Source: an uncultured Nitrospiraceae bacterium (lineage in GTDB: Bacteria > Nitrospirota > Nitrospiria > Nitrospirales > Nitrospiraceae). From it: a DNA stretch of 64,000 bases. Below the pieces are notes generated by a model. The model saw only the letters and a list, made by a program, of their open reading frames with translations, searched no databases and had not been told where the DNA came from. The stretch is from positions 160,001 through 224,000 of the forward strand of contig CAVSTP010000002.1 in the NCBI GenBank assembly GCA_963730935.1, written 5' to 3'. Positions within the stretch are counted from its first letter, which is position 1. Each line of letters opens with the position of its first letter. The position numbers and the translations under genes are program-made. Of this stretch, positions 1-64,000 are shown piece after piece.

Positions 1-92
1 CGATTTTCTTCATCTGCATGAAAAGGAAGAAACTTTTTTTGCGAGACGGTTGCGAGGTGGTCGGTTGACAAGATTCTTGAGCCTCATGGAGA

Positions 93-287
93 ATGCCGGC
101 CATGACCGTCGGCTCCGAAGCGCCCTCCACCGATCTCCCCGACCGCCTCTGCACGTGGTGCAAGGTGCCCATGAAAAAACGGCTGGTCGCCAGCGGACAA
201 TTTATTCATTACACCTGTCCGAAATGCATCTTCCAACACACGATGCGACGAGGGCCCAAGCCACCAGCCCCTGACCAGAAACATTGA
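93..287 (+). CDS. small zinc-ribbon-like hypothetical protein
   Basis: 64 aa with CTWC...CPKC pairs; GGAG upstream of ATG. Confidence 0.5.
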   Translation: MPAMTVGSEAPSTDLPDRLCTWCKVPMKKRLVASGQFIHYTCPKCIFQHTMRRGPKPPAPDQKH

Positions 288-338
288 TGCCGCGATCCTT
301 CGGGATTTGACAATGCCATCCCTTGTGAGAGCCGCCCT

Positions 339-707
339 TTAGAGCTTTCCTTCAAGGCGCGAACGGATGTCCTCCATCCGGCGACGATTCACGCCCAGGT
401 CCCCGTAGCCGGTTCGAGAGGCCGAGCGAAAATGGATCGCCTTGGCCTCGTCGTCGAAGAGAAATTCCACATCGTCGATGAACCGTAAGAGGAGGCTCGT
501 AAATTCGTAATGGAGATAGGTGTCTTCCTCCTCGACCAGTCTTGTGCGTGGCAGGCCGGCAATCACCGTCTTCAATACAGCTTTCGCGTCCGACTTCGTC
601 CTTGAAAATCGGTAGGGGGCGATCGCATGGCGACTGTCCTGCGACGGGGCCAGCGTCGACACACAGTTGGGGCTGTCCGGACACGAAGGCAGCGTACGAT
701 GGGACAT
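339..707 (-). CDS. DUF1499 family protein
   Basis: CPDSPNCVS, F.DDVEF, RSASRxGYGDLGVNRRR motifs. Confidence 0.85.
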   Translation of the reverse strand: MSHRTLPSCPDSPNCVSTLAPSQDSRHAIAPYRFSRTKSDAKAVLKTVIAGLPRTRLVEEEDTYLHYEFTSLLLRFIDDVEFLFDDEAKAIHFRSASRTGYGDLGVNRRRMEDIRSRLEGKL

Positions 708-771
708 TGTCCAGGCACTTTACGCTGTCACCCCTACTGCCGCAAGCCGCTTCCGTCGCCCTCAGCTGGCG

Positions 772-1881
772 CTAATAGAAGATCGTCGTCAACTGCTGTG
801 GGGAATCGTCTCGGATTTCCACCGTGACTGAGATTCGACCGATGATGCGTCCGTCCTCGGCTTCAAGATCCACCCGCCAATCGCCGGGATCGAGTTGCTG
901 CTTGAAGGTGTAGGCTCGATAGCCTGCTTCCCGGCCGCCGGATATTTTTACGGGAATCTTGTCCGCGTGGGCGAACGGCTTGGTTTTGTGCGGGCGAAAA
1001 TACCAATGGTGGTAGACGGTCGTGTTCAGCGCGACGGGTGCAAAGACGGCGGTGAAACAGTAGATCGGCTCGTGAGCCGGGAACGTCGTGTCCGATCGTA
1101 TCCAGGCTTGATACCATTTGCGTTCGAACGACAACTCAAACCGGTCGTCCGATTTTTTGACTTCATGGTAGATTCCGCCGAATTTCATCGAGAGCGGCAC
1201 AGGAGGAATCCAGTTTAGGAAATAGAAGCCGACCAAGAGACCGATCAAGGCGAAGGCCGGAACCGTCACCCCGAATGCCTCCCGTCTGGATCGATCCGGA
1301 TTGTTGCGGTAGATCAGCTGGACGACCCGAAATGTCACCGCGGCGCTCAACACCGCTCCCGCAAGAAACACCAGTACATTCATAAAGCCGGTCATGACGG
1401 GAAGGAAGAAAGTAAAAAACCCGAAGCACACGAGCGCATACAGGCTAATCAGCAAGCGAAGGTTCGAAAGACGGTCCCGGAGAAACTCATTCCCGACGAG
1501 CAACAGCACCAGCACTCCAAAAAACACCGCCGTACCGGTCAGCGTGGCGCTCCGAGAATAGAACACCGCGTAGGCGCTGAACAGGCCGCCCAACAGAAAC
1601 TGGCTCACCATGGGATAGTAGGGTCGACTACGAAGGAGCCAACGCATAAAGGGCGAAAGCGACGTGAGTTGTGCGCGGTCGGGAGGCGGCTCGATGCCGA
1701 TTCTTCCGGTCAGGACGATGAGTACTCCGAGCAGCAACAGATAGACCAGCAGGAGCAAATTGTCTTGAAGACGGTCGATCCGCGTCAGCGTGACGGTGTC
1801 ATAGGTCACACCTGAAAAGAAAAAGACTGCGGGCATGAACGGTTTGGAGAGAATCGTCTGAATTCGGGCCAGCGGGCTCAT
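772..1881 (-). CDS. membrane protein with C-terminal DUF2914-like domain
   Basis: multiple TM helices; C-terminal YCFTAVFAP...GGRxxGYR...GDWRV. Confidence 0.7.
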   Translation of the reverse strand: MSPLARIQTILSKPFMPAVFFFSGVTYDTVTLTRIDRLQDNLLLLVYLLLLGVLIVLTGRIGIEPPPDRAQLTSLSPFMRWLLRSRPYYPMVSQFLLGGLFSAYAVFYSRSATLTGTAVFFGVLVLLLVGNEFLRDRLSNLRLLISLYALVCFGFFTFFLPVMTGFMNVLVFLAGAVLSAAVTFRVVQLIYRNNPDRSRREAFGVTVPAFALIGLLVGFYFLNWIPPVPLSMKFGGIYHEVKKSDDRFELSFERKWYQAWIRSDTTFPAHEPIYCFTAVFAPVALNTTVYHHWYFRPHKTKPFAHADKIPVKISGGREAGYRAYTFKQQLDPGDWRVDLEAEDGRIIGRISVTVEIRDDSPQQLTTIFY

Positions 1882-1953
1882 GCCCTCACTGTGCTGAAAT
1901 CGAAGCGTTTGAGCAACAAAAATGAGACTTGGGGATAGAGAATGCGCAGTCTG

Positions 1954-3015
1954 CTAGACGAAGGCGGGAAGCGGCGCATACACGACCGGCTGTCCAATCA
2001 GGCGCTCCAACCATCCGGCCATCAACTCTTCCTTTAACGGGGCCTTATTCAATCGCGCTTCGATCGCGAAGCCTGCGCGTGAACCGACGATGCCGATAAT
2101 GGCCGACGCGTCTTCTCCCTCCGGAAGCAACTCCTGCGTTTGAAACTCACATAAGGTGGCATACAGCCGCCCGTCCGGTTCGATGGCCGATCTGATTTCG
2201 GGTAAATCATCCAGGGGGCAATGCACGGAACACCGATAGGCGAACCGAGCGGGAGGCTCGATAGTGGCAAATTCGCGGAGAGCTTCTTCAGAGAATCCGG
2301 TCAGGTACGTGCGCAGCCCTGCGGGTTCGGGCGCATAGGTGGCCGCCAGTTGACTGGCGGGGACGAGGAATTCATAGGCATCCGACGTGTTGTATTCGAA
2401 CTGACAAGGACCAAAGGCATCCGGCCAGGAGCAGAAAAACGGCACGGATGGATCGTTTGGACGAAGCACGAGCTGCCCTTTTTCGATCGCCGTATCGATG
2501 GGAAGCCCGACGGTGGTAATGGCCTCCAGAAAGGCGGTGCGTCGCTCCTCCAACCAGAGGTCGCGTTGAGCATCGTCGCGTGTCTCTCCTGGCGTGACGA
2601 CCTCCCGCGTTTGAAGCCGGACGCGGAGGAACGAATGGGCATGGCGGAATCCCAGCCAGAGCATGCCGCGGTTCTCATGCAGGATCATGCGCTCGCGGAT
2701 GCGCCATGGATGGCTGATCGAGCAGTATGTGCCGACGTCTTGAAAGTGCAGGTAGGCGGTATGGTATGCCCCGGTAAGGAGAAAAAAATCTCCGCGCCAG
2801 CCGTCGCGGACGTGCACCAGTGTCACGTCCTCCGTCGACCAGGCATCCAAACCGTCGAAGTCTTCGGTCGCCTCGACCGTCCATTCCTCAACATAGCAGA
2901 TGACATCTCTTGCCGGAACCGCCGGCTTCAATCCCAAAGCAGCGAGGCGTTCGCCGACCGCCAGTACCTCGTTGAACGTCATTGGAGGGTGAGTTTCCCA
3001 GCGGCGCTCACGCAC
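1954..3015 (-). CDS. hypothetical protein
   Basis: 353-aa ORF in minus-strand gene run with GGAG RBS; no recognised motif. Confidence 0.6.
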   Translation of the reverse strand: MRERRWETHPPMTFNEVLAVGERLAALGLKPAVPARDVICYVEEWTVEATEDFDGLDAWSTEDVTLVHVRDGWRGDFFLLTGAYHTAYLHFQDVGTYCSISHPWRIRERMILHENRGMLWLGFRHAHSFLRVRLQTREVVTPGETRDDAQRDLWLEERRTAFLEAITTVGLPIDTAIEKGQLVLRPNDPSVPFFCSWPDAFGPCQFEYNTSDAYEFLVPASQLAATYAPEPAGLRTYLTGFSEEALREFATIEPPARFAYRCSVHCPLDDLPEIRSAIEPDGRLYATLCEFQTQELLPEGEDASAIIGIVGSRAGFAIEARLNKAPLKEELMAGWLERLIGQPVVYAPLPAFV

Positions 3016-3038
3016 GTTGTCTCTCCGCTTGAGGCGAT

Positions 3039-3686
3039 TTACCGGCCCGGACGCACCGCGCGTTGGGAAATCGTCGTGTCAGCCAGGTAGCGATCGACGG
3101 TATCTTTGACGTTCGCGCTCATGAGACGCTTCACGTCGTCTTCCGAAAACCACACCACCGTATCCGAGTGGGCGCCTTCCAGGCTCCGGCTTGTGCTGCT
3201 GTGGTCAACGTTATTGCGTGCGGTAATGGTCAATTTGTTGCTCGTCGTGATGTAGGTAGAAAAGAGCCGGCTCTTGGCGTTCGCCGCAAATTCGAAGATC
3301 TGCCCGCTGATCACAATGTCGGCGTTCGGCATGGAACCGGCCGGAGCCACCCGCACGTCCCAGGATCGATCCAACCATCCTGCCGCTCGCAGGCGGTCGG
3401 CCAGCGCCTGGGCATAGACCGCGCCGGGCTTCTCGCCCACCACGTTGAAATACGTCGTCCCTCCCCACAGGTGTGTACGCATTCCAATCCGCTGCTTGTC
3501 GGCACGCCGGTCCTCAAAGGGTTCGATGACGATCTTGAGGCCTTCAGGCTCCGCTTGCTGCACGGGCTGCTGCTGCGGAAGTACGTCGAAATGAACGGTC
3601 TGGCCGCTCCCACCGCAACCAGCTGTAGTCATGAGCCCGACCGATAGCAAGACCACAAGGCCCACTCGCACGAACGAATCTCTCAC
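3039..3686 (-). CDS. lipoprotein (YajG-like)
   Basis: signal peptide with lipobox TAGC; PFEDRR motif; AAGGAGG RBS. Confidence 0.65.
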   Translation of the reverse strand: MRDSFVRVGLVVLLSVGLMTTAGCGGSGQTVHFDVLPQQQPVQQAEPEGLKIVIEPFEDRRADKQRIGMRTHLWGGTTYFNVVGEKPGAVYAQALADRLRAAGWLDRSWDVRVAPAGSMPNADIVISGQIFEFAANAKSRLFSTYITTSNKLTITARNNVDHSSTSRSLEGAHSDTVVWFSEDDVKRLMSANVKDTVDRYLADTTISQRAVRPGR

Positions 3687-3747
3687 GATGCCCTCCTTGG
3701 CAAGTTAAAACGCGAGGTAGTCTACCGAAATCCCGCCGGCCGTACAA

Positions 3748-4368
3748 TTACAGGGTGACGATGGGCAGCATGGCCCGGAACACGTCCCGGCTCAGTTCCG
3801 CCAGCGCTCCGCTCTGCACTCGCGGATCGCCCAAATGGAGAAACCGGATGATTTTGAGGAACGACCGCTCGGCAACCACTGCGGCAATTTGCGCCTTCCG
3901 ATCATGTGTAATCGGCAGTGTAAACCCCTCGCCCCGCTTCCATTCCCACAGTGTCGGCGCGAGGGACAGCTCTAAGTCCTGCCCTGCAACCGTATGGAAC
4001 CGGTCCACCAGACACTTCTTGTACTGCCGCATCAAAGTCCCTTCCAGGATCCAGGCCCATGCCACATGATGGCCCCACCAGAACAGCGTACGGAACGTGC
4101 GCTTTTCCGTGCCTCGAAAATGTTTGGGACAATCGAGATACTGGTAGGGGAAAAACTCCAGATTCTCGCCCTTGACAAGTTGCACACTGGCCGAATCGTA
4201 GTCAGGCAATTCTGGTAAGGCGCTGTTGGTGAGCTCCTCCCTCAATGCCTGGCGGGTCACTTCCAATTGGGCGCGGATTTTTTCGCTGATTCTTGCTTTT
4301 CTCTCAAAGAAAGCCGCATCGGTCAACAACGCGGTTTCCTCATCTGTAAACGAGAGGCGGTCAACCAT
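3748..4368 (-). CDS. conserved hypothetical protein
   Basis: 206 aa, KGENxxxxPYxYLDxP...FRTLFWWGH; protein-like composition. Confidence 0.65.
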   Translation of the reverse strand: MVDRLSFTDEETALLTDAAFFERKARISEKIRAQLEVTRQALREELTNSALPELPDYDSASVQLVKGENLEFFPYQYLDCPKHFRGTEKRTFRTLFWWGHHVAWAWILEGTLMRQYKKCLVDRFHTVAGQDLELSLAPTLWEWKRGEGFTLPITHDRKAQIAAVVAERSFLKIIRFLHLGDPRVQSGALAELSRDVFRAMLPIVTL

Positions 4369-4455
4369 GTTCCAGCCGTGCTTCCAAGCGCGTTCCTATT
4401 GATGAGGATCGGCGGACCGCATCGTTGCGGGTCAGCAACCCAGATCTCAGGAGGC

Positions 4456-4830
4456 TCATTTCTGATGTGTCTCGAACGCAGTGACGGCCACTGCATAGTG
4501 TCGGCGACATTCGGCACAACGGAGGATCGCGAGGTCTTCGAACACATCCATCTCGCGCAACGACAAGGCCGCCGCATGGGCTTCGAGGCAGTTTGCCAGG
4601 CAGGCCTGTGCGTCAGGCCGAGCCTCGGATGCATCCGTTGATGCTCCCGATTCTTCGGAGGCGGAAGGGCCAAAGACGACAGAACCCATGGTGACATAAT
4701 GGGCAAACCGGCAAGCCGTGCAGGCCAAGGCGAGCTGGTTGTCGCCCGTGATCCGCTTCACAGAAAGGCAGAGCGGATGCGCAGACCAACACTGTTGGAG
4801 AAATGCCCCGCTTCGAAACACCTGCCCCAT
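4456..4830 (-). CDS. Cys/His-rich hypothetical protein with internal duplication
   Basis: two C-x3-H...CxxC units. Confidence 0.6.
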   Translation of the reverse strand: MGQVFRSGAFLQQCWSAHPLCLSVKRITGDNQLALACTACRFAHYVTMGSVVFGPSASEESGASTDASEARPDAQACLANCLEAHAAALSLREMDVFEDLAILRCAECRRHYAVAVTAFETHQK

Positions 4831-4842
4831 CGCGTACGACCC

Positions 4843-5178
4843 TTACAGTTTCCAGAGCGCGAACATGAGGATCGCGCCGATCGCGTAGGGAATCACGCAT
4901 GCGTACAGCACCGCGGAGCGCGCTTGCTCTCCTGATCCGGTGGTTTCGGCCTGCTCCTTGTAGACGAACTCGTAGGAGAGAACGAGCAGCGTGAGCGTGA
5001 GCGCCAACACCCGACTGGTCCTTGGCCAGGTATACTGGCCGCTGACGAGAAAGTTGGCAGTGAAGAATCCGCTGACCGCGAGGATCGTCGGCGCCACGAC
5101 GTACCGGATGCTGTGGGCAAACACATGATGCCGACGGGGAGCAGTTTGCGGAGAGTCTGTCAGGGGGTCGGAAGTCAC
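4843..5178 (-). CDS. small 3-TM membrane protein
   Basis: three hydrophobic segments; start overlaps upstream stop. Confidence 0.6.
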   Translation of the reverse strand: MTSDPLTDSPQTAPRRHHVFAHSIRYVVAPTILAVSGFFTANFLVSGQYTWPRTSRVLALTLTLLVLSYEFVYKEQAETTGSGEQARSAVLYACVIPYAIGAILMFALWKL

Positions 5179-5417
5179 GAGCCGACGACGACGGCAGAAT
5201 CAACTTGATGGGGCACAGGAGCCTGAGCCGCGCGGCAGGTCTTACAGACGCGGGGCCGGGCCTTGAGGAACGAGAATTTTCCGCTCGCTAGACAACTATA
5301 ATGCACGAATTCGTCGCACACGGTGCAACGGGACCAGCCGCCGCGGAACATCGTCTTATCCCGATACAGGCCCTGCTTGCAGACTTTGCAATTTCGAGGC
5401 TCGATCGGAAGCAGCAT
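5175..5417 (-). CDS. small C4HC3 (PHD-like) zinc-finger protein
   Basis: CKVC...CTVC...HYSC...CKTC; ATG 5417 preceded by GGGAG (alternative start 5453). Confidence 0.65.
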   Translation of the reverse strand: MLLPIEPRNCKVCKQGLYRDKTMFRGGWSRCTVCDEFVHYSCLASGKFSFLKARPRVCKTCRAAQAPVPHQVDSAVVVGS

Positions 5418-5643
5418 CGGCTCCCAATCACCACCAGCTTTCCTTATGCTCATGGGACGGTAGTATAACGAGCCCGACTCGTCAAAAACAAGAAGCCACA
5501 CGCGCGCGTCTCGCGCTAGCGAGCATTGTTCGAAGTTCCGTTCTGACGAAGTCACGGATGGAACAAGTTGCGGAGTCAAGCGGCGAGGGCCTATGTGATT
5601 TCAATAAGCATCGCTGGAGCAAAGGACCAGCCTCCGCTCGTGT

Positions 5644-5672
5644 TTGACACCCTATAGACCGTTTGCTACTCT
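5644..5672 (+). promoter_or_regulatory. sigma70-type promoter for ispA-hpnA
   Basis: TTGACA-N17-TACTCT with extended -10 TG. Confidence 0.55.
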
Positions 5673-5707
5673 TCGGTTCTTTTTCCCTCAGCAGGACGTG
5701 ATTTTCC

Positions 5708-6598
5708 ATGAACATCAATGACTATTTGGAACAGAAACGTGTTGCGGTGGACCGCTTCTTGGACGAAGTGGCTCCCTCCGCCGGCACCCCACCGGTCACG
5801 CTTCACGAAAGCATGCGGTATAGCCTCCTGGCCGGAGGCAAACGCGTCAGACCGATTCTGACCATTGCGGCCGCTGAAGCCTTGGGACCGCCGCCGCCTG
5901 GTTTGATGGCAGTGGCCTGTTCACTGGAACTAATCCACACCTACTCGCTGATTCACGATGACCTGCCCTCCATGGACAATGATGACTTTCGACGCGGAAA
6001 ACCGACGAATCACAAAGTGTACGGGGAAGCCATGGCGATTTTGGCCGGTGATGCGTTGCTGACCATGGCCTTCGATCTGATCAGCCGTCCGGACTTGATG
6101 AAAGGCTGCGATCCTGGTCGTCAGGTGCGAATTCTCCAGGAGCTGGCGTTCGGTTCCGGCAATGTGGGGATGGTCGGTGGACAGGTCTTCGACATTCAGG
6201 CGGAACACAAGGACATCGATTTGACCGCCCTTCAGAACATCCATAAGCACAAGACCGGCATGTTGATTCGGGCTGCCGTACGTATGGGCGCCATTGCAGG
6301 CGGCGCCAACGACCGCCAGCTGGACGACATGACCGGGTACGCGGAAGATATTGGCCTGGCTTTTCAGATCGCCGACGATGTGCTGAATGTGACGGGAACC
6401 CGGGAGGAGCTCGGCAAGAATCCGAATACCGACGCCGAGCGCGGCAAGAAAACCTATCCGACGTTCTATGGCGTCGAGGGCGCCAAACGACTGGCGGACG
6501 AGTGTGTCGCCCGGGCCATTGCCCGTCTCGGTTCCCTCGGTCCCTCCGCCGATCCGCTGCGCGAACTGGCTCGGTACATCACCGCACGGAAGAATTAG
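5708..6598 (+). CDS. ispA: farnesyl/geranylgeranyl diphosphate synthase
   Basis: GGKRVRP, LIHDDLPSMDNDDFRRGKPT, KT, FQIADD motifs. Confidence 0.93.
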   Translation: MNINDYLEQKRVAVDRFLDEVAPSAGTPPVTLHESMRYSLLAGGKRVRPILTIAAAEALGPPPPGLMAVACSLELIHTYSLIHDDLPSMDNDDFRRGKPTNHKVYGEAMAILAGDALLTMAFDLISRPDLMKGCDPGRQVRILQELAFGSGNVGMVGGQVFDIQAEHKDIDLTALQNIHKHKTGMLIRAAVRMGAIAGGANDRQLDDMTGYAEDIGLAFQIADDVLNVTGTREELGKNPNTDAERGKKTYPTFYGVEGAKRLADECVARAIARLGSLGPSADPLRELARYITARKN

Positions 6599-6619
6599 CG
6601 CGATGAGTGATGGGTGACC

Positions 6620-7603
6620 ATGAAGGCCCTCGTCACCGGCGCGACCGGGTTTGTCGGGGGAGCCGTCGCGCGCGCGCTCATCCGAGCCGGTGTTGATGTC
6701 CGCGTCCTGGCTCGCTCGCAGTCGGATACTCAAAATCTCTCCGGCCTTCCTGTCGAACGGGTTGAAGGCGATTTGCTCAACCCCGCCTCGCTACGAACGG
6801 CCTTGGCAGGATGCCAGGAGCTGTATCATGTCGCCGCATACTATGCGCTGTGGGCCAAGGATCCCTCCATCTTTTACGACATCAACGTGACCGGTACCCG
6901 TAACGTGCTCGCCGCCGCCCGCCTGGCGGGAATTCAGCGCACCGTATACTGCAGCACGATCGGGGCGATCGGGTTGCCTGCCGACGGCGGATTGGGCACG
7001 GAGAACACCCCGGTGTCGCTAGACCAGATGGCCGGCCACTACAAACGATCAAAGTATCTGGCCGAGCAGGAAGTGCTGAAGTTCGCCAGCGAAGGCCTGC
7101 CGGTGGTGATCGTCAACCCCAGCGCCCCGGTCGGCGCGGGAGATGTGAAACCGACGCCGACGGGTCAAGTGATCGTGGATTTCATGAAGGGCCGGATGCC
7201 CGCCTACATTGAAACCGGCTTGAACATCGTAGACGTCGATGACGTCGCCGCAGGACATCTCCTGGCCATGAAGAAAGGCCGCCAGGGCGAACGCTACATC
7301 TTGGGATGCAGGAATCTGATGCTGAAGGACGTCTTCGACATTCTCAGCTGGCTGACCGGCATCAAAGCCCCTTCGCTCCGGCTGCCTCGCTCAGTTGTGC
7401 TGCCTCTCGCCTATGTGAACCAATGGATCGCCAACCTTACGGGACAACCACCGCGTATTCCGTTGGAAGGGGTCAAGATGGCCAAGTACCGCATGCACTA
7501 TGACTGCGGCAAGGCAATCCGTGAACTCGGGATTCCACAGACACCTCCTGAAGCGGCGCTTGAAAAGGCGGTGCAATGGTTTCGGTCCCACGGCTATGCC
7601 TAA
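6620..7603 (+). CDS. hpnA: hopanoid-associated NAD-dependent epimerase/dehydratase
   Basis: TGATGFVG, YKRSK, PSAPVGAGDVKPTPTG. Confidence 0.85.
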   Translation: MKALVTGATGFVGGAVARALIRAGVDVRVLARSQSDTQNLSGLPVERVEGDLLNPASLRTALAGCQELYHVAAYYALWAKDPSIFYDINVTGTRNVLAAARLAGIQRTVYCSTIGAIGLPADGGLGTENTPVSLDQMAGHYKRSKYLAEQEVLKFASEGLPVVIVNPSAPVGAGDVKPTPTGQVIVDFMKGRMPAYIETGLNIVDVDDVAAGHLLAMKKGRQGERYILGCRNLMLKDVFDILSWLTGIKAPSLRLPRSVVLPLAYVNQWIANLTGQPPRIPLEGVKMAKYRMHYDCGKAIRELGIPQTPPEAALEKAVQWFRSHGYA

Positions 7604-7674
7604 CCCGGAGGCTGAACGAAACCGGCTTCAGGTAGCAATCGGGATCATGGAGTTTGTATAGTGATGAGCGGGGT

Positions 7675-8292
7675 ATGAAGGCGAAGCTGCTCGGCGCAGT
7701 CCTCATTGTCATCGTGGTCGGCCTTGGTCTATTCGGCTGGATCGGTTATCGATTGTTTACCACCGGATTCAGCGCCAAGACGGAACCCCACGCGTTGGAA
7801 GTGATGATGGCGCGGCAGATCCGCCACTTGGCGATTCCGATTGAAAAACGGAACGCCGTCAATCCGCTCCCCTTGAGCGCAGAATTGTTGAAGGAGGGTC
7901 GGGCACACTTCGCCGATCATTGCGCGGTCTGCCATTCCAATGACGGAAGCGGGCAAACCCCCATCGGCAAGAACGTCTACCCGAAGGCGCCCGATTTGCG
8001 GCTGACCGATACACAGTCCTTGTCGGACGGCGAGCTGTTTTGGGTCATCCACAACGGGATTCGCTTTACGGCCATGCCCGCCTGGGGAAGCGGCGACCCG
8101 GAGAAGGATATCGACAGCTGGAAGTTGGTGCATTTTATCCGTCATTTGCCGCAGGTCACGCAGGAAGAATTGGACGAAATGAAAACGCTCAACCCCAAGA
8201 CGCAGAAAGAGCGCCTCGAGGAAGAGGCGTTCGATCAATTTCTGCAAGGAGACGACGCTGCAGCCGGGAAGGCCGAAGGGCATCATCATTAG
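7675..8292 (+). CDS. membrane-anchored monoheme cytochrome c
   Basis: N-terminal TM, CAVCH, APDL, GIRFTAMPAW; C-terminal HHH. Confidence 0.85.
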   Translation: MKAKLLGAVLIVIVVGLGLFGWIGYRLFTTGFSAKTEPHALEVMMARQIRHLAIPIEKRNAVNPLPLSAELLKEGRAHFADHCAVCHSNDGSGQTPIGKNVYPKAPDLRLTDTQSLSDGELFWVIHNGIRFTAMPAWGSGDPEKDIDSWKLVHFIRHLPQVTQEELDEMKTLNPKTQKERLEEEAFDQFLQGDDAAAGKAEGHHH

Positions 8293-8332
8293 TCATCATC
8301 ATTATAGGGAACCGAAGAAGGAGCAATTGTCC

Positions 8333-8692
8333 ATGTTCTATCGATTGATACTCACAGCATTGTGCATGACCCTGACTGCTACAGCCTTCGCCCACGGGAC
8401 TGGCCAACACGTATTGGGCACCGTCGTCGCCATCGACACAAAACACCTCGAAGTCAAAACTCAGAAGGGAACGACCGTCGAGGTCCAAATCAACAAGCAA
8501 ACCCGTTTCAAGGAAAAGGATCATCCCAAAAGCACCAATCTACCCACGGTGGGAGACCGGGTGGTGATCGAGGCAATCAAAGACGATAAGACGCTGACCG
8601 CGACCGAAGTGCATTTCTCCTCAATCAAAAAGCAGACGCCACCGGCTCCGGCGCTCACTCAGCAGGCTCCTGCCGCTACACCTGCTCCCTAA
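8333..8692 (+). CDS. exported small OB-fold-like (DUF5666-like) protein
   Basis: signal peptide AFA|HG; VGDRVVI motif; AAGGAG RBS. Confidence 0.65.
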   Translation: MFYRLILTALCMTLTATAFAHGTGQHVLGTVVAIDTKHLEVKTQKGTTVEVQINKQTRFKEKDHPKSTNLPTVGDRVVIEAIKDDKTLTATEVHFSSIKKQTPPAPALTQQAPAATPAP

Positions 8693-8700
8693 GGAGAGTC

Positions 8701-9159
8701 GTGCGCATCGTTCAGTACTCGCAGCAGACGCACGCGGCACCCTTCGGCGGGGGCGTTCATGCGGTACTGGTACGCCTCGTGATTGCAGGCATTGCGGTGT
8801 TTTTGGCCGTTGCCACAGTGCCGGGAATTGAAGCCGACAGCTTAACGGCGGGCGTCGCGGCCGTCCTCGTGCTCACCGTATTGAATCTGCTGCTACGACC
8901 CGTCTTGTTGATTCTGACGTTGCCGCTCATCGTAGTGTCCTTCGGACTCTTTCTGGTCGTCCTCAATGCACTGCTGTTGGAACTCACGGCCTATGTCGTG
9001 AAAGGGTTCACCGTCAGCGGTTTCTGGCCGGCCGTTGGGGGCGCGGTCGTGATTAGCATCGTCACGAGCGTGCTCAATCTTCTGACCGGCGATTACCGCC
9101 AGGTCGAAATCCGGACAACGGAGCCGCGACAGCCGAAAATCATCAATCCACCAGAATGA
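8701..9159 (+). CDS. 4-TM membrane protein, YvlD/phage-holin_4_2 family
   Basis: LNxxxRPxLxxLTLP...GLFxxVLNA pattern. Confidence 0.8.
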   Translation: MRIVQYSQQTHAAPFGGGVHAVLVRLVIAGIAVFLAVATVPGIEADSLTAGVAAVLVLTVLNLLLRPVLLILTLPLIVVSFGLFLVVLNALLLELTAYVVKGFTVSGFWPAVGGAVVISIVTSVLNLLTGDYRQVEIRTTEPRQPKIINPPE

Positions 9160-9179
9160 GCATGTTCCCCTCGTTTTCA

Positions 9180-9208
9180 TTGAATTGAGGGTACTGCGTT
9201 GCTACAAT
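9180..9208 (+). promoter_or_regulatory. sigma70-type promoter
   Basis: TTGAAT-N17-TACAAT with extended -10 TG. Confidence 0.45.
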
Positions 9209-9236
9209 GCGCGCACTTCTGCCACAACCGAGATAG

Positions 9237-11054
9237 ATGACACCGACCACTGCCCACAGTAAACAGGCCGGCGAAACGCAGCTTCAACGGACGCTCACTT
9301 CGGTCCTCAATGATTTGCCGGTGGATTCGGCGCTGGCCGCCATCTTTCACCGCGAAAACGGTCCACTCGTGGGTCATGCCGCCCGAGGCTTCGCGCCGCG
9401 TGATGTCCAAGCCATCTTGCGCACGCTGTCCGCGCCGTCGATCGCTGCAGCAGGCACGCAGGACCAAGACGGAACCCGTACAATGCGGTTACGGATGGTC
9501 ACTCCGGGGGCCAAATCCCTGCTCGGTGTCCCTCTCAAGTACCGCAACCGGATGTACGGCTTTCTCGTCATTGGACGCAAGGAAAGCGCCGCCTTTACGA
9601 AAAAAGAACGCGGCCTGATGGACCAGGCCAGCGACGACCTAACGAAAGCATTGGACCGGGACAAGCTCTTCGACATGAATGTCGTGCTGAGCCGTCCCCT
9701 CGTCAACCAGGAACCGCCTACGGCTGGCCCTGCCGCCCCCGCCATCTACAGCCCACCCGTTTCCCAGGTGACTCCGCAGCTTCAAGAACAGATCACGGCG
9801 GTCCTGACCGATGCGGCCCAGACGGTATCCTATGATCGGGCTTGGGTGTGCCACTATGACCCGATCGCCGGCAGCGTTGAGGTGCTGGGGATGGCCGGCG
9901 ACCTGAAAGGCGACCACAAAGACGGGAAGAAGGACACGCGGCCCGGGCATCGCCTGGCGTTGGACAGTTCGGCAGCGGGCTGGGCGATTCGTCATCGAAA
10001 GCCCCGCGTCGATCACGATCTCGCGTCGACGCAGGGCCGATTCTTGGATCATAAGCAGCTCTTTAAAGACCGGTTCCAGTCTTCGTTGGTCTTTCCGTTT
10101 TTCGTCAGAGGGCAGGTCGGCGGCACCGTGACGCTGGCGTCTCGCGAAGCGGGCCGGTACCAGCCCACGGATGCTCGCACGCTTGAGCCGCTCATTCTCA
10201 AACTTGCCGATCTGCTCCAGGCTCCGTCGCAGGCGCCGGCTGCTCCTGCTCCGGCGGCCGATGACTCCGGGGAGTCCCCGGCTCCTGACCAACCGCCCTC
10301 CGTGCCCTTGGAGCCGATGATTCGCAAGCAGGAGCGACAGGCGGCCATCGGAGAATTCAGCGCCTTTCTCGCCACTGAAGTGCGCGAGCCGTTGGGTTCG
10401 ATCCGCGCACAACTGGAGGAAGTGACGGGAGAGGGCGTCCTGGACTTCGACCCCCAAACACGCGTGGAAAACGCCATGCGCGATCTGATCCGCGTGGAGG
10501 CGATCCTCAACGAAATCCTGGATTTCGCCAAGCCGCTCGAACTGAATCGACGCCTGGTCCGTGTCCCCGAGGTGATCGAAAGCGCGCTCACGGTCGTGGC
10601 CACGGATCTCGAGGTCACGAGAATCCATGTGGCAAAAGAGTATGCCCCCATCCTCGCCCCGGTGCGGGGAGATGAGGCGAAGCTGCAACAAGTCTTTCTC
10701 AGTATCTTCAAGAATGCTTGCGAAGCGATGACGCCGGGCGGACAGCTCACGATCCACGTGAGTCAACATCGGGCGGGGCGAGGCTTCGAGGATCAGATCC
10801 TGATCAAGAACGACGGGGCGCCGATTCCGCCGGAAATCGTGGACAACGTCTTTGAACCGTTTTTCACTACGAAGAAGGCGGGATCAGGCCTAGGCCTCGC
10901 CACGGTGAAGAAAATCGTCGAGGAACACGGCGGCTCGATCACGATCGGCAGCGCCCCCGGAGAAGGCACGACGGTCACCATCCGCCTGCCCGGGGTGAGC
11001 CGTGGCCCTGCATTCCGTCACCGCGGTCGCAGCCGCCGCCCTCATCGTCGTTAA
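9237..11054 (+). CDS. dual-GAF sensor histidine-kinase-like protein lacking the phosphoacceptor His
   Basis: two GAF-like domains; H-box reads LATEVREPL; N, F and G2 boxes present. Confidence 0.8.
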   Translation: MTPTTAHSKQAGETQLQRTLTSVLNDLPVDSALAAIFHRENGPLVGHAARGFAPRDVQAILRTLSAPSIAAAGTQDQDGTRTMRLRMVTPGAKSLLGVPLKYRNRMYGFLVIGRKESAAFTKKERGLMDQASDDLTKALDRDKLFDMNVVLSRPLVNQEPPTAGPAAPAIYSPPVSQVTPQLQEQITAVLTDAAQTVSYDRAWVCHYDPIAGSVEVLGMAGDLKGDHKDGKKDTRPGHRLALDSSAAGWAIRHRKPRVDHDLASTQGRFLDHKQLFKDRFQSSLVFPFFVRGQVGGTVTLASREAGRYQPTDARTLEPLILKLADLLQAPSQAPAAPAPAADDSGESPAPDQPPSVPLEPMIRKQERQAAIGEFSAFLATEVREPLGSIRAQLEEVTGEGVLDFDPQTRVENAMRDLIRVEAILNEILDFAKPLELNRRLVRVPEVIESALTVVATDLEVTRIHVAKEYAPILAPVRGDEAKLQQVFLSIFKNACEAMTPGGQLTIHVSQHRAGRGFEDQILIKNDGAPIPPEIVDNVFEPFFTTKKAGSGLGLATVKKIVEEHGGSITIGSAPGEGTTVTIRLPGVSRGPAFRHRGRSRRPHRR

Positions 11055-11178
11055 AGAATCCGGTTGCGCATCGTGCGATCCTCAAAGCAACAAGCCACTT
11101 GCATAGGGCAAAGTGGTTACCGGCAAGGCCGCAGAGGGCGAAGATTCGACAACCATTTTCAGCGGCGTTTTTCCCTGC

Positions 11179-11208
11179 TTGACAGCCCTCCCCCCCTCTG
11201 GCTATGAT
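11179..11208 (+). promoter_or_regulatory. sigma70-type promoter
   Basis: TTGACA-N18-TATGAT. Confidence 0.5.
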
Positions 11209-11287
11209 CCCGCCCACTTGATTCGCTGGTGATATCGGAACGCAACTTACGGCAATCTTCAGCCACCATTATTCAAAGGAGATGGGT

Positions 11288-11656
11288 ATGAAGCTCTTAT
11301 TTGGCATTGTTGCGATGGTTTCCGGTGTCTTGTTTGCGGTTTCCATGGCGTCGGCCAACCCAGCGCTGCTGCCCAAGCACGAGGGCTATCCGATGAAGAA
11401 CAGCGGTAGCCCGGTGAACGGACAGCCCACGGCGAACGATCCCGGCCAGTCGGATGCCCGCGGTCAATCCACACTGTCAAAGTCCGCTGGCTTTGACGAT
11501 GCTCACGTCAGCCAGAATCTCAAGAAAATGGACAATGACAGGGTTACGGCGAGCGAAGGAGCCGGTCGGCTTCCGAAGGTGCAGGGCCCGCAGATCCAGA
11601 TAGCTCCGCCCGTCACCTCCGCGACCAAGATCACGGGCGATCGCAAGATCGAGTAG
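11288..11656 (+). CDS. exported hypothetical protein
   Basis: signal peptide (ASA|N); AAGGAG RBS; followed by terminator. Confidence 0.7.
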   Translation: MKLLFGIVAMVSGVLFAVSMASANPALLPKHEGYPMKNSGSPVNGQPTANDPGQSDARGQSTLSKSAGFDDAHVSQNLKKMDNDRVTASEGAGRLPKVQGPQIQIAPPVTSATKITGDRKIE

Positions 11657-11673
11657 TCTCTTCATCGAAGCGC

Positions 11674-11717
11674 AAAAAAGGGGAGCGGTCCTCACGGGTC
11701 GCTCCCTTTTTATTTTT
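11674..11717. terminator. bidirectional intrinsic terminator
   Basis: A-tract, GGGAGCG...CGCTCCC stem, T-tract between convergent genes. Confidence 0.8.
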
Positions 11718-11763
11718 GTGCTCGATGCGATATTCGCGATCGGGCGACCTGACCACGGGCCGT

Positions 11764-12312
11764 TTACCAATCGGTGACTCTGAACCGATACGGTTTGCCG
11801 GCCCACTTCCCTGCATAGCTGACGCCGATCCGTGGAAATGCACCGATCTTTCCCCGCGGAATCTTCGTTCCCCGGTCTTCGAACCATAGATGCCGACGGG
11901 CCGTCATGTCGATGCAGTTCAACGAACGGTCGATTGAAAAGGCGCGGCATAGCCGCCCTGGCCCGTCAATCAACTGTCCCTCGACCTCCACGGCTCTGAT
12001 CAACACCGCAGCAGGAAATTCGGTTTCCTCCGTCACGACGTTCAAGCAGTAATACATGCCATAAATCATGTAGACGTAGGAGATGCCTGGGGGCCCGAAC
12101 AGAACCTGGGTCCTCAGCGTCCGTCCTTTGGAGGCATGGCATGCCAAATCATGGGGGCCGACGTACGCTTCCACCTCGACAATTCTCCCCGCCATGGTCC
12201 CGGCGCCCTTTTGCTTCACCAGATATTTGCCCAACAGCGATCGTGCGACCACGAGCGTCGAGCGGTTAAAATAGGGGCGTGGGAGAATCTTTCCCGGCGA
12301 AGTAGTTCCCAT
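11764..12312 (-). CDS. mpg: DNA-3-methyladenine glycosylase (MPG/AAG family)
   Basis: GRIVEVEAY, YVYMIYGMYYCLNVV, AVLIRA, GPGRL, PRIGV. Confidence 0.9.
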   Translation of the reverse strand: MGTTSPGKILPRPYFNRSTLVVARSLLGKYLVKQKGAGTMAGRIVEVEAYVGPHDLACHASKGRTLRTQVLFGPPGISYVYMIYGMYYCLNVVTEETEFPAAVLIRAVEVEGQLIDGPGRLCRAFSIDRSLNCIDMTARRHLWFEDRGTKIPRGKIGAFPRIGVSYAGKWAGKPYRFRVTDW

Positions 12313-12326
12313 GAGTCTCTTAACGA

Positions 12327-12488
12327 GGCTGCTCAAGACGAACTTGATTACACCCGCCCACCCGAGGCGCCGAGTGGCGCCTTTCCTCGAGCAAGGCCGC
12401 AGGGCAACGAAGGCCCGAGGCGTACTTTACCATGTACGTCGAGGGCCTAAGTAACCGAGAACGCAGTTGGAGTTTGTTTTCAGCAGCC
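12327..12488 (-). repeat. palindromic MITE/REP-like intergenic repeat, copy 1 (long variant)
   Basis: ends GGCTGCTGAAAAC / GTCTTGAGCAGCC on minus strand; core CGTTCTC...ACGTAC-Nx-GTACGCCTC...GCGGCCTTGCT shared with 25985 and 53176. Confidence 0.75.
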
Positions 12489-12490
12489 GA

Positions 12491-14545
12491 TTAGAAATAC
12501 CAGGCAAGTCCGCCCATGAAAAACCGCGGGTTGCCAGGCACGAAGTGGATATCGTTGACCCCGGCTGGTTCGTTCTGCAACCGCGACTCAAAGAAGAATG
12601 TCGCCTGCTCCCATTTTGTATCGAAAAGGTTCTGAATGAACAAAAATGCCTCGAGCTTGCCGTGAGAAAGTTTTACGGGAAGCATATACCGTTCAGTGAG
12701 GTCGAAGACGAGCCATGAGGGAGATTTGGCGCTCCGGTCTTCGATCAAAGGACGAACGCCCATATACGTGGCCTGGAGCTGCGAGCGCAAGCCTTCTGGC
12801 CACTGCAAGATCAACGCGCCGTAGGCGGTGAGCTCGGGCGCCAGTGGTATCGCATCGCCGTTGGTGAACTTGGCGTTTGTCCAGGCGACACTGCTGTTCA
12901 CGTACAGCGGCCCCCATACTTGGCCTCGCAGTGCCACTTCCACACCCCTGCGTCTGGTCGGACCTCGTACCTCGGTCGTCCCTTCGTCTCCCACGAAGAC
13001 CAATTCGGACTGGAGATCGATCGCCCATAGGCTTGCGGTCAGCATCAATCCCTCCGGTCCCCACGGCTGGGAACGTAAGCCGACTTCATACGTCTTCGCA
13101 CGGGCGAGCGGCACTCCGCCCGGAGCCACGGCAGAGCGCGCATCGTTGCTGTGGTAGCCTTCGCCATAGTTGGCGAAAAATTCCGTCTTGAACCAGGGAC
13201 CGAGAATGAGATTAACCTTCGGCAACACCAGACCGGATGATGTCTTTCCTACCGGCTGGTCAACACAGGCATCACATCGGTTCGTGACGTTGAATGTAAA
13301 CATTTCGGCTCTGAGCCCGCCCATGAGTCGCAGCCATGGAGCTGGTTGTATTTCGGCTTTCACAAAGGGTGCATAGGAGGCTTCAAGCACATCGCTGTCT
13401 GTCGTGGTGCCGGTCGGGACGCGTTTCGTTTGTGTTCCGAGTCTCGCATGAATATCGTCCACACGGGCTTGGAAACCGATCGTGCCGATACTGGGCATTC
13501 CGAAGACTTCTGCACGCTGCTTGAATCCCAGATCACCAGTGTAGATGCCCCGGCGATCCGATTGCTGAATCCCGTCTCCGTTTACCGGATCATCTAAGAA
13601 AAAGGTGAAGTTCGTGAAGAGATCGAGTCGATAGTACTGTGCATGTGCATTGGCAAAGAACTGTCCCCCCGAAGGGGTATCATAATGATAGTTCAACCGA
13701 ACAGTGCTCCTGAGCGTGTTGCCCCCTTCGGAGGGATCAATCGCTCCGAAGCGGTCGAGGGTGCCATCGGCTACGGCACGCAACGGGATTTCTCCGGACG
13801 CGTTCCATTTTGCCTGTTGAAAGGTCGCTGTGAGGCTTAGTTCATCGCGGATTGAGAGATTCGTTGTCACCTTTCCGAGCAGATTCGCTCGGAAGTAACG
13901 GTTGTCGTTGAGAAAAGGTCCGTTCGTGTAGTACCCCTCTCCGGCGAAGAGCGTACGGATCTTGTCCTTCGTCGGAGAGAACATGAGCAGATAGCGTTGC
14001 GTGTCAAATTGCCCACCGGCCGCTTGGACCAGGCCCTCCTGAACGACCTGACGCGTTCGAAAGTTGATTGCCGCAGCGGTGTTGAAGTCCCCGAACTCTG
14101 GAAGATAGGACCCCTTGTACGCATCAAGCCCTTCGATCGTTTCTGGAATGATGAAGTTGAGATCGGCATAACCCTGGCCATGAGCGTGGGTCCGAAGGTT
14201 GATCGGCATGCCGTCGGTAAAAAAGGCTACGTCGGTCCCGTGGTCGGCATCGAAACCTCGTACAAAATACTGGTCGGCCTTACCGGCCCCGCCGGAATGC
14301 TCAACGGCGATGAAGCCGGGAATCAGCCGCAGCACCTGAGCCGGTCGGCCTTGCGGCTGCAGCAGAATTTCTTTATCTGGAATGAATTGCTGGGATGACG
14401 CCGCGACCGGCCGTTCACCGACGACCGTCACCTCGGGCACTTCCAACTCAGGTGCATCAGGATCGTGCGCCAGAGCGCTGTCTCCGCGGCACTGGGCTGT
14501 GATCACGATCACCAGAACGATGCAAGAGGGAAACAACCTGTTCAT
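12491..14545 (-). CDS. TonB-dependent outer-membrane receptor, putative Ni (chelate) uptake
   Basis: signal peptide, TonB-box-like EVTVVG, plug RGFDADHGTD...HAHGQGY, C-terminal WYF; directly downstream of nikR. Confidence 0.88.
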   Translation of the reverse strand: MNRLFPSCIVLVIVITAQCRGDSALAHDPDAPELEVPEVTVVGERPVAASSQQFIPDKEILLQPQGRPAQVLRLIPGFIAVEHSGGAGKADQYFVRGFDADHGTDVAFFTDGMPINLRTHAHGQGYADLNFIIPETIEGLDAYKGSYLPEFGDFNTAAAINFRTRQVVQEGLVQAAGGQFDTQRYLLMFSPTKDKIRTLFAGEGYYTNGPFLNDNRYFRANLLGKVTTNLSIRDELSLTATFQQAKWNASGEIPLRAVADGTLDRFGAIDPSEGGNTLRSTVRLNYHYDTPSGGQFFANAHAQYYRLDLFTNFTFFLDDPVNGDGIQQSDRRGIYTGDLGFKQRAEVFGMPSIGTIGFQARVDDIHARLGTQTKRVPTGTTTDSDVLEASYAPFVKAEIQPAPWLRLMGGLRAEMFTFNVTNRCDACVDQPVGKTSSGLVLPKVNLILGPWFKTEFFANYGEGYHSNDARSAVAPGGVPLARAKTYEVGLRSQPWGPEGLMLTASLWAIDLQSELVFVGDEGTTEVRGPTRRRGVEVALRGQVWGPLYVNSSVAWTNAKFTNGDAIPLAPELTAYGALILQWPEGLRSQLQATYMGVRPLIEDRSAKSPSWLVFDLTERYMLPVKLSHGKLEAFLFIQNLFDTKWEQATFFFESRLQNEPAGVNDIHFVPGNPRFFMGGLAWYF

Positions 14546-14563
14546 GTTTCATTCGAGAGGAGT

Positions 14564-14980
14564 CTAGCGCAGGGCCTTTCCAGTCGTGGTCATGGTCAAC
14601 TTGCCGTGCTTGACTCCCCTTACGCTGACCAACGCATCGGCAACTTTCTTGATATCCGAGCCGCGACCTTTAACCACTAACACTTCCAAACAATGATCGT
14701 GGTCGAGGTGGACGTGCATGCCGGACAGGATCTTTCCCTGGTAGTCATGCTGGATGTCGGTCAGCTTGGCCGTTAAGTCACGCACATGGTGGTCGTACAC
14801 GAAAGTGATCGTACCAACCGTTTCTTTGTTCTCGTCCCATTCCTGCCCGACCAGATTGTCCCGAATGAGATCCCGCAGCGCTTCGGACCGGTTGGTGTAG
14901 TGCCGCCGCCTGATGTGGCGATCGAATTCCTCGAGCAACCGTTGGTCTAATGAGACCCCAAATCGGACGAGTTGATGCAT
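14564..14980 (-). CDS. nikR: nickel-responsive transcriptional regulator
   Basis: RHH domain (RFGVS...NRSEALRDLIR); QHD and HVHLDHDHCLE Ni site. Confidence 0.95.
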   Translation of the reverse strand: MHQLVRFGVSLDQRLLEEFDRHIRRRHYTNRSEALRDLIRDNLVGQEWDENKETVGTITFVYDHHVRDLTAKLTDIQHDYQGKILSGMHVHLDHDHCLEVLVVKGRGSDIKKVADALVSVRGVKHGKLTMTTTGKALR

Positions 14981-14995
14981 GACAACCTCCTCCGC

Positions 14996-15022
14996 GTGGC
15001 ACGAATTTAATATTCATAGCAC
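14996..15022. promoter_or_regulatory. putative NikR operator overlapping the nikR promoter
   Basis: minus strand GTGCTA-N15-TGCCAC pseudo-palindrome with AT-rich core; overlaps TTGTAT-N17-TATTAA. Confidence 0.6.
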
Positions 15023-15251
15023 TGTAAAAATACAAGCGCAACCCGCACTCATTGTCTATGAGTCCTTTACGGCAAGTCAGCTCTGATCAGATTTGTCTCG
15101 ATGGGAGAAGGTCGCATCCCTTCAACAATCACCACCGATACAGAGTCCATCCAGAACAATACGAAAAAGGGAGGCGATCGGATTTCGCTGTTGGGCTGTT
15201 TTTCCCTTCTATTCGAAACCAGAACTATGCGTCGCCACAAAACACAACAAA

Positions 15252-15276
15252 GATCCAAACCCGAACATCCTTCGTA
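15252..15276 (+). promoter_or_regulatory. candidate ECF-sigma promoter for the DUF4331 operon
   Basis: GATCC-N16-CGTA. Confidence 0.35.
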
Positions 15277-15356
15277 GTGGATGACAAGCCGGCCGATGAG
15301 CTGATGACACAGCGCATCGACTGAACATCCGCCATCTCATTCAACAGGAGGAAACT

Positions 15357-15416
15357 ATGACGACCAAAATGGCCTCAGATGAAAGGACCGAATTATCGTT
15401 AAGGAGGTGTGTATGA
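15357..15416 (+). CDS. 19-aa upstream mini-ORF MTTKMASDERTELSLRRCV
   Basis: AGGAGG RBS; stop overlaps the next start (ATGA). Confidence 0.35.
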   Translation: MTTKMASDERTELSLRRCV

Positions 15417-15634
15417 AATCGTCAGAATCTCGAGCGTTAAGTCTCGCGTTCACCATCGGTCTCTTGGCAGGCTGCAGCGGAAGCGACAACCCGCCTGTCG
15501 TAATGAGTGGACCAGCCGCCGCAGCGACAGATGATACGCGGGTCCCGCAATCAGACAACCTGACGGCAGCAGAAATGGCTCAGGTCAACCAAGCCAATGC
15601 GGAGCCGGTTCCACCACCGAAATCGGATCTCTAA
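15413..15634 (+). CDS. small lipoprotein
   Basis: AAGGAGGT RBS, lipobox LAGC, C-terminal AEP. Confidence 0.7.
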   Translation: MKSSESRALSLAFTIGLLAGCSGSDNPPVVMSGPAAAATDDTRVPQSDNLTAAEMAQVNQANAEPVPPPKSDL

Positions 15635-15675
15635 TCAAACCCTGTCTCTATGGGGCATATGAGAAGGAGGAGGCT

Positions 15676-17148
15676 ATGTTTGCCAACACTCGGCCGCTCA
15701 TCATGACGATCCTGACACTGCTGATCGGCGCGCCGGTCTTTGCTGCCAGCCACCGTGAAGCGCCGTTGATCGCGAACGATCCGGCGGCGGATATCACCGA
15801 TTTCTATGTGTTCCGCAGTTGGCAAGATTCCGCCAAGGCAATTCTGATCATGAATGTGATCCCTGGACAAGAGCCGGGGTCCGGTCCTAACTACTTCAAC
15901 TTCGCCGACGACGTCCTGTACGAGATCCACATCGACAACAATAAGAACAACATCGCCGCAAACATCACGTACCAGATCCGATTTAAGACCGAGCTCAGAC
16001 CTCCGGCCGATGTCTTCCCTCTCTCCTATGTGGCGCTCCCTCCGATCACCAACCTGAGCGGAGCCGGCTCGGAGGGATTGCTTCTCCGCCAAAGCTACAC
16101 GGTGACAGAGGTGCGTTACGGCGAGCACCCCAGAGACCTAGGGACAGGCACGATGTACGCGGTGCCGTCGAACGTCGGCCCGCGAACGACGCCGAATTAT
16201 GAACAACTCGCTTCCAAGGGCATCTTCCCCTTGAAGAACGGGGGCCGCGTCTTTGCCGGACAGCGGGACGAGACGTTCTACATCGATCTCGGTGGGACCT
16301 TCGACACACTGAATCTCCACGTCTCGCCAATCCTCTCGGCAGCCGACGACGCGAACGACGCCTTGGTGCTCGGCGCTGCGCGCGACACTTTCAGCGGCTT
16401 CAATGTGAACACGATCGCATTGGAAATCCCGATCAGCGATCTGACAGGTCCGAACGGGAACAAAGTAATCGGCGCCTATGCGACGACCAGTCGGCCGAAG
16501 GTGACGGTCCTGAAAAAGAACAGCGACCGAGAGAACAGCGCCCGTTTAGTACAGGTCGCGCGAATGGGCAATCCGTTGGTGAACGAACTAATTATCCCCA
16601 CGAACATGAAGGACAAATGGAATACAACCGATGCGGAGGACGAGGGGGACTTCGTCTCGTTTTATTGCAACTCGGCGCTCGCAACCGCGTTGAACGCGGT
16701 GTTCGGAACAGCCTTTCCGACCAGCAATCGGGAGGACCTCGTCAACGCATTGCTTCGTTATAGCCCGGGGGCACCGCTCTGCGGCGGAGGCAAGACGAGC
16801 GAAACGTTGTCTGATCTCCTGCGCGTGGATTTAGGCGTCCCTCCCACAGCGGCGGACAATCAGCGGAGACTCGGTCCCCTGGCCCACGATCCGTCAGGCA
16901 ACCCCACTCCGGACAGAGCGGGATGGCCGAACGGCCGGCGCCCGAATGACGACGTCACCGATGTGGCCTTACGGGTTGTGGCCGGCATCCTCAAGAATTC
17001 AGCTGTTCCTAATTTAGGAGATGGTGTGAATTTCAACGTGGGATCGGTTGGCGGCAGCAAGACCGCTAATGGAATCGCGACGGCTTTTCCGTTTCTCCCG
17101 ACACCGTTCGATGGACGAGATCGTCGCCATATCGATCCAGGAGAGTAG
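15676..17148 (+). CDS. DUF4331 family exported protein
   Basis: signal peptide then ASHREAP, DITDFYVF, RMGNPLVNEL, GWPNGRRPxDD. Confidence 0.88.
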   Translation: MFANTRPLIMTILTLLIGAPVFAASHREAPLIANDPAADITDFYVFRSWQDSAKAILIMNVIPGQEPGSGPNYFNFADDVLYEIHIDNNKNNIAANITYQIRFKTELRPPADVFPLSYVALPPITNLSGAGSEGLLLRQSYTVTEVRYGEHPRDLGTGTMYAVPSNVGPRTTPNYEQLASKGIFPLKNGGRVFAGQRDETFYIDLGGTFDTLNLHVSPILSAADDANDALVLGAARDTFSGFNVNTIALEIPISDLTGPNGNKVIGAYATTSRPKVTVLKKNSDRENSARLVQVARMGNPLVNELIIPTNMKDKWNTTDAEDEGDFVSFYCNSALATALNAVFGTAFPTSNREDLVNALLRYSPGAPLCGGGKTSETLSDLLRVDLGVPPTAADNQRRLGPLAHDPSGNPTPDRAGWPNGRRPNDDVTDVALRVVAGILKNSAVPNLGDGVNFNVGSVGGSKTANGIATAFPFLPTPFDGRDRRHIDPGE

Positions 17149-17166
17149 CTCACTCGGCTGATCACT

Positions 17167-17204
17167 GGGATGAGTGTGTCCGGTTTCCCGGACACACTCA
17201 TCCC
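17167..17204. repeat. perfect 17-bp intra-operonic hairpin
   Basis: GGGATGAGTGTGTCCGG-tttc-CCGGACACACTCATCCC; no U-tract. Confidence 0.85.
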
Positions 17205-17252
17205 GTGGGAAAAGTGCCTCGAGGCATTCAGACCCGAATCAAGAGAGGGCAC

Positions 17253-18206
17253 ATGTGGGTTCGAGTCGCTCAAGGAGACCAGATCGGAGGCTGGAGCGTC
17301 TCGCTCGTTCTCCATCTGACTCTGTTGAGTGTGATCTGGCCGGCACTCCAACAACTTCCGGCGCCGGTCTTGACGGAGCCCTTTCGCTGGAATGTGACCC
17401 TCGTTCAGTCCCAGCAACCGAGCGCAGCAGTCATGTCGTCGGGCGAAGCGTCTCTCCCCCATCAAGACTTACATGCTGTCGATGCGGCGACACAGAAGCC
17501 GGCACCGCCAAGACCGCCTCGTCCCTCCCTCGATCGATCACCAAGCAACGAAAATCGCATCACGGCTCACCCCGGCGCTGCGACGAGATCGGCGACAGTC
17601 ACAGTCCCGGCGCAAACCTCGCCTAACGTACCGGATGCCGCACCACCGACGTCTTCTATGACCGATCCACTGCCTGCGTCCCAAGAGTCTCCCCCCATAC
17701 CACACGAGAAGGCCGGTCAAATACAAAGGCTTGTTGCCACAGCACCAGTCCAGGCGGGGCCCACATCGACCGCATTGCCGCGAGAAGTGGAAACCCTGTC
17801 GCCACCTGCACCAGCCAGGATCGAGACTCCCGCAGTGATGCACGAGCCTTCTGCCCCATCGCCGGAACCCCCCGCTCCTGTTCCGTCGACAGCTTCCAGT
17901 GAGTTCTCTGGCCCTCGAGCGGATTACAGTTGGTTGCAACGGGCGGTGTCTCGCCGACTGGACGAACTGAAACGGTTCTCGCGACCATGGCTCGGGGACT
18001 CGACAAAGCTCAAGGTCCTGGTGAAGGCCGTCATTTCTAATTCTGGTGAACTGATGAAGATCGAAGTCGTCAAGAGTTCTGGATTGACACGGATCGATCA
18101 AGAGGCTTTGGCGCTGGTGCAGCGAGCCTTTCCCGTCTCGATGGACGAAGTCATCGACCGTCCCCAAATCGTAATGCGTATCCCGATCACCTATTCGCGT
18201 GATTGA
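17253..18206 (+). CDS. TonB family energy transducer (divergent C-terminal domain)
   Basis: TM SLVLH, Pro-rich linker, KSSG..ID..A motif; YP motif absent. Confidence 0.75.
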   Translation: MWVRVAQGDQIGGWSVSLVLHLTLLSVIWPALQQLPAPVLTEPFRWNVTLVQSQQPSAAVMSSGEASLPHQDLHAVDAATQKPAPPRPPRPSLDRSPSNENRITAHPGAATRSATVTVPAQTSPNVPDAAPPTSSMTDPLPASQESPPIPHEKAGQIQRLVATAPVQAGPTSTALPREVETLSPPAPARIETPAVMHEPSAPSPEPPAPVPSTASSEFSGPRADYSWLQRAVSRRLDELKRFSRPWLGDSTKLKVLVKAVISNSGELMKIEVVKSSGLTRIDQEALALVQRAFPVSMDEVIDRPQIVMRIPITYSRD

Positions 18207-18215
18207 AGGAGCACG

Positions 18216-19409
18216 ATGACCAGATGCTGCGGAGCAGGTTGTCTGATGGCGATTGCGTGGCTCACCTTGGGACTATCGTCCCCCACGTCGGGAGAGCCCT
18301 TTCTTCCCCAACAAGACACGCAAGTGCTAGAACGCCTCAGCGTCAAGTCATCTGATCCGGTGGCGCGAGAACTCAGGACCTTACGCGCGCGGCTATCGAG
18401 AAATCCACAAGACGTTGATGTCGCAGTATCGCTTGCGACCAAATTTGCTGCACAAGCGCGGTCGCTAGGAGATCCGAGATTTCTCGGTCAAGCGCAGGCC
18501 ATCTTGGCTCCTTGGTGGAACCTTCCGACACCGCCGCCCTCGGTTCTACTATTGCGAGCCACGATCCGCCAGAATGCGCATGAGTTCGATCTCGCGCTCG
18601 CCGATCTCGATGAGGTCTTGAGCCGGCAACCGACAAACGCTCAGGCGTGGCTGACGAAAGCGTCGATCCTTCAAGTTCAAGGACGATACGAGGAGGCTCG
18701 AGGTGCATGCCAGCCCTTGCTTCGATCGACCGGCCGGCATGTCGCACTCACCTGTTTGAGCGATATCGCCGGTCTGAGGGGCCAAGCCGCTCTTAGCCGC
18801 GATGTGCTGACCACGAGTCTGAGTCGTCCAGACATCTCCGTAGAGGAACGACTTTGGATTCTGACCATCTTGGCGGAGGTGGCCGCTCGCACCGGAGATC
18901 AACGAAATGCTGAAAGGTATTTTGAGGAAGCGCGAAGCATCGGCATGAAAGACCACTATCTCTTAGGGGCTTATGCCGATTTTCTACTCGATCAAGGCCG
19001 CGCGCAGGACGTCGTGGCGCTCCTGCAGCGCGATACGAGATCCGACGGATTGCTCTTACGTCTTGCGCTTGCCGAGCAGGCACTCCATGCACCCGCGTCA
19101 CAGGACCATACGGCCGAGCTTGCGGCCCGTTTTGCCGCCAGTCGTGAGCGAGGAACTCCTGTGCACTTGCGTGAAGAAGCGCGCTTCACTCTTGCGCTGC
19201 TGCAAGATTCACGGGCGGCGCTCCTCCTCGCCCAGAACAATTGGAAGATCCAAAAGGAACCTTCTGATGCCCGCCTGCTGCTCGAATGTGCCTGGGCAGC
19301 CGGTAACCGTCACGCAGCCAAACCTGTGCTCGAATGGCTCGACACGAACCATGTGGAAGGTGACAAGCTCCGACATCTGGCTGCACGGCTTCGAGAGGAG
19401 AGGCCGTAA
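18216..19409 (+). CDS. exported tetratricopeptide-repeat protein
   Basis: signal-like N-terminus; TPR helices (A..DLD.VL..QP.N..AW). Confidence 0.8.
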   Translation: MTRCCGAGCLMAIAWLTLGLSSPTSGEPFLPQQDTQVLERLSVKSSDPVARELRTLRARLSRNPQDVDVAVSLATKFAAQARSLGDPRFLGQAQAILAPWWNLPTPPPSVLLLRATIRQNAHEFDLALADLDEVLSRQPTNAQAWLTKASILQVQGRYEEARGACQPLLRSTGRHVALTCLSDIAGLRGQAALSRDVLTTSLSRPDISVEERLWILTILAEVAARTGDQRNAERYFEEARSIGMKDHYLLGAYADFLLDQGRAQDVVALLQRDTRSDGLLLRLALAEQALHAPASQDHTAELAARFAASRERGTPVHLREEARFTLALLQDSRAALLLAQNNWKIQKEPSDARLLLECAWAAGNRHAAKPVLEWLDTNHVEGDKLRHLAARLREERP

Positions 19410-20539
19410 TGCGCATCTTCCTCGTCATTGCGCTGCTTCTTATGAGCACGCCCGCCTGGGCTCATAAACCCAGCGACAGTTATCTCTCCCTCACTGTCCA
19501 TCAGGTTCGTGTGGAGGGTCGGTGGGACATCGCGCTGCGAGACTTGGACGACGCGATCGGACTGGACGGGGACGGGAATGGCGAGATCACATGGGGGGAG
19601 GTGCGATCCAGACACGACCAGATCGCTGCTTATGCACTCTCCCGCCTCACGCTTGCGTCAGGCGAGAGACGTTGCGCGACGAACGCCACCCGCCTGCTGA
19701 TCGACCATCACACGGACGGGGCCTACACGGTTCTCCTCTTCACAGCGACCTGTCCGGATCCAATAGAAGAGCTGCGCGCCGATTATCGGCTCTTGTTCGA
19801 TCTGGACGCTCAGCATAAAGGACTCCTGCGCCTAACTCATGGGTCTCATGCGTCCTTCACCACGAGCGCGATATTCAGCCAAGAGACCTCAGCTCAACGA
19901 TTCACGATCGGTGAAGGTTCACTGTGGCGTCAGGGTGGACAATACCTGCATGAAGGCATCTGGCACATCTGGCTAGGATTCGACCACCTCTTGTTTCTGC
20001 TCACACTCCTGTTGCCTGCAGTCCTCGTTCGAGTCGATCACCGCTGGCAAGCCATTGAAGATCTTTCATCCGCATCCTGGGAAGTGTTGCGCATTGTCAC
20101 GGCCTTTACCTTCGCACATTCTCTGACCTTGAGTCTCGCCACACTGGGAATCATGCAGTTGCCTTCACGACTCGTTGAATCAGCAATTGCGTCCTCGGTA
20201 ATTCTTGCTGGAGTGGCAAATCTGTATCCGGGGATCGCACAACGCCGTTGGGTGGTGGCATTCGCCTTTGGTCTCATCCACGGCTTTGGATTCGCCAGCG
20301 TGCTCTCAGATTTGGGATTGCCGCATGGCTCGTTGTTGGTCAGTCTTGTGAGTTTCAACGTCGGTGTTGAGATCGGCCAACTTGCGGTGGTAGTTCTGTT
20401 TCTTCCGCTAGCTCATGCCTTCCGCCGATCTTCGGCTTATCAGTTGATCGTCGTCAGAATTGGGTCTCTGGCAGTTATTGTCGTGGCGCTGCTATGGCTG
20501 GCTGAGCGGGCGTTCGACCTCAAACTTTTTCCGGTCTGA
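19409..20539 (+). CDS. HupE/UreJ family metal-transporter-like protein with N-terminal periplasmic domain
   Basis: AWA|HK, DGDGNGEITWGE, GIWHIWLGFDH, FTFAHSLTL, FGLIHGFGFA, FNVGVEIGQ. Confidence 0.88.
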   Translation: MRIFLVIALLLMSTPAWAHKPSDSYLSLTVHQVRVEGRWDIALRDLDDAIGLDGDGNGEITWGEVRSRHDQIAAYALSRLTLASGERRCATNATRLLIDHHTDGAYTVLLFTATCPDPIEELRADYRLLFDLDAQHKGLLRLTHGSHASFTTSAIFSQETSAQRFTIGEGSLWRQGGQYLHEGIWHIWLGFDHLLFLLTLLLPAVLVRVDHRWQAIEDLSSASWEVLRIVTAFTFAHSLTLSLATLGIMQLPSRLVESAIASSVILAGVANLYPGIAQRRWVVAFAFGLIHGFGFASVLSDLGLPHGSLLVSLVSFNVGVEIGQLAVVVLFLPLAHAFRRSSAYQLIVVRIGSLAVIVVALLWLAERAFDLKLFPV

Positions 20540-20553
20540 AAAACGAACGCGTG

Positions 20554-21966
20554 CTATTCGCCCCGCACGGGGATATAGAGAATGGTGCCCTGGCGGTTGA
20601 CCAGGAGCAGAGCGAGATCGCTCGATTTCATCGGATCGGCAATTCGTTGAAACGCAGAAAAGTTGGGGATGGGCTGGCGGTTTAATTCCAGAATCACGTC
20701 GCCCGGCTGAAGACCCGAGGATTCGGCCAAACTGCCTTCTTCAATATCGGTCACAACGACCCCGCTGTTGACCGGCAGATCCATTTGGCGCGCGAGCGGA
20801 GGCGTGACATCGTCGAAGACCACGCCCGACAGTGGGTGAGCGCCCGAACCCGTCGCGGTCGCCGCCTGACTCTTCCTCGCTCGGTCCCTCGGAGCTTCCT
20901 GCACGGTGAGTTCGACTTGGATCGTCTTGCCGTCCCGCACGAGATCCAGCCGGTGCTTGCTGCCGATTGCGGCGGCCGCCATCAGATTGCGAAGATGCCC
21001 GCTGTCCATGACATCACGTCCGTCGAACCGCTCGATGACATCGCCTCGTCTGAGCCCCGCCTTTTCCGCAGATCCCTTTGACTGCAAGTCGGTGACAATC
21101 GCGCCCTTCACATCCGGCAACTTGAAGATTTTTCCCAGCAGCGGGGTGACATCCTGCGTGGATGCGCCGAGAAATCCCCTCACGACCCGGCCGGTCTTGA
21201 TCAGGCTTTGCATGGCTGTCCTGGCCATGTTGCTGGGAATGGCGAACCCGACGCCGACACTTCCACCAGTAGGACTGGCGATTGCCGTGTTGATGCCCAC
21301 GAGCTCACCGTTGGTGTTGACGAGCGCACCGCCGGAGTTGCCTGGATTGATCGGCGCATCCGTTTGAATGAAATCTTCGAAATCCGCGACGCCGACGTCC
21401 GCCCGTCCCACGGCGCTGACGATGCCGAAAGTCACCGTCCGGCTGAGTCCCAAGGGATTCCCGATCGCCAGCACGAAATCACCGACGGCCAGGTTGCTGG
21501 AATCGCCCCAGGGCACTGTCGGCAAATTGGTGCTCTGAATCTTGACGACCGCGACGTCGGTCTTCGGATCCGTGGCCATCACCTTGCCTTTGAACTGCCG
21601 GCGGTCGGCCAAGATGACTTCCACGTCCACGGCATCCGCGACCACGTGGTTATTCGTGATGATGTAGCCATCGGAAGAGACGATGACGCCGGAGCCCTGT
21701 CCATATTGACGCCGAGCCGGCGGTTCTCTGAATAGACCGAAGGGCAGCGTTTCGTCACTGAACGCCTGGTCGCGCACCATGACGGTCGACGCGATGCTGA
21801 CAACGGCCGGAATCACTTTTGACGCCGTCGTCTTGACCTGATTTTGGAGGTCGTTGACGCCGACGACTGGAACTAACCGGCCGGCCGCCTCTGCCGAACT
21901 TCCCACGGCCAGGCTGATGCTCGCGGCAGCGACCAATCGCACCAGGGAACGGACAGCACTCGACAT
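20554..21966 (-). CDS. degP: DegP/HtrA periplasmic serine protease with two PDZ domains
   Basis: TNNHVV, TDVAV, QTDAPINPGNSGGAL, two PDZ domains. Confidence 0.9.
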   Translation of the reverse strand: MSSAVRSLVRLVAAASISLAVGSSAEAAGRLVPVVGVNDLQNQVKTTASKVIPAVVSIASTVMVRDQAFSDETLPFGLFREPPARRQYGQGSGVIVSSDGYIITNNHVVADAVDVEVILADRRQFKGKVMATDPKTDVAVVKIQSTNLPTVPWGDSSNLAVGDFVLAIGNPLGLSRTVTFGIVSAVGRADVGVADFEDFIQTDAPINPGNSGGALVNTNGELVGINTAIASPTGGSVGVGFAIPSNMARTAMQSLIKTGRVVRGFLGASTQDVTPLLGKIFKLPDVKGAIVTDLQSKGSAEKAGLRRGDVIERFDGRDVMDSGHLRNLMAAAAIGSKHRLDLVRDGKTIQVELTVQEAPRDRARKSQAATATGSGAHPLSGVVFDDVTPPLARQMDLPVNSGVVVTDIEEGSLAESSGLQPGDVILELNRQPIPNFSAFQRIADPMKSSDLALLLVNRQGTILYIPVRGE

Positions 21967-22042
21967 ACCACCCTTTCTTTCAGAACTGCGCATAAGACCT
22001 TAAGAAACGTCGTAGCCTAGCACGGAGGCGGGGAGGACGCAC

Positions 22043-24553
22043 TCATAAATCTACATGCCGCAGACGAAGCGCGTTGGCAATGACGGAGACGGAGCTGAAG
22101 GTCATGGCAGCACTGGCAATCATGGGACTCAGCAGCACCCCCCACACCGGATACAGCGCGCCCGCCGCAAGAGGCACGCCAGCAAGATTGTAGACGAAGG
22201 CGAAAAAGAGATTCTGCCGGATGTTCTTCATGGTCGCCCGGCTGAGTCGGATGGCACGAACCAGCGCGCGCAGATCGCCTTTCACAAGCGTGATGCCCGC
22301 GCTTTCCATCGCAATGTCCGTTCCAGTCCCCATCGCAATCCCCACGTGGGCAAGAGCCAGCGCCGGCGCATCATTGATGCCGTCGCCTGCCATCGCGACC
22401 ACATGGCCTTGTGACTTGAGGTCCGCGACGATAGCGCCTTTTTTCTCCGGGAGCACCCCCGCATACAGGTCGGTGATCCCGACCTGTCGGGCGACGGCCT
22501 CTGCCGTTAGCTGGTGATCGCCCGTGACCATGACCAGCCGAATGCCCTGTTCTCTGAGTAGCCGGACGGCCTCAGGGGTCGTGGATTTCACCGGATCGGC
22601 CACACCGAGCAGTCCCGCAACCTTCCCATCCACGGCGATAAACACTGTCGTTTGTCCCTCCGCTCGCAAGCGCGCCGCTTCCTCTTCCAGCACGGCCAAG
22701 CCCGGATCGGCGATGTTCAGGCGTTCTCGAAGAAGCGTAGCGGTCCCCACTGCGACGGAATGTCCGTCGACGACACCGGTGACTCCATAGCCCGTGACCG
22801 AGCGAAATTCCTTGACCACTCCGGGCGTCGCCGCTCGCTGCTCGGCTTCAGCGATGACGGCAGAAGCAACCGGATGTTCACTCCGGCGCTCGAGACTGGC
22901 CGCGAGCCGCAACACTTCCGCGTCGCTCCACGGCGGCACGAAGCGAATGGAAACAAGCGCGGGTTTCCCTTCGGTGAGGGTACCCGTCTTGTCAAACACC
23001 AACGTGTCCACTTTGCCGAGCACCTCGAGGGCTTCCGCTTTATGGATCAGAACGCCGGCCGTCGCCCCCCGCCCCGTTCCCACCATGATGGACATGGGTG
23101 TTGCCAGTCCGAGCGCACAAGGGCAGGCAACAATCAGCACCGCCACCGCATTGACCAATGCATAGGCCAGCCGCGGTTCAGGCCCCCAGAGGCCCCACGC
23201 GATGGAAGTGAGGATCGCAACCGCAACGACCGCTGGGACAAAGTAGCCGGCCACACGGTCGGCAACCCGTTGGATGGGAGCACGGCTTCGCTGGGCGTCG
23301 CTTACCATTTGGACGATGCGGGCAAGCAAGGTGTCAGAGCCGACCCGTTCCGCCTGCATGAGGATGCTCCCGGCGCCGTTAATCGTACCGCCCGTCACCG
23401 GAGCGCCGGGGGATTTTGCCACCGGCAATGACTCTCCGGTGACCATCGATTCATCGACCACCGTCACACCTTCCGCGACAACGCCGTCCACAGGCACGCG
23501 TTCGCCCGGACGAACGCGTAGACGATCTCCGACCCTCACCTCGTCGAGCGACACGTCCGTCTCCTTGCCGCCCTCCCCGACACGCCTGGCCGTTTTCGGC
23601 GCCAGGCGCAGCAGCGCTTTCATGGCAGAAGTCGTTTGGCCGCGCGCGCGTAATTCCAAGACCTGCCCCAGCAACACCAATACCGTGATGACAGCCGCGG
23701 CTTCGAAATAGACAGGAATGGAACCATCGGATGCATGGAACGAAACCGGCAAGAGGCCAGGCGCGATGGTGGCCAGGACGCTGTAGAGATAGGCGGCTCC
23801 GGTCCCGAGGCCGATCAGCGTGAACATGTTCGGCGCCCGGTGAACGATCGAGTTCCAGGCGCGTTCAAAGAACGGCCAGCCTCCCCAGAGCACGACCGGT
23901 GTGGCCAGCCACAATTGAATCCAGTTTTTCACCGGGCCGTTGAGGATCTGACGCGCCGGTATCATATCGGCCATCGCCAAGGTCATCACGAGGAGCGCGG
24001 GACCGAGGCTGATCCAAAAGCGCCTCGATATGTCCAGAAGTTCCGGATTCGGTCGCTCTTCCAACGTGACGATTTTAGGCTCCAGCGCCATGCCGCAGAT
24101 GGGACAAGCTCCTGGCTCGGTCGAAACGACCTCCGGATCCATCGGACAGATGTATTCCACTTTGGAGCCGGGGGAAACGGCCGTCGGTTTCGTGATGCGT
24201 TGCGCCGGCGGGATCAGAAACGCAGCGGGATCCTGGCGAAACTTGGCCAAACAGCCTGTTGAACAAAAGTAGTACGTCTTACCTTCGTGAACATAGGAGC
24301 CGGCGGCGCTTTCAGGCTGAACGGTCATTCCGCATACAGGATCGACCTGTGCGCCCTTAGTGGCAGGGCTGGGCGGCATCATCTGAATCGTGATCAGGCC
24401 CGAGCTTTTCGGTCGAAGCGCCCGCTCTGGATCAGCTTTGAACGTTTCGAGACAGGAGGCGGCGCAAAAGTAGTAGGTGACGCCTTGATATTCGTATTGC
24501 CCGGCAGCCGTCGCCGGATCGACGGTCATACCGCAGATAGGATCGATCGCCAT
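22043..24553 (-). CDS. copA: Cu(I)-translocating P1B-type ATPase with two YHS domains and an HMBD
   Basis: [39 protein letters not shown], MxxSS. Confidence 0.92.
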
Positions 24554-24693
24554 AGTAGGATCTCGGCCCTCCACTTGCTGCGGCCGCCCGTGGAGCGAAA
24601 CGTCTCGGCGCTTCGGGGTCGGGCGGGTGGAGAATGGTAGCCATTTTGACCATCCTCCAAGGCATCTTCTCCCGTCTCGTCACTGATCACTGT

Positions 24694-25347
24694 TCATTTT
24701 TTTCCGTCCCCATCGAGGATACTCTGAATCACGAGTCTCAGGTTTTCGGGATCGACTTTTTCCACTTTGATGTTGCCGTCCAAGAGAATAGTCGGCGTTT
24801 GCTGCAGCTTGATGCGCTCTCCCCACTTTTTGCCTTCTTCAACGAGTTGAGCCGGTTTTCCGCTGGCCATGCCTTCTTCAAAAGCCTTGGGATCGAGCCC
24901 GACTTCCTTGATCAGCACTTCCCGAATGGAGCGGTCGAGCACACCGGTTACCTTGTCCTGGTGAATCGTCCGGAAGAGCACTTTCTTCATTTCATTGCCT
25001 TTGCCCATCAGCTTGGCCTGTTCATACATGTCGAACGGCGTCGGCAGTTTTCCTCTGATCACGGGAAAGCCGACCATCGTCGTTTCGAGCTTCTTTCCGA
25101 ATTCTTTCTCGAGGATGGGCAGCCCTTCACCGTCGAAATGATGACAGTGTGGGCAGTAAAAATCTGCGAACTCCACCAGCTTGACCTTCCCTGATTGGTG
25201 AGTCGAGTGCTCATCCTTCAGGACTTCATATTTGCCCTTTAATTCCGAAGGGGCGGCCTGAACCGGCCCATTACCGTCAAAGAGAATGGTTGACAGCAGG
25301 ATTCCGGCGATCAACGTCATGCTAGTCCAACGTGCGATCTTGCCCAT
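24694..25347 (-). CDS. DsbA family thiol:disulfide oxidoreductase
   Basis: signal peptide, CPHC, cis-Pro TP. Confidence 0.85.
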   Translation of the reverse strand: MGKIARWTSMTLIAGILLSTILFDGNGPVQAAPSELKGKYEVLKDEHSTHQSGKVKLVEFADFYCPHCHHFDGEGLPILEKEFGKKLETTMVGFPVIRGKLPTPFDMYEQAKLMGKGNEMKKVLFRTIHQDKVTGVLDRSIREVLIKEVGLDPKAFEEGMASGKPAQLVEEGKKWGERIKLQQTPTILLDGNIKVEKVDPENLRLVIQSILDGDGKK

Positions 25348-25434
25348 GCCCGCTCCTTTCGTGGAAATGCCGTGCCGTAATCGACCATTATATCGAATAC
25401 CTGCGGCACTTTGCTGTTTGTTATAATTCGCACT

Positions 25435-25983
25435 ATGCGTTCAGTCTGCTTGTTGAGCACTGCCATCTCCCTCTGTCTGCTCCTCAGCGGATGCGCGAGC
25501 CAGCATGCCGAAGATGGATCGGCTGCCAGTTCGATCACCTTTCTTCAAGTCAAAGCCGCTCCCGATTCCTACAGAGGACAGTCCGTGGTCTTCGGTGGAG
25601 AGGTGCTGAGTGCCAGGCGACTCAAAGATGGGACAAGGATTGAAATCTTACAGCTCCCGCTCGACCGCTCGGGACACCTCGGTACCGACCGGATGCAGTC
25701 CCAAGGCCGGTTCGTCGCAATGCACAGGGAATTTTTGGATCCTGCCACAATGCCCCCTGGTACCCGACTGACGGTAAATGGAGAAGTCGTAGGGTCGATA
25801 ACCCTGCCGCTCGACGAAACGGAATATAGCTATCCGGTCATTGAAGCGCGTCACATCGAGGTCTTGCCTCCACCGGAGGTGGCTGCGCAATGGAGGCGGC
25901 CCTACGCTTATCCTTACATGGGGTCAGGCTACTGGGGGCCTTACGGCAGTCCCTATTGGCGTCCTTGGCCGTATCGCTGGTAA
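25435..25983 (+). CDS. Slp family outer-membrane lipoprotein
   Basis: lipobox LSGC, FGGEV, GRF...FLDP, Y.YPV, aromatic/Pro tail. Confidence 0.85.
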   Translation: MRSVCLLSTAISLCLLLSGCASQHAEDGSAASSITFLQVKAAPDSYRGQSVVFGGEVLSARRLKDGTRIEILQLPLDRSGHLGTDRMQSQGRFVAMHREFLDPATMPPGTRLTVNGEVVGSITLPLDETEYSYPVIEARHIEVLPPPEVAAQWRRPYAYPYMGSGYWGPYGSPYWRPWPYRW

Positions 25984-25984
25984 T

Positions 25985-26108
25985 CAGGGTCTTGAAAAAG
26001 GCCGCTAGCTTCGTTCTCGCGTCACTCAGAGCCTCAACGTACCAGGAACTGTACGCCTCGCCTCTTCGTTCGCTGCGGCCTTGCTAAGCGCCCTTTTTGA
26101 ACACCCTG
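25985..26108 (+). repeat. palindromic MITE/REP-like intergenic repeat, copy 2
   Basis: CAGGGTCTTGAAAAAGG ... CCTTTTTGAACACCCTG; lies between convergent genes. Confidence 0.85.
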
Positions 26109-26114
26109 GCAGAA

Positions 26115-27191
26115 TCACCGTCCGGCAGTCCCGATGATCCGTTCCACACGATCATCACGGCCGCCGAGGTTTCGGTACTTGTGATACTGCGCCAGAGCGC
26201 GCGGCATGTCCTTACGGTGCAGCTCGTAAAACACGCCCAGATTATAGTGGGCTTCGGCGTAGTCGGGTTTCAACGCCACGGCCTTCTCGTATTCCTGTTC
26301 CGCCTCTTCGAGCTTGTTCATGCTGGTATAAATCACGCCGAGATTCATGTGCGCCTCGGCATACTCGGGCCGATACCGGATGACTTCGAGAAACTCCCGT
26401 TCCGCCTCGCTGGGTTTGTTCTGGCTGCGTAGAATAAATCCCAGGTTGTAATGGGCGTCCACGAGGTTGGGCTTGGCCGCAATCGCCTGCCGGTACGCAT
26501 AGGCGGCTTCCAGCAGGTCATTGTTCCGTTCTGCCAGACGGCCCGCCTGATACCATCCGTCGGCGTTTGTGGGGTGGGCTTTCGTCAACCGTGCGAGCAG
26601 CTTCCGGGCGGAGTCGTTGTTGCCCTCTGCTTCGTACAACATGGCCAGCCCGAAAAGTCCGTCCGCACTGGTGGGACGAACGGCGAGGAGGCGCTGATAC
26701 ACCTGCTTCGCAGCGGGAATGTCGTGCCGGCTTTCATAGAGCCGGGCAAGATCAAGATAGGAGTCCTCGTGCTTCGGCTCAATCTCGAGGGCCCGCTTGA
26801 GCGTCTGTTCCGCCTCTGTGGCCTTGCCTTGCGCGAGATACACTTCCGCCAAATCATTGAGCGCATCAGGGTACGCAGGCTTCAGCTTGAGCGCGTGCGT
26901 AAACGCATCGGCTGCCTCGCGGGGCCTTTTCTTGGCTTTGAAATAGAGTTGCCCCAACAGGTGATAGGCTTCGGCCGTGGCGCCGGACTCCACCGATTTC
27001 TCCAAAAACGCGATCGCCGCGTCAGCATCGCCGGACCTCCAGAGTTCCGTCGCCTGTTCGACCGCACGTTTACTGGAATCAGAGGGCGTTGCAGTACGAA
27101 GAAGCCCGGGTAAGAGCAGCACCCCACCAATGACGATCGACATGAGCAGCAGTGGTCGTGCAGGTGCCGTCAAGAGAACGCTCCCTACCAA
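26115..27191 (-). CDS. TPR repeat protein (exported or membrane-anchored)
   Basis: many canonical TPRs (P.YAEAHYNLG); start uncertain. Confidence 0.85.
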   Translation of the reverse strand: MVGSVLLTAPARPLLLMSIVIGGVLLLPGLLRTATPSDSSKRAVEQATELWRSGDADAAIAFLEKSVESGATAEAYHLLGQLYFKAKKRPREAADAFTHALKLKPAYPDALNDLAEVYLAQGKATEAEQTLKRALEIEPKHEDSYLDLARLYESRHDIPAAKQVYQRLLAVRPTSADGLFGLAMLYEAEGNNDSARKLLARLTKAHPTNADGWYQAGRLAERNNDLLEAAYAYRQAIAAKPNLVDAHYNLGFILRSQNKPSEAEREFLEVIRYRPEYAEAHMNLGVIYTSMNKLEEAEQEYEKAVALKPDYAEAHYNLGVFYELHRKDMPRALAQYHKYRNLGGRDDRVERIIGTAGR

Positions 27192-27270
27192 CGTTGCAGT
27201 CCGTACCGAACTATACGGTGGGTTGGCAGTGAAATCAACGCGAACAGCACCCTGTGATCAAAACCTCGAG

Positions 27271-29622
27271 CTAGAACAGTCCCAGCGTCACACCACCGTA
27301 AATGGCTCGGCCGTACCCGGCAAAGAACGCCTGTTGCCCGGCCGCTTGCGCCGTGGTTTCCCCCGTGACCACCTGGCCTGACGCGGCATATTTCATGTTC
27401 GCGATGTTGTCCACTTGGAGATAGAACTTGGCAAAACGGAACCAGGAATTGTTCACCTCTACAGTCTTATGGACGTTCACCGTCCCGATGAAATATGAGG
27501 GAATCCCAAATGTATTATTGTTGTTCAAGAAGTAGCTGTTGAAGTAATTGCCTTCGACCCAGCCTCCCCATCCGGACGGTTGATGATCGTACTCTACCTT
27601 CAAGTTCAGAATATCGGTCGGCACGTTGGGCACGTTCTTTCCATCGCGCACCAAAAATCCTGCAGCGGTCCGGTCGGAAAAATTAATGTACTTGGCATCG
27701 ATATGCGTATAGGCTCCTGAGAAGCGCAATCCCGACAATGGACGCCAATCGTATCGCGCTTCGATTCCGCGGTACTGCGATGAGTCGGCATTGACCGAGG
27801 CCGTATTCGATCCGGAAATCGTCTGGGTGATGATTTCGTTCTTGAAGAACGTCCAAAACCCGACGAGTTCGACGATCAGATCCTTCGTCAGTCTCGATTC
27901 CGTGCCGATCTCATTATTCCAATTCTTCTGCGGCTTCAAATTGAAATTTGCCCCGGGGAGACCGGTGATCGGATCCCTCGTAAGATTGCCGAACGTCGGG
28001 ATAGCATATCCGGTCGAGCTCCTGATCCAATGCCGATAGCCTTCCGCCGGCTTCCATGTGAGTGATGCTTCAGGTGCCCAATTTGTGTAGTCGCGGGTCG
28101 CGCTGGGCCTCGACGCCACTGCGCCGGAATTGTCATAGTTGATGGTGTCAATGGTGAGTTGCGACTGCTCAAACCCAAGGCCTGCAGCCAGAATCCATTT
28201 TGGAACGAATTCCAGTTCCTCGCGAAAACGGCCTCCGATGTTATTGATTCTTCCCCGATTGTTCTGAAGCAACGTTCCTCTGGTTCCAAATCCGGTCGCC
28301 AGATTCTGGAACGTCTCTCCCTCCTGTTCCATATTATTCAGAAAGAAACCGACGTAACTTTTGAGCGGCATCTCTCCGAGTCGACCATCGTGTCGCAAGT
28401 CCGTGTAGGTCTTGTAGTTGGGATTGACGTTATCGGTGATTTGGGAGAAATATTGGTTGATGTCTTTCACGTCATAGTCGGCTTCGATCGTGAGCACCGT
28501 ATTGGCATTGAGTTGACGCTCGTACATGCCTCCGACGATCGTACGCCGATCGATACGCTGCTGATGGAGTAGTTCGGCATTCGCGCAGGCGGGATTGTAG
28601 GTTCCGGGTGTACAGGGCGTCTGGGCACCGCCGGCCTGGCGATCGTCCGCATTGAATTGCGCCTCCGTCAATCTGGTCGGTACGCGCGTATCCAACCAGT
28701 TTGAAATCGCCTTGAAATAAAAACTCTGCTTGTCGTCGATGGTGAACCGCAAATTGAAGTTCAAGGTCTGAGTATTGTAGTCGCTGTTTTTGATGAATCC
28801 ATCTTCGGCCACATTGCTGGCGAACAAGGATACATCAAGGTTTTGGTATTGCTTCCCTACGGCGAAGGCCTGCTTGAAAAAGCCATACGATCCTCCGGAC
28901 AGGAAGGTTTCAAAGCCGTTGATGTCGCTGCCGCGCCTGGTCCTGAAGTGGACCATGCCCCCGAGCGCGTAATTGTCGTACAGCGACGACGATGCCCCCC
29001 GGATAACCTCTGTGCTTCTCATGAACCAGGGGTCTTGCATGTCGAGTCGCGACAACCCGTCGGATTGCGTCTGGCTGAACCCGTCTTCGTAGATTTTGAT
29101 ATCACGAACCGCGAATGTGGTCTTCGCCCCCTGCCCACGGATCATGATGCTGAAGTCGCGCGGGCCGTTCGCCTGGCGAAGCGCGATGCCAGGTAGCGAC
29201 TGAAGTGACTCCTGCATCGTACGAGTCGGCTGGGAATCTGTCTCCGCCGGCACAGTGGCATCCAACGAGATTCCCTCGGGTCGTTTTTGCAGTCGGTTGC
29301 TGACGATGCTCATGTCGGCAAGGTCATAATGCGGTACTGCTGTTGCTTGAGCCTCCCCCGTCGCTTCAGGTTCGGCGTGTTCCTTGATGATAGCGGGGCG
29401 TTCGGCTTCCGGTTTGGCGCTCTCCTTTTGCTGCTGAATCTCGTCCAGTTCTTTCAATATATCGTTGAGCTGCTCGCGCAATTCCTGTTCGCGTGATGAG
29501 CCGGTCGGACCGGCGGACGGCGCATCCTGGGCGAACGCCTCGCCTCCTCCGGCCATGAATGTCGTCAGGCATCCGATCAAAATTGCGCATCTCAGCGCGA
29601 CGGCACCTATACGTTCAAACAT
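27271..29622 (-). CDS. TonB-dependent outer-membrane receptor
   Basis: AAGGAG RBS before ATG 29622; signal peptide; plug IRGQG, RGASSSLY; C-terminal GGVTLGLF. Confidence 0.9.
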   Translation of the reverse strand: MFERIGAVALRCAILIGCLTTFMAGGGEAFAQDAPSAGPTGSSREQELREQLNDILKELDEIQQQKESAKPEAERPAIIKEHAEPEATGEAQATAVPHYDLADMSIVSNRLQKRPEGISLDATVPAETDSQPTRTMQESLQSLPGIALRQANGPRDFSIMIRGQGAKTTFAVRDIKIYEDGFSQTQSDGLSRLDMQDPWFMRSTEVIRGASSSLYDNYALGGMVHFRTRRGSDINGFETFLSGGSYGFFKQAFAVGKQYQNLDVSLFASNVAEDGFIKNSDYNTQTLNFNLRFTIDDKQSFYFKAISNWLDTRVPTRLTEAQFNADDRQAGGAQTPCTPGTYNPACANAELLHQQRIDRRTIVGGMYERQLNANTVLTIEADYDVKDINQYFSQITDNVNPNYKTYTDLRHDGRLGEMPLKSYVGFFLNNMEQEGETFQNLATGFGTRGTLLQNNRGRINNIGGRFREELEFVPKWILAAGLGFEQSQLTIDTINYDNSGAVASRPSATRDYTNWAPEASLTWKPAEGYRHWIRSSTGYAIPTFGNLTRDPITGLPGANFNLKPQKNWNNEIGTESRLTKDLIVELVGFWTFFKNEIITQTISGSNTASVNADSSQYRGIEARYDWRPLSGLRFSGAYTHIDAKYINFSDRTAAGFLVRDGKNVPNVPTDILNLKVEYDHQPSGWGGWVEGNYFNSYFLNNNNTFGIPSYFIGTVNVHKTVEVNNSWFRFAKFYLQVDNIANMKYAASGQVVTGETTAQAAGQQAFFAGYGRAIYGGVTLGLF

Positions 29623-29652
29623 GATGCGGCTCCTTACGTCATGAACGACACG

Positions 29653-29692
29653 CGTCCACGGGCGCACTTATTGCCTTTGCGGACCGTGGACG
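29653..29692 (-). promoter_or_regulatory. hairpin between leader peptide 2 and the TBDR start
   Basis: CGTCCACGG ... CCGTGGACG perfect 9-bp stem plus inner CGCA/TGCG. Confidence 0.7.
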
Positions 29693-29722
29693 ATTTAGGA
29701 TGAATTTCGTTGGAGAAACGAG

Positions 29723-30025
29723 TCAGCGAGGAGGTCCGCGGGAATGTATCAGAGCGGCAAAGAGACGCGTCTGTGGTGCGGCGCTGTATAATCGCAGCAG
29801 AGCGACCACAGCAAAGACGACGCCAAGGGGAAGACCGGCATGAATGGTGATAGTGGGGTTGGCCTGGCAGGCCCAGGCACACAGCGCCGAGTGCGCTACG
29901 TGATCGGGGCTGTGGTGATGAGCCTGCTGTTCTGCATGTAGCAAGAGACAGCAAGAAGTGCCGATTGCCAGGACGGCATAGAGCACGACCATCCCAATGG
30001 CGAGTGGGGCAATCAGGCGTTTCAT
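29723..30025 (-). CDS. CutF/CruR-like (DUF2946-like) leader, putative ribosome-arrest peptide 2
   Basis: N-terminal hydrophobic signal, His-rich tract, LCAWAC, C-terminal RGPPR. Confidence 0.78.
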   Translation of the reverse strand: MKRLIAPLAIGMVVLYAVLAIGTSCCLLLHAEQQAHHHSPDHVAHSALCAWACQANPTITIHAGLPLGVVFAVVALLRLYSAAPQTRLFAALIHSRGPPR

Positions 30026-30594
30026 GGTTGCCGGTTGAGGACGTGTCGGACGAGGGCGATCGATTCTTGGCTGTCCCAGGCTCGGGGCCCCACGGCCCGG
30101 CCGAGCGCGTGACCGTTCTGATCGATCAACACGGTGGTCGGGAGTCCACGCACCGTGAAGAGGCGAGAGAGTTCCTGGTCTTCATCGAAGAGCACGGGCA
30201 GCTTGATGCCGAGATGATCGAGAAACTGCTTGATCCCTTTCGGATGGATGTCCGCGGTGACGGTCACCACGAGAACCTGTCCAGGGTCGAATTGCGACTG
30301 TAGCCGTGCGAGCGAGGGCATCTCCTCCTTGCACGGCCCGCACCAGGTGGCCCAAAAATTGAGCAACACGACCTTGCCTGCCAAATGCTGCGAACCTAGC
30401 GTATCGCCGTCGAGCGCCTTGAGATCAAATGCCACCGCCGGATCGCCTGCAGACGTTCGTGTCACACCGAGCGCCCCGAAGGGATCGCCTGCTGCGGAAG
30501 GGGCACCGTACAGCGGAGCGCCGGAACCCGACAGCCCCACACATGCGGCAACGACCACCGCACAAGCCATGCGCCGTAGTCTGCTACGGTCCAT
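30022..30594 (-). CDS. TlpA/ResA-like thiol-disulfide oxidoreductase
   Basis: LNFWATWCGPCKEEMP, VRGLPTT. Confidence 0.9.
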   Translation of the reverse strand: MDRSRLRRMACAVVVAACVGLSGSGAPLYGAPSAAGDPFGALGVTRTSAGDPAVAFDLKALDGDTLGSQHLAGKVVLLNFWATWCGPCKEEMPSLARLQSQFDPGQVLVVTVTADIHPKGIKQFLDHLGIKLPVLFDEDQELSRLFTVRGLPTTVLIDQNGHALGRAVGPRAWDSQESIALVRHVLNRQP

Positions 30595-31891
30595 TGGGTC
30601 GGATCTCCGCTTCTGCCACCGAGACTCCTGGCAACTGCATCGTCTGAACCACCAGACGATGAGCTGGCATCGCATGCTCTTTCCACCCCATCACCACCGT
30701 CCCCTGCTGATTGACGGCAATCGTCGGCGTTTGTCCGTTTTTTTCGTTGAGTTTTCGTGGCGCGCTAAATGACTGTCCTCGGTCGAGTGAATGGCTCATC
30801 ACGACTTCGCGGCGAACCGGTGATTGTTCCTCCCAGATCACGATGACTCGTCCCTCCGGATCGACGGCCATCTGAGGATGGTCGGGGAAAGTGCCCTTTG
30901 AACGGTTCAGCTGCCTTTTTTCGGAGAACCTCTTCCCTTGATCGTCAGAATAGGCCAGATAGATCGCGGGCGTCTCGTCGGCGCCTTCCGTATACCAAAC
31001 GACATAGAGACGTCCTGACTGGTCGACACCCAACGACGCTGGCCGGTGCGGGCAAGCCTGATACACCCATCGGTCATTGCCGACGACGACTGGCGGCAAA
31101 AACGTCTGTCCGCCGTCCGTCGATCGTGCGACCACGGTCTCACGGATGTTGCCGTCGAAAATTTTGCGCCAGGCGACATAGACGACCCCGTCGGCAGACA
31201 TGGCAATCGAAGTCCGGCAGCAGACACAGGTATTGTCATCAACTTTAAAGTTCTTCGTGATCGTTCGGCCCTGGTCTGTCGATCTTGCCACGAAGGTGCC
31301 GGGCTCCTTCTTCCCTTCCCGGCCGTCGATCCAGGCGAAATGCAGCACGCCGTCCGGAGCAACATTGAGCGCATCGAAAGTGTGCTGAATCACCTGGTCA
31401 TCGTCGTTGACCAATGTCGATGGGCCGAACGAGCGTCCGCCGTCAGTGGACCGACTCAGTCTCAACTCTCCCGAAAATGGCTTGTCGGGAGTCATCTTCG
31501 GATGGGTCATCGACCAGGTGACAAAGACGTCCTGGCCCCGGACGATGAGGGCCGGAGCCTCCTGGCGGTAATACGGACTTTCACCAGGCTGATTGACGGC
31601 GACTGGAGCGCCCAGCGGGCCGCCCGGCGCTTTCGATCGGGCGAACAGTATGGTGCGCGTGTCCTTGTCCTCTTCGACCCAAGCAGCCGCAATCATGCCT
31701 TCATCGTCGATCTGGACGGAGGGACCCACCACACCTTTTACATTATGTACCGTCACATATTTAGGTCCGAGTGCGAGAGAAGATTCCGGGGACTCGGCCG
31801 AGCGCAGTTCCGTCGACCACCCAACGGCAAGGGCAACGGCCACCGTGCACGCCCAGGACAGACGGTGTATTTTGTGTGATGGCTTGCTCAC
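30584..31891 (-). CDS. exported BNR/Asp-box (sialidase-fold) beta-propeller protein
   Basis: five S-x-D-x-G-x-[ST] Asp boxes; CVCC and ACPH motifs. Confidence 0.8.
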   Translation of the reverse strand: MSKPSHKIHRLSWACTVAVALAVGWSTELRSAESPESSLALGPKYVTVHNVKGVVGPSVQIDDEGMIAAAWVEEDKDTRTILFARSKAPGGPLGAPVAVNQPGESPYYRQEAPALIVRGQDVFVTWSMTHPKMTPDKPFSGELRLSRSTDGGRSFGPSTLVNDDDQVIQHTFDALNVAPDGVLHFAWIDGREGKKEPGTFVARSTDQGRTITKNFKVDDNTCVCCRTSIAMSADGVVYVAWRKIFDGNIRETVVARSTDGGQTFLPPVVVGNDRWVYQACPHRPASLGVDQSGRLYVVWYTEGADETPAIYLAYSDDQGKRFSEKRQLNRSKGTFPDHPQMAVDPEGRVIVIWEEQSPVRREVVMSHSLDRGQSFSAPRKLNEKNGQTPTIAVNQQGTVVMGWKEHAMPAHRLVVQTMQLPGVSVAEAEIRPNGP

Positions 31892-31906
31892 GGCATCCCC
31901 GCCCTT

Positions 31907-32923
31907 TTAATTCGCCAGGCTGTACACGATCGGAAGGCTCACGACGATCTCGGGTTTTCCGATAGCATGCTTCATATGCAGCGGGCACGCGAGTTTCACT
32001 GCTTCAATTGCGGCCGCATCTAGGATCTGATGGCCAGAACTTTTTTGAACGGAGACTTCGGCCAGATGGCCGTCGGCTCGAATGACGGCTTTCAAAATGA
32101 CTTTACCTTCTTGGCCGTTCAAGCGGGCCGAACTGGGATATCGCTTCAGCTCAGCGACCCGTCTCCAGAGCGACTCGGCGAGCCAGCGATGATCTACCTT
32201 GACGTCGGGTCCAGAGGCTGCTTTTGCGGTCTGCATCGGCGCTTCCTGCGAAGCGGAATTGGGAGGCGACGACACAGCCGACGCCGACTCCGCTGAAGAA
32301 ACGAGAGATTCTGACGCCGATGGTTTCGCGGGAGTTTCCATCGGCCGAGATTCGACCGCTTCTGTCGGCTGCCTGTGCGCAATCACCGGATCCGCAGGCG
32401 GAACCGAATCAGTTTCCCTCGGGGCCGTCACTTGTTCGGGCTGTGGCTTGGGAGCCTCGACGATCTGCTGGTCAACCGACTCGGCGATCTTTTCTTGAAC
32501 AGGCTTCACCGGCGCTGTTACCGGTTCGGTGTTCGCCGGTGGCGCCGGCTCTTCTCGCTGTTCGACCGGCTTCGGCGGCGGCGCCTCAGGATGCACCATC
32601 TGCACGGTTTGCTGCGGCGCAACCCGCTGCACGACGGTGTCCGGTACCGATTCGACAGGCCGCGAAGCGGCCACACGTGGGGGCGGTTGTACTGTCGGGA
32701 TGACCTGCTTGACCGGGTCCGGCGCTGGCAGTGGGGTTGGCTCCGATGTTGAATCCGATTTCACCGGCTCAACCAAGGCCACGTCCCACTTAAAGGGTTC
32801 TTCTTGAAAAACGGGTCGGACTTGGGCGGCAAAGAGCATCGCCAGGACGACCACGATCCCGTGTAGTGTCAGCGAGACACCCCAAGCGGGAATGAGAAAA
32901 CGATTTTCGTTCACGCACGTCAT
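31907..32923 (-). CDS. tonB: TonB family energy transducer
   Basis: SLTLH TM, Pro-rich linker, YP..AR..G.EG.V...SSG..LD.AA. Confidence 0.88.
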   Translation of the reverse strand: MTCVNENRFLIPAWGVSLTLHGIVVVLAMLFAAQVRPVFQEEPFKWDVALVEPVKSDSTSEPTPLPAPDPVKQVIPTVQPPPRVAASRPVESVPDTVVQRVAPQQTVQMVHPEAPPPKPVEQREEPAPPANTEPVTAPVKPVQEKIAESVDQQIVEAPKPQPEQVTAPRETDSVPPADPVIAHRQPTEAVESRPMETPAKPSASESLVSSAESASAVSSPPNSASQEAPMQTAKAASGPDVKVDHRWLAESLWRRVAELKRYPSSARLNGQEGKVILKAVIRADGHLAEVSVQKSSGHQILDAAAIEAVKLACPLHMKHAIGKPEIVVSLPIVYSLAN

Positions 32924-33010
32924 GCGGAAAGCACCATCTAATAGAGATTGCCCAGACGAGGCCGGTCCTCTGAGAAAACCGGACCAGAACGCGTATACCG
33001 TCAGACTAGG

Positions 33011-33319
33011 CTAGGTAAGGGGGTTCGGTGGACCGCGGGAGACGGGTGAAGAAGAGAAGTTGCTCGAACAGACGGACGGTGCACAGAATTCGAGAAGCGA
33101 GACCGGCGAACGCTCGACCAGCGCAGGAGCGGTCACCGTATCGAGGACCTGACCCGCGGCGCACATCCAGTTGCAAAGCACGGTAGCATGCGCGGCTTTA
33201 TGATGATGCGCGTGGTGAGATTCGTGTGAAATGGATTGCGCCGAGGCGAGCCCTCCGACAGCGAGCAGGCAGAGGACTAATAAGAGGGCGAGCGATTGCT
33301 TCATCAACCGAGGCGTCAT
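33011..33319 (-). CDS. CutF/CruR-like (DUF2946-like) leader, putative ribosome-arrest peptide 1
   Basis: signal peptide (ASA|Q), HESHHAHHH, LCNWMC, C-terminal RGPP. Confidence 0.78.
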   Translation of the reverse strand: MTPRLMKQSLALLLVLCLLAVGGLASAQSISHESHHAHHHKAAHATVLCNWMCAAGQVLDTVTAPALVERSPVSLLEFCAPSVCSSNFSSSPVSRGPPNPLT

Positions 33320-33512
33320 AGCGTTCCGCACTACCAAGACCGGTCGAGACGATGGTACCCAACCGGATGGGAGAGCGTCAAGCATGAGGGATCGGAACCC
33401 ATTGTCTTCCTGATAGGATTCAGAAAATGTTTCCGGTATACTGCCTGAACTGGGTTGCCGCCACCCCGGCATCCTCTCCATAACAAAGATCCGGAGCAAT
33501 CCCGAACGCACG

Positions 33513-36227
33513 ATGCTGACACAACTTCTGAATCTTATTTTCGGCAGCAAGAACGACCGTGAAATCAAGGCCTTGATGCCAATCGTCCAGCGCATCAACG
33601 CCCTGGAACCGGAGCTGACTCCGCTGTCCGATCACGCCCTGGCCGACAAAACGCAGGCCTTCAAGAAGCGCTTGGCTGTCGACGAAACCCTTGACGATAT
33701 TCTTCCTGAAGCGTTCGCGGTCTGTCGGGAGATGTCCCGCCGAAAGCTCAACATGCGGCATTTCGACGTGCAGCTGATCGGCGGAATGATCTTGCACAAG
33801 GGCCGGATCTCCGAAATGAAGACCGGCGAAGGCAAAACGCTCGTCGCGACGTTGCCGATCTATCTCAACGCCCTCGAGGGCAAAGGCGCCCATCTGGTCA
33901 CGGTCAACGACTACCTGGCTAAACGCGACGCACAGTGGATGGGGCAGCTCTACCATGCGCTCGGCCTCTCCACAGGCGTCATCCAGCATGATGCCTCGTT
34001 CATCTACGACCCGACGTACGATGCCGCCGACAAGCGGCTGCAGCATCTTCGCCCCTGCACCAGATTCGAGGCATACCGCGCCGACATTACGTACGGCACG
34101 AACAACGAATACGGGTTCGACTACCTTCGTGACAATCTCGTCGTGACGGCCTTGGATCAATGCGTGCAGCGCGAACTGAATTTCGGGATCGTGGACGAAG
34201 TGGATAGCATCCTGATCGACGAAGCACGGACGCCGCTGATCATTTCCGGCCCGACCGACCAGACGACGGACCTTTATTACCGCATCAATGCCATCATTCC
34301 GCAGCTCAAGCCGGAACACGACTACACGATAGAAGAGAAGACCAAGACCGCCGCGCTCACGGAAGAAGGCAATGTGCGCGTGGAAAAGCTATTGGGCGTC
34401 GACAATCTCTATGATGCCGACAACATGGATCTCGTGCACCACGTCGTGAAGGCCCTGCAGGCCTATGCGCTGTACAAGCGCGATGTGGACTATGTGGTCA
34501 AGGACGGGGAAGTGATCATCGTAGACGAATTCACCGGGCGATTGATGCCCGGACGTCGATGGAGCGACGGCTTGCACCAGGCGGTTGAAGCCAAAGAGGG
34601 CGTCAAAATCGCCAACGAGAATCAGACGCTGGCCTCGGTGACCTTCCAGAACTATTTCCGCATGTACAAGAAACTGGGCGGCATGACCGGCACGGCCGAC
34701 ACCGAGGCGGCGGAATTCGCAAAGATCTACAACCTTGACGTGAACGTCGTCCCGACAAACCGGAAAATGATCCGGCTGGACTATGCCGACGTCGTGTACC
34801 GCACGGAGAAGGAAAAATTCGCCGCGATCGTCGAAGAGATCAAGGACTGTCACCAACGGGGACAGCCGGTACTGGTCGGCACGATCTCCATCGAGAAATC
34901 GGAAAAAATTGCCGGCATGCTCAACCGCAACGGCATCAAACACAACGTGCTCAACGCAAAACAGCACGAACGGGAAGCCGAGATCGTCGCGCAGGCCGGC
35001 CGCAAGGGCGCCGTGACGATCGCGACGAACATGGCGGGACGCGGGACGGACATCCTTTTAGGCGGCAATGCCGACTTCATGTTCAAGCAGGTCCTCTATC
35101 GTGAGGAAGACTTGCCGGACGAGCGGAAGCTTACCGTCTATGAAGAGATCCGCACGGATTGCGAGAAGAACAAGCAGGAGGTGCTCGGCCTCGGCGGACT
35201 CCATATCCTGGGAACGGAACGGCACGAGAGCCGCCGTATCGACAACCAGCTGCGAGGCCGTGCGGGCCGTCAGGGCGATCCGGGCTCGTCCCGGTTCTAT
35301 CTGTCGCTTGAAGACGACCTGATGCGCATCTTCGCTTCCGAACGTGTCTCGCAGCTCATGCTCAAGCTCGGCATGGAAGAAGGCATCCCGATCGAGCACG
35401 GGATGGTTACGCGCGCCATTGCCAACGCCCAAAAGAAGGTCGAAGCGCACAATTTTGAGATCCGCAAACAACTGCTTGAGTACGACGACGTCATGAACAA
35501 GCAGCGGGAAGTGATCTACCAGCACCGACGGGCTGTCCTGAGCGGCGAAAACCTGTCTGACGACCTGCGACAGATGATGGGAGCGATGGTCGAGTCCGCG
35601 CTCAATGTCTATTGCCCTGCCGAACAGTATCCGGAAGAGTGGGACATGAAAGGTCTCACCGAGATGATGCAGGGCCAGTTCGGGCTGGACATCACGCAAG
35701 GTAAGCAGGACAGCGGCGAATCGCTCAGGGACGTCGGCCGGGACGCGCTCCTTGAAGATCTGAAGGCCCAGGTCCAGGACGCCTGCGAACGGAAGGAAAA
35801 GGAACTGGGGCCGGAACTCATGCGGTTCCTGGAGAAGAATTTCATGCTGCAGGTGATCGACCATCATTGGAAGGACCATCTGCTGGCGATGGACCATTTA
35901 CGCGACGGCATCGGCCTGCGCGGGTACGGCCAGAAAGATCCGCTGATCGAATACAAACGCGAAGGATACGACCTATTCGCCGGCATGATGGAACGCATTA
36001 AGTCGGACACCATCGAACGGCTCTTCCTGGTGCAAGCCGTTCGTGAAGGTGAGCGCTCCGCCCCTCCGCCTCCCGTGATATCACGGCCGCAGCCGAAACT
36101 CACGTTGAATCGCGGGGAAGAACCGGTTTCCACGCAAACAGTCCATCGCAGTGACGATAAGGTGGGGCGCAATGACCCCTGTCCCTGTGGCTCCGGCAAA
36201 AAATATAAGAAGTGCCACGGGGCGTAG
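33513..36227 (+). CDS. secA: preprotein translocase ATPase SecA
   Basis: [49 protein letters not shown]. Confidence 0.98.
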
Positions 36228-36230
36228 GAT

Positions 36231-36432
36231 AGGATCGCTGCGCCCGCCTCTCCCACGCGTCAATTCGACCGTTCTAGATCTCACTACTGCTTGGCATCGA
36301 AACTAGTTCCGTTCCATGCGAGGCATGAACGGAACGTCGAACATCGACGCCACTCGCTTTCAGCGAGCCGCATCCGTTCGACAGAACGGTTCCCGAATTG
36401 CCGCAAAGGTCGAGAGATGGCGCAGCGGTCCT
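36231..36432. repeat. structured intergenic element copy A (~200-nt branched rod)
   Basis: nested stems AGGATCGCTGCGCC/GGCGCAGCGGTCCT, CAATTCG/CGAATTG, ACCGTTCT/AGAACGGT, GTTCCGTT/AACGGAAC. Confidence 0.75.
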
Positions 36433-36633
36433 TGAAGGAGGACGAAGATAGTGAGTGGGTCCCGGCTTCTCCGGCAAAGTAAGCGAATAGCTCAGCGGCG
36501 TGCTAAGAGGGTGGAATCCTGCCCCCAGCCTTCGCGATTCGCAAATCCCGGACTAACGAGGCCGGAAGGGTGAGGGAGGACAAAGAACGGTGTTCGATTA
36601 TTGAGTGAGATTCGGAATCATCCATCCTTCCCA

Positions 36634-36848
36634 AAGGGAAATCGCAGCGCTTTGCGAGTGACTTGCCGACAATTCGGGAACCGTTCCGACGAACCAATTG
36701 CACCCTACCAGAGGTGGGTGACGCCGATGTCTGAAGTTCCGTCCCGCGACGCGTCGGACGGAACGAGTTTCGGCGTCTAGCAGTTGGTGAGGAAGGAATC
36801 GGTCGAATTGACGGCTCGGAACGAGCGAGAGCGCTGCAATTCTCCCTT
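36634..36848. repeat. structured intergenic element copy B, inverted relative to A
   Basis: GCAGCGC/GCGCTGC, CAATTCG/CGAATTG, ACCAATTGC/GCAGTTGGT, GACGCCGA/TCGGCGTC, GTTCCGTCC/GGACGGAAC. Confidence 0.75.
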
Positions 36849-36856
36849 ATTCCACC

Positions 36857-36886
36857 TTGACTTAGCGCAGTTGCAAAGGCTACTCT
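36857..36886 (+). promoter_or_regulatory. candidate sigma70 promoter for the methyltransferase-nuo operon
   Basis: TTGACT-N18-TACTCT. Confidence 0.4.
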
Positions 36887-36990
36887 ACGCCACTTTTGGG
36901 CTCAGTGTAGGTGGGCGCGGCTGACCCATCTGCTATGGGTGTCACTATTTTTCGCATTTTTTCGCATCGATCCTTTCTGAGGACCTTGTT

Positions 36991-38166
36991 GTGACGACCG
37001 GTCATCCCGAACTGGTTGCTGCCATCGCCTCCGAGATCGGCCGTCATGGGCCGATTACCTTCGCCCGCTTCATGGAACTTGCGCTGTACCACCCGCAGTT
37101 CGGCTACTATATGCGCCCGTCGGATCCCGGCACGGAGCGAATCGGCTGGGATGGAGATTTTTATACCAGTTCGGACGTTCACCCGATCCTCGGACAGGCG
37201 ATGGCGAAGCAGGCAGCCCAGGTCGACGCACTGCTGGGCTACCCGGATCCCTTCACGATCGTCGAAATGGGACCCGGCAAAGGTCTCCTGGCCAAGCATC
37301 TGTTGTCGCATTGTCAGCTGATGTCCAAATCCTTGGCTCAACGGCTGCGTTATGTGCTCATCGAATGCAGCCCGGCCATGCGCGCACTTCAGCAAGAACA
37401 GCTGAGACCTTGGCTCAGGCACTCGGGTCCGGTGAGTTGGCTGGAAGACATCAGCAGCCTCGCGCCCGGCAGTATCACAGGCCTCATGTTCAGCAATGAA
37501 TTGACGGATGCCTTTCCTGTGCATCGGGTAGAAAAAGTCGGCCATGGCCTCAAGGAAATCTTCGTGGAGGTCCGGGACGGGCGGTTTGTGGAGCGCTTAC
37601 AGGAAGTGTCGACGCCTGAGATCAAAGACTATTTTCGAGGTTTGCACATTGATCTCCCTGAAGGATATCGCACAGAGATCAATCTCCAAGCGCCCGTCTG
37701 GATGCGGCAGGTCGCGGCAAGCATGAACCGCGGCGTCGTAATTACGATCGACTATGGACATTCGGCCGAGGACCTCTACGGTCCTCAACGGTCAAAAGGC
37801 ACGCTGCTCTGCTACCGCTCACAGATGGCGTCCGAAGATCCCTTTGTGCGGGTGGGCTTACAAGATATGACCGCGCACGTGGACTTTACGACGCTGGCCA
37901 CGGCGGGCGAGGAGGCCGGACTCTCCGTGACCGGCTTTACCAATCAAATGAGCTTCCTGATGGGGCTCGGCGTCGAAGAGATGATCGCGCAACTGACGCC
38001 GGAAACTCCGGAATTTCGAGCGGCCCTGCATCTGCTCAAGCCCGAGGGCATGGGACGGACCTTTAAAATTCTTGTCCAGCACAAGGGCCTCGAGGCGCCC
38101 ACCCTCGACGGATTGATCTTCAAACCGTTTTTCGGGTCAGCATTGAGCCGCCACGCTGCGGCGTAA
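36991..38166 (+). CDS. SAM-dependent methyltransferase, MidA/NDUFAF7 family
   Basis: FMELALYHPQFGYY, GDFYTS, EMGPGKG, SNEL.DAFP, IDYG, QDMTAHVDF. Confidence 0.9.
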   Translation: MTTGHPELVAAIASEIGRHGPITFARFMELALYHPQFGYYMRPSDPGTERIGWDGDFYTSSDVHPILGQAMAKQAAQVDALLGYPDPFTIVEMGPGKGLLAKHLLSHCQLMSKSLAQRLRYVLIECSPAMRALQQEQLRPWLRHSGPVSWLEDISSLAPGSITGLMFSNELTDAFPVHRVEKVGHGLKEIFVEVRDGRFVERLQEVSTPEIKDYFRGLHIDLPEGYRTEINLQAPVWMRQVAASMNRGVVITIDYGHSAEDLYGPQRSKGTLLCYRSQMASEDPFVRVGLQDMTAHVDFTTLATAGEEAGLSVTGFTNQMSFLMGLGVEEMIAQLTPETPEFRAALHLLKPEGMGRTFKILVQHKGLEAPTLDGLIFKPFFGSALSRHAAA

Positions 38167-38180
38167 GGATTGAAAGGGTC

Positions 38181-38552
38181 ATGGCGGACGAAGCCGTTCC
38201 ATTGAATTATCTGCCGATCCTCTTGTTTATCGGCATTTCGATCGCATTCGCCGCGATTCAGCTTCTGGCCGGGCGTCTCGTCCGCCCGCATCGTCCCTAC
38301 CGCGCCAAACTGAATCCCTACGAGAGTGGGAGCCCCTTGTTTTCTGACGCGCGTGTCCAGTTTCCGATGCGCTACTACATCATCGCCATGCTCTTCGTCA
38401 TCTTCGACATCGAAGTGATTTTCATCATTCCGTGGGCGGTGCGCTTCCAATCGCTCGGCCTCCTGGGCCTCGTCGAGATGCTAGTGTTCATCGCAATCCT
38501 TCTCGTGGGACTCTGGTATGCGTGGAAGAAGGGAGCGCTCGAATGGGATTGA
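38181..38552 (+). CDS. nuoA: NADH-quinone oxidoreductase subunit A
   Basis: PYESG, FDIE, KKGALEWD. Confidence 0.95.
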   Translation: MADEAVPLNYLPILLFIGISIAFAAIQLLAGRLVRPHRPYRAKLNPYESGSPLFSDARVQFPMRYYIIAMLFVIFDIEVIFIIPWAVRFQSLGLLGLVEMLVFIAILLVGLWYAWKKGALEWD

Positions 38553-38564
38553 GTGTGTGCAATT

Positions 38565-38661
38565 GAGGACGAGCGACCTAGCCGTCTCCCTTGCTCGCGG
38601 AACGCGGCACACACTATCAATCATACGCGCGCAGTGGGAGCCAGCTAGGGCACTCATCCTC
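38565..38661. repeat. rod-like palindromic intergenic element (second repeat type)
   Basis: GAGGACGAG/CTCATCCTC, CCTAGC/GCTAGG, CTCCC/GGGAG nested stems. Confidence 0.6.
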
Positions 38662-38704
38662 TTTCTCGCTGGAGATGTATGGGGAACGATATGAAGAAAA
38701 CTTC

Positions 38705-38734
38705 AAGAAGAGGGTGCGTTAGAATGGGATTGAG
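38705..38734 (+). pseudogene. relic duplicate of the nuoA 3' end (GALEWD-stop)
   Basis: GGT GCG TTA GAA TGG GAT TGA versus GGA GCG CTC GAA TGG GAT TGA in nuoA. Confidence 0.65.
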
Positions 38735-38757
38735 GTGGGAAGAAAGGTGAGAGGAAG

Positions 38758-39237
38758 ATGAGCGTCTTTGAAAGACAATTTGAGGCCAATATCATTACCA
38801 CCAATCTGGATGCGGTCGTGAACTGGTCCAGGAAGTCGGCCCTGTGGCCGATGACCTTCGGCCTCGCCTGCTGCGCGATCGAGATGATCGCCAGTGTGTC
38901 GTCGCGCTATGACATCGACCGATTCGGCGCGGGCGTCTTTCGCGCCTCGCCGCGCCAATCGGATCTCATGATCGTGGCAGGCACCGTCACCCGGAAGATG
39001 GCGCCCGTCATCCGGCGGATCTACGACCAAATGCCGGAGCCGCGCTACGTGATTTCGATGGGGTCCTGCGCGACGTCCGGCAACCACTACAACAGTTATG
39101 CGGTCGTGCAGGGCGTCGACCAGATCGTGCCGGTCGATGTGTACGTCCCCGGTTGCCCGCCGCGGCCGGAGGCGCTGATGGACGGGCTCTTGAAGCTGCA
39201 GGAAAAGATCCAGCGTGAAAAGGTGTTCGTGAAATAG
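38758..39237 (+). CDS. nuoB: NADH-quinone oxidoreductase subunit B
   Basis: [23 protein letters not shown]. Confidence 0.97.
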
Positions 39238-39239
39238 TC

Positions 39240-40988
39240 ATGGAATCGTTGGTTGAAACGTTGATGACGAGGTTTCCTCAGGCGGTGCTGTCCGTCGAGG
39301 CGGATACGGCACGCTCTGAGGTGAGCGTCCAAGTGGCGGCTGAGCGGATTCTCGATCTGGCGCGGTTCCTTCACGATGCGCCCGACGCCTCGTTCGACCA
39401 GTTGACGGATATCTGCTCGGTGGATTACCCGGAGGACCGGCAGCGGTTTGAAGTCGTCTATCATGTGCACTCGCTTTCTTACCGTCGCCGTCTCCGCGTG
39501 AAAGCCCGCCTGTCCGAAGACGATCCGACGATTGCCTCCGTGACCTCCGTCTGGAAGGGCGCGGATTTCCTCGAGCGGGAAGTCTACGACATGATGGGCA
39601 TCCGCTTCTCGGGTCATCCGGATCTGCGGCGGATTTTGTTGCCAGAAGATTACGCGGAAGGCTACCCGCTGAGAAAAGATTTTCCGGCCGAAGGCCGCGG
39701 CTGGCGCAGCCAGTTTGAGTTCATCCCGAGACTGGACGAACCGCCGGTCGAGCTCGCCGACGGCGAGATCCCCGAACCGCAGAAGGAGGCGTTCAGGGCC
39801 GAAGCGCCGTCGGACTCCCGGCGCCGGGAAGAGCTGTTGCTGAACATGGGGCCGCAGCATCCGAGCACGCATGGAGTACTCCGCGTCGTTCTCGAATTGG
39901 ACGGCGAGCGGATCGTGAAAGCCACGCCGGATCTGGGCTACCTGCACCGAGGAGTCGAGAAACTGTGCGAAGGGTTGGCCTACATGCAGGTCATCCCCCA
40001 TACGGACCGGCTCGACTACGTCTGCGCGATGGCGAACAACTATGCGTACGTACGCGCGGTCGAAAAGCTGCTCGGCATCACGATACCCGAGCGCGGGGAG
40101 TATATCCGTACGATCGTCGCGGAAATGCAGCGAATCGTCGGCCACCTCTTTTGGCTGGGAACGCAGGCCCTCGACATCGGTGCGATGACGGTGTTTTTCT
40201 GGACCTTCCGGGAGCGCGAGACGTTGCTGGATATGTTCGAGAAGCTCTGCGGCGCCCGTCTGACGCTGAACTATTATCGGATCGGCGGCGTCGACAGCGA
40301 TTTCACGCCCGAGCTGGTGCTGCGGCTGAAGACATTTCTCGACACGTTTCCCGACAACGTCAGAGAGTACGATTCGCTGATCGCCGCCAACCGCATCTGG
40401 CTCGGCCGCACCAAACATGTGGCGGTGATCTCGGCGGAGGATGCGATCAGCTTTGGCTGTACGGGGCCCGTGCTGCGCGGCTCCGGCGTTGCGTACGACG
40501 TCCGTAAATACGAGCCTTACGGCGTGTACGACAAGGTGGATTGGGAGGTACCGATCGGCAAGAACGGCGACACCTACGACCGGTATTGGGTGCGGATGGA
40601 AGAAATGCGGCAGAGCGCGCGGATCATCAAGCAGTGCTTGGATCAGTTGCCGCAAGGGCAGATCATGGCGGATGCGCCGCAATACATTCCGCCACCCAAA
40701 CCGCTCGTGATGCGTGACATGGAAAGCCTGATTCACCACTTCATTATTTTCACCCAGGGTTTCAAGCCGCCGAAAGCGGAGACCTACTGTGCGACGGAGG
40801 CGCCGAAGGGCGAACTGGGATTCTTCATCGTCAGCGACGGGAGCGCCCGGCCCTATCGTCTGAAGATCCGCGCTCCGTCCTTCGTCCACATGGGCGCCTT
40901 CGACCATATGGCGCGAGGCTATCTAATCTCCGATATCATCACGATTTTCGGCACATACGACATCGTGATGGGAGAATGCGATAGATGA
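39240..40988 (+). CDS. nuoCD: fused NADH-quinone oxidoreductase subunit C/D
   Basis: EREVYDMMGI..GHPDLRRI plus GPQHPSTHGVLR, GYLHRG, GECDR. Confidence 0.96.
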   Translation: MESLVETLMTRFPQAVLSVEADTARSEVSVQVAAERILDLARFLHDAPDASFDQLTDICSVDYPEDRQRFEVVYHVHSLSYRRRLRVKARLSEDDPTIASVTSVWKGADFLEREVYDMMGIRFSGHPDLRRILLPEDYAEGYPLRKDFPAEGRGWRSQFEFIPRLDEPPVELADGEIPEPQKEAFRAEAPSDSRRREELLLNMGPQHPSTHGVLRVVLELDGERIVKATPDLGYLHRGVEKLCEGLAYMQVIPHTDRLDYVCAMANNYAYVRAVEKLLGITIPERGEYIRTIVAEMQRIVGHLFWLGTQALDIGAMTVFFWTFRERETLLDMFEKLCGARLTLNYYRIGGVDSDFTPELVLRLKTFLDTFPDNVREYDSLIAANRIWLGRTKHVAVISAEDAISFGCTGPVLRGSGVAYDVRKYEPYGVYDKVDWEVPIGKNGDTYDRYWVRMEEMRQSARIIKQCLDQLPQGQIMADAPQYIPPPKPLVMRDMESLIHHFIIFTQGFKPPKAETYCATEAPKGELGFFIVSDGSARPYRLKIRAPSFVHMGAFDHMARGYLISDIITIFGTYDIVMGECDR

Positions 40989-40989
40989 C

Positions 40990-41535
40990 ATGCTGAAAGA
41001 GAAGCACCAACAGGAAATCGACGACATCGTGAGCCGGTATCCGCTCAAGCGGTCGGCCTTGATCCCGCTGCTCTATCTGGCCCAGCGGGAACGGGGCTAT
41101 ATCACCGAAGCGGCGATGGTCGAGATTGCGGGGATCTTAAAATTGACGCCTCCACAAGTTTACGAGACCGTCACCTTCTACACGATGCTCAATTTGAAGC
41201 AGGTGGGAAAGTTCCATATTCAAGTCTGTAAATCCCTGATGTGCGCGCTCGTGGGATCGGACACATTGATCGGCTGGATCAAAGCCAAACTCGGGATCGG
41301 ACCCGGCGAGACGACACCGGACGGCGCCTTTACGCTTTCCACCGTGGAATGCCTCGCAGCCTGCGGCACCGGCCCGATGATGCAGATCAACGACGATTAC
41401 TACGAGCGGCTGACGGAAGAGAAGCTCGACCGCATTTTGTCGGACCTCAGGTCGACCGGGTCATCCGCATTGAAAACTGGTCCCTTCATGTGGCCGGAAC
41501 CGCTTGCAGCGAAAGGGGACACGTCGCTACGTTGA
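40990..41535 (+). CDS. nuoE: NADH-quinone oxidoreductase subunit E
   Basis: C-x4-C...CLAAC 2Fe-2S ligands. Confidence 0.95.
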   Translation: MLKEKHQQEIDDIVSRYPLKRSALIPLLYLAQRERGYITEAAMVEIAGILKLTPPQVYETVTFYTMLNLKQVGKFHIQVCKSLMCALVGSDTLIGWIKAKLGIGPGETTPDGAFTLSTVECLAACGTGPMMQINDDYYERLTEEKLDRILSDLRSTGSSALKTGPFMWPEPLAAKGDTSLR

Positions 41536-41539
41536 GCGT

Positions 41540-42847
41540 ATGCCCAAACACGAGCCGATCTTACTAAAAAACATGAGTCAGCCCGGGTATGCCGGGACGC
41601 TCGCCGAGTACGAAAAAACGGGCGGCTACCAGGCGCTCAAGAAAATCCTGGGAAAGGTTTCACCCGCCGACGTGACGCAACTCGTCATTAAGTCCGGCCT
41701 CCGGGGCCGCGGCGGCGCCGGCTTCCCCACCGGGGTCAAGTGGGGGTTCCTCCCCAAGGATTACCAGGGCCCCCGTTACCTCTGCTGCAATGCCGACGAA
41801 AGCGAGCCCGGTACGTTTAAAGACCGTCAGCTGATCGAACGCGACCCTCACCAGATTCTGGAGGGGATCCTTCTGGCCTGTTACGCGATTGGATCCGAGA
41901 CCGCCTACATCTATATAAGGGGCGAGTTTGTCCTGGGAGCGCGAATCCTCGAGGAGGCGATCGGGGAGGCCCGCCGGGCAGGCTACATCGGCAAAAACAT
42001 TCAAGGCACCGGCGTGACGGTCGACGTCTGGGTGCATCGCGGAGCCGGCGCGTACATTTGCGGGGAGGAAACCGCATTGCTGGAGTCGCTCGAAGGCAAA
42101 CGCGGCTTGCCTCGCGTGAAGCCGCCATTTCCCGCTACGCACGGACTCTATAACAAGCCAACCGTGGTCAATAACGTGGAAACGCTCGCGAACCTGCCGC
42201 ACATCATCAATCGGGGTCCCGAATGGTTTGCGGCCATCGGTTCACCTCCCAAGAGCACCGGCACGCGCATCTTCTGTGTCAGCGGGCACGTCAAGCGCCC
42301 GGGCAACTACGAAGTGCCGATGGGCATCACGTTCCGGGAGCTGATTTATGAGCATGCGGGCGGTATGCGCTCGGACAAACCCTTGAAGGCCTTCATCCCT
42401 GGCGGCGCGTCGGCACCGTTTCTGACGCCCGACCACCTTGACGTCAAGCTGGATTTTGAATCGGTTGCAGCCGCCGGTTCGATGCTTGGTTCCGGGGGTG
42501 TGACGATCATGGAGGAAGGCACCAGTATGGTCTGGGCTGCGCTGCGTCTGATGGAATTTTTCTACCATGAGTCCTGCGGCAAGTGCAGTCCCTGCCGCGA
42601 AGGCAGCTCCTGGCTGGTGCAGACCATGCGCCGCATCGTCGCCAAGCGAGGCCGCGCGCAGGACCTGGAAACACTGACGGACCTTTGCAAGAACATCGTC
42701 GGTCGCACGGTGTGCGCCTTCGGGGACGCCGAAGTCGCGCCGATCATGAGCACGCTGAAGCATTGGCGCCCCGAATACATCGCGCTTATCCACGAGGCGG
42801 AAGCGTCGAATCTGCTTCGTCCGCAACCCGTAGGCATGAAAGGATAA
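41540..42847 (+). CDS. nuoF: NADH-quinone oxidoreductase subunit F
   Basis: GRGGAGFP, NADESEPG, GAGAYICGEE, ESCGKCSPCREG. Confidence 0.96.
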   Translation: MPKHEPILLKNMSQPGYAGTLAEYEKTGGYQALKKILGKVSPADVTQLVIKSGLRGRGGAGFPTGVKWGFLPKDYQGPRYLCCNADESEPGTFKDRQLIERDPHQILEGILLACYAIGSETAYIYIRGEFVLGARILEEAIGEARRAGYIGKNIQGTGVTVDVWVHRGAGAYICGEETALLESLEGKRGLPRVKPPFPATHGLYNKPTVVNNVETLANLPHIINRGPEWFAAIGSPPKSTGTRIFCVSGHVKRPGNYEVPMGITFRELIYEHAGGMRSDKPLKAFIPGGASAPFLTPDHLDVKLDFESVAAAGSMLGSGGVTIMEEGTSMVWAALRLMEFFYHESCGKCSPCREGSSWLVQTMRRIVAKRGRAQDLETLTDLCKNIVGRTVCAFGDAEVAPIMSTLKHWRPEYIALIHEAEASNLLRPQPVGMKG

Positions 42848-42882
42848 CGGCCGCGCTCGAGCCGGCCGAATCGGAACCTCAC

Positions 42883-45555
42883 ATGACCGCTCCCACGTCC
42901 AATACCGTCCGGCTCACGATCGACGGCATCGAAATCACCGTGCCCAAGGGCACCCTTGTGATCGAGGCCGCCCGCCGGGTCGGCGTTATGATTCCCCACT
43001 TCTGTTATCACCCGAAGCTAAAGCCGGACGCGAACTGCCGGATGTGCTTGGTGGAAATCGAAAAAATGCCGAAGCTGCAAACGTCGTGCAGCACCATCGC
43101 GACCGACGGGATGTCCGTGCGGACTGCCACGACCGTCGTCAATGATGCGCACAAGTCGGTATTGGAATTCATCCTGGCCAATCATCCGCTGGATTGCCCG
43201 GTGTGTGATCAGGGGGGCAAGTGCGACCTTCAGGACTTCTCACACGAGTACACGGCCACGGGCAGCCGGTTCAGCGAGACCAAACGCGTGTTTCAAAAGG
43301 AATATTTTAGCCCGCTCATCGAAACGCAGATGAACCGCTGCGTGCAATGCCTGCGCTGCGTCCGGTACTGCGACGAGGTGATGGACGTCAAGGCTCTGGC
43401 TCCCGCCGGTCGCGGCACCATGACGGAAATCAAGGCCTTCGGGTCGCACCCGCTCGATTGTGAATTCTGCGGCGGCTGCGTCCAGATTTGTCCCGTGGGC
43501 GCCATCACCAGCCGGCTGTCCATGTACGAGTACCGGCCGTGGATGCTGAAACGCGCCGATACGGTCTGCCAATACTGCGGCGACGGCTGCCAGATCACGG
43601 TGCAGACCAAGGACAACGAATTGATCGAAGTCAACTCGTCGTACGGGGCAGGCCGCAATAACGGCGACCTCTGCGCGCGCGGGTTTTTCGGGTTTCATGC
43701 CACGAGCCATCCGGATCGCCTGACAAAACCGCTCATCCGCCGAAACGGCATCCTCGAGCCAACGACGTGGGAGGAGGCGCTCGAGTACGCCGCGCAGCAA
43801 ATCGCCCGTCTCAAGGCGGCTCATGGCGCCGACGCGTTCGGCGGCTTGATTTCGAGCCGCTGCACGAACGAAGAGCTGTTTGTCTTCCAGAAGTTTATGC
43901 GTCTCGTGATCGGGACGAACAACCTCGACAGCAGCGCCCGCTACGGCCAGGTCAACGCTGTGCAAGCGATGCGTCGCGTGCAAGGGACGCATCGATGGAC
44001 TGTCACCTTCGACGACATCGTCGAGGCCGATGTGCTGCTGCTCGTCGGGACCAGCATCACGGAGACCAATCCGGTTGCCGGACTCCGGGTGAAGGAAGCG
44101 GTCAAAAAGCGGCAGGCCAAGCTCCTGACCATTGAAGCGACACAGCCAGGCATCGACTCGATCAGCAATATCACCAACCTGGCCCAGCTGCATGTCGGTG
44201 TCCCGACCGCTCAATTCGGTGACGCGCTGATGGGCCTCCTCAAAGCCGTCGTGGACGGCCGGCACGTCGAGCAGTCGCTGCAGAACCGATCGACGGCGTA
44301 CGTCTCGGCGCTGTCAGAAGCGCTCGGGAAGCTCTCCTGGACGGACATCGAAGCGGCGACCGGAACCACTCGCGACAGCTTCATCGAAATGGTCACGGCC
44401 ATTGCGCAGGGACGTCGGGTCGTGGTGCTGGCCGGTCAGGATCTGTTGCGAAGTGTCGGCGGCTATGGCGCCTGTCTGAACCTGCTCGATTTGCTCCTGC
44501 TTACTGGAAAACTGGCCGAACCGGGCTGCGGTTTTGCGCCGCTCGCCGAAGAAAACAACGATCAAGGCGCCGTGGAGATGGGAGCCCTCGCTGAACTGCT
44601 TCCGGGTGCCAAGGACGTCGCGGTCGCCGGCGAACGCTCACCGTTGGCCCGCGCCTGGAAAGCCGAGCTTCCGAGCGCCGCCGGCGCCACTCTGAACGAG
44701 ATGATCGACAAGGCCAGGGCCGGCGAGTTGAAAGCCATGGTCGTGGTCGGTGAAAACCCGGCTGGCAGCCTCCCCGCTCACCTCGATGTCGCCGGGTCAC
44801 TCAAAACCTTGGAGTTGTTGGTCTGCCAGGAGCTCTTCCTCACCGAAACGGCCGCGCTGGCGCATGTGGTGCTTCCGGCCGCTGCACCGCTGGAGAAGAC
44901 CGGCACCTGGACCAACGAAGAGGGCCATCTGCAGATGATTCGTCCGGCGATCGAGCCGACGGGCGAGAGCCGGCCGGATTGGGAAATCTTGTCCACGCTG
45001 TCGATGCTGCTGGGCACCTCATTCGAGTACGGCGAGAGCAAAGACGTGCTCAAAGAGGTCCGCAGCGTGATTCCCGGCTATGGATTGCTCGGGCCGGCAC
45101 CGATTCCGCCCAAGGTAGATCCCGCCGCCGTCGAACGGTACGTCGCGGGGGACTATCGCCAAGACATCGCCACTCGCTATACTCTGGCCCCGCGTCGACC
45201 GCAGACTGACGGGACCACTTGGCACATGCGCCTGACGCAAAGCCTGTTTCATTCTGGAAAGCTGTCTACTCGTGCGAAGGGATTGCTTGAACTCGAAGCA
45301 CAGCCTGTGCTGCGAATGAACCGGAGCGAGGCCGAGCGACTCAATATTGTCGATGGTGATCGCGTCCGGGTGTCGAACCGTCGAGGTGAACTGGTGACGA
45401 CCGTCAAGCTCGTGGAACGGGTCCCGGCGCGAACGGTGTGGTTCCCCGACCACTTTGCGCAACGAGCCTCATTACTGTTTGACTGCACGGTCGACCCGGT
45501 CACAAAGGTGCCTGCGTTTAGAACGACATCGGTTTCGATCGTCAAAGCCGGCTGA
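42883..45555 (+). CDS. nuoG: NADH-quinone oxidoreductase subunit G (long, FDH-alpha-like)
   Basis: CY...CRMC...C, HPLDCPVCDQGGKC, CVQCLRC, CQYCGDGC; position between nuoF and nuoH. Confidence 0.9.
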   Translation: MTAPTSNTVRLTIDGIEITVPKGTLVIEAARRVGVMIPHFCYHPKLKPDANCRMCLVEIEKMPKLQTSCSTIATDGMSVRTATTVVNDAHKSVLEFILANHPLDCPVCDQGGKCDLQDFSHEYTATGSRFSETKRVFQKEYFSPLIETQMNRCVQCLRCVRYCDEVMDVKALAPAGRGTMTEIKAFGSHPLDCEFCGGCVQICPVGAITSRLSMYEYRPWMLKRADTVCQYCGDGCQITVQTKDNELIEVNSSYGAGRNNGDLCARGFFGFHATSHPDRLTKPLIRRNGILEPTTWEEALEYAAQQIARLKAAHGADAFGGLISSRCTNEELFVFQKFMRLVIGTNNLDSSARYGQVNAVQAMRRVQGTHRWTVTFDDIVEADVLLLVGTSITETNPVAGLRVKEAVKKRQAKLLTIEATQPGIDSISNITNLAQLHVGVPTAQFGDALMGLLKAVVDGRHVEQSLQNRSTAYVSALSEALGKLSWTDIEAATGTTRDSFIEMVTAIAQGRRVVVLAGQDLLRSVGGYGACLNLLDLLLLTGKLAEPGCGFAPLAEENNDQGAVEMGALAELLPGAKDVAVAGERSPLARAWKAELPSAAGATLNEMIDKARAGELKAMVVVGENPAGSLPAHLDVAGSLKTLELLVCQELFLTETAALAHVVLPAAAPLEKTGTWTNEEGHLQMIRPAIEPTGESRPDWEILSTLSMLLGTSFEYGESKDVLKEVRSVIPGYGLLGPAPIPPKVDPAAVERYVAGDYRQDIATRYTLAPRRPQTDGTTWHMRLTQSLFHSGKLSTRAKGLLELEAQPVLRMNRSEAERLNIVDGDRVRVSNRRGELVTTVKLVERVPARTVWFPDHFAQRASLLFDCTVDPVTKVPAFRTTSVSIVKAG

Positions 45556-45614
45556 CAAGTGTGAAGCTGCCTGCAACGCCGCAGTAGTGCAAAGAGCGAA
45601 GAAGGAGTGTTCTC

Positions 45615-46688
45615 GTGACTGAACTCAGCTTGCGACTCGCAGTTTCGTTGGCCCAAATCGCCGCCGTCATGGGCGTGGTCATGTTGACGGTGATGATCCT
45701 GACTCTCGCCGAACGGAAAGTGCTCGGCTGGATGCAGGACCGCATGGGCCCCATGGAAGTTGGCCCCTATGGCATCCTCCAGCCGGTCGCCGACGGCTTG
45801 AAACTGTTCTTCAAAGAAGACATCGTGCCGGCCGGTGCGAACAAGTTTATGTTCAGCCTCGCGCCGATCCTCGCCATGGTCCCCGCCCTGATCGGTTTTG
45901 CGGTGGTGCCGTTCGGTCCGAGCCACAAGATCGAAGTGTTCGGCATCACCGTGGAGCCGTTCGTCATTAGCGACATCAATATCGGTATTCTGTACATCCT
46001 GGCTTTCACCTCGATCGGCGCCTACGGCATCATCCTCGGCGGATGGGCGTCCAACAGCAAGTACTCGCTGTTGGGAGGCCTGCGGTCCGCTGCCCAGGTG
46101 ATCAGTTACGAGCTCAACGTGGGCCTTGCCATCGTCGGCGTACTGATCCTTGCCGGCTCGCTCAGCCTTGTCAAAATTACCGAAGCGCAATCCGGCGGAT
46201 TCTGGCACTGGTTTGTCTTCGCCCTCCCCGCACCCCAGATCTTCGCCTTCGTCGTGTACGTCATCTCGGCTGTGGCGGAAACGAACCGCGTGCCCTTCGA
46301 CTTGCCGGAAGCCGAGAGCGAGCTGGTGGCCGGCTTTTTTACGGAATACAGCGGCATGCGCTTCGCCTTCTTCTTCATCGCGGAGTACGCCAACATGGTG
46401 CTGGTGTCCTGCGTGGCTGCAGCCATGTTCCTGGGTGGCTGGAACGCACCCTATCCAGGGACGATTTTGGCTCACCTCGGGCTCGAGGGCATCGCCTGGG
46501 TCGAAAACATCGCCTGGTTCACAGTAAAGGTGTATACCTTTCTCTTCCTGTTTTTCTGGCTCCGTGCAACGTTGCCCCGTTTGCGTTATGACCAGCTGAT
46601 GAAGTTCGGCTGGAAAGTCATGTTGCCGATCGCGTTGGGAAACATCGTGGTTACGTCGATCGCCGTATATCTGTTCCCGAGGGGATAA
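45615..46688 (+). CDS. nuoH: NADH-quinone oxidoreductase subunit H
   Basis: [38 protein letters not shown]. Confidence 0.97.
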
Positions 46689-46697
46689 GTGTTCGGC

Positions 46698-47240
46698 ATG
46701 CAGAAATTCATCGTCTGGCTGAAGACCATTACCTTCTACGAGATCCTTGTCGGCATGAAGGCGACGATGTCGCATCTGCTGCACTACAAGCCGATCACGG
46801 TGCAATACCCTCACGAAAAGCGGATCCTTCCGGACAATTATCGCGGCATGCTCGGCCTGTTGCGCTACGACGACGGAACCGAAAAATGCGTCGGCTGCGA
46901 TCTCTGCGAAGCCGCCTGCCCGTCTCGCGTCATCCGCGTCGTCAGCTCCGAAGTCCCGGAAGAACCCACCAAGCGGTACGCCAAGGAATATTATATGGAC
47001 ATGACGCGCTGCCTGTTTTGCGGGATGTGCGTCGATGCCTGTCCGGTGGACGCGCTCGGGATGAGCCGTGAATTCGAGTGGGCGGTGTACGACAAGCGTC
47101 AACTGCACCTGAATAAGGAACAGTTGCTCGCCATCGGCGACCGTTCGTTCCCGGTTCGCGAGAAGCGGCTCGAGCTGCAGCACCCGAACGTCGCGTTTTT
47201 CAATGTCTCATTCAGCCACGTCCCCCCGAAGCCCAACTGA
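46698..47240 (+). CDS. nuoI: NADH-quinone oxidoreductase subunit I
   Basis: two CxxCxxCxxxCP motifs. Confidence 0.96.
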   Translation: MQKFIVWLKTITFYEILVGMKATMSHLLHYKPITVQYPHEKRILPDNYRGMLGLLRYDDGTEKCVGCDLCEAACPSRVIRVVSSEVPEEPTKRYAKEYYMDMTRCLFCGMCVDACPVDALGMSREFEWAVYDKRQLHLNKEQLLAIGDRSFPVREKRLELQHPNVAFFNVSFSHVPPKPN

Positions 47241-47328
47241 CGCGCCGCCATGACCGGGCGAGGCAAGAGACGTCAGGCTGGACGGAGGAACGCGCCTTGT
47301 TCGCGATGACGGGAATGCCGACCTAACC

Positions 47329-47847
47329 ATGGAACATTTCTTCTTTTTTTACTTCGCCCTGGTCATCGCCGCCTCCTCGGTGCTCGTCGTCGCATTGCGC
47401 AACCCCATCTACAGCGCGCTCTCCCTGTTGATCATGTTCTTCCACGTCGCCGGTCTGTACGTAACGCTGCATGCTGAGTTCCTCGCTGCGGTACAGGTGA
47501 TCGTCTATGCAGGGGCCATTCTCGTCCTCTATCTGTTCGTGGTCATGCTGCTGAACCTCAAGCACGACGAGCGGTACCACCGCCAGTGGCCGGTGGCAGC
47601 CGCCGTCGGGTCCATCTTAGTGCTCGAAGCGGTCGTACTGACGCTCGTGAAGGGACGGACGGCCGTGGCCAGACCCGCCGTTGCCGAGCCGAGTGTGGAG
47701 GGGCTGGGCAACACGGAATCCCTGGGCGACGTCCTGTACTCGACCTATCTCTTTCCCTTCGAAGTCGCATCGTTGATTCTGCTCGTCGCGATGATCGGCG
47801 CCATCATTTTGGCCAAAAAGGACCTGAGCGGCGAGTCGCTGCAATGA
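47329..47847 (+). CDS. nuoJ: NADH-quinone oxidoreductase subunit J
   Basis: [25 protein letters not shown]. Confidence 0.95.
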
Positions 47848-47878
47848 ACACGTTCCGGATGCAACAGGGAGAAGTCTG

Positions 47879-48181
47879 ATGATTCCCCTGTCGTACTACG
47901 TCACGCTCAGCGCGGTCGTCTTCTTCACAGGGCTGGTAGGCGTTCTGATCAGGCGCAACATCATCATCATTTTGCTCTCCGTGGAGTTGATGCTCAACGC
48001 CACCAACATCAACTTCGTCGCATTTTCACAATCGCTTCACAACATCGCCGGCCAGGTCTTCGTGTTCTTCGCGCTCACGGTCGCCGCAGCCGAGGTGGCG
48101 GTCGGCCTTGCCATCATCATCGCCCTGCATCGGGCGAAAAACACGATCAATGTCGACGAATTTCAGCTGATGAAATGGTGA
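47879..48181 (+). CDS. nuoK: NADH-quinone oxidoreductase subunit K
   Basis: [18 protein letters not shown]. Confidence 0.96.
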
Positions 48182-48182
48182 G

Positions 48183-50075
48183 ATGACGTACGAACTCATT
48201 CCATTGCTGCCATTGGCCTCCTTCTTGATCCTCGGCATTTTCGGACATTGGATCAGGGACAAGGCGCATCTCGTGGCGGTCCCAGCCATCGTGCTCTCGC
48301 TTTGGATTTCGGTCCTTGCGTTCTTCGACGTGGCGGGAGGGCACCATTCCACGATTCGCCTCTATACCTGGCTGATCTCTGGCATGCTCGACGTTCATAT
48401 CGGGCTCTCGATCGACCGCCTGACCTCGGTCATGCTGCTGCTGGTCACCACCGTCAGTGCACTGGTGCACATCTATACCATCGGCTATATGCAGGGCGAG
48501 CCGGGATACGCGCGCTTCTTCAGCTATATCGCCTTGTTCACGTTCTCCATGCTGATGCTGGTACTGGCCGACAATTTTCTGCAGCTGTTCGTGTTTTGGG
48601 AAGCCGTCGGCCTCTGTTCTTACCTCTTGATCGGCCATTGGTACGAACGCCAGTCGGCCGTCGCCGCCGCCACCAAGGCCTTCATCGTGAATCGGGTGGG
48701 AGACTTCGGATTCATTCTCGGCTTGCTGCTCGTGTTCGCCACGTTCGATTCCCTGGATTATGCGACCGTCTTCGCCAACGTGGGGCCAGCGACGGCAAAG
48801 GTGATGAACATCCTTGGCCCGCTCGGGGGCAGCCTCGAAGTCTCGACCATCACGGTGATCTGCCTCCTGCTCTTCATGGGTGCCGTCGGAAAGTCCGCAC
48901 AGTTTCCGCTCCATGTGTGGCTGCCTGACGCCATGGAAGGCCCGACGCCGATCTCTGCCCTCATCCACGCCGCTACGATGGTCACCGCTGGGGTCTTCAT
49001 GGTGGCCAGACTTGCTCCGTTGTACAACGCGTCGCCGGCCGCGATGTCCGTTGTCGCGGTCGTGGGCGCCATCACGATGGTGCTTGGGGCGACCATCGCC
49101 CTGACGCAGACGGACATCAAGCGGGTCGTCGCGTACTCGACCATGAGCCAGCTTGGCTACATGATGATGGCGTGCGGGCTGGGGGCCTACGCCGCCGGCA
49201 TGTATCACCTCATGACACACGGAGCGTTCAAGGCGCTGCTGTTCCTGGGCTGCGGCTCGGTCATCATCGCCCTGCACCATGAGCAGGACATGCGCCGGAT
49301 GGGCGGCCTCAAGGATCGGCTGCCGATCACCTATTGGACCTTCGTGGTCGGCTCTCTCGCGTTGGCCGGCTTTCCGTTAACTGCGGGGTTTTTCAGCAAG
49401 GACGACATTCTCGTCTCCGCCTGGGCAGCAGGACCGCTCGGACAGGTGTTGAGCCTGTTCGGCCTTCTCACGGCGCTCCTCACCGCCTTCTACAGCTTCC
49501 GGTTGGTCTTTGTGACCTTCTGGGGTCCTTCCCGGGTGGACCAGCACCACGCCGCTCACGTGCATGAACCTTCGCCCACGATGACGGTGCCGCTTGTCAT
49601 CTTGGCCGTGCTGAGCATTGCGACAGGGTATTTCGGCATCCCGGAGTTTCTCGCGCCGGTGTTTGAACAGGAGGGCGGCAACGCCCATGCGAGTGGAACG
49701 CTTGGAATCATGCTCCTGGCGACTGCGATGGGCCTGCTGGGCATCGCGGCTGCCTACTACGCCTATGTGTTGCATCCCTCGCTGCCCGACCGCTGGGCTC
49801 AACAGTGGCGGACCGCGTATGAGTGGTCTTTCCATAAATGGTACTTCGACGAAGCCTATGACCGCAGCATCGTCCGTCCGACATTCACGGCGGCCGCTGA
49901 ATTGTGGAAGCGCATCGACGTCGCGGTGATCGATGGCGCCGTCAATGGTGTCGCAAGGGCGATCGCCTGGGGCGCCTGGTTCCTGCGCCTCGTGCAAAGC
50001 GGACAAACGCAGCATTACGCGCTGGGCATGGCGCTCGGCGCGGTTGTGATCCTGACCCTGTTGATGGTGATTTGA
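48183..50075 (+). CDS. nuoL: NADH-quinone oxidoreductase subunit L
   Basis: KSAQFPLHVWLPDAMEGPTP, HGAFKALLF. Confidence 0.96.
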   Translation: MTYELIPLLPLASFLILGIFGHWIRDKAHLVAVPAIVLSLWISVLAFFDVAGGHHSTIRLYTWLISGMLDVHIGLSIDRLTSVMLLLVTTVSALVHIYTIGYMQGEPGYARFFSYIALFTFSMLMLVLADNFLQLFVFWEAVGLCSYLLIGHWYERQSAVAAATKAFIVNRVGDFGFILGLLLVFATFDSLDYATVFANVGPATAKVMNILGPLGGSLEVSTITVICLLLFMGAVGKSAQFPLHVWLPDAMEGPTPISALIHAATMVTAGVFMVARLAPLYNASPAAMSVVAVVGAITMVLGATIALTQTDIKRVVAYSTMSQLGYMMMACGLGAYAAGMYHLMTHGAFKALLFLGCGSVIIALHHEQDMRRMGGLKDRLPITYWTFVVGSLALAGFPLTAGFFSKDDILVSAWAAGPLGQVLSLFGLLTALLTAFYSFRLVFVTFWGPSRVDQHHAAHVHEPSPTMTVPLVILAVLSIATGYFGIPEFLAPVFEQEGGNAHASGTLGIMLLATAMGLLGIAAAYYAYVLHPSLPDRWAQQWRTAYEWSFHKWYFDEAYDRSIVRPTFTAAAELWKRIDVAVIDGAVNGVARAIAWGAWFLRLVQSGQTQHYALGMALGAVVILTLLMVI

Positions 50076-50080
50076 CGCTG

Positions 50081-51631
50081 ATGCAACCCGACTGGTTTCC
50101 CTGGCTGAGTATTCTGATCTTCCTGCCGCTGGCGGGAGCCGGTGCGCTCTACCTCGCACCCGAGCGCCACGCCCGGACGATCGCGTTGGCGACAACGGTT
50201 CTGGATGTCCTCGTGGCGCTGCCTCTCTGGTGGCTGTTCGATCCGTCGTCCAGCCGCATGCAATTCGTCGAGCACGTGGCCTGGATCACGTCGCCTCCGA
50301 TCCATTACAGCCTCGGCATCGACGGCATCAGTCTCCCGCTCGAACTGATGACCGCCGCACTGATGCCCCTCTGCATCCTAGTGTCCTGGGAGTCCATCAC
50401 CACGAGGGTGCGGACCTTCATGGCCGTCCTGCTCGTGATGGAGACCGCCATGCTCGGCGTCTTCGCCGCGCTGGACTTCGTGCTGTTCTATGTCTTCTGG
50501 GAAGCGATGCTGATTCCGATGTATCTGCTCATCGGCGTCTGGGGGGGTCCCAATCGGCTGTACGCGGCCATCAAGTTCTTCCTGTACACCTTGGCGGGCA
50601 GCGTGCTCCTTTTGGTGGCCATCCTCGTGCTGTACTTCTATGGCGGGCGCACGTTCGATGTGCTGGCGCTCAGTCAGGTGACATACCCCGCAGCCCTGCA
50701 GCAATGGCTGTTTCTGGCATTCTTTGCCGCCTTCGCAGTGAAGGTCCCGATGTTCCCGTTCCATACCTGGCTGCCCGATGCGCATGTCGAAGCACCGACC
50801 GCAGGGAGCGTGATCCTCGCCAGCGTGCTGCTGAAGATGGGTGCCTATGGGTTCGTGCGTTTCAGTCTGCCGATGCTGCCGGACGCGAGTCAGGCCATGA
50901 CTCCGTTGATTGCAGCCCTCTCGATCATCGCGATTATCTATGGGGCCTACATGGCGCTGGCCCAGGTGGATCTCAAGAAGTTGATCGCCTATTCCAGCGT
51001 CAGCCACATGGGATTCGTGACGCTCGGCCTGTTCGTGATGAACCAACAAGGCATTGAGGGAGCAATCCTGCAAATGGTCAATCACGGCATCACGACTGGC
51101 GCACTCTTCCTCTGCGTCGGCATCATCTATGAGCGGACCCACAGCCGGTTGATTGCCGACAATGTCGGCCTGGCCAAGCCCATGCCCCGCTACGCGACGT
51201 TCCTGGTGATCTTTGCGCTGTCCTCGCTCGGTCTTCCGGGCACCAACAGCTTTGTCGGCGAGTTCCTGGTCCTGGTCGGGACGTTTCTCTGGAGCAAAGC
51301 CGCGGCCGCTCTCGCCTCCTTGGGCGTGATCCTTGCGGCTGCCTATCTGCTGTACATGGTTCAACGCGTCGTGTTCGGCGTCGCCCTGCCGCGTGAGCTG
51401 CCCCGTCTAAAGGACGTCGGCATCAGAGAGTTCACGATCCTTCTGCCGCTCGTGGTACTCGTCTTCTTGATCGGAATCTATCCGAATCCTCTAGTCACCC
51501 GGATGCATAGCACCGTGACCAAAACGTTGGAGACAATGGCGCGAACCAAGGTCGCTCCGAATTCCCATCCTTCGGCCGCGGTCGTTCCCTCGGTCGTGTT
51601 GAGCGGTCAGACGGAGAACGGACGACCATGA
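50081..51631 (+). CDS. nuoM: NADH-quinone oxidoreductase subunit M
   Basis: FWEAMLIP, KVPMFPFHTWLPDAHVEAPT. Confidence 0.96.
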   Translation: MQPDWFPWLSILIFLPLAGAGALYLAPERHARTIALATTVLDVLVALPLWWLFDPSSSRMQFVEHVAWITSPPIHYSLGIDGISLPLELMTAALMPLCILVSWESITTRVRTFMAVLLVMETAMLGVFAALDFVLFYVFWEAMLIPMYLLIGVWGGPNRLYAAIKFFLYTLAGSVLLLVAILVLYFYGGRTFDVLALSQVTYPAALQQWLFLAFFAAFAVKVPMFPFHTWLPDAHVEAPTAGSVILASVLLKMGAYGFVRFSLPMLPDASQAMTPLIAALSIIAIIYGAYMALAQVDLKKLIAYSSVSHMGFVTLGLFVMNQQGIEGAILQMVNHGITTGALFLCVGIIYERTHSRLIADNVGLAKPMPRYATFLVIFALSSLGLPGTNSFVGEFLVLVGTFLWSKAAAALASLGVILAAAYLLYMVQRVVFGVALPRELPRLKDVGIREFTILLPLVVLVFLIGIYPNPLVTRMHSTVTKTLETMARTKVAPNSHPSAAVVPSVVLSGQTENGRP

Positions 51632-53115
51632 CGTCGTACGGAACGGACCTCATCATCATTCTTCCTGAACTGGTCGTCGTCGCCGCGGCTTGCCTGGTTC
51701 TGATTCTGGATCCTGTGACGCCCCGGTCGAGGAAAGAGCTACTGGCTTGGATCAGTCTTGGGAGTTTGGCGCTTTGCGTCGGCCTCACGGGCGGGCAAAT
51801 CGGCGTCCAGAATGTGTCTCTGTCGGCCTTCAACGACCTGGTCGTCGTCGACGGATATGCGCGCTTTTGGAAACTCCTGCTGTACGGAGCCACCGGATTG
51901 ACTATTCTGATGTCGCTCCCCTACCTGAAAATCGAAGGACTTCATCTGGGCGAATATTATGCCTTCATCCTCCTCGCCCTGTCGGGCATGATGGTCATGG
52001 TCTCAGGAGCGGATCTGCTGACGATCTATCTCGGTACAGAGCTCATGTCGCTTTCACTCTACGTCATGGCGGGCCTGAAACGCTCGTCGCCGCGCTCACT
52101 CGAGGCGTCGGCCAAATATTTTGTGCTCGGCGCCTTTTCTTCCGGCCTGCTTCTCTATGGCATCTCTCTCCTTTATGGACTGTGCGGCGGCACCAGACTG
52201 AGCACGATCGCAAGCGCGCTGGGCGCAAGAGGATTCGACGATCCCATGCTCCTGATCGCCACCATCCTGTTGACGGTCGGGTTCGGGTTCAAACTCGCGG
52301 TCGTCCCCTTTCACATGTGGACGCCCGATGTGTATCAAGGCGCGCCGACAGCGGTGACCGCCTTCATGGCCGTCGCCTCGAAGGCCGCCAGTTTCGCCGC
52401 CTTTCTGCGTGTCTTCGTCGAGGGACTCGGCGGATTGAAGGCCGACTGGTCCGTGCTGTTTGTGCTGCTGTCCGTCGTCACATTGGTGCTCGGCAATGTC
52501 GTCGCCATCGTGCAGACCAACATCAAACGCATGTTGGCCTACTCGAGCATTGCACATGCCGGCTACGCGTTGATCGGCCTCGCCGCCGCCGGGCGAAGCG
52601 CCGGTGAATCGGGCGGTACCCCCGGCATCGCCAGCGTCATGCTCTACCTGACGTTTTATGCATTCATGACACTTGGAGCCTTCGCGGTGATTGCTATGTT
52701 TCGCAAGGGCGGGCTCGAAGGGGACGAGATCGAAGACTTTACCGGCCTCGCCAAACGCCAACCGGTGGCTGCCCTGATCATGCTGGTGTTCATGGTCTCG
52801 CTGACCGGCATCCCGCCGACCGCGGGGTTCATCGGCAAGTTCTACGTGTTTATGGCCGCCGTTGAAGCAGGCCTGAGCTGGCTCGCAGCCCTTGGGCTGA
52901 TTTTTTCGGCGGTATCTGCCTACTACTACATGCGCGTCGTCATGGTGATGTACATGCGGGACCCCGAGGTGACCGCCGCCGAGACCTCGCATCTCGTGCC
53001 TTCGCCGGCGCTGTCGATTGTGTTGGCCTGTGCCGTCGCCGGCGTAATCATCTTCGGTTTGTTTCCCAATCCTGTCGTCAACCTCGCGCTTCAGTCTGTC
53101 CTTCTGCTCAAGTAA
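51628..53115 (+). CDS. nuoN: NADH-quinone oxidoreductase subunit N
   Basis: FKLAVVPFHMWTPDVYQGAP, KRMLAYSSIAH, GIPPTAGF.GKF. Confidence 0.96.
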   Translation: MTSYGTDLIIILPELVVVAAACLVLILDPVTPRSRKELLAWISLGSLALCVGLTGGQIGVQNVSLSAFNDLVVVDGYARFWKLLLYGATGLTILMSLPYLKIEGLHLGEYYAFILLALSGMMVMVSGADLLTIYLGTELMSLSLYVMAGLKRSSPRSLEASAKYFVLGAFSSGLLLYGISLLYGLCGGTRLSTIASALGARGFDDPMLLIATILLTVGFGFKLAVVPFHMWTPDVYQGAPTAVTAFMAVASKAASFAAFLRVFVEGLGGLKADWSVLFVLLSVVTLVLGNVVAIVQTNIKRMLAYSSIAHAGYALIGLAAAGRSAGESGGTPGIASVMLYLTFYAFMTLGAFAVIAMFRKGGLEGDEIEDFTGLAKRQPVAALIMLVFMVSLTGIPPTAGFIGKFYVFMAAVEAGLSWLAALGLIFSAVSAYYYMRVVMVMYMRDPEVTAAETSHLVPSPALSIVLACAVAGVIIFGLFPNPVVNLALQSVLLLK

Positions 53116-53175
53116 AACGCCACCACTTCTTTTTTCAGTCGTGCATGACCGTGAGACTCGTGCTAGGCTAGGCGA

Positions 53176-53302
53176 GTAGGCTGTTGAAAAAGCCCGCCAG
53201 CTTCGTTCTTGCGTCGCTCAGAGGCTCAACGTACGGTACAGAGTACGCATTTGCCTCTTCGCTCGCAGCGGCCTTGCTGGACGACCTTTTTGATCAGCCT
53301 AC
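53176..53302 (+). repeat. palindromic MITE/REP-like intergenic repeat, copy 3
   Basis: GTAGGCTGTTGAAAAAG ... CTTTTTGATCAGCCTAC; core highly similar to copy 2. Confidence 0.85.
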
Positions 53303-53309
53303 GCCAAAT

Positions 53310-54203
53310 ATGCCGATGCTCATGTCCTTCTGGCGGCTGCTGTCCGATCTGACGAAATCCTTCCTCCGTCACGGGTGTGGCAGCCTGGCAGCCTCGCTAG
53401 CCTTTTTCTCGCTTCTCTCGCTCTTTCCTCTCGGCTTCATGGTGCTGTACGGCGTGAGCTTTATCGTCAGTCATGAGGTGATCGGCGGTCAGGTGCTGTT
53501 GAGCTTTCTCATAGGGTTTCTGCCCACTCTTGGAGAACGCCTGGCGGAGGAATTCCAGCGCATCGGCGAACTGGACACGGTTCGCTGGCTCGTGTTCCTG
53601 TCCTTCGCCTGGTTCGGGACGCTGGTGTTCTATGAGGTGGATTATGCGCTCAACGTCGTGTTCGACAGCACATGGAAACGCCACCCCTTGATCTCCACCG
53701 CCATCGCGGTCGCCTCACAGGGGGTGGTAGGAATACTATTGATCCTGTCCTATGTCGCGACCGAGACCGTGAATTTGCTGACTGCCTATGCGCCGCAGCT
53801 TTGGGGGCTCGATCTGATCGCTCTCGCCGCGCACGATGTATTTTTGACGTACACTCTTCCTTTTATCATGGCCTTTCTTACCGTCGGTGCGCTGTACCGC
53901 TATGTCCCTCGGCGGCGGCCGCAATGGCGGGAGGCCATGATCGGTTCGTTAACATTCAGTCTGCTCTGGGTCGCGGCGAAACTCATTTTCGTCACGTACA
54001 ACGAATACGCCACCGTCTATACGAAACTGTACGGCTCCCTGCTTGAAGTCATCCTCTTGCTGCTCTGGATCTATTACTCCGCGCTGCTGTTTCTCTTGGG
54101 CGCAGTCCTCGCCCATGCGCTCCAGCAACGGACTCAAGCCGCGGCAGTCGCGGGCTTCGTTCAGCCCGACACCGCTTCGCCCCCAGCCTCCGTCAGTCGC
54201 TGA
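53310..54203 (+). CDS. YihY/BrkB family membrane protein
   Basis: AASLAFFSLLSLFP, LYRYVP, YGSL..VILLLLWIYYS. Confidence 0.88.
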   Translation: MPMLMSFWRLLSDLTKSFLRHGCGSLAASLAFFSLLSLFPLGFMVLYGVSFIVSHEVIGGQVLLSFLIGFLPTLGERLAEEFQRIGELDTVRWLVFLSFAWFGTLVFYEVDYALNVVFDSTWKRHPLISTAIAVASQGVVGILLILSYVATETVNLLTAYAPQLWGLDLIALAAHDVFLTYTLPFIMAFLTVGALYRYVPRRRPQWREAMIGSLTFSLLWVAAKLIFVTYNEYATVYTKLYGSLLEVILLLLWIYYSALLFLLGAVLAHALQQRTQAAAVAGFVQPDTASPPASVSR

Positions 54204-54287
54204 TCGGCACCCTGTCGGCTTCTAGGCTTTTTCTGGCCCAGACTCCTCTTCATCGCTAGAATACATCCCGACACGGAGGGGACAGGC

Positions 54288-55643
54288 ATGCCCGAAGACA
54301 TCGGAAAAGAACTCCTGATGCTTGGCGGAACACTGGCCGGCTTCATCGCCGCTTTGCTGACGGTCATGGAAAAGCTGATAGACATTCAGCACCGGTTGGG
54401 CTCCCGCAAGGATCGGAAGACTTCGGTCCAACAGGAACGGCAGCCGCAGGACAGCGGGCCAAGCGTGGATTTCTTTTCCACCAAGCCCTTCCGCGGCACC
54501 TCGTATCTCTTGATGTACGAAACCGGCGTCATCGTCTCTGCCGGCCTCTTGCTCAATTATGTCGGTCTCACCTTGAGCCGGCACCTGGAAAGCATCCTCT
54601 ATCTCGACATGACCGGCACGGCGCTCGTGGCCTTTCTGCTCGGCCCGTGGTGGGGAGCAATCGTGGCCTTGCTCTCCAATTCGGTCGTCAACTGGCTCCT
54701 CTTCCCGCAATCGGGAGCGGACGTGATGATTTTCCCGTGGTCGCTCGTCGGCATGACCGGTGCCGTCTATTGGGGATGGATGGCCAGACAGGGCGGATTT
54801 CAAAAGTACTTGCGGACGGGCAAGAGTTCCGCGCTGTCGCATGCCTGGTTTCTGTACATCTTCGGCGTGGTCGGCGCCGCCGCCATGAGCATTCCCGGAA
54901 CGTTCATCCAAGCGGCGTTGAACCAACATTCGACTTTTGCCTTGAACCCGGATGTCGCCGAATCGCTGCATGCCAGGGTGCTCCAATGGGAACAGATGGT
55001 CCATCAGTATCTCGAATCCTTGTTTGGATTGACCTGGGGAGAACATGTCGGCTGGTGGGTCGTCAACTGGTTTCAAACCTGGGTCCGCTACGTGCCGGAC
55101 AAGACGATGAGTGCGGCCATCGCCCTGGTCGTACTCAAGTACGGGTATCCGCTGTTTGAACGGGAGTTGATTCACGGCGGTCCCGACGGAGAACGGCCTC
55201 AGGATGAGCGCGTGCTTCCCTTGGTGCTGGGACTACTCTATGCGCCCTCCTTCGCCACGCTCGTAAGCAGCGACATCTACGGAGAGGCCGCCTATTGGCC
55301 CTTGTGGGCGATGCCGTGGGTAATTATTCTGACGGGCTATTTTTACCTGCGGTATTGGGGCGCCAGCACGTCACTGCTCAACGATGCGCGGCTTCAGCGT
55401 GCCGAACGTTATGCACGCGCCCTCAAACCGATTGGGAAGGAAGCATCCTATGAATTCTGCCGGCGATTAACGTTCATGACACTCATCGCCAGTCTCCTAT
55501 TCGCTCTGTGTCTGCCTATCATTCTCATGGACTTTTACCGGGTCACGTTCAAGTTCTTCTGCGTCGTGTACGGATTTCTGCTCGTCGTGCATCTCGTGCG
55601 CATCGCCATCGCGCAAAACATCAGCGCCGCCCGCGCAGACTGA
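54288..55643 (+). CDS. polytopic membrane protein with an ECF S-component-like segment
   Basis: LYLDMTGT.LVAFLLGPWWG and DK motifs plus extra C-terminal TMs. Confidence 0.6.
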   Translation: MPEDIGKELLMLGGTLAGFIAALLTVMEKLIDIQHRLGSRKDRKTSVQQERQPQDSGPSVDFFSTKPFRGTSYLLMYETGVIVSAGLLLNYVGLTLSRHLESILYLDMTGTALVAFLLGPWWGAIVALLSNSVVNWLLFPQSGADVMIFPWSLVGMTGAVYWGWMARQGGFQKYLRTGKSSALSHAWFLYIFGVVGAAAMSIPGTFIQAALNQHSTFALNPDVAESLHARVLQWEQMVHQYLESLFGLTWGEHVGWWVVNWFQTWVRYVPDKTMSAAIALVVLKYGYPLFERELIHGGPDGERPQDERVLPLVLGLLYAPSFATLVSSDIYGEAAYWPLWAMPWVIILTGYFYLRYWGASTSLLNDARLQRAERYARALKPIGKEASYEFCRRLTFMTLIASLLFALCLPIILMDFYRVTFKFFCVVYGFLLVVHLVRIAIAQNISAARAD

Positions 55644-55682
55644 GCGGATCTAGCCTCTTTGAAGCCCAGATCGGCCGCAGAT

Positions 55683-56834
55683 TCACGCCTTGTGTAATTG
55701 GAGAAATTGCGCGACGGCGGATCGGGTGACGAGCCCGACGGGATGCTCGGCATCGATCACCACCAGTCGGTCGTAGCCGGTCCGCACCATGCGTTCCAGC
55801 GCCTGCATCATCGACGCCTCCGGGGAAATGAACAAGTCGGACGACGCGGGCCGCATCACATCCCCCACCGTGCGCCAGGACCATAAGCCCTGGGAAACAG
55901 CTTGCACGTCCTCCACGGCAATGACGCCGATCACCTGTCCGTCCTCCACCACGGGAAACCCGCCGTAGCCGTACGTCACAAAGAACTCATCGACGGCGCT
56001 CTGAAGGCTCAACTGCGGAGACATCGTGACGATGGCGCGCACCATGACGTCGCGCACCGAGGTGCCGGACAGCGCAATGCGAAGAGTCACTTGCTTTCTG
56101 GTGCTCCACGCGGCGCCGAAGAGAAAGGCGCCGATGAACATGAGCCAGCCTCCGTTGCTCGCAGTCGACGGATCGAACAGGCCGCCGATGGCGCCTCCCA
56201 ACAACACAGCGCCACATGCCGCGAGCAACACGCCGAATCCCAAGCCGACCAACGCCGCGCGGCTCGTCGCCCGCTGAAAATCGTGTCCCCATGCCCAGAG
56301 CCCAGCACGGAGCGCCCGGCCTCCGTCGAGAGGAAAGCCCGGAATCAGGTTGAATAGGCCTAGCTGGACATTCACCAATCCCAGGAGTCCGCCAAGTACG
56401 GCAAATCCCTGTCCGGACGGCGCAGGCCACCACTCGGAAGCGGCGACGAGGCCCAGCGAGAACGCCCCGAGCGCGAAGCTCACCACAGGTCCGGCAATCG
56501 CAATCAAGAATTCTGCTTTGGGGCTTGGCGGCTCCGCCCGCATTTGCGCGACGCCGCCGAACAAGAACAACGTGATCTGGCCGATGGGGATCCGGTAGCG
56601 CTGGGCGACGTAGGAATGGCCGAGTTCGTGGAGGAGCACCGAGACAAACAACAGCACGGCCGCAACGGCGCCCATGCCCCAGTAGCGGAAGTTCGACAGG
56701 CCAGGCAAGGCATCGGGAAGGTATCCAGTTGCCAGCGACCACGTAACGAAGAGAAAGACGAGGAACCAGGACGGATGCACGCGGATCGGAATCCCCAGCG
56801 CACGCCCGATTTCCCAAGCCGGTGCATTCAGCAT
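55683..56834 (-). CDS. site-2 protease (M50) with CBS pair
   Basis: HELGH, AGP, NLIPGFPLDGG, two CBS domains. Confidence 0.92.
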   Translation of the reverse strand: MLNAPAWEIGRALGIPIRVHPSWFLVFLFVTWSLATGYLPDALPGLSNFRYWGMGAVAAVLLFVSVLLHELGHSYVAQRYRIPIGQITLFLFGGVAQMRAEPPSPKAEFLIAIAGPVVSFALGAFSLGLVAASEWWPAPSGQGFAVLGGLLGLVNVQLGLFNLIPGFPLDGGRALRAGLWAWGHDFQRATSRAALVGLGFGVLLAACGAVLLGGAIGGLFDPSTASNGGWLMFIGAFLFGAAWSTRKQVTLRIALSGTSVRDVMVRAIVTMSPQLSLQSAVDEFFVTYGYGGFPVVEDGQVIGVIAVEDVQAVSQGLWSWRTVGDVMRPASSDLFISPEASMMQALERMVRTGYDRLVVIDAEHPVGLVTRSAVAQFLQLHKA

Positions 56835-56935
56835 GCGTTCACAGTAGCAACGCTCTGAGCCGACCGTCAACCGCGCGCTAACTCGAGGACATTTTGCAGA
56901 TTTTGCCGCCACGGTCTTCGGGTATACTAGAGAGC

Positions 56936-57637
56936 ATGCTCCGCAGGTGTCTCTGGATCCTAGCTGCATCGGCCGTCCTGGTTTCTCTTATATCGCACGA
57001 CAGCCTGGCGCAGGTCGTGAAGGCGGGACCTCCCGCCTGCCCCACGATCGCGCTGACGTTTGACCTCTGTCCCGTCCGGAAGGGAGCAGGCTATGACCAG
57101 GCGCTGGTCGACTATCTCATCGAGCACAAGATCCCTGCGACCTTCTTCATGTCCGGCCAATGGATCGCCAAGCATGACGCTGAGGTCGAGCAGCTGCTGG
57201 GAATCGGCTTTTTCGAGGTGGGGACCCACGGCGAGGTGCATGCGCATCTTCCCATGCAGAATGCGGACGAACAACGGAACGAAATTCTCGGTCCGGTCAA
57301 GCTGCTGAGCGAGCACTATGCCCATGAGGCCGTCCTGTTTCGTCCTCCGTTCGGCGAATATAATGACGTGACGGTCGACGTCGTCCGGACGTTGGGCCTT
57401 CGGTTCATCCAATGGAATATCGAATCCGGCGATCCCGATCCTATGCTTTCGACCGAACAGATCGTGGCTCGCATCGACAAACGCGCCAAAGGGGGCAGCA
57501 TTGTCGTGCTCCATGCCAACGGGAAGGGTAAGCACACCCGGCAAGTCATCCAGCGCCTGACATCGGAGGTATTGCCGCGCAAAGGACTCACACCGACCAC
57601 CGTGAGCGACCTCCTGTCATGCAAGCCCAGCCGATGA
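56936..57637 (+). CDS. exported polysaccharide deacetylase (CE4/NodB) family protein
   Basis: LTFD, HGEVH, FRPPFG, GDPD, LH. Confidence 0.88.
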   Translation: MLRRCLWILAASAVLVSLISHDSLAQVVKAGPPACPTIALTFDLCPVRKGAGYDQALVDYLIEHKIPATFFMSGQWIAKHDAEVEQLLGIGFFEVGTHGEVHAHLPMQNADEQRNEILGPVKLLSEHYAHEAVLFRPPFGEYNDVTVDVVRTLGLRFIQWNIESGDPDPMLSTEQIVARIDKRAKGGSIVVLHANGKGKHTRQVIQRLTSEVLPRKGLTPTTVSDLLSCKPSR

Positions 57638-58101
57638 ACGGGCAGTCGATCAGACCGATGCGGCCTGAGGACCGCGAGACCGTCATCCGGTTACTGGCGG
57701 ATTCCGATCCCTGGAAAACGCTCGGATATAACGACAAGGATTGGGGCCGGATCTTTTGTCCCATTCCCCAAGGCCGTGAAAGCTTCGTCGCCGAAGCCGA
57801 TGGGCAGGTCACGGGCATTGCGATCGTCCGGCAGAAATTCTTGCTCGGCGATTATTTGGAACTCCTCGGTGTAGCCGGCTCGGCCAGACATCAGGGAACG
57901 GGCAAGCAGCTGCTCGCCCACGTGGAAGCGTTAGTGTTTGCGCGAACCAAAAACCTGTTCGCCTGTGTGTCAGACTTCAACACGGGCGCGCGCGACTTCT
58001 ATCGGAAGCAGGGCTTTCAGGAAATCGGCCCAATGCCCAACTTTCTGATTCCCGGTAGTGCTGAAATCCTTCTACGAAAAACGGCGGGGCCGGCTCGGTA
58101 G
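57634..58101 (+). CDS. GNAT family N-acetyltransferase
   Basis: RHQGTG motif A, N..A..FY.K.GF. Confidence 0.88.
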   Translation: MNGQSIRPMRPEDRETVIRLLADSDPWKTLGYNDKDWGRIFCPIPQGRESFVAEADGQVTGIAIVRQKFLLGDYLELLGVAGSARHQGTGKQLLAHVEALVFARTKNLFACVSDFNTGARDFYRKQGFQEIGPMPNFLIPGSAEILLRKTAGPAR

Positions 58102-58136
58102 CCGAGGAAAACGATCCGGCGGCTCATACGGGACAC

Positions 58137-58535
58137 ATGAAAGTTCAGAAACTGCTTCATACGCGGATGCGGGTCAGCGACATGGATCAGACGATCGCCT
58201 TCTATACGAAGGTGCTGGGTCTGGAGGTGTTGGAACGCAAGGTGTCTCCCCGCGGGTCGCATCTGGCATTCTTGCGCGTGCCGAACAGCGAGGAGTTGAT
58301 TGAACTCTGCAGTTTCCCTCCCAGCGGCCCCGTCAAGGTGCAGGAAGATCTCGTGCATCTCGCCTTCCAGGTGGAAAACCTGGACGCGACAATCGCCGCT
58401 CTGCAGCAGCAAGGCATTCGCATCACGGATGGTCCAACCACAACCTCGTCAGGCAGCCGGTTCATCTTCATCGATGCGCCCGATGGCTATGAAGTAGAAC
58501 TGATTGAGCGGCCAGCCGGTGAGCGCACGGCGTAG
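58137..58535 (+). CDS. VOC/glyoxalase I-like protein
   Basis: LLHTRMRV, IEL, HLAF, PDGYEVELIE (H/E/H/E ligands). Confidence 0.88.
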   Translation: MKVQKLLHTRMRVSDMDQTIAFYTKVLGLEVLERKVSPRGSHLAFLRVPNSEELIELCSFPPSGPVKVQEDLVHLAFQVENLDATIAALQQQGIRITDGPTTTSSGSRFIFIDAPDGYEVELIERPAGERTA

Positions 58536-58626
58536 ACGTCGTCTCCTCTCTTGACCTATTGACCGGTGAGCCACAGCCAAGTACCCTTTTCTCCCCGATC
58601 ACGCGGATGCAACCAGGAGCGAAGCG

Positions 58627-59496
58627 ATGAAAAACGGATTTTTCCGGGGACACGGCTTGGGCAACGACTATCTCGTCGTGGACCCCAAGGATTTAAGCTT
58701 CACGCTCACGCCAGCCGCGATCGAAGCGATTTGCGACCGTCACTGGGGGCTGGGCAGCGACGGTATCTTGGCCGCCGTGCCTTCGAGGAAAGCGGATTTC
58801 GGCCTCCGCATCTTCAATCCCGACGGCAGCGAAGCGGAAAAATCGGGCAATGGTCTCAGAATTTTTGCCCGCTACCTCCATGCGACAGGAAGAACCAGGA
58901 AGCGGCATTTTACGGTAGAGACAAAAGGCGGGCTCGTGACGATTGATCTGCATCTCGATCGGCGGGGCGACGCCGATGCCGTCACGGTGGGAATGGGACG
59001 GGCGACGTTTGCACCGTCCGCCCTGCCCTGCACGCTCCCGGTGGAGGAATTGATCGAGCAATCGATCGAAGCGGCAGGGCGTTCCTTCACGTTCACCGGT
59101 GTCAGCGTGGGGAATCCCCACTGTGTCCTGTTCAAGGAGACCGGAGCGTCCTGGACACGGGAAGATCTGCTGGCCCTGGGGCCGGCGCTCGAGCATCACA
59201 CGATCTTTCCCAAGCGGACCAATGTGCAACTGGCGGTGCCGACCGGCGCCAAAGAACTGACGATTCTGATCTGGGAGCGCGGCGCCGGAGAGACGCAAGC
59301 CTCCGGATCCTCGTCCTGTGCCGCCGCCAGCGCGGCCGTCCGTCTCGGCCTGGTGAAGAGCCCCGTGGCCGTCAAGATGCCGGGAGGCACGCTCACGATC
59401 GAGGTCTCGCCTGATTTCAGCCTCACGATGAAAGGGCCGGTGGCTGAAGTGGCACGAGGCAATCTGAGCCCTGCCTTCGTGCGCTCCCTCAAATAG
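58627..59496 (+). CDS. dapF: diaminopimelate epimerase, both catalytic Cys replaced by Ser
   Basis: HGLGND, GSEAEKSGNG, GNPH, ERGAGETQASGS. Confidence 0.85.
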   Translation: MKNGFFRGHGLGNDYLVVDPKDLSFTLTPAAIEAICDRHWGLGSDGILAAVPSRKADFGLRIFNPDGSEAEKSGNGLRIFARYLHATGRTRKRHFTVETKGGLVTIDLHLDRRGDADAVTVGMGRATFAPSALPCTLPVEELIEQSIEAAGRSFTFTGVSVGNPHCVLFKETGASWTREDLLALGPALEHHTIFPKRTNVQLAVPTGAKELTILIWERGAGETQASGSSSCAAASAAVRLGLVKSPVAVKMPGGTLTIEVSPDFSLTMKGPVAEVARGNLSPAFVRSLK

Positions 59497-59541
59497 ATCC
59501 CTCACCTTGCCCGCCGCCGAGCCCGCCTCGTAGAATGAGGC

Positions 59542-61350
59542 ATGGCGACAGCAAGTCCGGCGCTCGACTCAAAACTTGCTCACCTTCCAGATCAGCCCGG
59601 TGTGTACCTCTTCAAGGATCGGTCCGGTGACGTGCTGTACATCGGCAAGGCCGCCCGGCTCGCCGACCGCGTGCGATCCTACTTCCTCAAGGGCGCCGAC
59701 CATACTCCCAAAACCGCCTTGCTCGTCAATCACATCGCGGACCTCGAAACGATGGTCACGCGGTCTGAATTGGAAGCCCTGATTCTCGAGAGCAACCTTG
59801 TCAAACGACACCGCCCGCGCTTCAACGTCGTGCTCAGAGACGACAAGCAGTATCCGTATCTTCGCCTGCCGGTCAAAGACCGCTTTCCCCGGCTCTCCAT
59901 CGTGCGCCGGGTCCAGAAGGACGGCGCCCTGTATTATGGCCCCTATACGCCAGCCGGCGCCCTCAGGGAAACGCTCAAAGTCATCAAAAAGGTGTTTCCA
60001 CTAGCTACATGCACGATCGACATCGACGGAACGGCTGAACGCGCGTGCATCGAGTTTGAAATCAAGCGCTGCATGGCCCCCTGCACGGGACAGCAAACGC
60101 AGGAGGATTACCACCGCATCGTCCGGCAGGTGCGACAGTTTCTCGAAGGGCACGACAGGGAGCTCGTGGACGACCTCCGCTCGCAGATGGATGCCGCCGC
60201 GGCCCGCGAAGACTTCGAAGAAGCGGCCAGGTTGAGAGACCGGATTTTCAAGATTGAACGCACGCTCGAACGGCAGCGGATTACGCAAACGGCCTCCATC
60301 GATCAGGATGTCATCGGCATCGCCCGCCACGGAACCTCCGTCGATCTACAAGTGTTATTCGTGCGCGGCGGCTTGCTCATCGGCCGCAAGGATTTTTTCT
60401 GGCTCGAATCCGCCGATGCCACAGACGAAGAACTGGTCCGATCGGCCGTCGAACAATTTTACAACAAAGAGGGGCAGCCTCCCCGCGAGCTTCTGATTCC
60501 GGTCGACATCCCAGATGCCGACCTCCTGGCGCGCTGGCTGTCCGATAAACGAGGCGAAACCGTGCGCGTATTGGCGCCGGAACGCGGCACCAAACATCAA
60601 CTCGTCCTCCTCGCGGAGGAAAATGCCGCTGCAGCGCTGGCCGATCATTTGCGCAATGAGGAGTTGGATCGGCAAGCTGGCGAGGAACTGCAACGCGTAT
60701 TGCGTTTGAAGACGGCGCCCAAGCGCATCGAAGGCTTCGATATTTCCAACACGATGGGCAATCAGTCGGTGGCGTCCATGGTCGTCTGGGAAGAGGGACG
60801 CATGAAAAAATCCGACTACCGCCGCTTCAAGATTGCAAAAGTGGAAGGCGCCAACGACTTTGCCAGCATGCACGAGGTGGTGACGAGGCGGTACGGCGGG
60901 ATGGAAGACCTCGCCCTCCCGGATCTGGTCTTGATCGACGGCGGACTCGGCCAACTGGCTTTCGCCAGGGCCGCGCTTCAGGAAGTGGGGCGGCCCGAGC
61001 TCGCGGTCGTCGGCCTCGCCAAAGCAAAGGGAGAGAAAGACGAGCGGGTCTATCTGCCCGGCAGGAAGAATCCGATCGTGTTGCGCGCGAACTCGCCGGC
61101 GACCCACCTGCTGCAGCGGGTCCGTGACGAGGCCCACCGGTTTGCCGTCACGTTCCATCGGAAACTGCGCGGCAAAACGCTGGTCACGTCCCAGCTGGAC
61201 CAGATCATCGGCATCGGCTCGATCACCCGCACCAAACTGTTGAAACAATTCGGCAGCCTTGCGAACCTTGCTGAAGCCAGTGAGGAGGCCTTGAGGGAAG
61301 CCGGCTTAAGCGAGCGTGTCGTTCGCCAGCTCCGCCGCGAATTGGCTTGA
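59542..61350 (+). CDS. uvrC: excinuclease ABC subunit C
   Basis: GIY-YIG (PGVY..YIGKA), UVR domain, EGFDISN, IDGG.GQ, RDEAHRFA, HhH. Confidence 0.97.
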   Translation: MATASPALDSKLAHLPDQPGVYLFKDRSGDVLYIGKAARLADRVRSYFLKGADHTPKTALLVNHIADLETMVTRSELEALILESNLVKRHRPRFNVVLRDDKQYPYLRLPVKDRFPRLSIVRRVQKDGALYYGPYTPAGALRETLKVIKKVFPLATCTIDIDGTAERACIEFEIKRCMAPCTGQQTQEDYHRIVRQVRQFLEGHDRELVDDLRSQMDAAAAREDFEEAARLRDRIFKIERTLERQRITQTASIDQDVIGIARHGTSVDLQVLFVRGGLLIGRKDFFWLESADATDEELVRSAVEQFYNKEGQPPRELLIPVDIPDADLLARWLSDKRGETVRVLAPERGTKHQLVLLAEENAAAALADHLRNEELDRQAGEELQRVLRLKTAPKRIEGFDISNTMGNQSVASMVVWEEGRMKKSDYRRFKIAKVEGANDFASMHEVVTRRYGGMEDLALPDLVLIDGGLGQLAFARAALQEVGRPELAVVGLAKAKGEKDERVYLPGRKNPIVLRANSPATHLLQRVRDEAHRFAVTFHRKLRGKTLVTSQLDQIIGIGSITRTKLLKQFGSLANLAEASEEALREAGLSERVVRQLRRELA

Positions 61351-61448
61351 CCGAGGGCCTGCCACAGTCACCGAAACGGCACTGGAATTTCTCACGGCAA
61401 CGGCCCTATGCTACGGCAGTACGGGACCGACCCCAAAGAAGGTGACCG

Positions 61449-63764
61449 ATGGCTATCCATCCCGCCGACCGCGCCTCGACATCCTCAGAAGCCGACGCGC
61501 GCGAGATCGAACAGACACCGGCCGGTGTCTCGGAAAACGGCGCCCAGATCAACGAGTATCCGAACCTTGTCGCGCTGGAAGAGGAAACCCGCCGGCGCCT
61601 CGAGGTCGAGTCCACGCTGCAGGACAGCGAGGCCCGCTACCGCCTGCTCTACGACAACAATCCCACGATGTACTTCACGCTCTCTCCGGACGGCACGGTC
61701 GTCTCCGTTAACCAATTCGGTGCGACGCAGCTCGGCTACCAACCCCACGAATTGATCGGCCAATCCGTCCTCAAAGTATTCAAATCCGAAGAACATGCTA
61801 CGGTCCTTCGTCAGCTCAAGGTGTGCACGGCCAGCCCCTTAAAGGTATTTCAGTGGGAAATACAAAAAGTGAGGAAGGACGGAAGCGCACTGTGGGTCAA
61901 GGAACGGGCGCAAGCGGTGATGGACCGTACGGGGCAGATTCTCTCCCTCGTCGTGTGTGAAGACATTACCGAGCGACGGCTCACCGAAGACTACATGCGG
62001 GAAAGTGAGGAGCGCTGGCGAGCGCTCTTCGAGCATGCCGGAGTCGGCATCGCTCAACTGGGTTTGAACGAACAGTTCCTCCGCGTGAATCCGCGGCTGT
62101 GCGAAACGCTGGGGTATTCCTCCAAGACCATGCTGCGGCGCAGGTGTCAGGACTTTGTCCACCCGGATGATCTATCCGTGGCGCAGACTCATCTCAACGA
62201 GCTGTTTGCCGGCAAACGGCCTTCATTTTCCATGGAGACGCGCTGGCACCGCTGCGACAACGTGTGGCTCTGGGTGGAAATGACCGTCTCGCTCGTCCGC
62301 GACGCCACCAGTGCGCCGGCATATTTTATTGCAGTGGTCCAAAACATCGACGATCGGAAGCAGGCAGAAGCCGGCCTGGCCCGAACGACGCGACTGCTCC
62401 AGACGCTGGTCCATGAATCTCCGCTGCCGATTGTCAGCCTCGATCTCGAGGCAAGGGTGACGAGCTGGAATCATGCCGCGACGCGATTGTTCGGCTGGAC
62501 CGAGGAGGAAGTGTTGGGCCGCGAGCTGCCGTACGTGCCTGAAAACCAAGCGACGTCCGCCGAGAGTCTCTGGGAGAGGGGTCTGCGGGGAGAAGTGCAC
62601 GGGCCAATCGAGCTGCGGCGGCGCCGGAAAGACGGCACCTTACTGGATCTCTTGCTCTGGCCCGTCTTCGTCCGTTCGGACATCGGCGACGTGTCAACGG
62701 CCATTGGGCTCTATGTCGATCAGTCCAACCTCAAGCGGGCGGAGGAAGAGCTGAGCGCGAGCGAAGAGCGCTTCAGCAAGGCCTTTCGTTCGAGCCCCTA
62801 TCCGATCGGCATCACGGATCTGGACACAGGCGTGTGTCTCGACATCAACGATGCGGCGCTGTCGGCGTTCGGCTTTTCGCGTGAAGAGGTGATCGGTCAG
62901 AGGACGTCCGGCCTGGGTATTTGGCCTCATCCTCAGGCTCGGAAACAATTGATCGAACGTATCAAGACCACGGGCAATATCAGAAACTTGGAGGTTCCGC
63001 TCAAAGCGAAGAGCGGAGAGGTCCGGCGGTTCCTGGCGTCCACCGAAGTGATCGTGCTGAAGGGCAAGGAATGTCTGGTGACGATCGGAACGGACATCAC
63101 GGAGCAAAAGCGGGCGGAAGAGGCGCTACGCCGCAGCGAGTTGGCCGTTCGAGAAGCGTTTGAGGAGAGAGAGCGGCTCAGCCAGGACCTTCACGACAAC
63201 CTCCTCCAGTCTCTCTACGCCGTCGGCATGGGGCTGGAACTGACCAGACAGCGCATCCAGCGGATCTCACGGACGAACGCCAAGCGGCTCGAACAGTCCG
63301 TCGGCCAGCTGAACAATGTCATTCGCGAGGTGCGGACCTTTATTTCGCATGTGCAGCCTCCCGTGGTCCTGGAGCAGACCGTGGGCGACGCGCTTCGGAC
63401 ACTGGCCGGATCCTTCATGGCCACGGGCGCCGGGGAAATCGGCGTCACCGTTGATGATGAAATCAGCCTGCGGCTCTCTGCCGAACAGCGGACACACCTG
63501 TTGGCCATCGCCAAGGAAGCGCTCAGCAACAGCATCCGCCATACGAAGGCGGACAGACGGATGGTGACGCTGCGGCGAGAGGGCAACAAAATTCGTCTGC
63601 AAGTCATCGACAACGGGCGGGGGTTTTTACCGTCGCGCCGGCAGACACAGGGCATGGGCCTGCAGAACATGCGGGCCAGGGCACGGAAACTTCGCGGCCG
63701 CATCGCCATCACCTCCGTCCTCACCCAGGGCACCACCGTCACGCTCACGATTCCGTCGACGTAA
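61449..63764 (+). CDS. multi-PAS sensor histidine kinase (HisKA_3/NarX type)
   Basis: four PAS/PAC repeats; ERERLSQDLHD; KEALSNSIRH; DNGRGF; GMGL. Confidence 0.9.
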   Translation: MAIHPADRASTSSEADAREIEQTPAGVSENGAQINEYPNLVALEEETRRRLEVESTLQDSEARYRLLYDNNPTMYFTLSPDGTVVSVNQFGATQLGYQPHELIGQSVLKVFKSEEHATVLRQLKVCTASPLKVFQWEIQKVRKDGSALWVKERAQAVMDRTGQILSLVVCEDITERRLTEDYMRESEERWRALFEHAGVGIAQLGLNEQFLRVNPRLCETLGYSSKTMLRRRCQDFVHPDDLSVAQTHLNELFAGKRPSFSMETRWHRCDNVWLWVEMTVSLVRDATSAPAYFIAVVQNIDDRKQAEAGLARTTRLLQTLVHESPLPIVSLDLEARVTSWNHAATRLFGWTEEEVLGRELPYVPENQATSAESLWERGLRGEVHGPIELRRRRKDGTLLDLLLWPVFVRSDIGDVSTAIGLYVDQSNLKRAEEELSASEERFSKAFRSSPYPIGITDLDTGVCLDINDAALSAFGFSREEVIGQRTSGLGIWPHPQARKQLIERIKTTGNIRNLEVPLKAKSGEVRRFLASTEVIVLKGKECLVTIGTDITEQKRAEEALRRSELAVREAFEERERLSQDLHDNLLQSLYAVGMGLELTRQRIQRISRTNAKRLEQSVGQLNNVIREVRTFISHVQPPVVLEQTVGDALRTLAGSFMATGAGEIGVTVDDEISLRLSAEQRTHLLAIAKEALSNSIRHTKADRRMVTLRREGNKIRLQVIDNGRGFLPSRRQTQGMGLQNMRARARKLRGRIAITSVLTQGTTVTLTIPST

Positions 63765-63767
63765 GAA

Positions 63768-63796
63768 TTGACAGAGACTGTCCAGCCCTCTAGGAT
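63768..63796 (+). promoter_or_regulatory. sigma70-type promoter
   Basis: TTGACA-N17-TAGGAT. Confidence 0.55.
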
Positions 63797-63854
63797 ACGA
63801 CTCCCATCAGGTCCTTCCAACCGTTGACGCGGATTCACTGACACCAGGAGCATC

Positions 63855-64000
63855 ATGTCGGATCAACACACTGCCTCATCTGTCTCGGACTCAACCAACG
63901 CCATCGAGCATGTCTTCGAATCCGTCGTGTTTGCCAGCCGCTGGATTCAAGCGCCGCTGTATGGCGGTTTGATCATGGCCGAGCTCCTGTACGCGTATAA
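63855..64000 (+). CDS. YqhA/UPF0114 family membrane protein (5' part, runs off window)
   Basis: AGGAG RBS; E..VFASRWIQAPLYGGL. Confidence 0.75.
   Translation, partial: MSDQHTASSVSDSTNAIEHVFESVVFASRWIQAPLYGGLIMAELLYAY

Follow-up and report, generated by a model that had tools for sequence, protein, structure and literature searches.

Candidate arrest-peptide leaders arranged in series within a putative metal-uptake operon of the Nitrospiraceae

Gene content of the cluster

The locus lies in the genome of an uncultured Nitrospiraceae bacterium; "the window" denotes here the whole stretch of DNA that was analyzed, 64,000 nt in length. The minus strand carries leader 1 (L1; 33011..33319), tonB (31907..32923; Pfam TonB_C, E 1.7e-16; TIGR01352), a gene for a periplasmic BNR beta-propeller in which CxCCR and CPHR motifs are conserved (30584..31891; Pfam and alignment), tlpA, encoding a TlpA/ResA-like thioredoxin with a WCGPC motif (30022..30597; Pfam and profile matches), leader 2 (L2; 29723..30025), a TonB-dependent receptor gene (27271..29622; Pfam) and a gene for a TPR protein (26115..27191; Pfam). 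Pfam matches support the order tonB-BNR-tlpA-TBDR-TPR given in the preliminary description. The TPR gene, which that description counted among the operon members, has its own conserved promoter, TTGATT-17-TATAGT (27210..27238, minus strand; promoter scan). The TPR gene follows the receptor gene in 17 of 57 informative loci, and a TTGATT-17/18-TATAGT promoter occupies the gap in 16 of these 17. To judge from the sequence, the TPR gene probably stands outside the leader-gated unit, and its promoter marks the unit's likely end. On the plus strand, the gene at 33513..36227, identified from its sequence as secA, diverges from L1 and is located downstream of no leader. A leader adjoins the 5' end of secA in 61 of 63 loci, and secA is a fixed landmark of the cluster.

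The nearest characterized relative of the receptor is PqqU/YncD. Its best PDB matches are 6v81/9c4o (YncD/PqqU; E 8e-36), the others being weak matches to heme or metallophore receptors, and it scores 185.7 bits with NF041535 against a cut-off of 1200. The OprC model TIGR01778 did not match the receptor, and no PDB match was named OprC or CrtA. Receptor orthologues have no invariant Cys, few invariant His or Met residues and no clear copper site. The BNR protein was modeled with a pLDDT of 85; its structural matches were confined to distant, generic propellers, sialidases and lectins, at 10-18% identity, and the Atlas search returned only 'sialidase' clusters. A BNR homologue in Ralstonia belongs to a DUF2946-headed operon (DUF2946-TBDR-BNR-redoxin), and the Ralstonia receptor is 22% identical to the present one over part of its length. 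Other BNR homologues have fragments of multicopper oxidases and a heavy-metal P-type ATPase as neighbors, or CopC and amoCAB. The window also contains nickel import genes with their own NikR.

Two leader ORFs with a fixed Cys-to-RGPP spacing

ORF and motif inspection recovered both proposed leaders of about 100 aa, with the CxxxC motif and the spacers of 41 and 42 residues ascribed to them. L1 (102 aa) begins with a signal peptide that has an AxA cleavage site by motif, followed by a His tract, C49xxxC53 (33175-33161), a polar 41-residue spacer and RGPP (33037-33026). L2 (100 aa) has a hydrophobic N-terminus that lacks an AxA site, an extra Cys, a His tract, C49xxxC53 (29881-29867), a hydrophobic 42-residue spacer and RGPP (29740-29729). 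The Cys motifs read LCNWMC in L1 and LCAWAC in L2, and the Arg of RGPP is residue 95 in L1 and 96 in L2. RGPP had been described as terminal, but NPLT follows it in L1 (4 residues from the stop) and a single R in L2 (1 residue from the stop). Nor do the two leaders share one design, as had been proposed: they are 27% identical and fall into two clades that differ in export signal and in the spacer, including its hydrophobicity. AxA sites were recognized by motif in 57 of 62 first leaders and in 1 of 69 receptor leaders. L1 thus likely has a cleavable Sec/SPI signal and L2 likely lacks one. A third leader of the genome, near zinc-type genes, has His in place of the second Cys.

The chance occurrence of this layout was assessed among all stop-to-stop ORFs of at least 50 aa in the whole genome (n = 44,959). 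Exactly two of them, L1 and L2, combine CxxxC, a 41- or 42-residue spacer and an R[AG]PP no more than 10 residues from the stop; none carries the control tails A[AG]PP, K[AG]PP or S[AG]PP at the same layout. Among orthologues of at least 50% identity, nucleotide differences at third codon positions outnumber those at first and second positions by about twofold, both for L1 (499 vs 263/259; 19 orthologues) and for L2 (491 vs 269/223; 15 orthologues), which is the pattern expected of coding DNA.

Relation to CruR, CutF and other leader systems

CruR (Bp2923, DUF2946) of Bordetella pertussis heads the cruR-crtA(bfrG)-crpH operon (PMC9426467, PMC12992588, PMC12914433). It requires RAPP, CxxC and the spacing between them, and its effect is mediated by Rho, at a C>G bubble (PMC9426467); arrest has been mapped by toeprinting and is most robust with RGPP (PMC12992588). 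Like CruR, the present leaders are uORFs of about 100-145 aa with export signals, in which the Cys pair stands at a constant distance from an R[AG]PP close to the C-terminus; the second position of that motif, Ala or Gly here, matches the set tolerated in that study (PMC12992588). They also share a 3' C>G bubble, a long intergenic region, a downstream TonB-dependent receptor and, in L2, a semi-conserved extra Cys. The bubble is rut-like and accompanied by rho in the genome; it is a sequence signature. Unlike CruR, the leaders carry CxxxC rather than CxxC, with a spacer of 41/42 rather than 45 residues. CruR homologues are described as operon-first, which holds for L1 and not for L2; here several leaders occur per cluster and the internal ones overlap the preceding stop codon. 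The receptor here is PqqU-like, and Nitrospira is missing from Table S1 of the CruR authors.

The CxxxC motif is that of CutF (PMC8456105, PMC9973294), the leader of cutFOG in Rhodobacter capsulatus, for which a 'CutF-like' set has been compiled (PMC8456105, PMC9973294, bioRxiv 10.1101/2025.02.05.636593). Shared with this set are CxxxC, an N-terminal export signal, a length below 150 aa (102 and 100 aa), PP no further than 15 residues from the C-terminus, a co-directional next gene not more than 1 kb away (the gaps here are 87 and 100 nt) and a downstream SD that may be masked. CutF differs in ending EGPPPRL, with no Arg, in a 38-residue spacer at the equivalent position, in controlling a multicopper oxidase, and in being switched on by copper. 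CutF-like paralogues are reported typically in distinct neighborhoods, unlike the leaders here.

The HMM search against DUF2946 that the preliminary description proposed did not recover the leaders above the cut-off. DUF2946 (PF11162) gave no match to L1 in a Pfam scan, and L2 reached 14.6 bits, below the cut-off of 23.7. Matches at E<=1 were obtained for 16 of 39 leader family members (best E 0.0014), while none of 25 scanned representatives reached the cut-off (best 20 bits) and the model found nothing above it in 5 Nitrospiraceae genomes. Surveys based on this model therefore miss the leaders.

Canonical DUF2946-PCuAC-DUF2946-OprC loci were found in 3 of 41 DUF2946-positive genomes, from another phylum, so that the serial design is not unique. 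These loci likewise have two co-oriented leaders in series, a C>G bubble and a TonB-dependent receptor after the second leader, which itself comes immediately after a periplasmic accessory gene, whose stop it either overlaps or follows by about 10 nt. They differ in a second leader of the form CxxC-45/46-RAPP, a first leader ending in RASP, a limit of two leaders, and a receptor above the OprC (TIGR01778) cut-off. The tandem attenuators mgtM/mgtP of Salmonella mgtCBR also place two short ORFs in series on one transcript; they share one 5' leader and respond to ATP and proline, and neither is an exported arrest peptide interleaved with cargo genes (PMC3641672). Literature searches gave no account of one operon with RAPP/RGPP or DUF2946 leaders in series, or of the present leaders in Nitrospira, in agreement with the earlier remark that no operon with two such leaders was known; the DUF2946 pairs ahead of OprC are nevertheless a parallel, and comparable loci may already be contained in Figure 7 of PMC9426467, in File S1 of PMC9973294 or in the source data of PMC12992588.

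The leader family among relatives

Because the leaders offer too few conserved nucleotide columns for a DNA-pattern search, related loci were collected through homologues of the BNR protein, giving 80 loci with 214 leader matches; BNR matches of one family (f4, L048-L050), which lack the Cys motifs and any leader, were dropped as non-orthologues. The genomes are related by descent, so locus counts are not independent. All leaders are co-oriented, and the spacer is 41 (100 matches) or 42 (108) residues in 208 of 214 matches and in 142 of the 150 best independent 50%-identity representatives. CxxxC is present in 39 of 39 aligned leaders and in 144 of the 150 best representatives. Only C, C, R, P and P are invariant among the 39 aligned sequences, the second position of RGPP/RAPP being Ala or Gly, and three near-invariant His (94-100%) precede the Cys pair in the 41-spacer clade. 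The conservation anticipated for CxxxC and RGPP/RAPP thus holds across orthologues.

Leaders are present in 59 of 60 sampled genomes of the family. Cassettes made of a leader and its cargo are shuffled along the cluster from one relative to another; loci of <=17 kb hold as many as 5 leaders, and two longer stretches hold six. A fixed division between 'energising genes' and 'receptor', as originally suggested, is too narrow for this arrangement. The genes predicted to be gated encode TonB, ExbBD, TonB-dependent receptors and a putative outer-membrane barrel. The cargo proteins are Cys-rich and exported; the arrays also encode a small metal-binding protein and proteins with a weak, below-cut-off resemblance to HMA. 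Among the scanned representatives of recurrent array proteins, none belonged to the PCuAC, Sco or CopC families.

Promoters and translational coupling

A sigma70-type promoter, TTGACG-18-TACCAT, was identified at the head of the cluster by promoter scan and orthologue alignment (33352..33381, minus strand). CTTGAC and the T, A, A and T positions of the -10 box are invariant in 12 of 12 aligned orthologues, and no conserved operator adjoins this promoter. A strict sigma70 pattern precedes 58 of 60 first (secA-adjacent) leaders. With a matrix trained on first leaders, which detects sigma70-type sites only, promoters were recorded at 0 of 71 overlap-coupled leaders and at 3 of 145 of all other leaders. 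This distribution favors one transcript. We found no intrinsic terminator after either leader in a sequence scan.

The TGA of tlpA overlaps the ATG of L2 in an ATGA at 30022-30025, as the preliminary description had noted. Synteny among relatives agrees: a leader follows tlpA in 55 of 55 informative loci, and an NTGA stop/start overlap is kept in 67 of 68 orthologues of the receptor leader. TlpA-like genes precede coupled leaders in 70 of 78 overlaps. In the window, L2 lacks a dedicated ribosome-binding site; among coupled leaders, 17 of 60 possess a usable SD for themselves. At the N. moscoviensis locus, RNA contigs (two runs, one study) cover secA and the TPR gene, TPR pieces begin at 12584 and 12603, near the predicted TPR promoter, and the leader-to-receptor stretch has 1 of 15 listed RNA pieces (152 nt) with depth mostly zero; as assembled contigs cannot show absence, starts or levels, these data were not counted as evidence.

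RNA-level signals around the arrest codons

A C/U-rich, G-poor tract surrounds the L1 arrest codons, and after it comes an 87-nt intergenic region with a GC hairpin from 32985 (together 32924..33080, minus strand; composition); the tonB ribosome-binding site is weak. Tract and hairpin are a candidate Rho loading site and pause. C minus G reaches +25 points at L1 in the window and averages +23 in 14 orthologues, against a baseline of -1.5 +/- 9.5 at 1,625 ORF ends. In both leaders, the C>G bubble is centered on the Arg codon and no C-G excess is seen at mid-spacer. A synonymous pyrimidine excess marks the last 18 codons (mean z 2.7 for L1, 14/14; 1.95 for L2, 15/15).

The tail of L2 and the 100-nt intergenic region are likewise C/U-rich (29623..29740, minus strand; centroid structure and composition). 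A hairpin (29692-29653) and a strong AAGGAG ribosome-binding site (29635-29630) follow L2, and the centroid structure predicts that the receptor AAGGAG pairs with the L2 RGPP codons. Receptor SD pairing with the ribosome-covered region is 0.51, compared to 0.38 in recoded controls, and is higher in 47 of 67 orthologues, 20 of 67 failing to beat their own control. The Pro-Pro codons of L2 are CCTCCT in 24 of 67, compared to about 2% expected. Pairwise covariation was absent from the L2 anti-SD helix (own -13.5 vs mismatched -14.05 kcal/mol), and the tonB start after leader 1 showed no anti-SD excess (aligned starts, 21 loci). Whole-region folds were no more stable than shuffles (z -0.89, for the L2 region, and -0.65).

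A proposed serial switch and its alternatives

The interpretation we favor, with a probability of about 0.5, is that one transcript is gated twice in series by CruR/CutF-like arrest peptides, and that copper would release the stall and shut import off. If copper is scarce, each leader would stall its own ribosome at RGPP, as CruR and other peptides of the RAPP/RGPP kind do, and the downstream genes would be on; the stall would be released, and these genes turned off, once copper occupies the His/CxxxC site. At L1, the stalled ribosome would block Rho-dependent termination before tonB, as in CruR. L2 would be translated only by ribosomes coupled from tlpA, in which case it would act only after the first checkpoint has been passed; its stalled ribosome would both block Rho and unmask the receptor ribosome-binding site. 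Receptor output would then be the AND of two stalls, with a steeper or staged shut-off. The ligand is presumed to be copper, and TlpA may keep the leader CxxxC reduced; TlpA keeps the CxxxC of ScoI reduced. Comparison supports the serial two-checkpoint layout originally put forward, through the invariant motif and spacer, the conserved overlap, and a conserved promoter at the head with none before the coupled internal leader; stalling, metal sensing and polarity are predicted.

Of the alternatives, an equally serial arrest switch that reads a signal other than copper is unlikely but survives best. The signal could be Zn, Ni or Co at the His-rich site, for which the invariant His are equally suited, or the thiol-disulfide state of CxxxC as set by TlpA and DsbA, perhaps with a different signal for each leader subtype. 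The PqqU-like rather than OprC-like receptor, and the lack of PCuAC, Sco or CopC families among the scanned array proteins, speak against copper; the tlpA-like genes ahead of coupled leaders, the Cys-rich exported cargo, the contrast between subtypes in export signal and spacer hydrophobicity, and the RAPP/RGPP uORFs upstream of thioredoxin and DsbA genes (PMC12992588) are consistent with another signal. On the other side, both characterized relatives sense copper, BNR homologues adjoin copper genes, serial DUF2946 pairs stand ahead of OprC copper receptors in other genomes, and nickel uptake nearby already has NikR. The Cys-to-His swap of the third leader near zinc-type genes suggests that leaders with both Cys are adapted to a softer metal.

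It is quite unlikely that the leaders are arrest sensors working in parallel, each from its own internal promoter of another sigma factor. Cassettes are indeed shuffled between relatives and the promoter scan covers sigma70-type sites only, but the 4-nt overlap is almost always kept, coupled leaders have no sigma70-type promoter, and L2 has no SD in the window. With no intergenic space before L2, any internal promoter would sit within the tlpA coding sequence.

We regard as very unlikely the polarity of CutF, by which periplasmic copper would induce the stall and turn on a copper handling or detoxification cluster rather than import. The CxxxC and Sec signal are as in CutF (PMC9973294), and L1 in particular, with its likely cleavable signal, resembles a leader of polarity opposite to CruR; the anti-SD arrangement of L2 resembles the CutF stem-loop, and in some of the loci the next genes are copA and dsbA. 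Against this, the genes predicted to be gated are import machinery, both the separate promoter of the TPR gene and a gene on the opposite strand intervene before copA, and the Arg of RAPP/RGPP confers intrinsic arrest (PMC12992588), whereas CutF has EGPPP with no Arg (PMC8456105).

A role of the leader products as secretion monitors or as metal chaperones of the periplasm, with an RGPP tail that does not regulate in response to metal, is highly improbable, since the fixed spacer length, free sequence and nucleotide-level selection at the arrest codons fit only a nascent-chain sensor, even though the L1 promoter region is common to secA in nearly all loci and export signals and His tracts suit small chaperones; secA, being divergent from L1, could not be controlled in cis.

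Significance

The Nitrospiraceae include major nitrifiers. A wider and rather doubtful reading is that their metal-uptake operon is a chain of up to six arrest cassettes, in which leader subtypes would read different metals, compartments or redox states and coupling would pass permission onward, as a multi-input nascent-peptide logic cascade with a two-leader version at proteobacterial oprC loci. The subtypes in that reading would be a cleaved, soluble form and a membrane-anchored form with a hydrophobic spacer.

CruR and CutF have been described as single leaders at operon heads; here elements of the same kind recur as many as six times in a single cluster. With their invariant 41/42 spacers, the two subtypes offer natural variants for asking how metal bound outside the ribosome tunnel lifts or brings about arrest and in which compartment it does so, and the canonical oprC-type pairs provide a second lineage for testing the serial interpretation. 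If that interpretation is true, several arrest peptides can be linked to build AND or staged logic.

The two leaders and their distribution

The window belongs to a genome of 4.05 Mb, and the loci closest to its own come from Nitrospira and Nitrospiraceae records, N. moscoviensis among them. The cluster lies on the minus strand with secA divergent from it, and Pfam matches back the gene identities assigned in the preliminary description, namely tonB, a BNR propeller, a TlpA-like thioredoxin, a TonB-dependent receptor and a TPR protein. Both leader ORFs are present as described there: leader 1 (33011-33319, minus strand, 102 aa) at the head of the cluster and leader 2 (29723-30025, minus strand, 100 aa) in its middle, each with Cys residues at positions 49 and 53, and with an ATGA shared by the tlpA stop and the leader 2 start. 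The RGPP motif, whose Arg is residue 95 or 96, is not terminal as had been stated, because 4 (leader 1) or 1 (leader 2) residues follow it. Among the 44,959 stop-to-stop ORFs of the whole genome, the full CxxxC-spacer-RGPP signature was found in these two alone, and three control tails put in place of the leader tail gave 0 matches. The family profile matched one further ORF, a third leader on contig C4 (locus L157, 1221687-1222100, minus strand), which carries CxWxQHH instead of CxWxC, with His replacing the second Cys, has RAPP at the same distance, and is followed by another, 812-aa TonB-dependent receptor. Genes nearby, named from our reading of the sequence, presumably encode a cation-efflux protein and a GTPase of the CobW type, and this leader is a candidate Zn/Co/Ni-tuned variant.

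We compared the best 80 of 192 BNR-encoding loci, a choice that biases the set to close kin. These loci contain 214 leader matches, every one on the BNR strand, with a spacer (from the second Cys to the Arg of RGPP or RAPP) of 41 residues in 100 and 42 in 108; 6 were not scorable. One leader was found in 9 loci, many of them truncated by contig ends, two in 33, three in 19, four in 13 and five in 6, and longer stretches hold six co-oriented leaders over ~13 kb in genome G067 and ~19 kb in G145. The cultured N. moscoviensis (L061) is among the loci with two. In the synteny check that had been proposed, a leader follows tlpA in 55/55 informative loci, and a leader adjoins secA in 61 of 63. Across an alignment of 39 leaders, the sole invariant positions are C, C, R, P and P. 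The profile matched 59 of 60 family genomes, with at least two matches in 53 and nine in one, these matches not being strict copy numbers. In a sample of the phylum it matched all genomes from two families of the order (23/23 and 10/10) and 3 of 117 elsewhere. A library-wide search returned 480 leader clusters at 50% identity; among the best 150, RxPP and CxxxC occur together in 144, with spacers of 41 (65 clusters), 42 (77) and 44 (2).

Some loci deviate. L044 (G006:C51) has frameshifts in BNR, tlpA, the leader 2 start and copA, so that its cluster is either decaying or misassembled. A Nitrospira-type cluster (BNR identity 68-70%) also occurs on two short contigs, L073 and L124, whose labels are Betaproteobacteria and Cytophagia and which are probably misbinned.

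Leader subtypes and their cargo

The preliminary description had both leaders sharing one design, a view that the orthologues contradict. A midpoint-rooted tree of 208 leaders, where supports are rough given the short sequences, splits into a clade with 69/69 receptor leaders (orthologues of leader 2; support 0.81) and a clade with every first, secA-adjacent leader (0.97). First leaders have a spacer of 41 residues in 62/62, polar and hydrophobic in just 5/62, and an AxA site in 57/62, whereas receptor leaders have a spacer of 42 in 69/69, hydrophobic in 56, and AxA in one. An additional Cys, mostly 24 residues N-terminal of the CxxxC motif, is present in 68/69 receptor leaders.

The second commonest leader cargo is a 360-400-aa protein (L031:13393-14469, L143:1401-2510, L150:7999-9171), a candidate metal porin. 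Two scanned representatives weakly match the Phenol_MetA_deg barrel, and the Nitrospiraceae copies carry an N-terminal CG[AS]V[TSN]CF motif. In G037, a genome of family f2, the only leader precedes a weak match to this cargo family. A 520-aa lipoprotein-like protein without a Pfam match (e.g. L031:14952-16508, L133:4358-5914) occurs in 24 loci, preceded by a leader of a separate subtype, CxWHC. At L033, a 133-aa ORF (14787-15188, minus strand) ending RGPPFLSY, with a His/Cys tract and a Cys pattern unlike that of the family leaders, lies directly 3' of a family leader and upstream of genes for a receptor and a PepSY_TM protein, a back-to-back leader arrangement. Small excisionase-like helix-turn-helix genes recur within the arrays (L133:12646-12990, L136:10168-10521, L144:6776-7123, L038:676-966), sometimes immediately 3' of a leader, and are a possible extra regulatory layer.

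Transcription of the cluster

A sigma70-type promoter immediately 5' of leader 1 (33381-33352, minus strand) is invariant in 12/12 aligned orthologues, in which no conserved operator was seen beside it. With a matrix trained on secA-adjacent leaders and blind to other sigma factors, the strict promoter pattern was found upstream of 58/60 secA-adjacent leaders, 3/145 other leaders and 0/71 overlap-coupled leaders. The NTGA stop/start overlap is kept in 67/68 receptor-leader orthologues; leader 2 in the window has no SD of its own, and 17/60 coupled leaders have a fair one. These leaders probably act serially on one transcript. The TPR gene, previously included in the leader-gated operon, is placed outside it, since it follows the receptor in just 17/57 loci and has its own promoter (TTGATT-17/18-TATAGT) in 16 of those 17. 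A second invariant block, between leader 1 and secA at ~33405-33440 and in the orthologue alignment A2, reads AGTATAC ... GAATCCTATC on the minus strand; on the plus strand, it looks like the secA promoter, TAGGAT-17-TATACT.

Predicted arrest and its proposed consequence

The ribosome tunnel spans 30-35 residues. Assuming the first Pro in the P-site, the second Cys lies 44-45 residues from the transferase centre. Given this tunnel length, the Cys site would sit just beyond the ribosome, further out by about one translocon length. The toeprint reported for CruR has the first Pro in the P-site at arrest (PMC12992588).

The mRNA flanking each of the two Arg codons is rich in C and poor in G (C minus G, mean +23 points vs -1.5 ± 9.5 at 1,625 ORF ends), and the pyrimidine excess persists after amino-acid correction in 14/14 and 15/15 orthologues of the two leaders, with no C-G excess at mid-spacer. 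Rho is encoded in the genome, and cruR shows the same layout of a C>G arrest region with Rho. The weak SD of tonB does not pair with the leader tail in excess of controls (0.36 vs 0.37; 11/21 loci), and the strong SD of the receptor does (0.51 vs 0.38; 47/67). The Pro-Pro codons are CCTCCT in 24/67 receptor leaders, and in the predicted fold for the window the RGPP codons base-pair directly with the receptor SD. No pairwise covariation was found in this putative SD-masking helix, and the C/U bias could therefore reflect a role in Rho action only. Through a Rho block or SD unmasking alike, the stalled ribosome would switch on the next gene. We consider it very likely that the leaders are arrest peptides.

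Comparison with known leaders

In the HMM check that had been proposed, neither leader reached the DUF2946 cut-off. Both differ from DUF2946/CruR in Cys spacing, leader 2 also in position, and both agree with the rule-based CutF-like definition, except that leader 2 probably has another type of export signal. By analogy, they would most likely work like CruR.

The operon had been presented as without known parallel. Our literature searches returned no account of such leaders arranged in series, though figures and supplements may contain one. Tandem attenuators are known from the mgtCBR leader (PMC3641672); unlike the leaders here, both lie in a single 5' region. Among 201 genomes from the phylum of G226 (labelled Betaproteobacteria), DUF2946 was found in 41, at least twice in 15, and as a co-oriented pair within 1-2.4 kb in three. 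These canonical pairs (L154, L155 and L156; G419:C76, G286:C108 and G369:C2) lie around PCuAC, scanned in two of the three genomes, and upstream of OprC. The order in two genomes is DUF2946 (RASP end)-PCuAC-DUF2946 (RAPP)-OprC; the third differs in that its inner leader begins within an overlap with the stop of PCuAC. Their first leaders end NPRASP, one being without CxxC. Canonical leaders at copper-receptor loci can therefore be laid out serially as well. This speaks for the mechanism and for a link to copper, and it makes the operon less unique than claimed.

Candidate ligand

Copper is sensed by both characterised relatives, CruR and CutF (PMC9426467, PMC9973294), and TlpA reduces the CxxxC of ScoI prior to copper loading (PMC6669012). 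In Ralstonia, a BNR homologue that shares the Cys motifs belongs to an operon with a single leader, DUF2946 (CxxC-46-RAPP)-receptor-BNR-redoxin, and other BNR homologues adjoin metal-resistance genes, or CopC and amoCAB. Besides ExbBD and further receptors, the arrays encode proteins resembling cytochrome P460, others that are weakly HMA-like, a small metal-binding protein and a putative barrel whose N-terminus bears a Cys pair. We also counted in favour of copper that nickel import nearby is accompanied by NikR. Counted against it were the receptor's likeness to PqqU/YncD, far under that family's cut-off, and its lack of an OprC match or clear copper site; the His tract of the leaders would suit metals besides copper. 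On balance, copper is the somewhat favoured ligand. Since the cargo is import machinery, the CruR polarity is favoured, in which the metal switches the genes off, and the whole serial copper-off model has a probability of roughly 0.5.

The NikR gene and the TonB-dependent receptor gene that follows it (together 12491-14980, minus strand) face a cluster (15676-20539, plus strand) that encodes DUF4331, a TonB-like and a HupE/UreJ protein, and a protein of 397 aa; this is probably a separate nickel uptake region.

The feature is real, strongly conserved and family-wide in Nitrospiraceae. The kind of leader is known; what would be new, judging from sequence, is the reuse of CruR/CutF-like arrest leaders within one predicted transcript.

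Follow-up and report, generated by a model that had tools for sequence, protein, structure and literature searches.

The closest described counterparts of the locus considered here are the copper-sensing leader switches CruR and CutF. CruR (Bp2923, DUF2946) is a small exported upstream ORF (uORF) that precedes bfrG, a TonB-dependent receptor (TBDR) gene of Bordetella pertussis, across a long intergenic region, and is reported to control it by Rho/rut transcription attenuation, with stalling on frequent codons (PMC9426467); when CruR is arrested, the P and A sites are described as occupied by its Pro codons (PMC12992588). Small uORFs ending in RAPP or RGPP have been surveyed ahead of TonB-related genes, and RGPP was the strongest arrest core tested, giving robust, EF-P-resistant arrest; the main text of that survey holds no mRNA-structure analysis (PMC12992588). 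Most RAPP-like motifs in ordinary proteins are reported to have stalled inefficiently (PMC10987492). The CutF leader of the cutF-cutO system of Rhodobacter capsulatus (10.1101/2022.11.11.516240 / PMC9973294, 10.1101/2025.02.05.636593) has a CxxxC motif and a proline-rich end; its copper-induced stall exposes a Shine-Dalgarno sequence (SD) hidden by an anti-SD within an intergenic stem-loop, and its target is a detoxifying oxidase (PMC9973294, 10.1101/2025.02.05.636593).

A stalled ribosome likewise holds an SD-hiding stem open in SecM, MifM, CliM and uDF_RQH, which sense protein export rather than metal and whose stem-loops adjoin the stall site (PMC10987492, PMC4423224, PMC13183943); the stem of CliM takes in the 3' end of the leader (PMC13183943). 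For ApcA, ApdA and ApdP no SD-hiding hairpin is predicted, according to the available text (PMC7897499). Distal anti-SD sequences are reported to repress translation in vivo in B. subtilis (PMC12697547). In the literature searched no statement was found that RAPP or RGPP codons themselves act as an anti-SD; their figures (Roy Fig. S3, CutF Fig. S2, Fujiwara 2024 Fig. 5a) may show stems that include stall codons. Nor did these texts yield a study of such leaders in Nitrospira.

The locus

The window, by which is meant the whole stretch of DNA analysed, comprises 64,000 nt from an uncultured Nitrospiraceae bacterium (GCA_963730935.1 CAVSTP010000002.1:160001-224000). Genes on its minus strand run in the order Leader 1, tonB, BNR-repeat gene, TlpA-like thioredoxin gene, Leader 2, TBDR gene and TPR gene, with a DsbA-like gene and a CopA-like ATPase gene farther along:

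33011-33319, minus strand: Leader 1, a His/CxxxC/RGPP uORF and paralog of Leader 2, heading the gene run ahead of tonB
31907-32923, minus strand: tonB, downstream of Leader 1
30584-31891, minus strand: BNR-repeat gene, in the same run as tonB
30022-30675, minus strand: TlpA/ResA-like thioredoxin gene, its TGA overlapping the Leader 2 ATG
29723-30025, minus strand: Leader 2 uORF, 100 aa, its ATG overlapping the stop of the upstream thioredoxin-like gene
27271-29622, minus strand: TBDR gene, 783 aa, with Pfam plug and barrel domains
29620-29634, minus strand: TBDR SD (29634-29630), CCGC arm and ATG (29622-29620), the start agreeing with orthologs

Because the stop codon of the TlpA-like gene overlaps the start of Leader 2, the translation of the two is probably coupled, and an in-frame ATGA or GTGA occurs at the leader start in 23 of the 24 orthologs from the genus (the pattern alone being counted, whichever gene the TGA ends). 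The presence of two RGPP leaders in one run (33319-29723), the second start-stop coupled to tlpA, suggests two-stage attenuation. As to the substrate class of the TBDR, no NCBIfam model scored above its cut-off, and the OprC model was absent from the matches listed. Rfam families searched over 29400-33600 gave 0 matches down to E 1. Homologous loci that carry names are nearly all titled Nitrospira or Nitrospiraceae.

Near the run lie a HupE/UreJ-like gene (19409-20539) and the CopA-like ATPase gene (22043-24574), whose product has N-terminal YHS-like repeats. A weak sigma-70-like promoter match was seen at 33381-33352 (minus strand), about 30 nt upstream of Leader 1; the region holds four such matches against 2.6 expected.

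Leader 2 and its family

Leader 2 has a hydrophobic N-terminus (mean hydropathy 2.55 over 15 residues, from which an export signal was judged), a His cluster, the CxxxC motif CAWAC and the C-terminus S-R-G-P-P-R-stop. RGPP occupies residues 96-99 of 100, with 42 residues between Cys53 and Arg96, and H37, C49, C53, S95, R96, P98 and P99 are invariant in 12/12 aligned leaders. Judged from sequence, this anatomy is that of a stalling uORF.

29867-29920, minus strand: His cluster to CAWAC, residues 36-53, a putative metal-sensing segment, presumed to bind metal

Among 12 candidate ORFs picked out of the genome as hydrophobic, with a Cys motif and RxPP at their end, only Leader 1 and Leader 2 have a hydrophobic N-terminus. 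Against Pfam PF11162 (DUF2946) Leader 2 scores 14.6 bits (E 0.057), below the gathering cut-off of 23.7, and it was not among the matches when the genome was searched with that model. Leader 2 is a real leader of the CruR/CutF kind, though it lies outside strict DUF2946 membership. A profile built on the leaders matched 74/75 genomes of the family, with up to 8 matches each, and 101/401 genomes in a sample of the phylum; a genus-level search gained no further ortholog.

With CruR the locus shares the small exported uORF, the TBDR downstream and the long intergenic region, together with a C>G bubble, a stall expected to switch the receptor on, and a C-terminal R-x-P-P some 45 residues past the Cys motif, the interval in Leader 2 being slightly shorter at 42 (PMC9426467). 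It differs in its invariant CxxxC with His cluster in place of CxxC, in its RGPP, in being internal to the run and start-stop coupled where CruR is the first gene, in rare CCU codons as opposed to frequent ones, in falling below the DUF2946 cut-off, and in a predicted SD-covering helix that is absent from the available CruR text (PMC9426467). Leader 2 also has the features by which CutF-like leaders have been filtered (PMC9973294), as it is shorter than 150 aa, carries PP within its last 15 residues, a Cys/His motif and, by hydropathy, an export signal. Unlike CutF, its predicted anti-SD consists of the stall codons, which are separated from the SD by about 100 nt, and its target is an importer. 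This difference may be smaller than it seems, given that a supplementary legend on CutF describes the last four cutF codons as kept with the stem-loop (10.1101/2022.11.11.516240 / 10.1101/2025.02.05.636593). The uORFs of the RAPP/RGPP survey match Leader 2 in size, C-terminal RGPP, export signal and TonB-related neighbour (PMC12992588). The monitoring substrate that marks SecM and MifM has no counterpart here, since the gene downstream of Leader 2 encodes a TBDR.

Paralogous leaders stand before a variety of genes. Ten of them (L237, L239, L252, L253, L255, L258, L266-L268, L025) precede what we take to be a small excisionase-like helix-turn-helix gene, mostly 180-400 nt downstream. Eighteen leaders (among them L026-L029, L184, L196, L200, L202, L203, L213, L214, L218 and L219) precede an exported protein that starts with the conserved Cys-rich motif SCG.V.CFV and is possibly a metal-binding porin, and 13 (among them L031, L205-L207, L224, L225, L227 and L228) precede an exported GGRFCEYH-type protein, perhaps a heavy-metal-binding domain.

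Pairing of the RGPP codons with the Shine-Dalgarno sequence

The sequence-only reading of the window had proposed that the RGPP codons are themselves the anti-SD of the TBDR gene, that two nested helices bring the partners together, and that a ribosome stalled on RGPP frees the ribosome binding site (RBS). The elements that bear on this proposal are:

29729-29740, minus strand: RGPP codons CGC GGA CCU CCU, a putative arrest site (by analogy with PMC12992588) and predicted anti-SD
29707-29721, minus strand: local 5-bp UCGUU/AACGA hairpin after the stop codon, poorly conserved
29653-29692, minus strand: central intergenic hairpin of 9 bp + 4 bp, present in the free and masked states
29757-29768, minus strand: backup pyrimidine-rich anti-SD, covering the SD in folding when the footprint alone is masked

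The RGPP-coding GCGG-AC-CUCCU (29739-29729) is complementary to AGGAG-CCGC (29634-29626), which lies 7 nt ahead of the TBDR ATG, and these coordinates proved exact on the minus strand. In folding, the nine pairs occur in both the minimum free energy (MFE) and the centroid structure in 5/5 folding windows (p 0.70-1.0), and the perfect 9-bp stem nested between the two sites (29692-29684/29661-29653) forms as proposed (p 0.87-1.0). The nested AACGA/UCGUU helix does not: pairing of its distal UCGUU (29648-29644) stays at p<=0.01 whether the RNA is free or masked in any of 4 ribosome positions, and the AACGA segment (29711-29707) forms a local helix with the UCGUU (29721-29717) just past the stop codon (p 0.72-0.86). 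Across 8 close homologs the central pair is retained in 2/8 for the distal helix and in 3/8 for the local one. Two of the 13 pairs of the central hairpin are changed on both sides in 8 homologs, a score reached by 46 of 500 shuffles. Lacking a U-tract, this hairpin is not an intrinsic terminator, and none was found in the Leader 2-TBDR intergenic region.

When Gly, Pro and Pro were recoded synonymously, only 3 of the 64 codings gave P(SD:RGPP)>0.5, the native one included, and all three were CCU-CCU; shuffling of the intergenic region of the window lowered the pairing from 0.77 to 0.31. A single pairing of this kind is not rare in itself, since 16% of 170 AGGAG genes of the same genome (170 of 219 used as controls) have their SD paired >60 nt upstream at p>0.5.

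Masking by a stalled ribosome

The predicted OFF state of the window is not tight and is weaker than that of a typical gene: opening the SD costs 2.5 kcal/mol, or 4.0 in a shorter folding window, against a median of 3.2 in the 170 control genes. That a stalled ribosome would free the RBS was borne out in part. When all sequence upstream, as far as +15 or +18 relative to the P site, is masked, the cost of SD opening drops from 2.5 to 1.1 or 0.75 kcal/mol, respectively; with the footprint alone masked, however, the backup anti-SD (29768-29757) re-covers the SD, which is then unpaired at 0.02-0.10 and costs 3.0 kcal/mol to open. The cost of opening the whole -18..+6 region falls only from 7.9 to 7.2 kcal/mol, and the switch predicted for the window is shallow.

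Among 62 orthologs masking of the stall region lowers the mean SD-opening cost from 5.0 to 3.35 kcal/mol (a drop of about 1.7), which reaches the control level, whereas the same masking changes it by 0.02 kcal/mol in 150 control genes. The drop exceeds 1 kcal/mol in 36/62 orthologs and 11/19 strong-SD paralog pairs, compared with 15% of the 150 controls. These 19 paralogous leader-gene pairs, picked because their SD is strong and close, show a mean shift of 2.6 kcal/mol, with RxPP as the SD partner in 6/19.

Conservation among orthologs

From 180 loci 176 leaders were obtained, of which 142 are unique and 127 stand ahead of this receptor; 116 of these had an assignable start and were reduced at 85% identity to 63 representatives, three starts being set by hand. 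The set of 62 leaves out one locus, L015 (G022:C208), for its long insertion. Its intergenic region of 231 nt contains stacked inverted repeats resembling a REP/MITE insertion, with the SD and leader intact. Kin are counted as independent throughout, so that the ortholog statistics overstate.

Several of these statistics favour SD masking by the leader end. The SD is paired >60 nt upstream in 37/62 orthologs as against 16% of the 170 controls; the mean SD-partner profile over 63 orthologs has its highest peak on the Pro-Pro codons; native codons pair with the SD at 0.23 and synonymous recodings at 0.09; and the distance from the Arg codon to the ATG is 110-140 nt in 59/63. The claim that the RGPP codons are the anti-SD switch stands in one respect and falls short in another. 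The codons would lie under the stalled ribosome, to judge from CruR and the RAPP peptides, in which the two Pro codons occupy the P and A sites, but the SD has the RxPP codons as its main partner in just 15/63 orthologs (the ribosome footprint in 20/63), the dominant-partner value for the RGPP codons varies with the folding window, and cognate specificity is absent. Shuffling of the intergenic region across orthologs barely alters the pairing (0.26 vs 0.22).

Cognate co-evolution was not seen in leader swaps among 48 orthologs (the set leaves out 14 N. defluvii-like sequences and L015): chimeras equal natives (0.28 vs 0.28), and duplexes gain no strength from being cognate when compared with permutations (p 0.90). 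The swaps give no positive sign of co-evolution, and the lack of cognate specificity is partly expected because the core of the SD is fixed by its pairing with 16S rRNA.

The RGPP:SD helix is 97% paired in 8 close homologs, yet 7/9 of its pairs never vary and are therefore uninformative. Within the window's own clade, CCU-CCU is found in 8/10 members, 6/10 have 6-9 contiguous pairs, and the Ala/Gly wobble position pairs with its facing base in 8/10, by five pair types (permutations averaging 4.2; p 0.003, for 1 of 14 positions tested and among kin; p 0.09 over 49). A single consensus helix for the whole family was rejected: RNAalifold finds it in the 8 close homologs and weakly in 10 mid-range ones (-2.3 kcal/mol), and did not recover it in 36 N. 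defluvii-like sequences, where two other intergenic hairpins are conserved instead. The anti-SD is best viewed as a loose C/U-rich zone centred on the Pro-Pro codons and not as one conserved helix.

In the alignment of the 36 N. defluvii-like loci (A4), a long conserved intergenic hairpin shows several compensatory changes, and a conserved UUCC/CUCC directly after the stop codon could be an alternative anti-SD.

The RGPP codons of Leader 1 (33037-32960, minus strand; likewise in L030, L181, L189 and L190) look like the 5' arm of a hairpin in the intergenic region and could therefore rival that arm in pairing with the 3' arm; the competing fold is the MFE structure in 3/17 orthologs.

Codon choice, Rho and competing explanations

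The first Pro codon of the motif is CCU in 18/24 orthologs from the genus, against 25% genome-wide and 3/24 for a control Pro in the same leader. As proof of selection for an anti-SD this bias is ruled out by paralog controls: CCU is found in 30/49 orthologs vs 62/100 paralogous leaders, and in paralogs whose next start is distant (20/32) or whose SD is weak (26/39). The contrast at the second Pro (29/49 vs 29/100) is gone once the next base is matched (22/37 vs 11/21). The bias is thus not tied to SD pairing, and the sequence-only reading had also omitted the Rho/rut mechanism of CruR, the closest known system. The leader end is indeed C-rich and G-poor:

29703-29780, minus strand: C>G bubble that spans the end of the leader and the 20 nt of intergenic sequence next to it, a candidate rut site

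C minus G is 0.21 in this 78-nt stretch, with a maximum of 0.23 that, among 2261 gene ends, belongs to the top 3.4%, and with the RGPP codons excluded the bubble still ranks in the top 3%. Together with the rho gene, which is present in the genome, and the lack of an intrinsic terminator, this is the CruR signature.

Control by Rho alone, a rut site being hidden by the stalled ribosome as in CruR and the SD pairing being a by-product, is possible but in our judgement somewhat unlikely. The pairing could be such a by-product because any C/U-rich stretch pairs on paper with a G/A-rich SD. The mechanism is established for CruR ahead of a TBDR (PMC9426467); the bubble exceeds the genome's 90th percentile in 51/63 orthologs and 44/46 paralogs, and does so in 40/63 and 41/46 when the RxPP codons are excluded; and CCU is equally favoured in Leader 1 (14/20), though pairing between its codons and the tonB RBS exceeds p 0.4 in just 2/17 (3/20 without an assignable start). 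By itself, however, Rho leaves unexplained why the second Pro codon ends in U rather than C (15/24 vs about 5 expected) and why the Ala/Gly wobble covaries at clade level, and even an anti-SD that arose as a by-product should physically repress translation (PMC12697547). At the other extreme, the RGPP codons alone could be a selected, conserved anti-SD in a two-state helix in which Rho has no part. The window fold, the synonymous scan, the pairing retained in the 8 close homologs and the contiguous pairs in the window's clade agree with this, but the invariance of most pairs, the missing cognate specificity, the 15/63 count and the existence of a backup anti-SD make it improbable.

It is still less probable that pairing has no role at all, codon choice serving arrest by way of a P-site Pro tRNA that is preferred or slow, or the leader not being regulatory. 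CCG is avoided at the first Pro in every leader class (1/24, 0/20 and 12/100 vs about half genome-wide), as this explanation would have it, and the control Pro follows genome usage; yet the codons at which CruR stalls are frequent ones (PMC9426467), N. defluvii-like leaders leave the first-Pro wobble free (4/14 U), and the flanks are likewise C/U-rich. The explanation to which we give an even chance is that the C/U-rich leader end hides the SD and contributes to control, with or without Rho, as a stall-ON attenuator of the CruR/CutF kind. The computed codon:SD helix is real, and the system is a probable variant of the copper-sensing switches CruR and CutF; the helix may or may not be under selection, and the leader class itself was already known. 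A further suggestion, which we advance tentatively and with some doubt, is that the first-Pro CCU preference of the Nitrospiraceae exists because CCU-CC copies the 16S anti-SD, RxPP being a portable module that combines stalling with a long-range anti-SD and could act on nearly any gene placed after it, with no need of co-evolution. Such a two-code module would explain why leader swaps are harmless and why a single genome can have as many as 8 of the leaders, ahead of metal genes that are unrelated.

A model for the switch and its significance

If the C/U-rich leader end does hide the SD, the switch might work as follows. Ribosomes leaving tlpA would translate Leader 2 and come to a halt once the two Pro codons fill the P and A sites. 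Without a ribosome, the C/U-rich end, here mainly the RGPP codons, is predicted to reach past the central hairpin and pair with the SD, which lies about 100 nt farther downstream; the stalled ribosome, and any queue behind it, would remove this partner of the SD and so give the ON state. By analogy with CruR, metal at the His/CxxxC segment would end the stall and let the SD be re-covered, and Rho probably uses this C-rich stretch to stop transcription as well. Arrest of Leader 2, its release by metal and the direction of control are thus argued from the known systems, the OFF state in metal excess following the CruR analogy because the target is an importer. Copper is the likeliest signal by the same reasoning, with nickel, cobalt or zinc possible.

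Among RAPP/RGPP leaders CruR acts through Rho and CutF through an intergenic stem, but most of the family has no established route of control over the gene that follows; a long-range anti-SD within the stall codons would, if true, fill that gap. As the leader is nearly universal in the Nitrospiraceae (74/75 genomes), the uptake of metal by nitrifiers of global importance may be under its control.
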